DNA of 64,000 bases from Podarcis pityusensis (taxonomy: Eukaryota), in NCBI GenBank assembly GCA_964106645.2, contig OZ067051.1. One strand, written 5' to 3'. The position numbers and the translations under genes are program-made. This document shows positions 1 through 64,000 of the stretch, one piece after another (position 1 is the stretch's first letter; each line of letters starts with the position of its first letter). Below the pieces are notes generated by a model that was not told where the DNA came from, did no database searches, and was given only the letters and a program-made list of their open reading frames with translations.

Positions 1-503
1 TTTAAAACTGCTTTTGGTATTGTGTTTTAGTATTGTAACCTGCCCTGAGACCTTAGGGTGAAGGGCAGGTAATAAGTAAATAAATAAAACAACGGAGAAA
101 CATCATGCACGCAGGCAGACTGTGTTCAGGTGGATCAGCCCCCTTCACCCCAGAAGCCAGGGATTTGGGGTGGGGGTGGGAGTCGTGTTGACACATTTCT
201 GTGCAAAAGCTTCCGCCTGAGCCTCACCATAGCTGCAAGGGCCTTCAGAAAGCATCCCATGCTCTCCTCTAAGGAAGACTTTCTGCGATCAACAAATGAA
301 ACTGAGACTATTCGCATACTTTCTTATTGCTAGTGAAAAGCCATGCACCAATTTTTAGGAAACGAAATAAAAATTGGGGCACACCAACTGTGACACATCT
401 TCTCATATATCCTGCTCTGGGCTTTCCAACAGCTGCAGTTGGGCCAATTGCTTATTTCTGCCCCCGCGAGATGCTTCATTACAGAAGAAAAATGCTTGCC
501 TAC

Positions 504-660
504 CTTATACCTGGTCTGCTCCCGGTCGTAGATCTTCTTGAGAGACACCACTTTGGGGGAGAAAAAGTTTCCAAGTTTGGCCAGGTAGACCCCGTTCCTG
601 AGCCCCTCCTCCAGCTCCGTTGTGGGGGGCAACTCTTCATTGAGGCAGGCCTCCATCCAC
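504..660 (-). CDS. IQGAP1: IQGAP1 exon 3 (calponin homology domain)
   Basis: WMEACLNEELPPTTELEEGLRNGVYLAKLGNFFSPKVVSLKKIYDREQTRYK; TAG acceptor, GTAGG donor; 157 bp. Confidence 0.96.
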
Positions 661-1597
661 CTACAAGCAGGAGGGGTGGGGGAGAAGGACGTGAGTTGGG
701 AAAGAGACCACCCAGTTCTAGCTTTTTATTTTTTACGCTTGCGTGCCTGCCTTTCAACAAATAACTACCAAGGATGGCTCATAAGGAATTAATAAGATCA
801 ACTGCGGTGGGGAAGGGCTGTGGAACTACATTCCTGACCCCACTTGGGAGTCCAGCCCAGAAACACCCTCATCCAAGAGCATCTGGACCTGCACACAGAC
901 AAAGCACCTGCTTGAGCATCTGGCCCAGAAAGGAACTCTCCCTCCTGCAGAGGCTTCCTTGGTCAGTCATCTGCCACTGCCGGTTCTCCCAAGGAGGCAC
1001 AGCCATTAATAATGGTCTCTTGGGCCTGCTAGCCAAGTGGTCCCCTCCAACTACCTGTTATAAGTAAAGATGGCCAAGAATCAAGCTGGCAGGCCCCAAG
1101 GCTAAGGCTGGCCGATATCTGGTTTTCAACATTGTGATATATCACCAGTTAAACATTGTGATATACAGTGGTACCTCTGGTTACGTACTTAATTAGTTCC
1201 GAAGGTCCGTTCTTAACCTGAAACTGTTCTTAACCTGAAGCACTTTAGCTAATGGGGCCTCCTGCTGCCACCGCACCACCGGAGCACAATTTCTGTTCTC
1301 ATCCTGAAGCAAAGTTCTTAACCCGAGGTACTATTTCTGGGTTAGCAGAGTCTGTAACCTGAAGCGTATGTAACCCGAGGTACCACTGTACCAATATATT
1401 GTATAACAATGTCTGAAATAAAGATGGAACTATGTAGAGGGGAACAGTAGGGCTGGGTGATATCTGGTTTTCAACTTTGTGATATACCACCAGCTAAACA
1501 TCTCAATATTCTGATATATCACAATGACTGAAATACGGATGGAGATATATAGAGGCATTGGCGGGCTTCACAGTTTTTCCCATGTTGTGAGTTTTGC

Positions 1598-1633
<36 letters not shown>

Positions 1634-4600
1634 GTATTAAATCCAGGTCAAAAACTAGGAAAACAATATAATATCATGATATGGACTTCAAACCAGTTTT
1701 GAACAATATATTGCCTAGCCCTACCCAAGGCAAACTCCTTTGAGAACATTCTCCACCACTTTGGGTTTCAACAGCTGAACAGCATCACACAGAGCATAAG
1801 CAGAGGTGACCCTCAGCCTCTTTGCCCAGTGACTGAGCAGCAGCAGCAGCAGCAGCAGCCCTCCTCGCAGGGGTGTTGGTTGTACAGTATGTTTCAGTCG
1901 CTGTACTGGCTTCCCTCAAGCTGTCATAGTGAAGACAATCCAGCTAGCTTCAGGTTCTGCCCCCTCAATTCCAAAAGGACCGAGAAAAGACCTTCCAGGC
2001 AGAGCTGCTTTGGCAACAACTTCCTTCCGACTACAGAATACAAAACAGCAAAGGGTGACTCAGGAAGCAGCAGGATTACCGCATCTGCAGGGGGTGACTT
2101 TGGCTGAACCAGCGACAACTGGTCCCATCCTTTTTCTCCCAGAAACCACAGCTCTGCACTTCCTCCTCTGCTGGGTGCTTTTCTCTTTCACCCCCCCCCC
2201 TTCCTGTTTATTGCCAGGGAAGGCAGCTGCCCAACCCCTCCCTCTCTTCACGGCCTGCTCCAGCCAGGTCTGAGGCAACATCCAAAGAAGAAATGTAAGC
2301 CAAGGGCCATCTATGGGCTACAAAAACAAGCCACAAGGCATCCTCCAAGATGGTGGGGCAGGTGGGCACAGGTGCTTTCTGCATGGGTAAAATGATGCCA
2401 GAAGAGGGGGTGCAATTGTGCCCCTTCCTGTCTCCAATAGAGCAATGAGTCTAAGCCACAAGGAAGTCTCTTGCAGGGGAATGAAGGGGCCCAGCTGCCC
2501 TTGTAATAGCCAATCTCTGGCTTCTGCAGGGGGGGCTGTGGCCTCCATGAACCATCCATGCTGGATCCCCACTAGCAGCTGCCTGGGGGAGCCACAGGAG
2601 CTCAGGTACCCTCAGCTCCTTCTCAGCCCTAACGTGGGGAAAGTTTTGGAGCGTTGCTGAGGACCCCAGAAGGTGACACTTCAGCAGAGGCATCTCTTCC
2701 CCAGGCCAACTGTGGAGTGGAGGCCCTGGGGGACCCACAGCCCTCTCTGTCTCCCTCCCTCTGGGCCAGGGCTCTGCTTCCCTACCTGCATGTGCCCAAC
2801 CAATACGGGGGGGGGGGGGACAGGGGCACTGGCCTCCCACTGTCAGCTCCTCAGGCTGGGTGGCGGGGGGGGGGGGAATAAACCAGCCATTGAAGCCTCT
2901 GACAAATAAGTCTACAATGCTCAGGAAGGGAGGAGGGAAGAGAGGCAGAACCCAACACACCCAAACACACCAGCCAGACATGTTTCACCATGAGAGGAGG
3001 AGGGGGAGAGCCCTCCAAAGCTTGCAGCTGGACAGACAATTTGGGGGCGGGGCACTGCAGGGAACTGGAAGAAGCAGCACAGGAAGTGCAGGTGGCAGAT
3101 GTGGGGTGGGGGTTGATTTAGCAGGCTCCAGAAGGGCCGGCACACTCTTGCAAACCTTTGAGAACAACTATTTTTAGGAGCCTCCAGAAAGGCCCTTTCC
3201 CCACTTTCCGAGCCAGAGGCTCGTGGGCTGTCCTGGCTGGCTCCAGCTCTCCAGTGCCCTCTGAGCCAGGCAGAGAGGTAGGGAAGGATTTGGACTTGGT
3301 CTGCCACCAAAAGCCTCTGGGAGGAAAAGGAGCAGAAAGGAAAGTGTGGCTGGAAGGCCTGCTGTTCCACCCCGACAGTCCCATGAGCTCCGAAAGTGGG
3401 GCAGCTACTGCCACACCCCTTCCTCTGTTGCACAGGTCTTTCCTTTCAGTTAGCTTTTGGGGGGGCACGGGGAGCGGAAGGCTGCCTCTAAAAAACACCT
3501 CTGAAAAGGGTGCATCTGTGCGAGGGAAACTGCCTTGTCTAGACTCACACAGAGAAACAGCTAGGAAAAGGAATCCAGCCCACCCAGAGGCAGTCCTGAA
3601 ATGGAAAGTTATTTTCCAAGGACGAAGCAACATTTCACAGAAACTCTGGCCAAATCCTCAGATTGCTCAGTTCCAACCTCTTCCTCCTACACCCACCGAA
3701 AAAAAACTTTCCAGTGAGCGGCTCAGGCAGGCAGGCAGGCAGGCACTGCTACCAAATTTAAAGCATGACATCATCCCAGGCTACACCCAGGCCTGCTGTG
3801 GCTGCTGTGGCATTGAATGTGCTGGCAGAGTTAGGCCAAGCCACGCAGCTGGGCTCTGGGAAAGACCAGCGCTCAGGCAAGATGTTTTATGTTCTTAACA
3901 CTGCAGGGGAAAAGGGCCCACTCTGAGGAAACACCCCCATTTTCATGCACCCCAGCTAGGACAAACAGGTGCTCTGGGCAGCCCCAGCCCCACCCAGAAA
4001 ACCCCTCCCCATTTCAGCCACCAGTCTCTGGGGCAGGATGCCAACAGCACCTGTTGAGAAGGTGGCTACTACTACTACTAATAATAATAATAATAATAAT
4101 TTATTATTTATACCCCGCCCATCTGGCTGGGCTTCCCCAGCCACCCTGGGTGGCTTCCAACCAAATATTAAAATACAGTAATACATCAAACATTAAAAGC
4201 TTCCCTAAACAGGGCTGCCTTAGAAGGCTAAGCCTTCCTGAACTCTCAGGAGAGCCTCATGCACTGCTTCCTCCCTCCGCCTCCAAGGAGGCAGCAAGAG
4301 AAGGGTGCTCTCTGGGCAAACAGCGGCCCTGCCAAGGGGAGCCGGGCAGGAGGGACTCTCAAAGGGAAGCAAAGGACTCTCTGAGGCAGAAGAGGAGGTC
4401 AGATGCTGGGGGGGCCACATCCCCCAAACTCTCTCATCAGACGGGACGGCTGAATGGGACAAAGCTGTGGGCAGCCATCCATCTTGGGCCTGCCCGTCAT
4501 CCATGTTTATTATGGCAAACAGCCAGCATACTAAAACCAGAATTTCTGCATATAGCCTGCCCATAAAAAGCAAGTTTGGAGTGAGAGACTAGGGTTCACT

Positions 4601-7600
4601 GTTTCCAGGAACCCTTCTCGTAGTGAGAATTTTGTGGGTGAGCTGAGAGTTTGTTTGGATGCTGAAGGCAGAGGAGGAGGATGTGTCAGAAGGAAAATGA
4701 ATTGATATTGATTTATTCATATATTATAAACTTTGCATTAATATGTTTTTACATGTAACTGTGTATTTTTTGTAATATTTTGTTTAAGTTGACTGTAGTT
4801 GCTTCAGTTTTCTGTACACAGCTTAGAGATACTTTTAATATATCATATTTAATATGTTATCATAATATAAATAATCTAAAAAGAGCCTGATGACACCAAG
4901 GGCAGAAAAAGAACCTGTCAGCAGCACCAGGAGGAGAATTCCCATTTCTACAGGCAGCTGAGCTGTAAAAAAGGTAAAGGTAAAGGACCCCTGGATGGTT
5001 ACGTCCAGTCAAAGGCAACTATGGGGTTGCAGCGCTCATCTCGCTTTCAGGCCAAGGGAGCTGGCATTTGTCCACAGACAGCTTTCCGGGTCATGTGGTC
5101 AGCATGACTAAGCCACTTCTAGTGCAACGGAACACCGTGACAGAAACCAGAGCACACAGAAACGCCGTTTACCTTCCTGCCACAACGGTACCTATTAATC
5201 TACTTGCATTGGCATGCTTTCGAACTGCTAGGTTGGCAGGAGCTGGGACAGAGCAACACTTTGTTGTATGCCAGGAGTATTTGCTGCCCCACTGAAATTC
5301 ACAGCCCTATGTTAGCTGTGCCCATTAATTTCAACGAGCATACTCAGAGGAAGACTAGCACGGGGCACAACCCTTGATCTACAGATTGAAGGCAAGGCAT
5401 CCGCAACGGTAATCAAGGCCCATCATATAATCAAAACCAACAAATCCAGAAAACTCTGTCAGCACAGCAGGGACAAAATGGGAGTGGGAAGGAGTTTCCT
5501 CTGAAGGGCAAGAAGAACAAAGCAAACCCGTCCAACTTGTTTGGCCTCCCCTGAAGGGCCCTCCCCGTGCGGGAAAACTAGGTGCAGGAAGGAGGAGCGC
5601 CAGGTAGTTCTGGGAGATGTTCCAGCCACCTTCATCAGCTGCAAGGAGGAGGCAGCCTCCATCCCCCTGCCCTAAGGCCGCTGCTGGGGGGGGGGAGGAG
5701 GGAGGGGTCAAGCAGCCTCAGCCTTAGAGAGCAGCTGCTGCAGCCCCATCCTTTGGGGAGGCAACTGACCTCCTAAAAAAACCCTGCCAGCCAGGTGGGC
5801 TGCCCTTCTACTTCCTTCTCTCTACAGCGCCTGCCATGGATCATGACCCCTGCCTCTATTTGACACCTTCAGCCCTCCATTACTGCCTTGGACCTTGACC
5901 TCCTCTGACCTCTCACTCCTCAGGTGCTTGACCTCCACCAGCCCATGTCCCTGTGGGTGACTGGCCAGGTCTGTTGCCCTCCCAGCCCGCCCTCTGGGGC
6001 AATGGGAGCTGGAGTCTGACAACAGCTAGAGGGGCCCTGAGGCCCCCAAAAGATCAACACTTCTCTGCCCAGATCTCCCCCAAGAGGTTCTTTGTCTTGG
6101 GACTCCAGAAACAAGCACACCACTGGGCCAGCCCTGAAGTGAAGGCAACCATAGGCCCGAGTCCTGAGCTGCGCCTCTCATCTGGAAGCTTCCTCAGCTG
6201 AGGCTTCCTAGTGCTTTTTGCGTATCATTCCATTTTCCCAACATGTATTCAAAGCAGCATGCAATGGAAAAAATAAACCACAGCCATAAAACCAGAGACA
6301 CGTGAGATTCAAAGCAGCTCTTAGCCGTTCAAGGGAGCAAAGTCCTCCCCTCCAGCACGACCCCAAATATCTTGCCCTGAAGACCACAGCACCCAGCTTC
6401 TCAAAATGCATGGCGGGGTCTCTCCCTCAGCACAGCAGCAGAACCCACCACCTGGTTCTTGGGCCCCAGGGCCATTATGGCCGCTTGGCAGCTGCAGGGA
6501 TCTGTGCAGAGCGGTAGCAGCAGGCAGCAGCATCTTCACCTTGCCCAAGCCCTCTTCCAAGGTCATCTTCCAATTCACAATGGGCCACAATGAGTCCACC
6601 TCCCTTCTCCAACCTGACACTGCAAAGAACCTCCAGTGTCACAAGGGGAAAACAGTCAAGCAGAGGAGCAGGGTTATAGAGCAGAAAGCAGCAGAGTGCC
6701 ATCTTGGTGAGAACTATAGGCTGGAAACGTTTCGTTTTAAACCACTACTAAATTTTTGTTACAGCTGGGTTCTTTTAAGTCATGTTTATGCAGTATTTTA
6801 TCAGTATTTTGTGCCTCAGCTGGAGAGGGGTGTCCAACCTCACTGAGCATGAGCAAAACCCACCCACTGAAAGAGCTGTCCCGCCAGGAAGCTGAGCTTG
6901 ACTGGGCAGGCAACCAAAGAGCCCACCTCTGACTGCAGCCAACCCTGTCAATACAGTGGTATCTCAGGTTAAGTATTTAATTAGTTCCGGAGGTCCGTAC
7001 TTAACCTGAAACTGTTCTTAACCTGAAGCACCACTTTAGCTAATGGGGACTCCTGCTGCCGCCGCACCACCAAAGCACGATTTCTGTTCTCATCCTGAAG
7101 CAAAGTTCTTAATCTGAAGCACTGTTTCTGGGTTAGCGGAGTCTGTAACCTGAAGCGTATGTAACCTGAAGCATATGTAACCTGAGGTACCACTGTATTT
7201 GTTTTCAACAAGAAAGGTGGGGGGGACTGGCCTAAGGCATTATGCCATTAGGCAGAGCCATCATGGCCAGGGACTTTGGTGACCAAGGGCACTCCAAGGG
7301 CCACAACAGGTTCTTACCCTGACATAAATATTTTTTTCAGAGGAGGTGGAACACCAACAGGCTTTGCGGTTATTGAGAACTCTGGGTGGACCAGAGCTGG
7401 GGTAGGGGAGAAGAGAGAGGGGCAAGGACTCCAAAGGCCAAATGAGCCACTGCTCACCAGGCCCTGAAGAAGCCTGGAACCAAAGCAGAGCCTGAAACTG
7501 AACCCAGCGGTGGGAGGAAGGTGACAGTCTCCGACCTAGAAGACATGGTGCAAACCCTGCTGCGAGTGGCTCTCTTGTGCAAGACGCATGTCGGGGGGGA

Positions 7601-10600
7601 AACGTTACTTCCTCTTCCAAGAGGTGTTTTGTCCTCACTCGGTACTCACAAAGGGGCCTTCACGGGCTGTGCTTGAAAGAAAGCCAGGATCTCTGCCCTG
7701 AAGGCCTCAAGGTCTAGTTCCCACACCACAGGGCCTGTTCAGGCAAGCAGCGAGTGCTTTGTTCCAAAGGCTGACTGAGGGTCAGTGGTTGCAACACCAG
7801 GCCAGCGCTCAAGCAGCTGGGAGGGGGGAATTGGGAGATCCCTTTTCTGCGTCAATGTGGCCTGAATCCTCCTGACACACTTGGCTCGCCCGCACTGGTG
7901 CGCACGGCCAGCCTTCACACAGCAAGTCAAAGTGCGGGGAGAAAGAGAGAAGACAACATCCCTCCTTCGGCAGCTGAAGAAAAGGATCAGCCTGGGCACG
8001 CTGCTGCTGCTTCAGAATCTCCAACGGCACATCTGGGAGGATCCTTGCCAGGTGTGTGGAGCCCCATTGTTGTCAGCTGCCAAAACGCAGGATCCTCCCC
8101 CACCGATAACAAGCCCAGGCACCTGCTGAAAACTCCTGACTGTCAAGCATGTACAAGTCCCTAGCAAGTACCTTGGAGGGCATAAGACTGCAAAGCCTCC
8201 CAGGATCCCCCAGACATGCAGGGCTGGGGCTCAGAGCTGGAAAATGGCTAAGGACCAGCATCAGGTTTTAGATTCGGGGGGGGGGGGGATGGGGACCAGC
8301 TGCCTAATTTAGATAGTTGCTGGGATTTATCCAGCCTTGATGGTGGGTGTTGCAAAAAGCAGCAGCAGGATACAGGCAGTCAGAGGCAGAGGAACCAGGA
8401 AGGCACAAGGAGGCAAATGCTAGCCAAGGCAGAAATATCGGCCCCCAGGAGACGCCCCAGCCATTTGACTCCCAGCTACACAGAGAGGAGGGACGCGGGT
8501 TAAACCACAGAGCCTAGGACTTGCCGAACAGAAGGTCGGCGGGGTGAGCTCCCGTTGCTCGGTCCCTGCTCCTGCCAACCTAGCAGTTCGAAAGCACGTC
8601 AAAGTGCAAGTCGATAAATAGGTACCACTCCGGCGGGAAGGTAAACGGCGTTTCCGTGCGCTGCTCTGGTTCACCAGAAGCGGCTTAGTCATGCTGGCCA
8701 CATGACCCAGAAGCTGTATGCCAGCTCCCTCGGCCAATAAAGCGAGATGAGTGCCGCAACCCCAGAGTTGGCCACGACTGGGCCTAATGGTCAGGGGTCC
8801 CTTTACCCTTTACCTTTACACAGAGAGGAGGGGCTTGAATCTAGATAGCTGTTGGTTAGAGCATGGTGCTGATAACACCAAGGTCACAGGTTTGATCCCC
8901 ATATGGGACAGCTGCATATCCCTGCATTGCAGTGGGTTGGACTAGATGATCCTCAAGCTCCCTTCCAACTCTATAATTCTATGAATTCAAGGCAAGTTCA
9001 GGGAAGAGGCATTGAGGTGGGGGGGCAGCCATCCCTGTCCCCACTTCCCAGAGAGCCTGTGACATCAATGCACTGAGAGTTTTACAGACAGTTTATAAAC
9101 TAAGAGAGTAAAGCTGCAAACCCAGGTGGGCAAGGAAGATGGAAGTCCCCCCCCCCCGTAAAAAGGCCAAGAGGCCAAGAAATTGGTCTGTGCTTCCTTC
9201 CATCTCAACTTCATCCTGTTCAGGCAAGCAGCAACCTCTCTATGAAGGAGAAGGGCAAGAGTGGCCCATGGGGGGAAGCACCTGCTGTTCCACGCCCAAG
9301 CAAAAGTGGGCTTTAAAAAAGAAGAAAAAAGACTAGGGCTAAGGGGACGGTTATCACAGTACCAAACCTGGCAGTAGTACTTTACCATTTACTGGTCTCC
9401 ACTTTGCTGTCTCGGAAAAGGACCACTGAGAAGCCCTGTGAGATTGGAAAGGGGGACAAAAGGAATCTGCAGCAGGCTGGCGGTGTCTATCGTGCCAAGT
9501 ATGCTAGAGAAAGGAAGAGAGGCTGCCAAGCCAGGAACTGAGGAACTCTGGGCAGAAGTGCAGCACCTCTGGGCAGAAGTACGGCACACTGATAAGCACC
9601 TGTCCACAGCAATTCAAAGAAAAAATTACAGAAGCTTTAAAAAATTGCTTTGTAGGCTCCTGCTGGTACATCTGAGATATGAATGAATGAAGTATATGAA
9701 TGAATATGGCACACACAACCCAGCTCACCTCCCTCCCAACCCTGGCCAACCTGGCCATGGAAGCAGAGAGCAGCATTTCAGGCGATGGAAGGGCCTGGTG
9801 CCTCCACACAGGAGTTGCTTTTATCTATCAGGCTGTAGAGAGAGGATTTAAAAATGGGAACAAGCTTAGAACTTCTGAATGGCACAGCAGTGGAAACCTT
9901 GCATGTCCCAAAAGCTGAAAAGTAAAGGGCTGAATCAGCTGAGCTGGCCTTCATCCCTTATGACATAGGTTGCACCAGAACAGGGCCAGCATGGGCTCAA
10001 ATTACAAGGAGAAGGAACTACGGCTAACCATTGGGTTGTGGGTACTGTTTGGGGGGGGGTTGTTGGGGGGGTTAAAGAATTTTATTTGCAATATACATAT
10101 TAAAAGGTTATGGACCCCTGACAGTTAAGTCCAGTCGCGAACAACTCTGGGGTTGCGGCGCTCATCTCGCTTTACCGGCCAAGGGAGCCGGCGTTTGTCC
10201 GCAGACAGGTTTTCCGGGTCATGTGGCCTGCATGACCAAGCCGCTTCTGGCGAAACCAGAGCAGCGCACAGAAACGACGTTTACCTTCCCTCCAGAGCGG
10301 TACCTATTTATTTACTTGCACTTTGACGTGCTTTCGAACTGCTAGGTTGGCAGGAGCTGGGACCGAGCAACGGGAGCTCACCCCGTCGTAGGGATTCGAA
10401 CCACCGACCTTCTGATCGGCAAGCCCTAGGCTCAGTGGTTTATTACATACATACAAAAAGAAAACAATTGTACAAATAACAAGGAGGGGAAAAAACATGT
10501 ACCGAAAAATGAAAAAGAAAATTAGAAAAAAGAAAAAGAACAAAGATAAAAAAGAGAAAAGGAAAAAGAAAAAAAGAAAAAATAGAAAAAAGAAAAAAAT

Positions 10601-13600
10601 GTCTATTTTAGATCTTATTAGGACTTACATGAAAATTGTTTAAATGGGTTGTGTACTTTTGATGGTCTTATTGTTTATGACTACTTTTATTACATTTGTA
10701 ATTATGTGGGTTTTATTCATGTTGTAAGTCGCCTTGTACATAGTTTTAACTATGGAAACGCAGCATACAAATAATATGCATGTATTATGCAAAAGTTCTT
10801 TCTGGAGGCATGGACTGTCCAGGCAATGGAGCAGCTGGAAGCTGGCAGATTCATTTCCTTAGAGGTCACCTTCCCGGACAGCGACCTCTGACCAAGGATG
10901 CTGCAGTCGAGGACAACCTGCATCATCGCCAGCCGCCCAGGTCTCTTCAGACCGTGAGGATTCTATGAACTTAAGCCTCAAACTGCAACAGCAGCAAACT
11001 GGAATTGGCTGTTTATTTGCCAGCAGTTCTGTACATGCCAAGTCTATTTCCCAAAGGAACAGAAGGTCAACCACAAAATAAGGCTGTTGTCCCTCATCCC
11101 CAGATGGATCAACTGCGGATCAGCATGAGGGCAGGAGTGGAAGTTTTGCCTTTGCTGCTCTGCAACTACAGTGTCCACAAAGCAGAGCCCACTGACACTT
11201 CACAGGGCAGATGCTCTTACCAGCCAAAAATACTGACCTTTTGCTGCACATGGCAAAGCAGCAGAACAACCAAAAGAGGATACTTGCTAAAACCAAGGTT
11301 TAGTTTTATTTTTGCAAACTACTTTTACAGATTTTTCAGAAAACACCACAAGAGCAAGCCAGATATAACACAAGGGAAAAGAGGAATTTCCAAGCACATT
11401 TATGACTGCAGCAGGAAATCCAGACAGACACTAAGAATCCAATCAGAGAATCTCTCACATCCATCGCTCACATCAGATCAGAATGATTAATGACCCACAG
11501 AAAAAGAGAGATGCTCTCTCATTGGCCAATGAAATAAATGGAAACCAACATGACTCTGTGGGCAGTGTTAATCCATTTGTTCTGGCCCGTTTCGAAAGTA
11601 TTTGGTCCCACTACTGGTTGACAGGCGGCATCAAAGGGTCTCTCACCTGGCTGCCCGCATCAGATAATCCAACAAGCTTCCTACCCTGTGGATTTCAAAC
11701 TGCATCCACTTCAACAACACTGAGCAAAAAAGCCATCATAGCTTCAGGCTCCACAGATTTACTCAATCCAAGGCGAAGTTCACAAAACACTTGAGCCCAG
11801 CCAGCTATTTCCCCACAACTTCTCCACCCTCCAGAGGAGAGCCCCTTGTCAACAGCTTTAAGAGATGGAAACTAGCTGAGAAGGGCCTAGAGGGCACTTT
11901 ATTGCCAACTAACCAAACCAACATTTCTAACTGGAAAGGCTTCGCAAATTGCAGAAGCGCAAAGCCTCTTGCAAGGCTGCTGCAGGCTCTGCACTTTGGG
12001 CCCGGAAGAAAGAAAGGAGGGAGGAAAACGTGAGTCACTTCCTCATCTCATTCTTGGCCCAACAGTTCCTGTGTCATATTAGGGAGAGACAGAGAGACAG
12101 AGGAAGGAGGTGGTTAGGGTCAACCACATCGCACAAACTTGGGCAGCAAATGTTGTTGGTGGGGGGTGAACTCATGGGAGCTGTGGGCCAGGGATTCCCC
12201 ATCAGCCCAAATCTCAGGTGCTGCTTGGAGGGGAGACCAGACACCAGTCTGGCAAGTGGAGATAGCCCCTTGCTCTGGTTCCTGTTCCAGGGCTTGCCTT
12301 GTCACAGAAAAGGCTCCCCAAGAAGCCTCAAGGGGGCAGGGGGCAAGATGCTCAGAGAAAGATGCTCCAGGGAAAGGCTTCTTGGTGGCTCCACTCTACC
12401 TTGGGAAGGTCTCTGGGTTTGATGCACAGCACTTCCAGGCAGAACTGGGGAACAGACCACTTCCTGAAATCCTGGGCTTGCCTTGTAAACAACACTGAGC
12501 TAGATGGGCCAAAGGTATGAGGCAGCTTCCTCTCTTCCTAGAGCAGGAGAACCTGAACTGCCTCTGGACCATAAGACATCATCAATCCACCTCAAGCATC
12601 TGCAAAAGCAGTGTTGAACCTGCTTTTAAATCCTCTCCACTCCTGTAGCTCCATGGCCAGTTCAGAGGTCAAACGCAACCCACAACCAACCCCAAAACAC
12701 ACTTGATACACCCCCCTCATTGCAGGAAGCAGCTTCCCTATTAAACCCCAAGCTTCCCTCACCTTCTGACATATCCCACAAACCTGATTTATCTTCCAGG
12801 CTATTAACCACTACCTTTTTGCTTTCGTATCCAGCAGTGTTATTATTCTGCCCCGTAATCATGCTCATTAATTTGGCGATCACATGCTGATTTATGCTTA
12901 AAATACTATTTGTTTCCAGAGCAGCTTCAGGTGATACGAAAATATGGTTTCTTTGAAAGCAAAAGGAGTAAAAAGAGGTCAAAAATAATCCACTGGGAAC
13001 TGCAGGTGGGAGTGGCACAGCCAAAGAGAAAGCAACGGAGCAGCTTAATTGGCCTGTCTCTAGGTGCCAGAAAACGGGGCAGCTGTTTCTGCAAAAGGCT
13101 AGGCCTGGCAACAAAGCAGCAGGTCCAATGGCTCAGGGATGCTCTGTTCCTCTCCCCACCCCAGCTGGAAGCTGCAATGAGCACCACTGGTGGTTTGAGC
13201 CAATGATACCCCTTGGGCATGTTAGCAGCATGGGGCTCACCACCCCTCTGAAAGGGCCCTCTTACCTCTTGGCTTCCTCCAGGTGGCAAAGATATTCATA
13301 GGCCACATTCTGCCGTCTCCGCTCATCCATCTCTTCTGCAGTCATCCTCTCATTATCCAGGACAGCTGCAAAAAGGCAGGACAGGGTCAGTCCAGGGAAG
13401 CCAGAAGGCTCCGAGGCAAAGTGCAGCTCAACAGGGGGTCGTCCCCAAGTGGGAGGTGTTGGGAGCTGAAGGAGCCAAGCCTCACTTGGGTGCCCAGAAG
13501 CACCCAAGGTCCGGCACCCCACCCACTCCCCCCAAACAGGACAGCTAGTGCCAAGGGTTTGTTTTTGTTTTTTTTTGAATGGCTCACCTGTTCCCTCCAA

Positions 13601-16600
13601 GTCCCACCTCAATACAAGCAACAAATGGGGAGTCAACCCCCCTATACCACTTTACTATGTATTTAATTTAAAGCATTTTTACCCACCCTCTCACCCCTTA
13701 GGCAAGAAGATTGCCAGGGCTGCCTTGTTTGCAAAAACCAGGAGCAGGATTTTAACCCCAGACTCCGCTGGGAAGACGCTTGCCAACCGAAAGCACAGTG
13801 CAGGGAGCATCCTGCCCACCCTAGAAAGTACTAAAATAAGGCTCCACCACGCAGAGCAGAGGCCCCAGGCTCCAACAGAGGAGGAAGCTAATCCAGATAG
13901 CCAGTCCAAGGACAGACTTGCCAGGTGCACACACCTGCTGTGACAACAGGGTGAACAGTTTACATTCAGTGTGCTCCCTTCCCCCCCTCCACAAATAAAA
14001 AACAAGCTGATGACAACATAAAGCCACTGCACTGCCTGAAACTGAAAGTTCTTCTGAGACTTCCTGACTATGCTCACAACCATTCACAAGAAATAGACAA
14101 ACTAACCCTGTGCCTTGGGGGGGGGGGGAGACAAGACACAAATCAGTGACTCTTGCAGAGGCAGCATGAGTGGCTGGGGTAACCCAGTCACATGGGCAGG
14201 GTACAAATAAAATAATTATCATCATCATCACCATCCTCCTCTCTTTGCTGAACAAGCCAGCTTACTAACTGAACGTTATAATAATTACAGCATCCTGGTT
14301 TGCCATGAAACAGAGCCACTCCAAATCCTTGTAAGCAAAAAGCAGACTTTGGGCCCTGGAGCCCACATGCCTTTTGCATCAGACAAGGAGTCTTGCGACA
14401 CCTTAAAGACCAACGCCTGAGATTCTGCACTACAGAACTACTTGATTTGAGGCAAAGTGAGCTTTTGTGAAATGGGCGGGGCTCCTCGGTGGCACTTTCT
14501 GTATAAAACTTTGAGATCTTGACCAGTCCGTGCCCAGAACCTTCCAGAAGCATGGGAGGATAGCTTGTGAGCAGAAACGCGTTTCTCCATGAGTCAGAAA
14601 AGGAACGGTCCAGCCAAAGTGAGGCATGAGAACGCTCTGCTGACTCCTCTGGGAGAATAGAGCAAAGGGCACCTTCCCTCCCTGCATCTAAAAATACCAG
14701 GCTGTTTGGTTGAGAGTGGTAAATATTCATAATTTGCCACAGAAATATATCTGACAGATCATAACGCTTTGCCTCAGGTATAAGATCCCCACTGATTCCC
14801 TTTGTGTAGGAAAGTCAGCTTTAGTTCAATGACTTTGGTAACAGTCCCATGCTCCACATTTTAAAAGTATCCGTCAAATCTAGTTGAAGACATAAAGCTA
14901 TAATGGCGGGGTAATGAGGACCTCCAGTGGGAGGGTACTCCACAGGACCAGCCCCACAACCAAAAAGGCCCTGCTCCTCACAACCAGTGCTGCAGGACCC
15001 AAGATAAGAGCTGTTAAGACAGTGGAAAGGTGTCCCTCGGGAAGTTGTGGACTCTCCTTCCTTGGAGGTTTTTAAGGAGATGTTGGATGGCCATCTGTCA
15101 TGGATGCTTTTGCTGAGATTCCTGCACTGCAGGGGGTTGGACTGGATGACCACTGGGTCCCTCCCAGCTCCACAATTCTATTATATTTTACAAGTGCACA
15201 TTATATTCCCAGGCAACTATTTAAATCAGAGGATCCTAAAATAGCTTCCTTTAACATAGCGGTTTGGGAGAAGATCCTCAGTTCAAGAGACACTCATTTC
15301 TTCAGTCATCTGGATGAGACAATCATCCTGACACCCCTTGAGCAGCTAGGATGAGCAGGACTTGCACACAAGATGCTCCAGTTCCAACCCTGGAGCTGAA
15401 AAGTCCTGGCTCAGATTAGAGCTGCACGCTGTAATTGACAGCACGTTCCTACACCACCACACAAAGAACTGCAGTTTGGTAAGAGTGCTGGGAACTGTAG
15501 CTCAGTGAATGGTAAACTACAGTTCCCGGGATTATTTCTGGGGGGTGTTTAAATGAATAGTATATATACACCCACATATGCCTCACTGCCTCTAACGGGG
15601 TCATCCACTCCTTTCTGCTGGGCAAATTCCAGGTATAGGTTTGTGGGGACAGTGGACACTCGGGCTGCGAACGTGATCCGGGCGGGATGCACGTTCGCAA
15701 CCCGCATCTGCGCGGGTTGTGATTCAGCGCTTCTGTGCATGCGCAATTTAGTGTTTCTGCGTATGCGCGACCGCCGAAACCCGGAAGTAACCCATTCAGG
15801 TACTTCCGGGTTTCGGCGGTCCGCAACCCCAAAAAACACAACCTGAAGCGGCTGTAACCCGAGGTATGACTGTACTTCTGTCCCGTGACATTTGCCATTC
15901 TGCCCCCATGTTTTTCAGCCTTTATGTGAAGCCACTGAATGAGCTCACCCACTGGTGAAAACCAGATCTGTCGGGAAAGGGTTTGGAAACAATAATGGAC
16001 TAGATGAGGCCCAGTAAACTGAAAAGCCAACCTGACAAGGTAGAACCATCTGACAGCTTTGTGTGTCCAGGATGGTGGTGCTCCACATGCTCTGGAGGAG
16101 CTGTACTCTCCCTAAAGCAAGGGTCCCCAGCATTTCTGGGTATTTAAAAAAATCTAAGAGCTGTCAGGGCCACCACAAAGTACCCATTTCACAGAAGAAA
16201 AACTAGGGATGCTCATAAACATTCCCTGCAACAGACAAACCCCACTGTCCGTGAATCGTTCCAAGGCCTAAGGATGAAGGGTGGTATACAAATTTAATAA
16301 ATAACAGTAATAGCCCCTTTTGCACCTCACCAACCAGGCCTGATTCTATAGCCGGCAGTTCCAGAGCCACCAAAGAGGAATCCCTTCCTGCGGCCAGCTT
16401 TGAAACTACGCCTAGAGAGATAGGAAAGGACAGAGCAACCATCCTTATTGCCTGTAGACAGATCCTGTGGCTGTTTTCGATGCTGCCATTTCCTGGCAGT
16501 TTGGCATAGCAGGAACTGGGCAGCAGCATTATTCACACAGCCCACCCACAAAAAGTAGCAGCAATGACTTATGAAAGAATGTAGGTTTTAAAGTAAGGCT

Positions 16601-18072
16601 TTGACGTTTTTTAAAATCCCCCTGCTGCCACCAGTACAGAGAGCCAGGCTGATGTAATAGTTACCGACTGCTGGATTAGGGGTGGGGAGATCCAGGTTCA
16701 AATGCCCATCAGCCCAAAAGTTCATTGGCTGATCCCTGGTTAGCCCTGTCTCTCAGCCTAACCTACCTCACAGGGTTGTTGGGAGGATGAAATGGGATAG
16801 GGAGAACCTTCAGGTCTTTGCAGGAATGCTGGCAAACAATGTAAAATGGACAGCTCATTTCCCCCACTTTCTACATGGAAAGGGTAGCTTGGATTAGCAG
16901 GCAGAAATCCAACAGGTTATGGCAAGGGTTCAGCTCTTTAACTTGCCTCCCCCCCTACTCAGACCCATTTCCAGCCTAAACCCAGCACTCAGCTGCAGGC
17001 AGAAACCTTGAGCTTCATCCACTTGCACAGAGGGGTGTCATCCACAGAGGTCACAAGAAATAGGGAACACACGGTCGCCTGAGCCCAGCAACACTGAAAT
17101 ATTGGGACTCTTCCAATGTTTTCTAGCTCTCAATACTTCCCTGGGATGCCAAGGTGTCTCCTACAAAATGTGAGGGCGGCTAAGCACTGCCTCGCTGGTA
17201 TGACACCTTTTGCATCTAGTCCAGCCCTGAAACTCCTCCTCACAGAAACCAGCGAGTTATCCGCTGACGCCCACGTGGAAAGGTAGACTGCCCTCAACCA
17301 CGGAGGTTTGATTCGCTCAAAGGCTGCCACCCTGCTCGGTGGGAGCCAAGCCTCCTGCACTTGGTGAAGCGAGGCATCCATGGAGCTGGGAGAACGGGCA
17401 GTTCGTGCCGAGGACCCGCCCCAGGAGCTGCACGTCGCCGCCCTTCCTGCTCGGGGAGGGGAGCGGTCCTTACCCCGCCCCATGGCCCCTAAAATCGGGC
17501 CTCCTCCTCTTCCTCTCCCCCCCCCCCGGTCCTCCCGGGAAAAGAAAGAGCGCGAGAGAAAGCGGCTGCTTCGCTCAAAGATGCCCAACAGGGGACCCGG
17601 CCCGTGACCCCGCGAAAGGCGACAGCGCGTGCAAACGAGCCCGAGAGAAACGCGCGCCGCTCGGCGAGGCAGGCCGTTCACACGATCAATCCGGGGAGCG
17701 CTGCTTCCCGCCCGCCCGCCCGCCCGCCCGCCATGTTGAGGGGGCGATGGGGAGGCAGGGGGCGCGGAGACTTTCACAGCGGGCCCGGCTTCCTGCTCGG
17801 CCAAATAAACCCACAGCCCCGGGCCAAGCAAGCCAGCGTCCTCCTCCCCCGCCAGTCGGAACGATTCCTCCGGGCCCGGTAAGGGCTGTGCCTGGGCGCC
17901 AGCTCCAAGAAAGCGGCCCCGGCGGAGTAGGAGGAGACGCTGGCACTAAACCGACGGCCCGAGGCATCTCTCAAGCCGCAAGCAACGCGCCCTTCCCTCC
18001 CTCGGCCCCAGACTCACAGCCGTAGTGGGGCCGGGCCACGCCCGCCCCGTCGATCTCCTCCGGAGTGGCCAT
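504..18072 (-). CDS. IQGAP1: IQGAP1 (Ras GTPase-activating-like protein), 5' part: coding exons 1-3; gene continues beyond the left edge
   Basis: Exons 18018-18072, 13266-13365 and 504-660 splice in frame to MATPEEIDGAGVARPHYGSVLDNERMTAEEMDERRRQNVAYEYLCHLEEAKRWMEACLNEELPPTTELEEGLRNGVYLAKLGNFFSPKVVSLKKIYDREQTRYK, near-identical to the IQGAP1 N-terminus/CH domain. Confidence 0.96.
1166..1388. mobile_element. Tc1/mariner (Tigger/pogo-like) MITE nested in the hAT element
   Basis: TIR CAGTGGTACCTC..GGTTAC, TA TSDs; second copy at 6954-7195. Confidence 0.88.
1601..1632. repeat. (CA)n microsatellite
   Basis: Directly visible. Confidence 0.95.
1836..1859. repeat. (CAG)n microsatellite, intronic
   Basis: Directly visible. 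Confidence 0.95.
4066..4220 (-). mobile_element. L2-type LINE 3' end with (AAT)n tail
   Basis: Reverse-complement homolog of 58446-58584; microsatellite tail. Confidence 0.7.
4970..5257 (-). mobile_element. Sauria SINE (5'-truncated)
   Basis: (AAAGGT)n tail and body similar to the other copies. Confidence 0.88.
6954..7195. mobile_element. Tc1/mariner-like MITE, second copy
   Basis: Highly similar to 1166-1388; TA TSDs. Confidence 0.88.
8490..8819 (+). mobile_element. Sauria SINE
   Basis: GGGACGCGGG head, characteristic body, (ACCTTT)n tail. Confidence 0.9.
8843..8983 (+). mobile_element. tRNA-derived SINE with CR1-type tail
   Basis: TAGCT..GGTTAGAGC A-box-like head and GGACTAGATGATC...TTCCAACTCTATAATTCTATGA tail. 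Confidence 0.7.
10103..10442 (-). mobile_element. Sauria SINE
   Basis: tRNA-like B box (GGTTCGAATCC on the minus strand) and body. Confidence 0.9.
13266..13365 (-). CDS. IQGAP1: IQGAP1 exon 2
   Basis: VLDNERMTAEEMDERRRQNVAYEYLCHLEEAKR; CAG acceptor, GTAAG donor; 100 bp. Confidence 0.96.
15007..15183 (+). mobile_element. CR1 LINE 3' fragment
   Basis: VVDSPSLEVFKEMLDGHL ORF2 end plus CR1 3'UTR tail. Confidence 0.8.
15650..15872. mobile_element. Tc1/mariner-like MITE, related family
   Basis: Imperfect TIRs CAGTGGACACTCGGG / CCCGAGGTATGACTG-TA; internal 21-bp perfect inverted repeat. Confidence 0.75.
16650..16805 (+). mobile_element. MIR/CORE-like SINE
   Basis: GGTTCAAAT B box and CTCAGCCTAACCTACCTCACAGGGTTGTT core. 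Confidence 0.65.
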
Positions 18073-18950
18073 GAGGACGAGCCGAGGCAGAGGGAGCAGC
18101 GGCGGTTCCGTCTAATCGGAGCCCGTCGGTCGTCCGGCCGGGACGAGAAGGCTGCTGCTGTTTCTCAGGCTGCGGCGGCTGCTCGGAACGCGGGAGGGGA
18201 GTGTCCGCTCCGTCCGTTGGGCGGCGGCGAGGAGGTGGAGGCGGAGGGGAAGGCGGTAGGGAGCGGCCGCCCGTTCTCCTTCCTGGCGCGGTGGCGGCGC
18301 TGTCGGGCCAGCCCAGCGGGGTGTGTCTCCGGCTGCACCTCCCAGCCCAACCAGCTTGGCAGGAGCCTCCGCCAGGTCGCCCCGCCCAGTGGGCACTTGC
18401 TGGAAGAAGCGGCGGCTGGAGCCTCTCCGGGGAGCGACGCAGCGGGGAAAGGGCTCCCACCGGAGAAGAGCCCGAGAGGCGATGCACGGCCCCTTTCCTA
18501 AAGACGCGCGCCTCCGCGGAGAACCTCCATGCCCAGAGGCAGGATACCCCGTTCTTGCCGACGAAGAAGGTCTTGCCTTCGTATTGCCCGCTTTCCGCCT
18601 CCTTGTTGCGGCTCCGGGCTAGCTGCGGTTGGAAACAGGACACTGGGGCAAAGGGACCCATTTGGGAAGCGGGGGTGGTGTTCTGCCCCGTTGCAGTTTG
18701 CAACTCTGCATTGCCAACTCCGCGCCCAGTGCAATCGCGAAGGATCTGCAGGAAACAGGCGGACGCCACCACGGAGCGAGCTGCCTCCGCTTCATCGGGA
18801 AGGAGGGAGCGCCACCGATATAAAGGCAGCTCCAGTACGATCTAGTTATACTATACGGGGATGAGAGGCATTGGAGGGCTTCAGCCCTGCTTGGTAGCAA
18901 ATCGGTTGCTTGTTCCCTGAGGAAAGAGGAGACATTCTGCGCATGCTCAG
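17330..18950. promoter_or_regulatory. CpG island / IQGAP1 promoter
   Basis: High GC and CpG density around exon 1; NRF1-like TGCGCATGCTC near 18939. Confidence 0.85.
18018..18072 (-). CDS. IQGAP1: IQGAP1 exon 1
   Basis: ATG at 18072, MATPEEIDGAGVARPHYG, donor GTGAGT, inside a CpG island. Confidence 0.93.
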
Positions 18951-19180
18951 TGGGGGTGGGTGGCACCTCAAAGCGGGAGGAATCAAGCTCACAACGGGGC
19001 ACATTGATATAAGAGGGGCGGGGAAGGTTCGTTTCCTTTAATGATGGCAGATTTTGGCGAGCCCACGAAGAAACGAGGCCGTATTTCGGTTTGCTGGAAT
19101 TTTTTTCCTGCCCTCATAGGAGTCACGCCGAGGAGTCTTCGCTGCCCCCCAATAAAATAATTGAGAGGTCCAGCCCCCCC

Positions 19181-19360
19181 CATAGCTGTCAACTTTCAGA
19201 TTTGAAAATAAGGGATCAGCAGCCTCAAAAATAAGCGATCAGCAGCCTCACCTGTCCCGGGGACAGCCTGCGGGATATCTAACAATCCGGGATAGCAGCG
19301 GGAAACAGCGCTGGAATAAGGGAATTTCCCGCAAAAAAAAAGGGAAGGTTGACAGCTATG
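19181..19360. mobile_element. hAT-type MITE
   Basis: TIR CATAGCTGTCAAC / GTTGACAGCTATG, inserted in a poly-C target. Confidence 0.8.
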
Positions 19361-19534
19361 CCCCCCCCCCCCAGTTGATGGTTATTGCCATTCAAATTGT
19401 GTGCCTGCACCCTGCCACGTGATCGATTGTGCGGGGCGGGGCTTGCCTGCCCTCCCATATTTTATTCAAGTTGGCAACCCTGCCACCAACTGGAAACCAT
19501 AAGAAAAATTAAGATTTTTTTTATTAGGTAGCAA

Positions 19535-20059
19535 CAGTGCTTTTTAAAAAAAAAAAAATGTTTAGGGGTACTCTCTTTTTTAAATATATTTTTATTAAGT
19601 ACAAATTAGAAAACATACATATTCACAACGAAAGAAAATACAAAAGAAAAAGAAAATACATCTAACCAAGGGAAAAAAATTAGAGAATATTTTGTCTCTT
19701 TTCATATTTACAGTTATTTATACCTCTATAAAATGCTATTCACAATAAAGCAGTGAAATGAAAGATAAGATATCAGAAAAAAGAAAAAAAGAACAAAGAA
19801 AGAATAAAGAAGTAAGAGAAAAAGATCAGAAGTGAAAAATTTTAAAAGTAGATAAGTACTCACAATACATAGCCATTTCCCATCTATATTTATATTAAAT
19901 TGTATAATTTCATCTTGTCCTTATCCTACCTTAAATAGTTTTTTGTTTTTAGGGGTACTCTCATTTTTCTACTCATATTGAAATACTGCCCCTCAATGAG
20001 GCCAAACTTAGATTCACAAAATGTTTAGGGGTATGCATCCCCCCTGAAAAAAAGCGCTG
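19535..20059. mobile_element. hAT-type MITE interrupted by a retro-insertion
   Basis: TIR CAGTGCTTTTT / AAAAAGCGCTG; perfect 8-bp TSD GGTAGCAA. Confidence 0.85.
19576..19947 (-). mobile_element. AT-rich LINE(L1-like) 3'UTR insertion
   Basis: Starts with a T-tract (antisense polyA); flanked by a 15-bp TSD TTTAGGGGTACTCTC. Confidence 0.7.
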
Positions 20060-20440
20060 GGTAGCAATCTCTCTCACACACACACTTACACATGCGCGTG
20101 TAGCAGCCAATATCAGAGTCCCTCCTCTTTGTAACTTAGTTCTGATTTAAACCTCCGGATATATTATTTCAGGCTACAATTCAGATTTTTAAAATGACCC
20201 CGCAAATGCAGCCAGTCCACCATCGTTCTCCGACTGAGAGCTGCTTATAATACCCTCTATAGAGTTTCCATATTTAAAAAAGTGAAAATCCGGACACAAA
20301 AGCCTGCCCCCCTCAAAATCGTGTCTCCACTAATGGGAGTCCCCCCATATATCAAGCGGTTGGAAAGTGTTTCTTTTTTTACATAGCCACGTGCAGTTCA
20401 CCTGTGGCTGTGATGTCATTGCTGCCCCCCCTCGTGGCTC

Positions 20441-20971
20441 CATGGGTGTAGGCAGGGGGGCAGCTGCTGCCCCCAAATCAAATAATTAAAAGTATTGCAG
20501 TTTTCAAAGAGCAATTTAAAGAGCATTTTATGAGCATCATTGAAGGGTTGGAGAGATTATCACTAGAAGGAAATGGCAACACGAGGAAATGGACACTCCA
20601 GCTAGATTCTGCTGCCACCAAAGCTCAATTCATCCTTGCTGCCACTCTGTTAGCCAAATATTCTGCTTTATCGGAACCTGTGGTAAATGCCCTAGTGTCT
20701 AAAAAGCGAGTGCTTTGTAATTTTGTAAAATATATTCGTTAACCGCAAGAAAGGTACTCCCTGATGTTAATTTTTTAATTTAACTTTCTAGTTTTCAAAT
20801 GACTGAAGATTTTGAGATTTTCCTGAACACTTGGGGCCAAAAGAAAGTAATTTAAAACAACTGTAGCTGGGACATTTAATTCCGAATCTGCTAGACAGAG
20901 CCAGACAGAGGATGATGACAGGTGAGTGTCCTGCTCCCCCCGCCCCCCCCCAAATCCTAGCTACGCCCACG
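20441..20971 (+). mobile_element. hAT deletion derivative with transposase remnant
   Basis: TIRs CATGGGTGTAGGCAGG / CCTAGCTACGCCCACG, degenerate 8-bp TSD; ORF 20530-20742 resembles a hAT (PRKRIR/ZMYM-like) transposase segment. Confidence 0.65.
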
Positions 20972-21419
20972 CGGGGCACCTTACGAATTCCATTCTGAAA
21001 CCCGCCCCTCCTCCATCCAAAGTCGCGGGCGGTTTGAACGCAGCCCCGCAGCCGAGAGCCTCCTGCCTCTGCTATCTTTTGCTAGCTCTACACATACAAG
21101 CAGTGCATTGAAAGCACATCCCCTCCTCGCCCCCAAAATCTTCCCTGCAGCGCCTGCTGCGATTGGCTTCCTCGCCCGTGTTTCGGTTTTTTTGCAAAGC
21201 CGCGCACAGATCTCCTGCTGCCGCTCTCCTCGCGGTTTGAAGCGCTGTCCCGCTCAGCTTTGCAAGTGCTCGGCCAACGAGCCACGCGCGGTGAGGGCCG
21301 CCTGTCCTTCCCAACCTTTTGCTAGCTCTATGCGCTCGGAGGCGGTAGGCGCGCGCACCCCCTCCTTTTCCCGTCGGGCCTTGCGGGGCGCCGTGGTTCG
21401 CTCTTCGCCGGCCGCCGCG

Positions 21420-21506
21420 ATGATCCACGAGCTGCTACTGGCGCTGCGCGGCTACACCGGAGGCCTCTTCGTCGCCGTTGGAGGCGGCGGCAGCGTCTGC
21501 CTGCAG
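21420..21506 (+). CDS. TUBGCP4: TUBGCP4 exon 1
   Basis: [29 protein letters not shown]; donor GTGGCG. Confidence 0.9.
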
Positions 21507-24500
21507 GTGGCGTCCCGCTCCGCCCCCCGGGGAAGAGGCGCCCCAGGCCGCCGCCGCCTCCCACCCTAACCGGCTTCTCGTTGCCCTCCCCTCCCGCAGG
21601 TGCCTCAGGAGCCGGTGCTGCCGCCTTTCCTTCACCCGAGCGAGGCCGCCCTCCTGGCCCGCGTCTGCCGCCTCGGCGCCTTCTACATTCGCTTCAGCGA
21701 CTTCGTCGAGCAGTTCGCAGCCGAGCACGTCCAGCCGCCGCCCTCGCAAGGAGGCCCCTCGCAGGGCGGGCAGCAGCAGCAGCAGCCTCCCCCCGGCGCC
21801 CCGTCAGCCCCTTCAGCAGCAGCAGCCCTGCCCGTGCAGCCGCAGGTGAGCGGTCCCCTGAGCATGTGCAGAGGTAGGCAAGCGACGCCCCCACTTTTGC
21901 CCGCTTGCCTGTCCCTTCTCCGGCCGTTTATGTGCAGTGACCCTCTGCGGAAGCGACTCGGCCCTTTCCCTCACAGGCTGGTTCTCTCCATCCGTTCTCA
22001 AGGCCCAAAACAGCCAGGACATGAAGGGCTGCAGCCGGCCGCCTCCACATCTCTCTCCCTCCTGCCCCTCAATACCCAGAAGGGCCCCACATCCCTGTCA
22101 ATGAGGTCCTCCGAGGTTTATTTTTCCGTTGGCTTTCTTTTTTCAATTGCTGGGCCTTGGGCTTGTTCATTGTTTTGGCTGCTTTTATGGAAGAATGTTG
22201 TACTGTAATACTGCTGTCATTTTGAACAGTGATGTTTGTGGAGGAGCTTTCTTGAAAAGCAAGGTGTGCATTTATTGAACAAGCCCTCCTCCTAACTGCA
22301 CCTCCTGTGCAAGGGCTTTTGTGGCAGGATGCAGTCCCAGAACAATGGAGGGACAGGGGGGTTGCGTTGCCTTTGGGTCGCTTCCACTCATGGCAATAGA
22401 GGTGGTTCTGGAGCCTTATTCATGCCAGGAGATTAACCATTCCTTGATCCACTTTCAGGATCTGCACCCCTCCCAGCAAGGGATTTATCTGCGGGCTTTC
22501 TGCACTGGGCTTGATGCTGTGCTGCATCCATACCGGCAGGCCCTGCTTGACTTGGAGCAGGAGGTAAGGAGGACACAGTGGGTTTCTGTAGTAAATATTG
22601 CATGATGCTCTGCCCATCAAATCCAACTGCAGGTTTTTGTCACTAATAGTGGTTTGTTAATCTGTATTAATGACTCCTTTTCACTAAGTCACCCCACAAC
22701 TAGACATTGTACAAGAATAGAGCATAAATGACTACTTGCTTGCTTAGCAGAGAGAGCACCAATCAGATTTCATCTGTTGATGGTGTCCTTCATTATAAAC
22801 AGAGACAAAATCATTAGCCATGCAGACAAAAATGCTGATGAGCATTAAATTCCAGCACTATGGCTGCGTAGCTCTGTAGCAGCTAAACCACAGAGGAGGT
22901 GTTGGCCCCTTGAAGCAAGAGAAGACAGGCTTCTCTTCTGGTAAGCAGCAGGGTCACGGCATCTACCTGTCTGAGCCAGTTACAAAATTGAAGCTCAGAG
23001 AGAAGAACTGGTTGCAGCTACCTTCTGAGCTTTGGGGGTGTGGCGGGGGGCACGGAAAGAGAGACATGGCTATAAAAGGACAGCAGGTCTAACACCAAGC
23101 TCTAAAACGCCCCAGGGGATCTGGTTACTGGCAGCCAGTCAGTTCCAGCCTAGTACTCTGGGTGTAAGTCAAGGTTCGGCAGCAGCCACAGACCCAAAAT
23201 GAGCCCAGAGTGAGTGCAGGGCTGGGGCAACTTATTGACCATGATGCCCAAAGCACCAACTCATGAGCTCCCAGGTGCACAGTACTGGAAGGCAAGAGCT
23301 GGGAAAGCACAATTGAAGAGGATGAAGGAATCTCCCAAACAGGCAGCAACATGGGGGGAGGAGGTTGGGGGGGAGAGCAGGCAAGGAGCAGAAGGAGGTG
23401 GTGAGAAAAGGCTAGTTGAGAGAATGGGCAAGAGGAGCTTAATGCAATATTGAAAGCTGAGGCTGGAGGAGGCTCCCTTCTTCACAGAAGCAGGGGCTAA
23501 GGCTGGAGGTGGTTCCAGACCCAGCAGGTGCTTACCTGACAAGCCAACCTGCACCAAGTTTCTGTATTTTCCCTGACTTCGGGCATAGGGCTCCACAGCC
23601 AAAGATTGTCTGTGCCTCAAAGCAGCACTTACCAATTTGTAATTTAAAAGCAGCAGGCCAGTGTAGGCAACAAATATACTGAATAAACCTGCTTTGTTAT
23701 CCCACTGCTTTGACCTAAAAGGTCTGGACACGGACAGTTCTTGACATGCCAGCCAGTGTCATGCATTGCTAATACCACCCATGTATGTTGGATCTCTGTA
23801 GGAAACAGTGCCATCCGCATAACTGCTATATTCAAAAAGCTCCAGGGAGTGCTCCTTCCCTGCTTGTTCAACTTAGGAGTTGCAAAACAACAAGTCAAAA
23901 CAAAGTCTTACTCCAGTCTCTTACCTCCACCTTTCATTTTTTGCAGTTTCTGGCCGATCCTCACCTTACCATCTCGCATGTCAATTATTCGCTGGATCAA
24001 GTGAGTTCTCCCTGCCCATACCTCCATTCTGTTAGAGGAGCTGCCTTCTCTGGATTGTGCCTTCTCTTCATGGTTGCCTGCTGAAAAGAGGCTTGCCTAT
24101 ATGAGTGAGCTGTATTAGTTCACACTGTCTTGAATAAGGTCTGGAGGTCTGTTTTGAAGGGCAGGACCTCAACTGCTCTTGCTCTTGTCTGGCTGAGCCC
24201 TGGAGCTCTAGCACAAGGGATGAGGCTCCACGGCCACTTTCCTGTCTCCGATCCTTTTCCTGCAGTGGAATAAATAAAAAATCTGAGGCAGGAGCAAGCC
24301 TTGACACAACCTCCATAAAGGCAAGGAATCTCTTCCTTCCCTCAGTCGAATTCATTGGCTATCCCAATCTCTGTAAGGGCCCTCCTGCCCCAAAGGACAT
24401 CCTGTGAACTGCCAGTGTGAGCAATGGGCGAGTACTTTCTTGAGTCTCTCAGAGAGAGGCTCTTGGGACACAGGAAGCTTGGAAAGAGAGATACAAGGTT

Positions 24501-27500
24501 TATCATCCTGAGTGGCTAGAATATGAGAATGGAGGGTCTTATACAAGAGCTCTGGCTCCATCTGAGGGGCCACTTACCAGCTTTCCCCCAGAGCACCTTT
24601 ATTCACCTGCTTAAGGGACTAGTCAGTTTGGAGAGGCCGGATCCTGACGGGGGACTCAGTCTCTCTTCCCACCAAAGAGAAAGGAGAGCTGCCTAGGGAT
24701 GATTATGCATCACTCTTAACTCCTGTTGGCTGCCTTCCACTGAAAATTATTCTACATTGCAGGCTGCACTGAAGGAAGACAAGGGGGTTAATCAGACCAC
24801 ATTCTTGTGGGGCAGGGGGCTGCCTAGGCAAGCTCAGTTTTTGCTAGAGTACCCATCCTATGAGCAAAGGGCCTCCTCATGAAAGGTAACATTAGTTTAG
24901 GCAGATGCCCATTTTCAGTGATAATAGCAAATTCTGGACCCAGCCCAGGTGGCGGCAGCAGCATCAGAGCTTTTCACAAGGAAACATTGTAGACACGCAG
25001 AGAAACTAGGAGGCTGCAATCCACATGCCTCTTCCAACTGGTTCATTAAGGTGGCACATCTTTTGTGCAGTATTTAATATGTACTTTGGGTCTGAAGGGA
25101 AGCTTAGTCTTCCGAACTGCATTTATAGCCTGCATTGATGTTGATCCTTGTTAGTTATTGCATCCTTGCCTGATGTTCAATAGGCAACATGGAAGGCCTT
25201 TCCTTTCCCGTTTCGAGAAAAAGGCTTGCACAGGCATTATCTTAAGGAACATAATCCTGATCATGTGGAAAGTTTGCAAAAACCTAAAGTGTGGTGCAAG
25301 TAATTGTGTGTGGTTTAGGAAACATACTGTGGCAGAGTGAATCTCTGTGAGTAGAATCTTGGCAGCCAGTTCCAATTTCTGATGTCCTAAGCAAGAGAAA
25401 TCTGACACTTTTATCTTATCTTTATCCTACACAGTAGGTACAGTGTCTGCACCTTAAAAGAGGGCAAATAACATTCCTTGAAGAATTAATGAAGTTAGGG
25501 AGGTAATCTTAGTAGATGTCTACTTATTTAGGTAGACTATCGGGGGGGGGGGAGCCCCAACTGCAGGGGTGGGGGGGACAAAGCATGAAGGCCACACACA
25601 AATGAAGCCCCTGTGCAAGAAGGAAGATACTTCCATTTTGCTGTGTGACACTGAAATTAGGGAAGGCTCTTTCCCATGCAGGCTGTTCTGTATAGCCTTC
25701 CCTATTGGAGTGAGTGGGGGGAGCAGCTCATAGGAGGATTCCCAACCCACATTAGAAAAAGATCTTGTCTGTCACATTAAGTACAACACTCTGTTCTCTT
25801 TTTTCCCCATCCTTGTCTCAAACTAGCAAATCATTCCTCACCATCTGATTCTTGTTTTGCAGTTCCAGCTCCTTTTCCCCTCACTGATGACTGTGGTGGA
25901 GCAAATAAAGACCCAGAAGGTACAGTTGAGAATCCTGATCTCCCTTGGTGGTGGCCCTCTTTTTATAGGCACCTGCCTGGCTTGATTTAAAAAGAGAGGG
26001 CAAATCTTGTGTGTAACTGAGATGGTGCTGATTTCTCTCACCTCAGTGGAGGTGAAAAATGGGAAGTAGGAGTTCTGGTACCATGATCTGCAGAAAAGTA
26101 GAGCAGGGAGCTGGAAATGCTGCCTGCATGTGGATGAGGAGCTTAAGATGGGCTCCTCTTCCTCCATCCAGGCCAGCTGGTCTCTGGACCTTTCAGAATC
26201 CAGCTGCCAGCCAGTGTTGTAGGAACATGTGGTAACATCAGCTCTTGCAAGGGATCTGCTTTTCATTTGCAGATTCATGGCTGTCAAATCCTGGAGGTGG
26301 TTCACAGACACAGCCGAGGTGGCCTGCCACCCGTGCGCCGTGCTTTGGAAAAGTAAGAAACTCTCCTGGGTGGGGCCAGCCCAAGCGCTAAGGAGGAATG
26401 CCAGGTTATGGGTCCCAGGAACCTGCCCCCTGAACAAGTTAATGTTCCTGAAGTCCCACTGTCGCCTTGGATGGTGCTTGTTTCCCTGTCCCTAGCCACC
26501 AATAGCAGCAGCTCCATTGTGGCTGCAGCCTGGTCAAGCCCCCTTCCCTCTGCTGCTGTGCCTCCCTCCAGGGTCTTGGCCATGTGCCATGCTGCCATGT
26601 ACAAGCAGCTCTCTGCCTGGATGCTGCATGGGCTGCTCCTGGACCAACATGAGGAGTTCTTCATCAAGCAAGGCCCTTCCTCGGGGTCTGTTCCTGCCCA
26701 GCCCGAAGAGGAGGAGGAGGACCTGGGGATTGGAGGGCTGACGGGGAAACAGCTGCGAGAGCTGCAGGACATGGTGAGGTTTGGGTAATAGATACAAAGG
26801 AAGCTGAATCCGCCTCCCAATCCCTCTAGCTCTGCATTGTCCACACTGCCTAGCAGCCCCTTCCTAGGGCTTCACAGGCTTCTGCCAGTCCCACATGGAG
26901 ATATTGTTGTGGGGTTGGACGTGCAAGGCTGCTTGCATGCAAAGCAGATGCTCAGCCACCGAGCCAGGTGCTCTCTTGCCTCGTGAAACCTGCTTAGCCC
27001 CCTCCAGTCATCTTTTTGTAGTTGGATCTAGAACTTTCTGTTTTGATAGCTCAAGTATTCTTTTCTGACTCTTTAGCCATTGTTTCATGGATCAAGAATC
27101 CTGCTCTGCTCCCCACTGACACAGATTGGTGGTTCCAACTAAGTCTTAACACACACCTACCCTTTGATGGACAGTCCTCAGGATTGGGGGTGGGGCTTTC
27201 TATTTGGAGCCCCCACGTTTGTGCGTGGGGTTCTTTGACTTTCCCCCATTTTCACCTCTCCTTCCAACAGCGGCTGATTGAAGAGGAGAACATGTTGGCA
27301 CCCTCCCCAAAGCAGTTCTCTCTGCGGATTGAAATGCTGCCATCCTACATCCCTGTGCGAGTTGCTGAGAAGATCCTTTTTGTGGGAGAGTCTGTCCAGA
27401 TGTTTGAGAGTCAAAATGTGAGCCTTACCAAAAAAGGTAGGAAACACTTTGACTCATTTCATTCTGCATGGGGGCAGCAAGGATTGAAAGCTGTAGGGTG

Positions 27501-28210
27501 GTTGTTTCTTGGCTGTCCATTCATAAGGGCACCCTGGGACATAGCAGGGAAGTGCTGGGATGCCTCACCAGAGGTCTGCGCAAGATGGAATGGACCCTCC
27601 CTGTAAAGCACCCAAGCCACCCCTCCCCCTTGCTCTGCCACTCTTTCCTTGGGGTAGAGTATGGTGGCTCCATAAAGGTAAAGGTAAAGGACCCCTGACA
27701 GTTAAGTCCAGTCGCAAATGGCTCTGGGGCTACGGCGCTCATTTTGCTTTACTGGCCGAGGCAGACGGCGTTTGTCCATAGACAGGTTTTCCAGGTCATG
27801 TGGCCAACATGAAAAAGCCGCTTCTGGCGAAGCCAGAGCAGCGCACGGAAACACCATTTAGCTTCCTGCCGGAGCGGTACCTATTTATCTACAGTACTTG
27901 CACTTTGATGTGCTTTTGAACCACTAGGTTGGCAGGAGCTGGGACCGAGCAATGGGAGCTTGCCCCGTTGCGGGGATTCAAACCGCTGACCTTCCAATTG
28001 GCAAGCCCTAGGCTCAGTAGTTTAGACCACAATGCCACCCATGTCCCTACTATGGTGGCTCCATAGCTTTTGGTAAAAAGAAAAGAAAAAGTGAGGCCCT
28101 GTTGTTGTTTTGCCTCACCAATACAGCCCCCAAGGAGGTGCCTTTAGTGTTTACAGTGAATTAAAATTTCTTCTTCCTGCTGGGTCTAGCTCTCAGGCTG
28201 CTTTCTGATG

Positions 28211-28250
<40 letters not shown>

Positions 28251-31200
28251 GACCTGCTTCCTCCTAGCTCTGGTATTTGTACTTAATACAGAACGACTGG
28301 GAAGCACTGAAAATATTTTGGAGCTACAGTGCCCTCCTCTCAGGAAGGCCACTTTGGAACAGCAAGAGGTTTTCTGACTTAATACCAGCCAGCTGTTTCC
28401 AGGAGAAAACAAAGGCAGACCGTCCTCAGCCCACCTCCATTGTCTGCTTTGTTACCGGTTTCCCAAATTGTAGTTGCATCTGCTGCCATCAGATGCACTG
28501 CAGAGTCCTCAGTGGGCTGGAGTGAAGCTGTTTTCCATTTCCATCTGTTTAAAATATTTGAAGCATCTTGGTCGTCTACTATATAAGCTTGGGTTGTTGG
28601 CATCTGTCAGCCACAAAGCAAAAAGGAGAACAGGCTCTGGTGCTCACAGATGCAAAACTTCATTGAAGCTCAGTGTGTTTCAGGAGCATGAAAGGCTTCA
28701 AATTCTTACAATTCAAACACTCTCCAGTCTTAAATTCTGACCTATTCAAGAACTCGCTTGAAAAACTGGGAGAGCAATTCCCCCTTTTCCTCTCCTCCAC
28801 TTTTCCAAGCTGGATCTTGATGCAGCCTTGAACAGCCTTTGTCCTCTGCAAAGCTCTGCTGTTGGAGGCCGTGACTGGCATCTTGCGTCTAGATTAGGCC
28901 ACTCTTCCTTGCCTTCTGTTGCCTCACAGGCTCCATCCTGAAGAACCAGGAGGACACCTTTGCGGCTGAGCTGCATCGCCTCAAACAGCAGCCTCTCTTC
29001 AACCTGGTGGACTTTGAGACAGTGGTGGACTGGATACGGAGCACTGTGGCGGAGGTCAGCCGTAGCTCTAGAGTTGCATGTGCTAAGTTCTTTGTGCGGT
29101 AGCAGCAGGGAGCCGTTTGCGAACCCCTCGGCCAGAGCTTGCTGGAAAACCTTTTTCAGGCTGAGGGCCACATTCCTTCTTGGGATTACATGCTGGGAAG
29201 GTGGCAGGGATGGAGTCAAAAGCGCCAGGCCAGGCCAGAGCAACCCCATCACCACCAGCAGCATCCTTTCAGTGAATTCTCTCCCCTCTCAAGAAAGCCT
29301 ATGTTAAAAGCTCCCATTAGCAACAATAAAAGCTTTAATAAAGCCTAATCTCTGTGGGGGAGATTTGATTTTAATGGCAGATCAATGCATAGAGCGAGGT
29401 GATATTAGTCCTCTCCCCTGCTTTTCAAAAGTCTAATTGGTGCGGGGGGAGGGGTGACAGGTGGGGATCCAGAATTAACATTTGTCTCTTGCTAATGCAC
29501 CCTGCACAATAATTAAACTTTTTAAAAGCCTCAACTGTTACAGTATCCCATAGATCAGCTGTTTGTCAGTCCTGCCATATAGAGCATGGAGAGCCTGCCC
29601 AGCAATGGGCAAGTAGTCTCTGTCACTCAAAGCAAACAGATCAAGTCCTGGCTGCAGTGGGGTGGAAGGTCCCAGCAGCAGCTCGGAGCTGCTGCTGCTG
29701 GGGATCCCTGGTTCTTGATGCTGATGGACTGTTTTCTCTCCCTTAGCACTTATGGAAGCTCATGGTGGAAGAATCGGATTTAATAGGACAACTGAAGGTA
29801 CATGCAAACCTCCATACGGCGCTTCCAAAGCTGTTCCTTTCTCTTTGTGCAGGAGGAGACTCACTCCTGCCAGTGAAGTGTTGCTTGCAGGGGTCCATGG
29901 GTTCTGTATCCTGATGCATTTAGTCATTCTCTCCTCCTTTCTAGATTATTAAAGATTTTTATCTCTTGGGGAGAGGAGAACTGTTTCAGGCCTTCATTGA
30001 CACCGCACAGCAGATGCTGAAGACACCTCCCACTGCAGTGACAGAACATGGTGAGTTTCATGGGCTCTGGCTTCTCCGTTAGGTTGAGATGGTAAGATTG
30101 GTGGATCAGACCAACGACTCTCTACTCAGATACTTCCCTGCTTCCCAAGCCTTTCTACCAAGACTCTTGGCCCCTGCATAGGCACAGTTTTGGCTCTGTA
30201 AGCTGTTGTGGCACAAACTCTGAAAAGGCCATGGGGGGTGGGAGAGTGGAAACAGGTGACTGTGCCTTCCTTGCTCACTGTGCACTCATCTGGAGTAAGT
30301 CGTTCTGGTCTGGCTCTCTTTCTCAGATGTGAATGTGGCCTTCCAGCAGTCTGCCCACAAAGTGCTGCTTGACGATGACAACCTCCTTCCTCTTCTTCAC
30401 CTGACCATCCACTATTATGGAAAGGAGCACCGAGGTGGGTGCTGGTGCCAGGGAGCCAAGCAGTCCTGAACAGGGCAGGTTTAGGCCCTACCACAACTAC
30501 AAGCACAAAGTCAATTTGGTTCCGTAGAGGCAGAATGGCAGCCCTAGGTCTGGGAAGCTGGGAGTTCAAAGCCCAAGGCCAGTCTTGTCAATCCCCTGGG
30601 TGGTCTGGAGCAAGTCTCTCACCTGCATTAGCTGCCCATTGATAAAATGAGGAGGGTGGCAGGGAAGGAGGGTGGGGTCCAGCAAGGGTTGCTGCCGTTT
30701 TGTTGCCCACCTGCCTCCTGGCTTCCTTTTCAGATGCCGCTCAAGCTCGAGATACGCCGTCTCGGGAACTGTCTCCCCATGAATCCCCTGCATCAGGCTG
30801 GGCTGCTCTGGGGCTCTCCTACAGGGTGCAGTGGCCCCTGCATATCCTCTTTACTCCTGCCGTCCTGGAAAAGTGAGGGCTGCTTTATCCCTGTTTCTGT
30901 TTCCAGGTGGATTCTGTGGCATTTTGGTGTCAAAGGTTGATGGTAGCAGAGCACATTTTTCCTGGGTGGGAGGAGGAGATGCTGGCCTGGTCTGAGCTCC
31001 TGGTCTACTTGCCCAGAGACCTGACCCAGCTATCTTTTGCTTGCCTTCCTCTTGGCTTGCAGGTACAATGTGGTCTTCAAGTACCTGCTAAGTGTGCGTC
31101 GAGTCCAGGCTGAGCTGCAGCACTGCTGGGCTCTACAGATGTGGTGCAAGCGCCTGGAATCCAACAGGACAGATGCCATCAAGTGGCAACTGCGCCATCA

Positions 31201-33409
31201 CATGACTTTCCTTGTAGACAATCTCCAGTACTACCTGCAGGTGAGCAGCAACACAGGTCTCAGGGGCTGAGGCTTTGGTGCTGCTCCTCCAAGGGATATG
31301 CATCAGTCAGTTCTCCCAGCAATACCCTAAATCTCCCACCAAAAATTGATGGTTGGAAATGACTGAAAACAGCAGGCAGTATATTCTCCCTCACTTTTCC
31401 TTATCCTCAGGTGGATGTTCTGGAGTCTCAGTTCTCCCAACTTCTGCAGCAGATCAACTCCACCCGTGACTTTGAGAGCATTCGACTGGCACACGATCAC
31501 TTCTTGAGCAATCTCCTAGCACAGTCCTTCATTCTGCTGAAACCAGTGAGTGATCCCCATAGTCTGTTTGCCTTGTGTCCCCAGGAGAAGAACTGGTCCT
31601 GTACGAACAGTCCAAATGCCCATCCAGTGCAGCACTCCTAGCTCACTTCAATGCAAACATGGCAAGAAGGAACTAAAGCAAAAGCCAGACCCTTGTGAAC
31701 ATGGCTGTGTTGCTTGGCCATGAGCACAACCAAAGCCCTTACCTGCTAAAGTGAATAATGAAGTACAGGTCTGTATAGAAAAGCAGGATAGAAAATAAAT
31801 GAACTGCAACTGTGTCAGTTTGCCTTCATCATGTGTTTTTTGGGGGGAGTGTCTTCCTGGTGACTTGGTAGCATTTGGCAATCTGGAGAAGCCTGTCAAA
31901 GTCCTTCCCCAGAGCACCAGGCAAGTAGGTATGTTCATTGGTCTTGGAAACTCATGTTTAGAGCAGCTTATGATGCTTGAACAGAAATTTCAGGCTTTGG
32001 TAGCTGCTGTGCAGTGTATGAAGATTTTTGTTTTGTTTTGTTTGATTGCATCAGCTCCATTAGACCTTAAGAATTGCTCTACTAAGCAAGAAGTGAAATG
32101 GTTTGAGTAAACCAGTCCAAATAATCCTGCTGAATCTGGTCATTATCTCAGGCTGCGGAAGGGCAAGACGAGAAGCATCTGCTCTGGTGAGGCCCTCCTG
32201 GGCCTTCATCTCCTTTCTGCTCTTTGGTTTTGCAGGCTTTCCACTGTCTGAATGAAATACTGGATCTATGCCATAGCTTCTGCTCACTTGTCAGCCAGAA
32301 CCGGGGACCATTGGATGAGCGGGGGACGGCCCAGCTGAGCATCCTGGCCAAGGTGGGCCTTGCACTTTTCTACCTGAAAAACATCGCCCAAAGCTTTTGG
32401 GGCATCTCTCCTGTGGATGCTGTTGGAAACTCAGAGCAGGCAGCTCTCTGATGAATTCAGCATGGGGTGGGGGAGGGGATAGGAACACAAGAAGTCTAGC
32501 CATTGCTCTTCCATGAAACTCATCAGAAACAGCCTTGGTCAGGCCCTTGTGGCATACTGGCAGCAACAGCTGGGGCCTTTCCTCCTCCAGGACAGCAATT
32601 CCCAAAGGGTGAGCGATGAGGTGGGGCAGTTGCCTGGGATGCTTTCTCCCCATATGGGTTCGAGTGGCCTTCAAGTCATCTCTGTTCAGCCCTTTCTGCT
32701 AAGGCAGAACCCTCAATTTATGGCTCATGGGTGCCGTTTACCTTTGCAGGGCTTCAGCTGTCAGTCTTCACTCCTTTTCAAGATCCTCTCCAGTGTTCAC
32801 AATCACCAGATCAATTCAGACTTGGCTCAGTTGCTGTTACGTCTTGACTACAACAAATACTATACCCAGGCTGGAGGCACCTTGGGCAGGTAGGCCTTGG
32901 CGAGTGCCAGGAAATCACACAAGCCCCTTTAGTTATATTTGTGCTGGTGGTGGGAGGTGGGGGGCTCTGCCTGAATGTGGACTCTTCTACAGCTATCCTT
33001 AGCCTGGGTTTCCTTGCCTTCCAGGGCTTAAGGTTTCCCAAGGACTGGGAATCTTTAATTACACAGGCCTGTTACTAACTAGAAACACACAAGGTCTTAA
33101 GCCTATTTGAGAGCTGCTGGTGAGAGGGATGTGATTAGGCATCATCTAGACTTTCTGCTGTTTCTGTTTTGGGACCCAGAAGGTGGGATATAAATGTATT
33201 TATAACCAGCTGTGTGCTATGTTAAAAAATGCAATTCAAACTTTGCACACTGTGGTCTGTAAATAATATGAAATTGGTTGTGTGTGCATCTCTAACAAGT
33301 AGTTTTGGCTACTGTGCCCAATTTACACAACCCTTCTCCCTTCTGCAGCCACAGAGCCCTTCCTCTAATTAACTGCCCCTTCTTTCTCTACAGTGTGGGA
33401 TTAGAATAG
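21420..33409 (+). CDS. TUBGCP4: TUBGCP4, gamma-tubulin complex component 4; complete, 18 coding exons, 2112 nt, ~703 aa
   Basis: MIHELLLAL... through ...[21 protein letters not shown]; all exons GT-AG with consistent phases. Confidence 0.97.
21600..21845 (+). CDS. TUBGCP4: TUBGCP4 exon 2 (extended)
   Basis: [31 protein letters not shown] followed by a Q/P/G/A-rich tail; donor GTGAGC. Confidence 0.88.
22459..22563 (+). CDS. TUBGCP4: TUBGCP4 exon 3
   Basis: [35 protein letters not shown]. Confidence 0.95.
23947..24000 (+). CDS. TUBGCP4: TUBGCP4 exon 4
   Basis: [18 protein letters not shown]. Confidence 0.95.
25863..25919 (+). CDS. TUBGCP4: TUBGCP4 exon 5
   Basis: [19 protein letters not shown]. 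Confidence 0.95.
26273..26352 (+). CDS. TUBGCP4: TUBGCP4 exon 6
   Basis: [27 protein letters not shown]. Confidence 0.95.
26572..26773 (+). CDS. TUBGCP4: TUBGCP4 exon 7
   Basis: [35 protein letters not shown]...[10 protein letters not shown]. Confidence 0.95.
27271..27436 (+). CDS. TUBGCP4: TUBGCP4 exon 8
   Basis: [46 protein letters not shown]... Confidence 0.95.
27675..28047 (-). mobile_element. Full-length Sauria SINE with TSD
   Basis: 15-bp TSD TATGGTGGCTCCATA at 27660-27674 and 28051-28065. Confidence 0.92.
28214..28248. repeat. (GT)n microsatellite
   Basis: Directly visible. Confidence 0.95.
28930..29054 (+). CDS. TUBGCP4: TUBGCP4 exon 9
   Basis: [41 protein letters not shown]. Confidence 0.95.
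29747..29797 (+). CDS. TUBGCP4: TUBGCP4 exon 10
   Basis: [17 protein letters not shown]. Confidence 0.95.
29945..30050 (+). CDS. TUBGCP4: TUBGCP4 exon 11
   Basis: [35 protein letters not shown]. Confidence 0.95.
30327..30434 (+). CDS. TUBGCP4: TUBGCP4 exon 12
   Basis: [35 protein letters not shown]. Confidence 0.95.
30734..30872 (+). CDS. TUBGCP4: TUBGCP4 exon 13
   Basis: ...[28 protein letters not shown]. Confidence 0.95.
31063..31240 (+). CDS. TUBGCP4: TUBGCP4 exon 14
   Basis: [26 protein letters not shown]...[11 protein letters not shown]. Confidence 0.95.
31411..31545 (+). CDS. TUBGCP4: TUBGCP4 exon 15
   Basis: [45 protein letters not shown]. Confidence 0.95.
32236..32352 (+). CDS. 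TUBGCP4: TUBGCP4 exon 16
   Basis: [39 protein letters not shown]. Confidence 0.95.
32750..32889 (+). CDS. TUBGCP4: TUBGCP4 exon 17
   Basis: [46 protein letters not shown]. Confidence 0.95.
33394..33409 (+). CDS. TUBGCP4: TUBGCP4 exon 18 (terminal coding part)
   Basis: Polypyrimidine tract + CAG, then (S)VGLE-TAG; corresponds to human SFGM*. Confidence 0.8.
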
Positions 33410-33995
33410 ACCACCAGTCTCACAATGAAGGCCGTTGCCACCTTTTCTGGGAAGCAAACCTGCTCTGGTCAGAATACATGTTCTGGCTTCTGGAGGAAGG
33501 TGCTGAGGGATATTGGGACCTCACCCTGGCACTCAGAAAGGACTCAGTCAGTGTGTGCTTCATTAAATGTGTCTCTAGTGCTGCTCTCCTTATGCTGCAT
33601 GTTTTTCCGGAAGTGAAAGTGCTGCTTAGCATTGACTTTGAATTGTTTTCAAATGCTGCTGTCACTTGTCAGCAAATTTGGCTCTTTCTACTGCTAGCAC
33701 TGCAAGTAAGGCTGCGAGCAAAGGAGGTTCTCTCATTGCCCTCGTCATCCAGGAGCCACATTGTGCAAATCAGGGTGAGCATTGACCTGCTCTTAATGGA
33801 AAAGTGTGATTAACTGCAGGAAAGTTGCTTTTTTGAAAATGCAATTTCGTGTCTCTAAATACGGAAGCAGGAAGAAGATACCGTATATTTCCATTCTGGG
33901 CTGAGTCTGCCAATGAAAGTGTTCCTTCTACTTTTTTGTGTGGGGGGTTTGGTGCAGCTTCTTTTCCTCTCACATACGGTGAGGGAGAGGAGGAG

Positions 33996-34001
33996 AATAA
34001 A
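33996..34001 (+). terminator. Candidate TUBGCP4 polyadenylation signal
   Basis: AATAAA ~590 nt after the stop, followed by U-rich sequence; ATTAAA near 33562 is an alternative. Confidence 0.4.
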
Positions 34002-34548
34002 CAAGTGGTGCAAGACTGCTGGTGCCTTTCAGGTAACCTGCCCTCCTCCACCCCATTTGTTTCATTTTCTTCTGCCATCAGTCTTATTTTTGCTTTTTTT
34101 CTCCAGCCCACACGTTTCTTTCTACTCTTCCAAGTTCAGCAGCACAGGCATACCATGGAAGAACTCTAGCTAGTGCCCAATCCACTGTGTATATATATTT
34201 TTCTTACCTGAGGGGCAGGAGTCTCCACAAGGAGATTGCCCCTCCCACTCATGAGCTGTCCTACACCAACAATGTGTAAACACCTCCACGTTTGTTGGCA
34301 GATCCTAGTCTGCATCTACACAGAGTGTAGGCTGGTATAACTGAGTAAGGAACTCTGGGGAACCCTTGAATGAGACCGTTCTTGGACCAAGGGATAAAAA
34401 GGACAGGGCATCTACAGCAATTGATGTCAGCATATTAAATGAGCAACTTTCCCTTCTTCCCTCCACTGGCAGCTGCAAGCAATCATGCTAGGCCACTTTA
34501 GAGAGGGTAAGAGGAGAAATCCTAGATACTGCAACAAGAAAATTGACG

Positions 34549-34554
34549 TTTATT
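34549..34554 (-). terminator. Candidate TP53BP1 polyadenylation signal
   Basis: AATAAA on the minus strand ~110 nt after the stop codon. Confidence 0.6.
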
Positions 34555-34664
34555 ATCATAAAAGTCCAGAAGTTAAAACTATATACAGCACTTCATGCAC
34601 AGTTCAAGTGACACAGACATTTAAAACCTGGGTGACAATGACAGCCTCCACAAAGCAAAAAGGT

Positions 34665-34849
34665 TCAACTGGGGACAGAATCAAGCTGATACTTTGGGTG
34701 TTTGAATCCAACTTTCTTCCCAGCAATGAGGCACTGGATCACCCACTCTTGGGTCACCACTGGCAGCTGTAGCGCTTCAGCACATTTCAAGAAAGCTGTT
34801 GGGCACGAAGCATCAGTCACCACGACATCAAACACAGCCAGACTCACAT
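34665..34849 (-). CDS. TP53BP1: TP53BP1 coding exon 25 (terminal)
   Basis: [37 protein letters not shown]...SVPS-TGA. Confidence 0.96.
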
Positions 34850-37800
34850 CTGTGGAAATAGAAAACAAGAATTGCCCTGTGTAGTCAAACCTTTCCTCTT
34901 GCTTGTTCACAGCACCAGATACTTGATCTTGCTGCCTTTGGAAAAGGATGGATGGCAGCTCCACACAAGGAAAGGGGTGAAGCAGCCAATCAATTCTTGC
35001 CCTGCCTCATCCAACTTCTCAGCAACCCTCTGGAATCTAAGTTAAAGCTCCTCCCACACCAGGCCTCTTTTCTGCACAGGGGGATTGGTATGTCTCAGTG
35101 GGCAACGGAGAGCCTCTTGCCAATATACCCGCCACAGAAACCAGCTGGCTGCCTTCCAGGGGCTTGTACCTTTGCTCCATGAGGCAGATTCCTGCAGTTT
35201 AACAGAAGCAGCGCCCCCCATCATGAGAATCTCAGACCAGAGCTCCAGGAAGTCCTGCTGCTCACTGGACACCAGAAGCACCTTCAGCTTACTGAAAGGG
35301 TTCTCACGAGAGTGCCTAGAAGGAAGCAAAGGTTAGAAGCCATTCCACTGCAAGGGAACTGGACATGCCACCCTGTTCCACCTGCACCAGGTGGGTAAGC
35401 TGCTCATGGTCCCTCCAACATTCATGGACTTACCAGTCCAGCAACCTCTGCTCCTGCAGGCTATAACCAGCTGGCAACAAATAATTCCGGTAGTTCTGCA
35501 GCTGGTTGGCATGACAACTGTCATGGACCCAGACGTGAGACACACAGGGGATTCCTCGGGCAAGGCACAGAAAGTAAATCCGGTTGCGGCAGTGTCTGTC
35601 TGCTATCAGGAAGCACTGGTAGGCTGCACTGCACTGGACAAAGGAAGTGGAGGCTGGGACCTGGGCTTCCATAGAAACACAAAGCCCTGGAAGAGGCTGC
35701 AGGTTCAGTATAAAACACCCAGTGTGGTCAAATGCTTATTTGACAACTAGCCAGCCAGGCTAACTGCAAAATGGAAGGCTCAGTACTGGCAGAAGTAGAG
35801 AACTGAGAAATGTGCCAATGGAAGGGAAAGAGGCTCTCTCTGCCTCTACTTCAAGCAGCCCCTATCAAGATCTGTCCCATTCCAAGAAGCATCATGGCCA
35901 GGCACCTCCTTTCCTCATCCCAGGTCTTGAAAGGAGAACAAATGACAATTCTCACTTGACAACCTGTGTGCAGGTGAAGCTGCCACCCGTCACACACCTG
36001 CCACCCTTGGACCACACCCAGAAAAGCATCAATTTCATAATTAAAAGGAAAACAGCAGCAAAGCACCAACACCCTCTCCAAATAAATCTCCACTGCCAGC
36101 CTGGGTGATGCTACTTCATGCATCCCCAGCTCTGGCTCCTGACCTGGCTTTCATTGAAGTCCTCCAGGATGAAACCACCTCCAGCTTGCAGCTGCAGTCC
36201 AATGTAGTGTTTGTTGTAAGGTGTTACCTCCAAGAAGTCTAGAAAACAGGATGAAGTTAGCAGAGTTAATTCTTTAGCATAAATAGAGCACTACACCTCT
36301 TCCCTTGCAAGAGGACTGTGAAATATTCCCACACAATCAAAATCTAAGATTTTATTTCTATTTTAAAAGCTGCATGTTGACTTCTTTTAAATGCTTGCTT
36401 CTGTCAATTTTTAAGTTAGTATTTTGATTTTTCTTTGTAAACTATGAATTTTGTTAAATAAAGAACATTAAAACAACTGCACTGAAATTCAGTTCAGAGA
36501 CTAAACATGATTAGGAACAGCTATTCACTTTAAAAATTATTCTCCACTGTTCAGTAATGTGCTCTAAGAACTGTTTTTATACTCAACAGAAAATAATACA
36601 ATTGACAAGAACGTGTGTGCAGCACAGCAGCAGATTATTTAGACATTTAAAGATGCCTAGAGAAACGCAGAAAGGTCTTCACCTAGTGCCAAGATGACAT
36701 AAGAGATAGTAGTAACAGGTGAGGAAAGTGACCCAAAGGGGTGTGCTATTGCCAAGAAAACCTTCAAGACACACCCATGTAATTAAGAGAAGGAGGGGGA
36801 ACCCAGAGAAGACCCTTCAGTGATGACCTCAGTACCTGGGCTGATTCATTCAGAAGGTGGTGGTCCTTCAAAAATCCAAGCCCCTTGCTGCAAAGGGTTT
36901 TAAAAGGTAAGCACCAACACTTGGAGCCATGTTCAGAAATTGACTGTTAAGTTAGTGAAATTATTTTCTGAGCCCTAAAGCGAGCCCCAAATGGTAGCTG
37001 TAAGGAGCATGAAAGTTGTAAGAGAGATCTGCAGCTCATTCCGAAATCACGGATTTCTCTTAGAGGGCCACAAGATGGCAAACATGTTCTGCCCCACACT
37101 TGGCAATTCCTTATCTTTGGGGCTTCTAGGACCTGGAATAGCAGAAGGCATGACTGCCACCTGGTATGGCTCCTCAAGTAGCCTTCAAGGGATTTCATAC
37201 TGTCATGTTGCCCAACAGCCCTCCTGTGATGTGCTTGCACACTGGCTGGCAAGGTGCAAGGATACAGCCAGTCTTACCAAGTCCCAGGTTCAACTATCCC
37301 CTCAATAAACTAACTTTGGAAAGTGCAGTAAGATACTGGCTTGTTGACTTCAAGTTCTTGCAGCCCCACAACTTGCCACTTCCTTAGCCCTTGTAGGCAC
37401 ACCACTATCCTGCAAAGAGGACAGAAACCGCAACTAGCAGAATCCCTACCAGGGATCCTTGGCCAAGCTGCCTTCCTTTGGCCCCCATGTGAACAAGATG
37501 CTTAACTAGGTGGGCCCTCTTGGGTCCCTTCCTAGTTCTGCCTTTTCTGTCACCCGCTGGAGTTTCACCACCCTAAACCAGATTCAGTCAACGAGGGCCA
37601 CCCCTGCCCCCAACAACCTCCCTGGAGCAATGGAGTGCTCACCTTCCTCTTCGCTGCTCACTGCAGGCTCCTGGCAACTGGAGAGTTTATCTGTGGGGTC
37701 TGCCATTGTGAGGAGAAAGGCATAGCCCAGAAAGAGAGTCTTGTTGTGGGGCATAGGCCCCCATCGGTCATCTGGTGCCGGGATATCTCCCAAGTCCACT

Positions 37801-40800
37801 CCACTGACAGATGGGCTCACTGCTTCCCTGGAACAGGCAGCCCCTGTGGAGGGAGGGAGGAAAATCAAAGTCCTGTGGCTGCCTCCTGACAGCAGGTCAG
37901 CAGCCTCAACCTAGAATTTCTCTCATGGAGAGAGAGGGGAGCCTTGATCCTCCTGGTGCAAGAGCTCAGCTCCAGCTCCTCTGGTTTGGGAGGAAAGGCT
38001 GGAGGAGACCAAGAAGGGAAAGTCTGGTCCAGGGAGAAGAGATGCAATGCAAGGAGACATAAAACAGTCTGACCTGGCTTTGTAGGGGTTGCCCGCCGCC
38101 CTCGTTTGGCAGGGGATCTCTCCTCTTCTGAGGCAACTAGCTTCCTCTTGCTAGACAGCCTGTGTGGGGTCTGGGGGCTCTCAGGGCCCTTGCGGGTGGG
38201 TGTTGTGTTGTTGGAGGTGCTGGGGGAGCCAAGGTTGCGCCTCTTCCGCTTTCCTTCCACCAGGTTATCTAGCCCCACAAGGAGAATGTTGTTAGCTCCC
38301 ACCTCAACATGCAGCAGCACCAAGCCCCCCCCCCCGCATGTTTTCTGCAGGGTAGCAGAAGGAAGTCACTTGCGCCTCTTAAAACTGAAGAGTTTACCCA
38401 AGGCCAGCACCCTGCAGCTCCTGCCCTCAATTAAGAGGTTCCTAGGGGTTCCCATTTCTCTCGGCCAGACCCACAAGGCAGTTGCCCACAGGCTGCTTAC
38501 CAAGGCTGATGTCAGCCGCCTTTGTCAGGGGCATGACGGGTTCGTAGGGGCCCAACCCAAATTGCTCTCGGAGCCGATTCCCTTGCTCTAAAGACAAGAT
38601 GACTGCTCTCCGCCGGTACCACTTCCGCTGGCCCTCCTTCTCAATGCAATAGAACAGCTCCCCGGCCTCCTTCCGATGCCCCTTCACTACCCCTGCAGCC
38701 AAGGCAGAAGGCATCATAAGGGCAGCTCACAGACTGGGACCCAACTCTCCGCTACCGCCCACCCCAAACACTGCAGGTCACTTGCCAGCCAGGCAAGTTA
38801 CCTGCGCTGAAGTATTCGTCCTCCGAAAGGGCCGTCACCTCTGTTTCCAGGGGGAGAGGGTCGCACAGCAAGATGTCTTTGCCCGGAACATCACATTCAT
38901 AGCCATCGTCAAAGCGCAGCTTATATTTGACACCCCCTACATCCTGTGTGATAGTCCCAGAGTAGAAGTAGCCATTCGAGGACCACTTTGCCACCACCCG
39001 GAGGCCCACAAAGCTGTTCGCAGAAGAGGAGGTGGCGGCAGAGGAAAGCTCTGTGCTGGTAGAAACCCCCAGACGCTCTTGCAAGGGGATTTCAGGGGAG
39101 ATGCTGCGGTCCTGCCCCTTCAAAGGGCGATGCGTGTGGCAGTCCTCTTCTGGCAAGGCTGTGGTTGACAGATCCTCCACAGCTGGCAGGCTGGCCCTGC
39201 AGATCCAGGGAGAGAAACAGCTGGAGAAGGTGCAAGGACCTTTAGCTCTTGCTACTCCACCCCACCAGGGTCACCTCCCTCATCAGCATCAGCTGACCTT
39301 CACCACGCTACCTGGCTCCGGCCGATCGCGATGTGAGGCGGCCCCTTCGCCCTCGTCTGCGAGGAGTTGGAGGGGCTCTGCCACTCCTCTGGTTGATCAC
39401 ACCTTGCGCTTCCTCCTCACACCCCCCAGGAACTGCTGCATGGTCAGGCTGGACTGGAGACTGAGGCTGGCTGCCCCCCTTCCTAGGGCTAGGGAAACCA
39501 AAGGCAGCGTTAACCTCTGCACAGCCAGCCTGCCTGCCAGCCACAATGCCCTGGAGGCCCCACACATGCTCCCAGGGTCATGGGCACAAAGAATTTATCC
39601 CTCGCATTTCAAGGTAAACAGCAAAGCCCAAATAAAGCTGCTCACAAGGCAGCCCAACATGATTTGCCGCATTGTTCCCCCAGTTTGAAACATCACTCAA
39701 TACAACACCAACCTTCAAGTATTTAAAACCTTCTTGACATCAAAAATATTAACTCGCCAACTGTGAATAAATTCAATTCGTTTTAGAACCCATGGCCTTT
39801 TAAAAGTATAGCACTGGCTTTCAGTTTGGAAACTGGTTAAAGAATATACTGACAGTCATATTCATGCCCCGCCTGAAACAAAACACCAAAGAATGCAAAA
39901 TGGCCTCTCTCTCTTCCACCCTGCTGCTCCCCCAAAGTGAAGCCTTCCTCTGATGTCCCTTTCCCAGAGGCCCTGCACCCACCTGAGCTTTCTGACCCCA
40001 GGGAAGGCCAAGTCTCCAGGCCCGGCTCCTTGGCAAGGTCTCCCTCCTCTCAGAAGAGTGCCTCCTTGCCCAGAACTTGTCCCACTGTGTGTGACGGACA
40101 AGGCACTGCTCCCTCCACTGGACATGCGCTGGAGGCCAGAGGCCTTGGATGAGAAGGAGCTGATGTCACCAAGGTCTCCAGAGGCAAGCGAAGAAGAGCC
40201 TCCCGTGCGAGAGGGGGAGACGTCCACCTCGCTCTCCTGGCACTCCATGATGGGGTCCTCTCTCTCCTGAAAGAAAAGCAGACTGGGATTCAAGGGAGGA
40301 AGGGAAGGCGCCAGGTGCCAGGTACAAGGGGAGAGCTGCCCTAGGACCAGCGCTTTCAGATCCCAAGAGGGATCCATCCACAGGCAAGTCCCTTTCAGCC
40401 AGATACATGTAGGGCAGGGCAAAGCTCCCAGAGCAGTGCTCTTCCCACAACAGAGCTACTTTCTGACATTCTAAACAGGAAACTCTTTGGGTATCCATCC
40501 TGTTGATGCTCAGCTCTATCAGAGAAAGAGAGAGAAAGTGCCGCACCCTTTAGCCACAAGGCATTTTATTCCACTCTCCTCCGCTCAACAAAATAAAATA
40601 CTTACCTTTAAGGTCAGAACAGGCAAAATGATGTTCTTCTCGCTGGAGAAGGCACTTCAAGCGCCCATCTCAAAAGAGCAGAGCTGAACTGCGGAAGCAA
40701 ATCCTGACAAAAGCTTGCCTACTCCAAGGTTCCCTACCTCCCCAAAGCTCCTTTAAATTTTCAAGAAGCAATTTAAAAATAAAACCTGCCTTAACAGTAT

Positions 40801-43800
40801 TAGCAGCCAGAGAAAACCCAGAGAAATAAGCTGATGGTGAAAACACCCCACACAATGCCTGTCTGATCTTGAAAGAGTCTTGCAGGAAACTCTGGAGTGT
40901 ATAGTCCAGTTGCAGGAAAGACAGAAAAATGTAAACCTAAACCAAAACACTTAGATATACGCTATGCACATGTAAAAGATTGCATTTTAAAAGGATGGAT
41001 CAAGCTTAGGTATTGTTCTACAGGGTTTATAATTGCATATATTTTTACAAAGCCTTTAAATTTAAAATGCTGACTATGGAATTGGGTCTTACTGAGTAAA
41101 AGCAGAAAAAAATTGCCAGGTGTTCAAGACAGAATTTCAAGTTAGGAGGGCTGCTGGAATATTCTAGAAAGAACTTGAGAATTGGTCTTGAACAGGTTGC
41201 TAGGCAACAGAAAAATCTCCCCAGCAACAGGTGCCTTTATTAAGGGCATGTGGTCAATAAAGGTCAGTTAGTGTGTAAATGAACAAAGTTGTAAATGAGT
41301 CAGCAATTGAGTCTCTGGTCAGACGGCTAGAGGAGAAGGAATTATATGGTTTTATTAGTTTTATTTGACCGGTGTAATTTTTTTGTAAATAATAAAGATT
41401 CTCTGTAAAAGAAACTCTGCTGCAAGTCTTAAAAAGAATACAACGCAAGAGTAGATGCTCACACATCAACAACCAGCACCAAATAGGTAATTTGTGATCA
41501 CAGTGCCTTAAGGTTCACAGGTCCAACACTCAAAGGTGCAAGATAGGGAGCAGGATTTGTGGCTCCAAAATGGCCTGGATGCATATGATATGGTGTGTAT
41601 TCTCAAGTAGGGGACCAATACGGCAAACTCAGAGAAGCAACTGGCAAAGCACAAGAAGCCCTAGGAAACCAATGAAAAGGAGATGGAGGCCTAGAGACAA
41701 CAAGCGGGCAAGTGACTGTCCCAAGATCACATGGGATAAGGTCAGAGATTTCCCTTTCTGAGGTCCACACACCCATCTGGCAGCCCAAAGGAACAAGGGC
41801 AAGCATGCCCTGTCCGCTACGGGAATGAACTTGTGGGGATTTAATGATGAATTCTCCTGTACAGGAGTAGGTAGTGCTCGCAATACCTCTATGGTGGCCA
41901 ACTGATAACTGCTGGTGTTTGACAACTCATTTTGAGTAACAGGTTTGTCTTGCTTATTTAATCCAAAGGAGAAAGCATTTTGAGTCTTATTCAGTGTTCT
42001 CCAAAACAGCAAAATTATTGGTTGGGAAAAGTAGGAAAAATTCTCTTTAAAAAACGCAGAAACAGTTTTCTGAACTGTCCCGGCCTTGACATCTCTCGCC
42101 TTACCTCCACTACCTTGCGTTCCACTTCTGCCCCATCCTTGTAGTAGATGTCTGTGATGAGTCGTGTGACAACAGTTCGTACTTCGCGGATGGTCCGTAT
42201 ATGACGCCGGAGGGCTCTGCCTGGGGGCGGGCGAGGCAAATCAAACCCTTCCTCGTGCTGAAGAAAAGAAAAAGGCAGAAAGTTTTCAGAGATTCCTCCA
42301 CAGCACATTGCTGTTTGGAATGAAAGGGGAACATCACTGTCAGAGGAACAGGAGACTGCATTATACGGAATTATACAGCACTGGTCAATCCAGCTCAGTA
42401 CCATCTGGACACTAACAGGCAACAGCAGCTCTCCACTGTTTCTTAGCTCCAATCCCATCAGCACTCACCACCTGAGCTTGCTCTTAGAGGCAGGAACGGC
42501 TTTCACAGAGCTGCAAATGGCACATAAAAGGGCAACTAAAAATGGCTTGGTGACAAGAGAGGCCTCCTGCAGCACCAGAATTATCCAATACAAGCAACTG
42601 GCAGCAAATGCAGGACATGCCCCAAAATGCATCTGGACAATCATGCCCTCCTGAAATTCACCGTCACAGGACAGGGTCATCACATGCACTTGCAGAAACC
42701 ATTCACCTATGATGGCAATAGTTTGAGATTTCTTTGTCAGACAGCTCTGCCTGATCTGTTTGACATTTTTACTGTAATTGTGCAGTTTTCACCTATATGG
42801 CATGTCGTGACATATGAAATAAATGTTTATAAATATATTTAAATATAAATCTCATACAGCCAAACCTCAGCTCCCGAAAACCCAGAAGTAACTGCTCCGG
42901 TTTTTGAATGATTTTCGGAAGCCGAACAGTCTTCCGGAACAGATTACGTTCGATAACAGAGGTTTGACTGTATTTATATATAAACAAACGAAATACATTC
43001 AGAGGCAGGGATAGCCATTGCCACCCTTGTGGGCTTCTCACTAGCACCTGGCTGATCACTACTGCGAGGGGGACTTGGTGGACCTTTGGGCTGACCAATC
43101 AAAGTGCTTCTCTTGATGAGGCTGCTTCTTCCCACCTTGCTCAGAGTTGGAAAGTCTGGGGGAGGCACATGTGGCAACTGCCACCTCCCACTCTAAAAGC
43201 TGAGACCAGGAGGTAGTAGATAATCCTTCGCCCCTGCCACAGGCAGCAGCACCTCTCTCCCCCCTCCCCCTTTTCCAAGTACACGATCCAACTCCCTCTC
43301 ACCTGGTTGTGCTGGGTCCCTGGCGCATGCCCAGCCCTGGCAGGCCTAGATCCATGGTCCTCTTCCACCTGCACTTTAGTGTCCTGCTGTCCAGGCCACA
43401 ACCCAGCCGTGCTGGTCCCCACCTCCACCTGGCCAGTAGGCACTGTCTGTGTGGCTGCCGACGTGAATTCCGTTGGCCCTTGAAGGAACTCTGCCACAGC
43501 CTGGGTCCCCTTGCTGCTGGTGCCAGATTTTGGCGTTTGAGTTCCATCATTCCCTGCAGCCACCAGAACGGAAGCTGCCTTTTGGGGGGCCCTCTGTTCT
43601 TTTTGCTCCCGAGTTCCTGCTGTTTCAACTTCCATGGCCTCTCCCTCCTCCGCACAACCCACTGTCCGCTTAGCGCTCAAGCCAGAGTCCTGGACTGGTC
43701 CACAACCCAGGGGCACAAGCCTTCGCTGGCTCTGCCAGGTTGCAGCTGGCTCCTGCTCCTCCTGGGAACTTGGGAAATTGAACAGGTCACCCCTGAAAGC

Positions 43801-46800
43801 AATCAGAAAAGCATGAGAGGAGCTCTGCCAGATCACAATTAATGTCCACCCAAATCCAGTCTTCTGTCACCAGCAGGGGCAAGTCAGATATTCCTAGGGA
43901 GCCCAGAAGCAGATACAAAGGCAAAGTTCTCCCTTACTAAGAGATTAGCTGACTCTCAGCCTGCAGCCCCATTTGGAATGACTGTGTTGAGAGACCTTTT
44001 GTCCATGGCTTTGTCTAGCCTACCCATTTAAGACTAAGAGGGTCTGCGATTTGGAGTCTTCCCTTTAATCCCTGTACATAAACCATCAAGTATACAAAGA
44101 TTCATATTGCACAGAGACTGCATAGGCGTATTTTTAGTTTAGGTGTATTTTTGCTGTAGTCAAGTATATCCAATGACTCAACAAGCCATGCATGCGTATG
44201 AACACACACACAGGGACACAGCATTCAGAAAAATATCCCGCAATCCATCGCATTTGCGTGATGCCAACTGTCCCAACAAGCTGCCTGGCTGTCCAGGAGA
44301 CCTGCTCAGAAAAAGGATCTTTCAACTGCTGCTGTTTTGTAGCCCTCACCCTGCAAGACCAGCTGCCCCAGGACAAACACTGCCCACTGAGCATGTCCTA
44401 GTTGTATCCTGCTTGCCTCACAACTGGCAATAGGCCTGGCACAAGCATATGATTCCAACAGGCAGAACTTGGGGTGGCTCAGCAAAGCAAAGACGCACCT
44501 TAGCCAGGGGAGGGATTTCCCAGGAGTATCTACTGCACACAGAGGGAAGCAGCACATGGCCTGGGATGAGTTATTAGTTCATGTGGAAGGGAAGTTGCAC
44601 AGAGACAGCCCTAGAGACAGCACCAGGGAGGCCTTCCATGGACTTGCCTGAACAGTGGACAAGGCAGCTCAGGGCATTGAGCCTTGTCTTCTTCACGCTG
44701 TACTTCACAGACTCGAGTGAAGACGGATGGCACCTTCCGGGAGCTATAGGCAGAAGAGAGAAACAGGCTCAGAAAGGACCAATCCTGCCAAAGAGATAGC
44801 TAAGGCCTATGAGCTTGCTAGCAGTGAGGCAACCTGGCCAGTATTTGGTGGCCCCAGAAGGACCTCCAGTTCAGAAAACCCCTCAGATGCCATTAAATAC
44901 CAACATCCTTCACCTCCCTAGCAGCAGCTCAGAGTATCTGGAAGGATGGAGGGAGCAAGACACGGTTTCCTGCCCCTCCAAATACCTCTCTGGGGCTCAG
45001 CCCTCTCTGACATGGGCAGTTCACCCACGCATGGGGAAAACTGATGTAAGCAGCCCAGTTGGGCCTGACTGGATGGCAGGAGGATGGCACATAAGCACAC
45101 ACACCCCTTTCCCAGCAGATGCCATTCACCTTTGTCACAAAGGGCTTAAGTACCAGTACCTGCCTATTACCTGGAAACAACTCCTGTGACAGACCCGTTC
45201 TTCTTTTCACTGGATGTGGGCTCTGGGGGCAAAGAGGAAGGCATTAGAAGCATTCCACCCCCTCCCAAACACTTTGGATCAAAAGTCACCACCCAGTTAG
45301 AAAGCCTTGCCATCTTCTTCACAACTTGCCCAGGACAAGGACCACCTCTTCCTTGCCTAAAGGGCCAGGTTTCTGCAAGTGTTTCCAACAGCACTGCCAA
45401 ATCAGCCCTTCCCAGGCAGAGATGGCATCATGAGAACTATAAAGACTGCTAGTCAAGTAGTCAGTACTGTTTGGAGTCACTAGTCCAGGGCAGGGGACCA
45501 TCGCTCCGCAACTGCTCTTGCACTGAATCTCTTACTGTCCAGGCTGAAGGGCAGGGACTCGTCACTCTCTTCCGTCACAGGGGTCACAAGGTTCATGCGC
45601 AAGGACAGCTTCCCCTGCTCCTCACAGGCGGCCTCAGCGCTCCCTTTGCCACTCTCCTCCATCTCAACAGAGGTCAGAGCACTCTCCACTGTCACATTGT
45701 TGGTGCCCTCAGCTGTGACATCGCTGGTTGCTATGGTATTATCCGGGCAGTTTCCAGCCTCTGAAACAAGCAAAGCAAGATGGCAGGTTCACCAACAGCC
45801 ACCCAGGCTTGCTGGAAAGAACCAGCACAGAAAGCCTCTTGGCCACCCCCAAGCAGATGGCAGCTCTGCAGCACCAGAATCTGCCTTAGCCCTTGGGCCA
45901 ACTGCTCTAACATCAGAGAGAGACCAAATGAGCTGGGCTCCTAATCCAAAGCTATGTGGGTTGTACTTCTGCAAGGCAGCCAAAAAGAATTTGGGCCCTT
46001 GCACCTTCCAGAATTTTGTGGAGGAAGCCACAGCAGCAGTTGGAGCTGCATCCAGATTTGCTTCAGATTATAACAGTGTAGACAGCAACTGTCCACACTT
46101 CTCAGCTGCTCCAAGAGCAGAGTCTGTCATACCCCTTGTGGTCTGTAGCTGCTTCCAAATGGCAGAGGAAGTGGCAGAGCACTTGCTTTGTATGCACAAG
46201 GTCCCAGGTTCAATCCCTAGCAGTCCCTCCAGTTAGAGGGATCAGTCAGCTGGTGCTCTGAGATCCTCTTCACACTTGAAGCCCCAGCTGCTGCCAGTCA
46301 GATATGACAATAGAGCAAAACGAACAGGCAATATGGCGCAATGTAAGGTCATATCTTCCAAGCTCACACCGTTCTGGCAATATGTAAACAGCTACCACAG
46401 GGCCTCCCTCCCACTGGGGTTTTGCTTTACTGATGGCTGCTTGGATCAGTCCCCTCCTTGCTCTCCACCAGCACACACACCTTCTGAAGGCAAAGAGAAG
46501 GACAAAAGATGGCCACTTTGGGAAGGCTGGAAGGCAGTTGGTGCCCATCTCCATTACTCACAGAAACCCCACCCCACGTCTCCTACTCACCAATAGGAGT
46601 GCTGTGTCGCCTGGGGCCTTTCTTTAGCTGGCCAATGTGAGGTGGTGTGATGCCTGTCAGAGGCTCAATCACATGCTTCTCCTTCAGCAGGGCGAGATGA
46701 AAGGGGGTTCCTGGAACAAGGTATTACAACAGACAGGTTGTGAGCTCATATTCTGCTACTAGGCACCCTCCTTGCCATAAATTCTCGGCAGCTAAATGGT

Positions 46801-49800
46801 CAGCCAAAGGCCCCAACTGGAAGAAAACAGCATGGCATAACACTACCAGGCAAGGTCATCTCCTTTGGTGATCACTCGTAGCCGAGTAAGATTGTCTTCC
46901 ATAAACACAGTTTTAACAATGAGTCCAGAGAGTGAGACCAGGCAAGGTGAAGCAGGCAAGAAGATTCCTTTGCAAATCCTGTGCCCAGGCTTCTTACTTC
47001 CTGCCATGTGCTGCATAGAGGCTGGTACAAGGCACAGATACCGGAGAAGTCTGTTTTATCGGGGGGGTGGGGGTGGGGGGGGTTAGTTTCTAGTCCAGAA
47101 GGTTGAAACCATGGGCAGGGCAGAGCCCAAGTCCCCCGTGCATAACATCCCAGCTCCTCCCACCTATGCTAAACATATTGTACTCTAGACAGGCACTTAC
47201 AGAACATGCTGTGCTTCTCCAACAATGTAATCACTGAAAACAGATAACAGTAACTGCTGAAAGATAGCAAGGTGGGGGGTGAGACCTTGCCAGTCATCAA
47301 ACCACAGAGAGCACTAGAACTCTGTTACAACAGCCTGGAAGGCTCTCACTGCAGCTGCAAAGGAGTCTGAGCTGATTTGAATTATGCCTGTACATGGTGA
47401 CTTCCATTTCTTGTCTGTGAACTGCCCAGAGAGCTCTGGCTATTAGGCAGTCCACATATGTACTTAATAAGCAATAAATAAAGGAGAATTTAAAAGCCAA
47501 CAGGCCAATGCAGCCTCTGTGAGAACAGATGCAATGCACCCTTCACACACCAGACAGGCACAGAGGCAGGAAGGGAACAGCCTCCATCTCAGTCTATGTT
47601 TATCATGCCCTTTGGCAACCACTGGAGAGTATTTCAAGGAAATAACTCACACAATAGGGAAGGGACTAGGGAGAGGAGGGGGCAAGAGAAATTATCTTCT
47701 TAAGCTGCAAAAGGCTACTCTCCTTTCTCTCTCAGCCACATTGGCTCAAGCCTAGGCACCCTGGGTCACTCCACAGGGATGCTTTCCAATGATGCAATTC
47801 TACTGCTGCTCTTACTCTCCAGAACCACTTACCGCTGGGCAGGCTAGCAGGTGGCTCAGGACCCCTCTGGCACAGCTGCACCTCTCTCTCCAGCCCACGT
47901 GGCTTCTGCTGGCTCTCCATCTGGTCCTCTGCACTCCCAGGATGGGATCCCTCTTCCAAAGTCACTGCTGGTGCTTTCTCCTTCCCAGGCAAGGGCCCCA
48001 GCTCTGAATCTTCCCTTGCAGTAACTGATGGGCTCCCTGGAATGGCAGCAGACTTCCTACTGCCTTGCTCTGGAGGTGCTGCCGCTGCTTGGCTCTCTGC
48101 AGTTTCATCCTCCTTGGCTGTTGTTGGCACACCACTCCCTTCCCCCTGGGGGGGCAGCAGTGGCAAGCTCTCCTCCTCCTCCTGCACACTTCCCAAGTTG
48201 TTTCTGCCTGGAGAGATGGCAGCAGGCAGCCCCACTCCAGGGGCAACGCTGGACCTCACCTGGGACCTGCTTCCCTCCAGCTCTGGTTGGGAGTCAGAGA
48301 GCTTCAGTGTCACCCCAGGGCCGATCCTCAGGGACGCCTCCTCCTTGGAGTCTTCCATGGGGTCTCCTTTTAAGTTTCCTGGATCTGGGTGTGCAGGCTC
48401 TCCAGCTGTCTGGAGCACATTCTCAGAGTCTTCTCTGGCTGCAGCAGGTTCCACATGCTGGTCCACCTTTTCTTCCTGAGAGTGAGTAGAGTGAAGGCAA
48501 GACCTTCCATCCCTCAGCAGCTCAGCTTCTCCCTGCGCTTCCCCAGGCGTTTCTGGGACAGCTTCACATTCTGGCTCCTGAGACCCCTGGCACAAGAGGT
48601 GGCCCTGACTTCCAAGGTCATCTCCAACTCCAACTTGGGCAGTGTTACCTCTTCCTGCAGGCTGCCCAGTTGAGGCATGGCTGTCCTCATTAAACCGCTG
48701 CTGCTCACTACATCTACCATCCAAGCCAAGCTTCTCCACTGGAGGACCATGAGCTTCCATGGCTGTTTCCTCAGGCTGCACAGCCTCAGTGGACTGGCTG
48801 CACTCACTGGCAGACAGCGCCAATAGGCAGGCCTCACCCGAGGGCCATGACAAGGGGCCCTCCACAACAGATGCAGGTGCCTCAGGGACTTCAGAGCTGT
48901 CTGCTGGCAAACTGATACCACAATCATCTCCTTTCTCTGTCTGTGCCTCAGGCCCTTTCTCTAAGCTTGGAGTTGGGAGGAAAGTGTCCTAAAACAGGGG
49001 GAAACACAAACACATTGGAATATGACAGCTCCACACCTGAGATTCTGCAACCAGGCCAGCTCTCAAGAGAACCAGAAGTAATTCTTGACACTGCAACCAA
49101 GACATACCAGCAGGGCAATCACAAAGCAAGATACTTCATAAAGTATTGCTTCCTGTTTTCCACAACCAACATGGTGGCCAGGAGATTTGCCCTTCTATAC
49201 ACAAAGCCAGGCTAACGCTTTGTGAATGTCTCGAAAATCCTCCTATGACAAAAAAGCACAAGCGAAGGAAAGGATTGTCAAACTGTAGGGCAAGAGGCGT
49301 GGGGGCCTCCTTACTTCTACCAAGGATGAACGCAGCACAGAGAAGACCAGTCTCAGTGCTGGGCACCTTCTGACCACTCACATGGGAGAACTCTGGTTGT
49401 GATGGTATGGGAGTGAATGCTGGAGTAAAAGCTGGCGCATCTTGAGCGACAGGTGTAGAGGACTGAGGAAGCCCTGGAGTCCGAGTCTCCTTTGGCTCTT
49501 CTTCTTGCTTCCCTCCTCCTCCTCCTCCTGTTGCTGCTGCTGCAACAGAAGATGTGGATAAATTAACGTTATTGCCTTAGCAGAGAAAGACAGCCTTGTT
49601 CCTGCCACTGGAGCAGAACATTTCACTGCCAAAAAAGCTGAAGGGTACCAACTGGCCCTCTGCACCCCTCTGTCAGTGCTCAAAAAGAGGAGGGGCCTCC
49701 ACATTCGCTCAGAAATGAAAGAAAAGAAACCTGGGTCACCATTACTAAGTTGTCTTTTTGAACACCATAGCTTGGGCCAAGGGCTACCAAGGCCTCCAGC

Positions 49801-52800
49801 AGAAAGAGTTGGCATACCTTCTGTTCCCTGTTCTGTTGGGCTTCTTGGAATGATGAGGGGTACAGAATGTGAGATGCCGGGAGATGGCGTAGGAAGGCCT
49901 GAACCACAACTACAGAGAAAAAGAGATCACTCAGTTGCCTCACTGTCTGCATATGCAAGGTCACAAGAAAAAAGCAAATGAGCTAATCTATTCCAGAGAT
50001 CTGAAGGCCGAAGCCAAGGCTCAGCTCACAGGCACAGACCACATTTGTACCTCCCACGGAACATGAAACACAAACACAGCACTCGGTTGTGTGTCTCATC
50101 AGGGAACAGAAAGGAGAAAAAGGAAGGCAACAAAGACCAACGAGCGCAGAAGGAGTAGAGGCAAAGAAAGCTCAGTTACTTTGAAAGGTGGACACAATTA
50201 CAACACTATCAATGAAAGCATAAGAGCCAATCAATACAGGGATAACCAACTGCGCAACTGACTCAATTAGTGAATTCAGAAGGCAAGGAAGTAATAAGTG
50301 GATCATCAATTAGCTGAGAAGGAAAAAGGTCATAGTGGAAGAGCACCTTCTTCATATGAGGAAGGCCCAAGGTTCAATTCCGGGTTGCATTTCCAAGCAC
50401 GGCTGGGAATGCCCCCCATCTGAAATCCTGGAAGGCTGCTGCCAGTCAGTGTGAGCAATACTGAGCTAGATGGACCTGACTCAGTGTAAGGGACCTGACT
50501 CAGTGTAAGGCAGCTTCCTAGAAGCAATTATTCAGGGAAACAGGTAACAAAAGCAACCTGAGCAGGCTTGTTACTTACATGGAAAGAGGTCCCTGTCCAG
50601 AGAGATGAAGGACATGCAGAGAATCGGCAGGAGTGCACACTGGAGAATTTGCTGCTTCCACTCTGGACACAGCACTGTCACCATCTGGAACAAGAGGCAA
50701 TTAAAATTAACAAAACCATTTAGCAGTTTTGTCAAACAACCCAATGGATACTGCCTTGAAAATCTGTCTCCCAGCTGCACTGATCTTTTCCCTACATCGG
50801 AGTCAATTTTAATACCTTGTTGCAACTGCTCAAAATTGCAGAAGACCACCGACAATTTGTGGTGTGCAAAAATATGACTGTAAATTCAAGTAAACTCAAC
50901 AGGGATGGAAAATGTTTTACGTTCCTCAGCAACACCATCAAATATTGATGACCGGCTGAGATTTTCCCCAGAGAGCTGCTATCTCTAAATCTAGAGAAAT
51001 TTACTCCTGGGCACCTGATTGGCCACTGTTGGAAGGGCAAATAGTATGTCCTTCAGCCACAGTGGCAGCTGGCAGGTTTTAATGCTGTCACCAAAGAATG
51101 ATTTTGCATATTTGCCTGAAAACTAGAACTCTCAGGGTGCTGAACGCAAGTCAGCAATGCAACTGATGAGCTACGTTTTGAGCAGCCCATGCTAGAATCT
51201 GACAACCCTGTACAACTTGTTCAGCACTGGTGATCTGTGCCACTACATATTCAAAGCCATCTGCACAAACAAAAAAGGCAAAATTTGAAGAATTCAAAAC
51301 ACTAAGACATTTTCAAAATGCAGCAACAGCAAAGGGTGACATAGAAACACATCCGTTGAAAAGGCAACTTTATCAGTGCCACTGGAATTCCCATCATCCA
51401 CAAAGCAACTGCCTACCATTCCTCCCACAGCAACTGTGTGTTGTGCATAGGAGACATACCCTAAGCTGTCTATGTGGTCCCATGAACCTATGTAGCACTA
51501 TCTAGATAGTAATCAAGTAGGAAACCTTCCTTTGCTATCAGGATAGGCAGAGCTTCAGCAAACTGCACCTGCTTCCCCCTCATGGGTCGCAGGGGCCACG
51601 GCACAGGCATGCAGTCTGTTTTCACCTGTTGTGCTGCTCTGGCCAAACATGTCCTCCTGAGTAGATAAGACATCAGCATCCTGTGTATGCCACCCAGAGG
51701 GATCCGTCCCTTGTGGCCTTCTGTCAAGTAGATGGCAGGCAGAAGTTGGACTCCTTGCAGGTTCTTTATGGAACTGCAGAATTTTTGGGGTGCTGCTGGG
51801 AACATAAGTGTAATCAATATTCCCCAGGGTGTCATTGTTTATATTTGTTGCCTGCTCTTCACTGTAAGGCCCCAGGGTGGACTACATCTTGAGAAAAATA
51901 ATACGACAAGCTGAAAGAATGCCACACAAACAAGCTGATAGCTTCCCTGGGGATTAAAAACAGGACACAAAGCATGCACAGAACTTGCGGAGTGGAAGAA
52001 TGTTTGCTTTTGTGCTGAGCTTTGCCAAAGGTGCAAACAGAACTTTGCTGCTGGGCCTGAAAAATCCCAGTGGGAATGGATATAAGCTACTCCACCATTT
52101 CTTTAGGTAATGCAGAAGAGAAAAGAGTCAGGGAACTTTTTTTCTCATTCAAATGAGGTTTAGTAAGAGTGCCAGCAGCACCTTGGTGCAACCCCCTCCT
52201 GTAAAATCCCAACGGGAAGGTCTGTCGCTTCTTTCTTTCCTTCTTGGCCAGGAGGCAACAGCAAGGCACCTCCGATACTTTTAGCCGAATCCCAACTAAC
52301 AGGAATGAAAATATCTTTCCTTCACAAAGAACAAGGCAGAAAGGTAGTAGCAGCTTCTCGCCTACCAGCAGCAGGAATGTTCGGCACATGTGTGACAGCA
52401 AGAAGGACTTCATGGAACCACATGTGCTTCACAGCTGGTTTAATGGGCAAAGAAACTGCACCCCCTACAGAAAGGGCAAGCTCTCCATACCCCCTTTCCT
52501 GAAGGTTCAACCATGCAACAAGTTAGCCAACAAGTATGAGAGGTGAAAGCAGATATTTACCTATCAGGAGAGTCACTCCCAGACTTTGTCACTTCATCTG
52601 GATCTGCATGCAGAGCAAAAAAAGCATCAGGAATTGGTGCTTCACTTGAAATACCAGAGCACAACTGCACTATGTTGCATTCTAAGGACTTTTCCAGAGA
52701 ATTACTAAATCTGATTTCGATCTAGGTGCCAAGTCAAAATCTGCTTGGATTCAGGGCTGATGGCATTCCCTGTATGACCTATTATCTATTATGGGCTTTG

Positions 52801-54724
52801 GGTTTTTTTGCTAGTTTTATATGTATTTTATTGGTAATTTTATTATGTACACTGCTAAGATTGCACCTAACTTAAATTAATGAACCTAGATCACTCATGT
52901 CTACTAATTTCAATGGGTCTATTCAGAGTAGTACTAACAATGGATACAACTCAATGTTAGCTTAGAAGACAATCTCTAATGGAGAAGACAACAGGATAGC
53001 AGTGAGTGCCAACCCAAAATATACTTATAACATCACATCCAACCACAATCCAATCAGCATTACTATCTTCAAAAGATTTAGGAACATAAGAAGCTGCCTG
53101 ATATGTGATCAGATTATTTGCCCCCCTAGTCTGGGACAGTCTATTCTGAGAGCAGCTTCCCAGGGCTCAAGCTCAGTCAGGCTCCCTTGTTTCTGCCTGC
53201 AAACTACATGCTCTACTACTGGCAACTACAGTCCCTCAATTGCCTTGCAGGATTACTGTGTACAAAAGTACTGTTACTCCAGAGACTCAGTTTATTGGTA
53301 AGTACTAGGCGAACAGAACTGTAAGCCTCCCATCTGTCACCCAGAAGCAGCCATTCCATCCAGCTGCAGAACAGCAGGAAGGGGAAGTAACTGGCCTCTC
53401 TCTATCCCATCCAGCTTGTTGTAAGAATAATATGTTTAAAACCTGGTGCCTGAGCTTGCTTTCCCCCACTCACCCTGCTGCCCAGTGCATGTCTTTTAGA
53501 CTGTATGCCCAAGGGAAGGGACCGCTTACTTTGTAAGCCATTCTGGAAGCTTTTGCCATCTACATTGTAAACTGGGTAAAATGTTCTTCAAATGAATGAA
53601 TGAACAAATAAGGATGATTTAAAAGAAAGAAGGTTCTGTTGGGGCCTGAAGTCCTTTTGAGGCAGTGTGGGTAGTTTCGCAGAAGGGTTGGAGTGAAGTT
53701 TTCCTATCCCAGAGGAAAGGGCGACTCAGGAGGCCGCCCCCACTTCACCTACCGCCTTTGGAATCCTCCTCCTGCTCCTCTTCTTCCAAGGCCACTTTGG
53801 GTTGCAGCTGCTCCTTATCACTAACCACACTAGCTGTGGAGTCTCCTTCAAGGTTCTGGCTCTGGGAGAGCTCCAAAACACCGAAGCCCAGCTGCGACAT
53901 GCCTGATTCTAGCATCAGAAGATAAGAACTTCCTCAGCACATGTGGAAGGGCTCCAGCATCCAAAGGGAGGAAATGGGCCCGGCAAACAACCCCTCCCTC
54001 TCCCACCCCGCCAAGGTTACTTGTGAACCCAAGAGGGCTGCAGACAGTCACGAGGGGACCCCGACCCCCCCACCGTTCAAGGACAGCCTCCAGCGAGAAC
54101 AGGCGCGGGCTGTGCAGCCCCCCCCCCGGCTGGATTCTCAGCAATGGCGAAGGGGCAGCCCCCAAGGGCCGTCCCCAGCTGCAGCAGGCGGAGGAGGCCA
54201 CTTACCTTCCGCGCAGAGCGAGCCCGGTGCAGCAGCAGCAGCGCCGCCGCGGGGGTCGTCCGCCGCCCTGCAAGGGAGACAAGCAACGTCTCAGAGGGGT
54301 CAAGCAGGCCGAAAGCCCGCCCGCGGAGAAGGAATGGCGGTGCCCACCTGGTGTTCCTGGCGAGCGGCGGCGGCAGCTGCTCCAAGACCTGGCTGAGGAG
54401 GGCGCGCGGCGAGTCGGAGGCCGGCAGCGGAGGCTGCAAGGGAGCGGGCCCAGAGCCCCCTGCGGGACCCCGCTCAGCCCCCTGGCCCTCCTCCTGCTGC
54501 TCCTCGGGGCCTCCTCCTGCCGCCTTCGCTCCCGGAAGGACCCGCGGCCCATCCGCCTCGTCCTGCGCCCCTGGTCCCCGCCACCTCCTCTTCAGGCCGG
54601 GCAGAGCCTGCGGCTCCTCGCCGTCGTCCTGGGCGGAGTCCGGCTCCGGCTGCGAGTCCTCCACCAGCAGGCAGGGCGCCGACGGGCAGAAGCCCAAGTC
54701 CAGCGGGCTCCCCGCGGGGTCCAT
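34665..54724 (-). CDS. TP53BP1: TP53BP1 (53BP1); complete, 25 coding exons, ~1853 aa
   Basis: [16 protein letters not shown]-terminus, LELSQSQ, AATQT LC8 site, oligomerisation domain, GAR motif, tandem Tudor, UDR, NLS and tandem BRCT, ending ...[11 protein letters not shown]; exon phases consistent. Confidence 0.97.
35170..35315 (-). CDS. TP53BP1: TP53BP1 coding exon 24
   Basis: [37 protein letters not shown]. Confidence 0.96.
35434..35633 (-). CDS. TP53BP1: TP53BP1 coding exon 23
   Basis: [58 protein letters not shown]. Confidence 0.96.
36144..36238 (-). CDS. TP53BP1: TP53BP1 coding exon 22
   Basis: [31 protein letters not shown]. Confidence 0.95.
37643..37843 (-). CDS. TP53BP1: TP53BP1 coding exon 21 (BRCT1 start)
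   Basis: [20 protein letters not shown]. Confidence 0.95.
38074..38268 (-). CDS. TP53BP1: TP53BP1 coding exon 20 (UDR end, NLS)
   Basis: [11 protein letters not shown]...[19 protein letters not shown]. Confidence 0.96.
38501..38692 (-). CDS. TP53BP1: TP53BP1 coding exon 19 (Tudor/UDR)
   Basis: [27 protein letters not shown]...[10 protein letters not shown]. Confidence 0.97.
38802..39196 (-). CDS. TP53BP1: TP53BP1 coding exon 18 (Tudor)
   Basis: [21 protein letters not shown]...FDDGYECDV...EDEYFSAG. Confidence 0.97.
39312..39488 (-). CDS. TP53BP1: TP53BP1 coding exon 17 (GAR motif)
   Basis: SPRKGGSQ...[10 protein letters not shown]. Confidence 0.92.
39983..40266 (-). CDS. TP53BP1: TP53BP1 coding exon 16
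   Basis: [36 protein letters not shown]. Confidence 0.95.
42105..42257 (-). CDS. TP53BP1: TP53BP1 coding exon 15 (oligomerisation domain)
   Basis: [35 protein letters not shown]. Confidence 0.96.
42857..42970. mobile_element. Short Tc1/mariner-like MITE
   Basis: CAGCCAAACCTC ... GAGGTTTGACTG with TA TSDs. Confidence 0.75.
43303..43792 (-). CDS. TP53BP1: TP53BP1 coding exon 14 (LC8-binding region)
   Basis: [10 protein letters not shown]...TSAATQTV...HNQ. Confidence 0.93.
44648..44743 (-). CDS. TP53BP1: TP53BP1 coding exon 13 (GC donor)
   Basis: [20 protein letters not shown]...PLFR; donor AG|GCAAGT. Confidence 0.85.
45171..45222 (-). CDS. TP53BP1: TP53BP1 coding exon 12
   Basis: [17 protein letters not shown] (human KPATGERKNGS). 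Confidence 0.88.
45536..45760 (-). CDS. TP53BP1: TP53BP1 coding exon 11
   Basis: [13 protein letters not shown]...[25 protein letters not shown]. Confidence 0.93.
46591..46710 (-). CDS. TP53BP1: TP53BP1 coding exon 10
   Basis: [39 protein letters not shown]. Confidence 0.93.
47833..48988 (-). CDS. TP53BP1: TP53BP1 coding exon 9 (large acidic exon)
   Basis: [10 protein letters not shown]...[12 protein letters not shown]...VPETPGE...; 1156 bp open; donor GTAAGT. Confidence 0.93.
49382..49575 (-). CDS. TP53BP1: TP53BP1 coding exon 8 (alternative in-frame acceptor at 49539)
   Basis: ...[28 protein letters not shown]; donor GTGAGT; acceptor ambiguous. Confidence 0.8.
49818..49909 (-). CDS. TP53BP1: TP53BP1 coding exon 7
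   Basis: [27 protein letters not shown] (human PFIVPSSPTEQ). Confidence 0.88.
50331..50520 (+). mobile_element. tRNA-derived SINE (related degenerate copies at ~12390-12535 and ~46165-46350)
   Basis: GGTTCAATTCC B box; GCTGCCAGTCAGTGT...GAGCTAGATGGACC...AAGGCAGCTTCCT tail. Confidence 0.65.
50579..50684 (-). CDS. TP53BP1: TP53BP1 coding exon 6
   Basis: ...[20 protein letters not shown] (human STPATTLHLLQLSGQ). Confidence 0.88.
51626..51795 (-). CDS. TP53BP1: TP53BP1 coding exon 5
   Basis: ...[18 protein letters not shown] (human VLSTQEDLF); NAGNAG acceptor. Confidence 0.85.
52561..52603 (-). CDS. TP53BP1: TP53BP1 coding exon 4 (short, poorly conserved)
   Basis: [13 protein letters not shown]; CAG/GTAAAT; supplies the required phase 1->2 switch. 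Confidence 0.65.
53753..53908 (-). CDS. TP53BP1: TP53BP1 coding exon 3
   Basis: [20 protein letters not shown]... Confidence 0.88.
54206..54267 (-). CDS. TP53BP1: TP53BP1 coding exon 2
   Basis: [20 protein letters not shown]; CAG/GTAAG; phase 2->1. Confidence 0.8.
54348..54724 (-). CDS. TP53BP1: TP53BP1 coding exon 1
   Basis: [27 protein letters not shown]...[16 protein letters not shown]; donor GTGGGC. Confidence 0.85.
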
Positions 54725-55416
54725 CCTGCGCCAGGCGGGGAAGGAGGCCTCTCGGAGGGGAGGACGGAGGGTCGCGGGAGCTGCGAATCCTCCCCCAACA
54801 GACACAGAGACGAGCGCGCGCGCGCACAGGCAAAAAAAAAAAAGGCGGGGAGCGAGCGCACGCGCGAGAAGAACGCCTTGCCCCGCCCCCTCGGGCGTTC
54901 GCGCGGCGGCTTCGGCCGGCCACGCTGCAGGCCCCGCCCCCACGCGTTCCGCGCTGCGCGGGGGTTGCCGTGACAACGCGGCGCCACATGCCCCGGCCAA
55001 GGCCAGGGAGGGGGCGGGGCTCGCGGAAAGCTCCACCTCCCCGCTTCCAATACCAGGCCTGAATATAAATGAGCAAGAGAATGGTCCGTGGTCGCGGGTG
55101 GTGACGCTGATGGGAGTCCAAGCTGGCTCTGAAGGCCCGGTCGCCAGCAGCGCACGCCAGGAGGCAGCAGTGCACAAGCTCCCCAAAGCGAGGGTCACGT
55201 GTGCCCGGTCACCTTTAGAATAGGGAACGATAATAATATAATAGATGCAGCTCCACCAGGTGGATTGTCAAAGATGGCACAGATGACGAAGGGGGATTTT
55301 GATGGAAAGACGCTTGGCACTATCCGGCTGGCTGCACACCTGAGATAGCAAGGGCACACTCCTAGAACTGTCTTTGTGCAAGGGCATAGCAGCACCCACA
55401 GAGAAAGGAGGGGTGT

Positions 55417-55574
55417 CATGGGCGTAGCCAGGATTTATTTTGGGGGGTGGCAGGCATTATGTTGGGGGAGGCAACACTGAGTTATCTGTGATGCTGTTGG
55501 TCAGTTAGTTAAGTATTTTTATTTATTCATTTATTCAGGGGAAGGGCAGCTGCACCCCCCTGGCTACACCCATG
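55417..55574. mobile_element. hAT-type MITE
   Basis: TIR CATGGGCGTAGCCAGG / CCTGGCTACACCCATG; TSD AGGGGTGT/AGGGGTGC. Confidence 0.82.
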
Positions 55575-56059
55575 AGGGGTGCCCCTGCCACAAAGGTGGA
55601 GCTGCTGCAACCCTCTGAGTCTTTCATGTTTCCTTCCAGCCCTTCTCTATGGGGTCATAATTCCATACATGGGATATTTGGAACAGGATGGTGTAGATCT
55701 GGTACAGGATCACAACGGAGCAAGCAACAATTTTTTTTGGGGGGGGGCAGAAGCAACTCCCCTGCAAGAAGAAGGTTACAACATTTGGGACTTTTTAGTT
55801 TGGTAAGATGGGACATGACAGAGCTGGCAGGGGAGCCTCTGATCCTCCAGGCCAAATTAGGCCTGGCAGGGATCCTACTTTTGGTCACAAGGCCTTTTTC
55901 CTCAAGCCATGCCCATCAAATTAGTGCTATTTAAATCTTGATTCCAAATGGCATCCAGTTGTATCCAAACATAGACAAAAACCTCCATCTCAGGAACAAA
56001 CAATTTGGTCATGATATCTTAAGAGGTGTCCAAATGCATAGCAAACAGTCAACTTTCCA

Positions 56060-56362
56060 AAATATAAAGATGTAAAGATAGGATTTTTTACCCCTGTGCA
56101 TTATTTTACATTTGCTTACACTGAAGCAGTGTTGCAAATTTAATGCCCCTTCCCCCAGATTGAAAATATCCATTTGGAGCTCTTTACTATCCCATTTTGC
56201 TTTTAACATCCTGAATAACTAGGTGTCATCAGCATATTTGACTACCTCAAAGTTCATCCTCACTCCGTATCACTTATGAAGCAATTAAATAGCACAGGTC
56301 CCAGTACAGATATCTGGGGAATCCCATTTCTTCCAAGTACACAATGTCTATCAGATAACACC
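56060..56362 (-). mobile_element. CR1 LINE reverse-transcriptase fragment
   Basis: Minus-strand GIPQISVLGPVLFNCFISD and ..YADDT / FSVSKCKIMH motifs. Confidence 0.75.
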
Positions 56363-56369
56363 TTTAGAG

Positions 56370-56610
56370 GGTCCTCATGAGAATAGAAGACTCCCTGGAA
56401 AAGACCCTGATGTTGGGAAAGATGGAGGACACAAGGAGAAGGGGATGACAGAGGACGAGATGGTTGGACAGTGTTCTCGAAGCTACCAGCATGAGTTTGA
56501 CTAAACTGTGGGAGGCAGTGGACGACAGAAGTGCCTGGCGTGCTCTGGTCCATGGGGTCACGAAGAGTCAGACACGACTAAACAACTAAACAACAGCAAC
56601 AACAACAACA
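56370..56610 (+). mobile_element. Bov-B (RTE) LINE 3' end
   Basis: EDSLEKTLMLGKMEDTRRRG ORF end, GTCCATGGGGTCACGAAGAGTCAGACACGACT and (CAA)n tail. Confidence 0.9.
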
Positions 56611-57697
56611 AAGTTTGTTCTGGGTATAAGCTTTCGTGTGCATGGAGAAGCCATGCTGATTCATCTTCAGCAAGACTTGTTATTTTTTATGCTTTGTAAT
56701 GCTCTTCTATATGATTTTTAATACCAATTGCTGGGAATTACAAGTGGGGAGAGTCCTGTTACCCTCAAGTACTGCTTGTGGGCTTCCCAGTGGGGCAACT
56801 GGTCAGTTATTGTGAAAACAGGATGTTGAATTAGGTGGGCCTTTGGCCTGATCCAGCAGCAAAGCTCTTCCTACATAATTGCCTGTTTCTGAGCCAGAGG
56901 GACCAGATGATTGCCCCTCCCTACTGTGTCACATTTTAAAGTGCTGAGGTGCTACATGGGGAGGAGAAGGGCTATGTCTGGTTTTGTCATCAGAGATGTG
57001 TTTTGCATCCTAGGAAGAAGCCTTGCCCACCCTGCTCTGGAGACCAGTCTGCAGCCTGTTCCCTTTAAACAAAACACCTGAAGGAGAAAAAAGAAAAGTT
57101 AGTCTGTTTCTTAAAATAAACAGAATGTTCTTTACCTGTTAAGAGATGACATTTTTGTTCTATAGTTGGTTTCTCCTGCAATAAATGCTGGTATTCCAAA
57201 ACTAAAAGAAGCAGAGCTGGGCAGGAGCTGCCTTCCTTCTAAGCATCAATTCTCTATGATGCCATTTACTCCTGGAAGAGAAAGAGATGGCTCTGGAACC
57301 AGGTCCTGCATGATAGGTAAAACAGGAAATACTGATCTTTGTACATTGCCTCCATAAATAATTACTTTGAAGGAAGAGCTTTTTTTTCCCAATTAAAATT
57401 GAAGCAGTTAGATTTTGGAAGAAATATAGTTAGGCTCCTATTCAGTTGCTGCTGAATTCCAGTTCAATCACATTTTGTTTGCTTACTAAGGAGTTTTGTT
57501 GGGTAAGAGAAAGAGATTTGTTGAATAAATACAGCCTGATAAAAGGCATGTTTACTTTGAAACCCACTAAAATCAGTGGAACCTGCGTGCAGGTAAATGT
57601 CCACAGGAGCACAGCCTTAATTGGTCTAGCCTCAGTGTATTCCAGTTAGTAACTTACACACTGCAGGAATGGAGATTCTTGCACTGTGGCTGTCAAA

Positions 57698-57720
57698 TAG
57701 ATAGATAGATAGATAGATAG
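57698..57720. repeat. (TAGA)n microsatellite
   Basis: Directly visible. Confidence 0.9.
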
Positions 57721-58445
57721 AGATATGGACATTTGTGGATTTTTACTTATTTCACATTATTTCCTTCCTCTCCTCTTTTCCTCTAAGGAGCTCAGGCCAA
57801 GTTTGAGACTCCTCATACCACCAGAGGTGGACAACCTCTGCCCCTTCATATGATGCTGGACTCCAGCTCCCTGAACACGGATTTAATCCTGGATCAATAC
57901 CAGATAGATAATCTATAACTGGAGGCCTCTGTCTTGTCTTTGGTCTGAAGCATTAATCAGACACTGATCACAAGGGAACACCAGAGGCCCCATGGTCATC
58001 CATCCGGAGGAGCTGTGTGCCCTGATACAGAACATAATTTATTGGTTAATAACAAACTAGGATATAGCAGTAAAGATACTATATAGATATGAACTGTCCA
58101 AAAGACTGAGAAAGGCAATAAGACTGGGAGATGGAAAATCAGGAGTACTTAGCTCTTGAAACCAATTTGGAGCAAGTTCTTTGCTGTTGGGAACTGTCCT
58201 TGGTCCTGCATGTTCTATTGCTGCCTTTGCTTCCTTGTTTTACAACAAAGATGGGAAGTGGGAGGTGTATAATCTGATCACCTGGTTTCTTTTTATTTTC
58301 TTCAGAATAGTTGCCACATTGACTGAAATTGCACTGGTGGACAGATGCTATTTGTACCTGTCCCAAGTCGTCTCCCTCTGGCAAAAGGTGTGGGGCAACA
58401 GGTGCTTGTATTTACCCTCCTCTTCAGTGGTGCACATGCCAGCAT

Positions 58446-58584
58446 AAGGCAGCCCTGTTCAGGGAAGTTTTTAATGTGTGACATTTTAATGTATTTTTAA
58501 TCTTTGGTGGAAGCCGCCCAGAGTGGCTGGGGAAACCCAGCCCGATGGGTGGGGTACAAAAAATAAATTATCATTATTATTATT
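58446..58584 (+). mobile_element. L2-type LINE 3' end
   Basis: GCCGCCCAGAGTGGCTGGGGAAACCCAGCC...(ATT)n; a further partial copy at ~58880-58980. Confidence 0.7.
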
Positions 58585-59389
58585 AGGAATATTCTTACAA
58601 TTGAGGAAAGGACAGGGGGAGAGAATTAAAAGCTCTCCCCTCAGTGCTGTTTCCTGGCTTAAATTAGCAGCCCACTTCAGGTTCTTTGAAGAAAAAGAGA
58701 TAGGAAGTGCCCTGTTGAGGACTCATTTGGTCCAGCATCTGATTTCCCACAGTGGCCCATCAGGTGCCCCAAGGAGTGTCCGACAACAGGCAAAACACAA
58801 GGTGATTGTCTTCCATATTTTCTTATTCCCTTTCAAAGGCATCTGAGTTCTGATCCATCGCCACGCCTATAGTGTGTGATGTTTTACTGTGGTTTTATAA
58901 TTTTCTAGAAACTGCCCAGAGTGGCTGGGGCAACCCAGTCAGATGGGTAGCATATAAATAATATTTTTTTAATTAAATTATTGTTGTGGAAGTGAATTCC
59001 ATCATTTAACTACGTGCCATGTGAAAAATTCTTCCTTTTGTCTGACCTAAATCTTCCAGTGTTCAGCTTCACTGTATGTCCCTAGGATCTAGTATTTTGA
59101 AAGAAGGCAAAGGGCAGCTGTCCCCTTTCTCCACACCATGTATAATTATCTATCACTCCTCTGCTGCCTTTCTTCTTTCTAAGCTAAGAAGCCCCCAATG
59201 CTCAGCACCACCTTCTGCCCTGCCAAGAACCTGCAGCCCCTTGGGGAAGGACACCAGCTGCTACCGTGGAGGTAAAAGAGGAAGGTTGGGGAACTGGCTG
59301 GCAGGGCTGCCCTTCTGAGGGAGGAGGGCTATAGGGTCACCAGAATTGCAGGAGCCCCGCAGGTTGCCACACCTCATTCTGCATTGTAG

Positions 59390-60600
59390 ACAGGCGCTGC
59401 AGCTGGGGGCCAAGGCAGCTTCCCCACTTCTTCTCGTTTGGAGGCCGCTGGCCTGACGGAGGGGGGGGGCAGACCTCGGGCCGGCGGGGAGGGATCGCCT
59501 TCTCGCGGCAGGCAAAGGGGTTTGCTCTCCCTTGCCCCACGCGATGGAAAGAGGGAAGGGTCGCCCTCATTCCTCGGTGCCGGCTGGGGATACATCACCG
59601 GAGCCCAGCAGCAGGAGCAAAAGCTGGATCAAACCCTGGCGCGTAGGGGAAGAGGCTCCACTAACAGAGATAAGAGCCTGTTGGGCTTCAGGACAGCGGC
59701 TGGGATCGCCTCGGGTCCTGGAAGGAGCGTGTATATCTCTCCAGGAGAGGAGAAGGAAGATGCAATTCCGCCCCGCCCCTCCCAGCCCGTTCGACGCGGG
59801 CCCCGCCCCTTCTGTGACTCCGCCCCACGCCCTGCTTATCCTAAGCACGCCTGGGTAGGTGGGCGGGGACGCCGTCGGGGGGCGGGGCCACGGGAATCCC
59901 CGCCCCAGTGCCTCGTGGGGCACGTGCGTTCTGAGCAGCCAATCCTCGCGCGGCCGGCTCTCCCCTTAAGAGGCGCGCGCAGGAGGCTGCTGCGGCATCT
60001 GCGGAGTTGGGAACCAGTTGCTATGGGGACGCCGGCGGCCGGGCCTGTCGCCATGGAGACGCCGGCGGCGCCCGGCAGCGGGAGGCGGGGGAGGCAGCGG
60101 CGGGGCCACGCGGTGCTTGCCGTGATCGGCGAGGTCGGCACCGAGCAAGAGCGGGAAACGCTGCGCCGGAGCCTCGAGCGCGGTAAGGACGGGCGGAGGG
60201 AGGGAGGTAAAGGGGAGGCCTGCCGGAAGCCGCCGCCTGCGCGTTCAGCACCCTGGAGAGGGCCTGCCGTGTCGCCGCCGTCGGGAGCACCTGAGGGGCG
60301 CGTGACCGGTTGGATCTGGCCCTGGCGCGGCGCTCCCTGGGCCGGAATTCCCAAGCGCGGTGGCGTCCCCATCCCCGGAGAGTCCGTGGCGGGGAGGGGG
60401 CGGGACACTGGCCGCCAAGAGGAGGAAGGATAAGCGGGTCGCCAGGCCCAGCCGCCGCCGCTGGACCTGCCCAGGGAGCTCGCTGAGCGGGGCGGCTTCT
60501 TCTGGCCGGAGCCTTCTCCTTGCCCGCTGCTACCTGGACAGGAGCCCCCGAGGCGCTACTCCCTGGAAGATCCACCTGGCGGTCAGTCTTCTTGCCATTT
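59390..60600. promoter_or_regulatory. CpG island / MAP1A promoter
   Basis: Multiple GC boxes, CACGTG at 59921, CCAAT at 59939, X-boxes at 60017 and 60047. Confidence 0.8.
60023..60182 (+). CDS. MAP1A: MAP1A exon 1; gene continues beyond the right edge
   Basis: MGTPAAGPVAMETP...HAVLAVIGEVGTEQERETLRRSLERG|GTAAG resembles the MAP1-family N-terminus (hLxVIGxxGT...LExG); divergent from TP53BP1 as in mammals. Confidence 0.85.
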
Positions 60601-60689
60601 TAATTTTGCCGGTTCGGGAGTAACTGAAGACAAATTTGCTCTGTCATCTATGGGAGAGCCCGGGAACTGTCATCGTTTTCGTCTATTAG

Positions 60690-61100
60690 TCCTTTCTTCT
60701 TAAACTGCTGCAGTGCCCAGAAGTACAGGACTCCAGCTGAAGGCTGACCAAAGCAGAATTTAGCGGTCCCATAGCTTCTCGTGATCCAGACACTATGTTT
60801 CTGTTGTAGCCTAGAATTGTATTAGCCTTTTTAGTAGCGGCATCACATTGCTGGCTCATTTTTAGCTCATGGTGTGCTAAGAAACCTGGCTCTACTGTCA
60901 AGCCAGGTGCTTTCCACCCTGTACTTGTGTGTCTTGATTTTCCTACCTAAATGCATAATGTTGCATTTATCTGTGCTGAAATTAAATTTGTTACTTTGGT
61001 CCAGTTCTTCATCATGCTAGACTCACCTTGAATTTTGTTGGCTTGGTGTTATCTGCTGATTTGATGAACATTTTCTCTACTCTTTTGTGTCCAAGTCTTT
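60690..61100 (-). mobile_element. CR1 LINE ORF2 fragment
   Basis: HELKMSQQCDAATKKANTILG..SREAMGPLNSALV, typical of the CR1 ORF2 C-terminal half. Confidence 0.8.
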
Positions 61101-63394
61101 TATACAAAGTTGTTGAGCCACCAGCTACACATCTGCATAACAGTAGCAGGTCTTTCATGTGGGGGTGGGGAACCTTCATAGGCAGCATTCTGGGAACTGT
61201 TTGTCAAAGGTGGGCAGGACTAGAAGCAAAATGAGTTGAGCAACAGATGTGACTCTTCTTAGTACAATAGACTACAGCCCTGCCACAATAAAGCCAATGA
61301 TTTCCCCGCACACCCTTCTCCATCCACTGACACAATTCAAGGACACATTTCAGCCAGGCAAAAGCCCTATAGGAGGAACTGGATCCAGAGCCCTTGAGGG
61401 TTTTGGCTTGGGGAAAGTCTAAAGAGTTGGATAAGGAGTTCTGGAAGTCTCTATTCTGCCCCTGAATCCAAGAGTCCCCAAGCTTAGTCTATCACACATT
61501 TTAGCAGCTTGTCAACAAGAATATTGTGGAGGAGCTTGTTGAAAGCCTTGCTGAAAACAAGCTATACTACATCTTGTAACATCCCCCTGTTCTATCAAGT
61601 TAGCTGTAAAATGGGGGAGGTAGATGAAGTTCGTCTGGTATGACTTTTTCTTAAGAAAATTGACTTGTAGTTGCATTTCTGTCTGGCACAATGTTGCTGC
61701 TTCTGCTGGAACTGATGGGAATGATGGAGTATAAAGCTAGGAGTAAACAAATACAAAGTATATACTGTAATCTTTCCTGCAAAGGGCATAAGGAATGAGA
61801 CAGTAAGTGCACTCCCAATAAGGCTTTACAGCTGGGGTGGAACCCTTAATGCCCTCTCTCCTCAGGAACTCCAGCCTGGCAGGGGGGAAAGGCATGCAAC
61901 CCCACTGACCATGTATCCAGGTAAGTGAGGAAGGTTCCTCTTCTCTGCAGCCTGGAGGGTGTGGCTGGTGCTTGCCCAGCTGCTGCCAGCAAAATGTCCC
62001 ATATTGGCCCTCCCCCAAGAATGCAAATCAGTGTCATGGGATTGACACTGCAGTGCTATTCAAGGACCTCCTAGTTGCAGCTCTGATTTTCAGCAACTTA
62101 TGGGAAACCCACATCTTTCTTGCTGCACATAAGGGGAGCAGATGGAAGCAAGCTGGCAAGCTTGGAAAGAGGCAGGTAGTGGCTGCTGCTGCTGTTGCGG
62201 CTGCTGCTGTGGTGTGTAGTTGGTGCTGCAGTGCAGCTTTCTTTCCTGCTAGTTCCTGGACTTTCTCTCTGCAGTGAGTGTGAAGCAGGAGCAGCATGAA
62301 AGTGCCTCCTTGGTGAGCAGGAAGTAGGTGAGGGCTCTTTTCTTACCTGGCATTCTCCAGGAATGGAGTAAAGGCAGCCCTCTTGTCTCTCCTTAGGGTG
62401 ATATTTGTAGCACCTTGTCAATGTGGATGGGTCATTTCAAGGGAATGAAAGAGGAATTGCCACTGTGGTTGACTCCTCCTTTGGACATATGGAAATCACC
62501 TCCTTTTCTTTTCTTTTCCTCCCCTGTGGTTGGCTGAATCCTTTTAAAGCAGTCTTACACTGCAGGGTTTGTGGAGAGGGGCTGTCTTTGTAAGTCTGGA
62601 AGGGCATTGCTTTATTCTTATTTAATTTCAAAAATACATATCTCTTGTTTTTAAATTTAAATAAGTTTCTAAAGCAATGCACAATACTGGTAAAACAGCA
62701 CAATGTAAATGTAATAGCACATTATTATTAATTTTTAACTCAAAAGATCAGTGGAAATAAAATAAGTTGGACAACATAACAGGGAAGATAAAACAGGCTG
62801 TACACAATTCAGCAAATAAAATTAAAATGTTGCTCATGAAAAGCTCCTACAAATGAAACAGTCTTTATCTGGCACTGGAAACTTAGCAAACGTGTGGAGC
62901 AGCTGTATATGGAGGGCGTTGCAGTGATGGGACATAATCTCTCCAGCTACCACCTGCCTTGCTTCTGCAGGCAAAGGAAGGTTTGCATAGGAGTAGGTGG
63001 TCTTCCAGATAGCAAGGTTCTAAGGCATAAATGATTTTAAAAGGTAAAACTAGCAGTTTACCTGGGGGAAGTGGGAAATCTGGAGCTACTTTTGAACATA
63101 ATGGTGTGTTCCTCATTACTAGTACCAAGCAATAACCTAAACTGCAGCATTTTACATTTCTGCATTGTCTTCAAATATAATCTAAAGATAGATGGGCATA
63201 GTATGGGCAATAGTGGCAAGGGGTCACAGCTAGTGAACCTGACTAGTCTGATGATGCAGATGCCCCAGGATATCCAAATTATTAGAAGGATTTAACAGCA
63301 CTCCAAAATTCTGGGCTTGATCCTTAAGGGGTGTATAGTCCCATTCCGAATAGGCCAAAACTGTCTTCCTAGTCACATTTTATTTGTTTCTTAA

Positions 63395-63615
63395 TTTATT
63401 GCATTTATAACTCTCCATTTCCTCCATGGAGTATGAGGTGGTATACATCATGCCCCTCCTCCTTCATTTAACTCCCACAACAGCCTTGTGAGGTAGGTTA
63501 GGTTGAGAAGCAGTGATGGCCCCTGGTTACCCAGTGAGCATCATGGCCAATTGGGGATTTGAACCCTGGTCTCCCAAGTCCTAGTCTGACACTTTAACTT
63601 CTATACCATTCTGGC
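63395..63615 (-). mobile_element. MIR/CORE-like SINE
   Basis: Reverse-complement homolog of 16650-16805. Confidence 0.65.
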
Positions 63616-63779
63616 TTAGATGAAATTCCTCTAAAAAGCAGTTCTGTCTTGCCTGGACTCACATAGTATATAAGCCCCCATCCAATCCATTACTGACCTC
63701 TGACACCTATTCAGAACTATTTGCTCCTCTTGTTCACCTGAAACCAGAACTCTTCCTGCTGGGACTAATGGCTGTACAA

Positions 63780-63975
63780 CTAGAAAAAGAATATGGAATA
63801 CAATATATGATCACAGCAGTGAGATTTTAATAAGCACAACAAAGACAGAAGAACTTACTATTACCTACTATGAAAGAATGGTTATTGAAATTAATGGATT
63901 TGGCCGAGATTGCAAAGTTGACATGTTAGAGAAAAATCATTGTTGACATTTTGAAGACTGAAAAAAGTTGGTTTA
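63780..63975 (+). mobile_element. Degenerate L1/Tx1 ORF2 C-terminal fragment
   Basis: YMITAVR...PTMKEWLLKLMDLAEIAKLT-like translation with stops. Confidence 0.6.
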
Positions 63976-64000
63976 TGTAAAGTAGAAGAGTTGGATGTTA

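Follow-up and report, generated by a model that had tools for sequence, protein, structure and literature searches.

The phosphate-binding lysine of the 53BP1 BRCT pocket is replaced in lacertid lizards and an amphisbaenian

Introduction

Can a vertebrate do without the lysine by which the tandem BRCT domain of 53BP1 holds the phosphate of gammaH2AX? The question is raised by a 64,000-nucleotide stretch of DNA from the wall lizard Podarcis pityusensis (contig OZ067051.1 of assembly GCA_964106645.2; the whole stretch is called the window here), in which a first-pass annotation had noted an isoleucine codon at the place of human K1814. The human structure shows T1737, the backbone of M1738, K1773 and K1814 holding the phosphate and R1811 binding the C-terminal carboxylate of H2AX, with a Kd of about 1.4 uM; K1814E abolishes gammaH2AX binding despite K1773 being in place, R1811E does so too, and human cells with either substitution are impaired in pATM foci and in the late repair of heterochromatin (PMC4688034). 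These data bear out the role of phosphate ligand that the annotation gave to K1814, and K1814M, which it took to abolish gammaH2AX binding, is indeed described as blocking it (PMC5065530).

The consequences reported for human cells are graded. K1814M rescued Nutlin-3 sensitivity and IR resistance as the wild type did, keeps USP28 binding and enhances p53 binding, which was read as ligand competition; R1811A weakens USP28 binding, and N1845 and D1861 are likewise given roles in binding p53 and USP28 (PMC5065530). Foci of K1814M still form, with a dimer retention of 20% vs 30% (PMC7666136), and a preprint describes PI(3)P binding at the same pocket and a slowing of early foci by R1811A/K1814M (10.64898/2026.04.18.710733). 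Downstream of MDC1, the marks H4K20me2 and H2AK15ub recruit 53BP1, and the BRCT-gammaH2AX contact is described as dispensable for this step (PMC4688034). The literature is in conflict over this contact, which supports pATM foci and heterochromatin repair on one account (PMC4688034) and, as described in another, has no effect on radiation survival or p53 output (PMC5065530).

Results

The window holds an ordinary single-copy, intact and spliced TP53BP1 of a Podarcis wall lizard (Table 1). Annotated Podarcis proteins map along positions 54724-34668 in 23 tblastn blocks, which may miss small exons; the exon that holds the isoleucine, numbered 23 in the annotation, is the third-last coding exon. 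Reading frames are open and splice sites canonical across the gene, this stretch has a single match in its own genome, the exon is 100% identical to Podarcis proteins, and the gene groups with lacertid TP53BP1 in a tree of named relatives. Tandem Tudor, UDR and C-terminal tandem BRCT all lie within the one gene, together with a motif that we presume to belong to the oligomerisation region. GCP domains were found by Pfam on the + strand beside it, in a gene that we take to be TUBGCP4, the neighbour of TP53BP1 in human as well. Near the start of the window lies a calponin-homology exon that presumably comes from IQGAP1, which it resembles.

Table 1. Features of the window, with positions counted from its first nucleotide.
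Feature	Position	Strand	Basis or remark
Ile codon ATT at the K1814 column (phosphate-binding lysine, BRCT1 helix alpha2)	35577..35579	-	alignment, reads
Asn codon AAC at human T1812 (Thr of the R-T-x-K motif)	35583..35585	-	fixed in 5/5 named lacertids
Arg codon CGC, equivalent of human R1811, kept	35586..35588	-	
Arg codon AGA at human Q1808	35595..35597	-	fixed in 5/5 named lacertids; Gln in Rhineura
Third-last TP53BP1 coding exon, 200 nt, AG/GT ends; second half of BRCT1 and linker	35434..35633	-	also encodes the N1845 and D1861 equivalents
Preceding exon, with kept K1773 equivalent	36144..36238	-	TPYNKHY at 36224-36204
FLLTMAD with kept T1737/M1738 equivalents	37698..37718	-	
Last two coding exons (BRCT2) and stop codon	34665..35315	-	
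TP53BP1 coding span	34665..54724	-	tblastn with annotated Podarcis proteins, Pfam PF09038, motif positions
Tandem Tudor of TP53BP1	38991-38502	-	
UDR region of TP53BP1	38269-38237	-	
Oligomerisation-region motif of TP53BP1	42158-42132	-	role presumed
Gamma-tubulin complex component gene	about 21400-33200	+	tail to tail with TP53BP1
Calponin-homology exon	333-725	-	

The ATT codon is in frame and encodes Ile at the human K1814 column: in gapless alignments of the exon to human 53BP1 (chains in 1GZH, 1KZY and 5ECG), this Ile faces the Lys of RTRKY. That Lys was set to 1814 on a mammal-like reference, and on this scale positions 1737, 1738, 1773, 1811, 1845, 1861, 1883 and 1887 carry T, M, K, R, N, D, N and L, matching the residues named in papers. 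The substitution is thus as the first-pass annotation had read it.

We found the same codon in independent material. Four of the 23 sequencing runs listed were compared with the window. Run X2, which may be the source of this DNA, spans the stretch with one contig that differs from it once, in the intron, and run X16, from another organism and another study, gives a contig with 0 differences over 35565-35637. In contigs of X16 and X18, 36144 directly abuts 35633, with the GT..AG intron removed; for X18 and X19, which differ from the window at one unplaced point each within 35565-35637, the splice evidence alone was counted (a joint in X18, loose ends in X19). We guess X16, X18 and X19 to be RNA, none of the runs listed being on record as such, and their contigs also cover most of the intron at 35634-36143 at substantial depth beside the spliced forms, a pattern that fits a retained intron, pre-mRNA or DNA alike. 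An assembly error, a rare allele or a decaying paralogue has a negligible chance of explaining the codon, given the single genomic match, the motif RNRI shared by the annotated proteins of P. muralis, P. raffonei and P. lilfordi, the independent contig with identical codon and spliced joint, the open frames and canonical splice sites, and the conserved neighbour that we take to be TUBGCP4; error and paralogue were rejected on these grounds, and the annotation was right to doubt a base-call error.

Of the pocket residues, Podarcis keeps T1737, M1738, K1773, R1811 and L1887 but neither K1814 nor T1812. As regards the features of a phospho-reader, the Ser/Thr in beta1 (T1737), R1811 and the 53BP1-specific K1773 are present, whereas the Lys of helix alpha2 is Ile and the Thr/Ser two places earlier is Asn. 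Among 150 distant representatives the T1812 column holds T in 136 and S in 6, one or the other in 142. The role of this Thr is presumably to prop up the beta1 Ser/Thr, by analogy with BRCA1 T1700. The account of the pocket given in the annotation included neither T1812N, the second change in the motif, nor the kept K1773, the second phosphate-binding lysine. It had described T1737, R1811, N1845 and D1861 as retained, and all four are present, the last three forming part of the p53/USP28 surface; D1861, however, is not simply retained, as this column (region 35436-35438) is Asp in eutherians, lacertids and Hemicordylus and Glu in most other vertebrates sampled.

The domain as a whole appears sound. 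Of 166 conserved columns, 24-27 are changed in lacertids against 14-32 in other squamates, so that general decay of the domain was rejected, lacertid divergence lying within the squamate range. Among the 142 columns that 26 other lepidosaurs conserve, seven carry a change fixed in lacertids (1764, 1777, 1808, 1812, 1814, 1864 and 1915), and these changes are not significantly enriched in the pocket (P 0.16 for a second pocket hit among the seven). The P. lilfordi domain was modelled with AlphaFold on a 14-row alignment to a mean pLDDT of 87.4, and Foldseek placed the model in the tandem BRCT fold, with 5ECG as the best match (E 2e-39, rmsd 1.9 A), although such models carry little information on point substitutions.

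Changes at other pocket positions were seen here and there among relatives. T1812N recurs in Hemicordylus (P0012; with R1811C), in Heteronotia (P0215; alone) and in Periophthalmus (P0282); R1811 is changed to Q in 3 tinamous, in 6/131 other bird records and in Emydura, and to C in Hemicordylus. K1773Q occurs in Anolis and Elgaria, and T1737S in every snake covered. The R1811 changes in several lineages fit poorly with a rule that the USP28 surface is always kept.

The loss is not peculiar to one species, as the annotation, which wrote of this lizard, had presented it, but is a trait of a clade. Taking one protein per named species, mapped to human numbering, we found no Lys at 1814 in 6/6 named Lacertibaenia, where the residue is always hydrophobic: Ile in P. 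muralis, P. raffonei and P. lilfordi, Met, the residue of laboratory K1814M, in Lacerta agilis (P0004) and Zootoca vivipara (P0198), and Leu in the amphisbaenian Rhineura floridana. K1773 is kept in all six. The other squamates (n=28) comprise 26 with K, one with Q (Candoia, a boa) and one without coverage, that is, non-Lys in 1/27 covered; a Crotalus horridus fragment and one Elgaria isoform miss the column and were excluded from the counts. Lys is universal in the tuatara, 15 turtles and 3 crocodilians (19/19) and in mammals (16/16), ratites (4/4) and the further bird records (131/131, some species more than once), while tinamous have T in 6/6. Seven jawed anamniotes have K and two teleosts do not (T in Brachyhypopomus, P in Periophthalmus); in cyclostomes the residue is E in three lampreys and S in the hagfish. 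Of the best 150 distant representatives at 50% identity, a set that extends well outside vertebrates, K is found in 129 and another residue in 19, with 2 uncovered. All these are counts among the matches listed, which are best hits, and conserved sequences are therefore over-represented; no teiid, gymnophthalmid, second amphisbaenian, Gallotiinae or Eremiadini protein was among the best matches of the protein searches.

Since Lys is kept in most lineages, the 1814 column is normally constrained, and the alignment across vertebrates that the annotation had proposed shows other residues to be uncommon in non-mammals, though recurrent. The recurrent losses (tinamous, Candoia, two teleosts, cyclostomes) point to a contact that may be dispensable; several of the losses outside lacertids carry a second pocket change. 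The tinamous (P0211, P0038, P0212, P0158, P0175, P0160) have K1814T, to which Crypturellus and Tinamus add R1811Q, in a domain where 4-5 of 166 conserved columns differ (two tinamous scored), a cleaner natural loss of the pocket than that of the lizards, with ratites as controls. The cyclostome pocket is heavily changed (P0272, P0399, P0273, P0274): lampreys carry the charge reversal K1814E together with Y at 1773, and Petromyzon and Myxine have H at 1811.

In a tree of 42 Tudor-to-BRCT sequences, whose alignment includes the trait column and leaves out 50 of the 92 named rows, Rhineura and the lacertids form one clade (support 95/87), and a K/non-K label changes three times (Lacertibaenia, Candoia, tinamous). 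Rhineura is regarded as sister to Lacertidae, with a split calibrated on a 64.2-million-year fossil and placed much earlier by others (PMC2719621). Lys and ATT do differ by two substitutions, as the annotation stated, and these are most simply two single steps. The Met codon ATG is one base from AAG (Lys), from ATT (Ile) and from CTG or TTG (Leu), so that a loss by way of Met takes three base changes and separate losses take at least four, which makes a single loss through Met the simplest history. Lys would then have become Met once, before lacertids and amphisbaenians diverged, with later changes from Met to Ile in Podarcis and from Met to Leu in Rhineura, and T1812N may have been added in lacertids after the pocket had fallen idle. 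We infer this path from the genetic code, the relatives being known at the protein level alone, and the presumed common origin draws on one amphisbaenian and no teiid.

On the ligand side, the Podarcis H2AX (L017) ends TQASQEY-stop, the one of 18 H2A-type matches to end in SQEY, and a change in the ligand was rejected because the tail is SQEY. Two exons that we take, by their sequence, to be those of MDC1 (L021, DRIRRTVKFLC) and PTIP (L020, KVTRTVKFLT) carry the full R-T-V-K motif. With the H2AX tail and both motifs intact, there is no sign of abnormality in the mark or its main reader, and the change appears confined to 53BP1. No TRIM28/KAP1 was found in the Podarcis genome with the sole Pfam accession searched, which is the TRIM66 B-box. 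We also observed three H2A copies with a long Ala/Lys-rich C-terminal tail (L003-L005; G000:C2:109.27 Mb) and two divergent H2A genes (L014-L015; G000:C4:75.72 Mb), one of which (L015) ends SQEL, an H2AX-like motif.

Discussion

We consider it probable that the tandem BRCT domain of these lizards no longer binds gammaH2AX, or does so much more weakly, and that the loss is tolerated as that of an accessory contact under weak selection. The absence of K1814 together with the presence of R1811, N1845 and D1861 matches the mild separation-of-function allele described in human cells, which is why we read it as loss of an accessory contact. 53BP1 would still reach breaks through the MDC1-RNF8-RNF168 marks read by its Tudor domain and UDR, the direct contact with gammaH2AX would be an accessory whose loss is bearable, and the BRCT domain, which in Podarcis probably still folds and binds p53 and USP28, would stay constrained through its role with these partners. 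The prediction for Ile leans on the direct data for K1814E, a charge reversal, plus K1814M as described. The K1814M binding data reportedly come from Kleiner 2015. That Lys has persisted through very long stretches of animal history means that for most lineages the contact is not neutral; here its value must have been bypassed or forgone.

The pocket might, however, still work, with K1773, T1737, R1811 and the new Arg 1808 holding the phosphate and gammaH2AX binding staying near normal, a reading that we find quite unlikely. K1773, kept throughout the Lacertibaenia sampled, also contacts the phosphate in the human structure, Q1808R is fixed in lacertids, and the lizard MDC1-like exon has an Arg at the matching place (DRIRRTVK), so that these kept residues and the nearby positive charge may leave some affinity. 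But human K1773 rescues neither K1814E nor, as described, K1814M, and the Arg and the loss of Lys do not go together, since Rhineura, tinamous and Candoia lost Lys without Q1808R and Ahaetulla combines Q1808R with Lys at 1814.

The change may instead have been favoured, a closed pocket freeing the BRCT domain for p53/USP28 or for a non-phosphorylated ligand and so retuning p53 signalling, which we regard as distinctly improbable. The rise in 53BP1-p53 interaction caused by K1814M in human cells, interpreted as ligand competition, would agree with it, as would the all-aliphatic states of Lacertibaenia (I, M, L) and the repetition of the loss in unrelated lineages. However, M, I and L are one base apart and could co-occur without selection, other lineages carry T, Q, P, E and S, and R1811, needed for USP28, is itself altered in the tinamous, birds, turtle and lizard named above.

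Tolerated loss of an accessory contact thus remains our preferred reading. It indicates no new pathway, and the phenotype to be expected of K1814 loss in lizards is mild. The existence of whole clades with a blocking substitution, which in two species is identical to the laboratory allele, argues that vertebrates can manage without the contact, and such clades offer natural pairs for a direct test (lacertids against skinks or anguids, tinamous against ratites), in cell lines too. Late repair foci of lacertids may differ from those of mammals, which calls for caution. A bolder proposal, which we think unlikely to hold in full, is that lacertids and amphisbaenians, and separately tinamous, are natural 53BP1 separation-of-function mutants that have lived for at least 60 million years without direct gammaH2AX contact, the loss being perhaps favoured through a shift towards p53/USP28. 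If true, such clades would be whole-animal tests of the gammaH2AX contact and of PI(3)P binding at the same pocket. We found no report of a natural loss of K1814 in the open-access literature searched by title and the start of the abstract; the sequences are public, and the loss appears to have gone unremarked.

The nearest known counterparts are the human K1814M and K1814E mutants (PMC5065530, PMC4688034, PMC7666136), in which the same column of the same domain is changed. Like the K1814M mutant, the lizards keep R1811, N1845 and D1861, and Lacerta agilis and Zootoca vivipara share Met itself. Unlike the laboratory mutants, the lizard change is natural, fixed across species and, in Podarcis, to Ile; it is also combined with T1812N, Q1808R and N1883D/E, and is known here from sequence. 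Among structures, the best matches are those of the human 53BP1 tandem BRCT with p53 or gammaH2AX (5ECG, 1KZY, 1GZH; 68-70% identity, rmsd 1.7-2.3 A), compared with which the lizard domain keeps T1737, M1738, K1773, R1811 and L1887 and has K1814 and T1812 replaced. MDC1, PTIP, BRCA1 (S1655/G1656/K1702) and Crb2 have the same fold and pocket layout as 53BP1 (PMC3380633, PMC4728184) and, unlike Podarcis 53BP1, keep the lysine.
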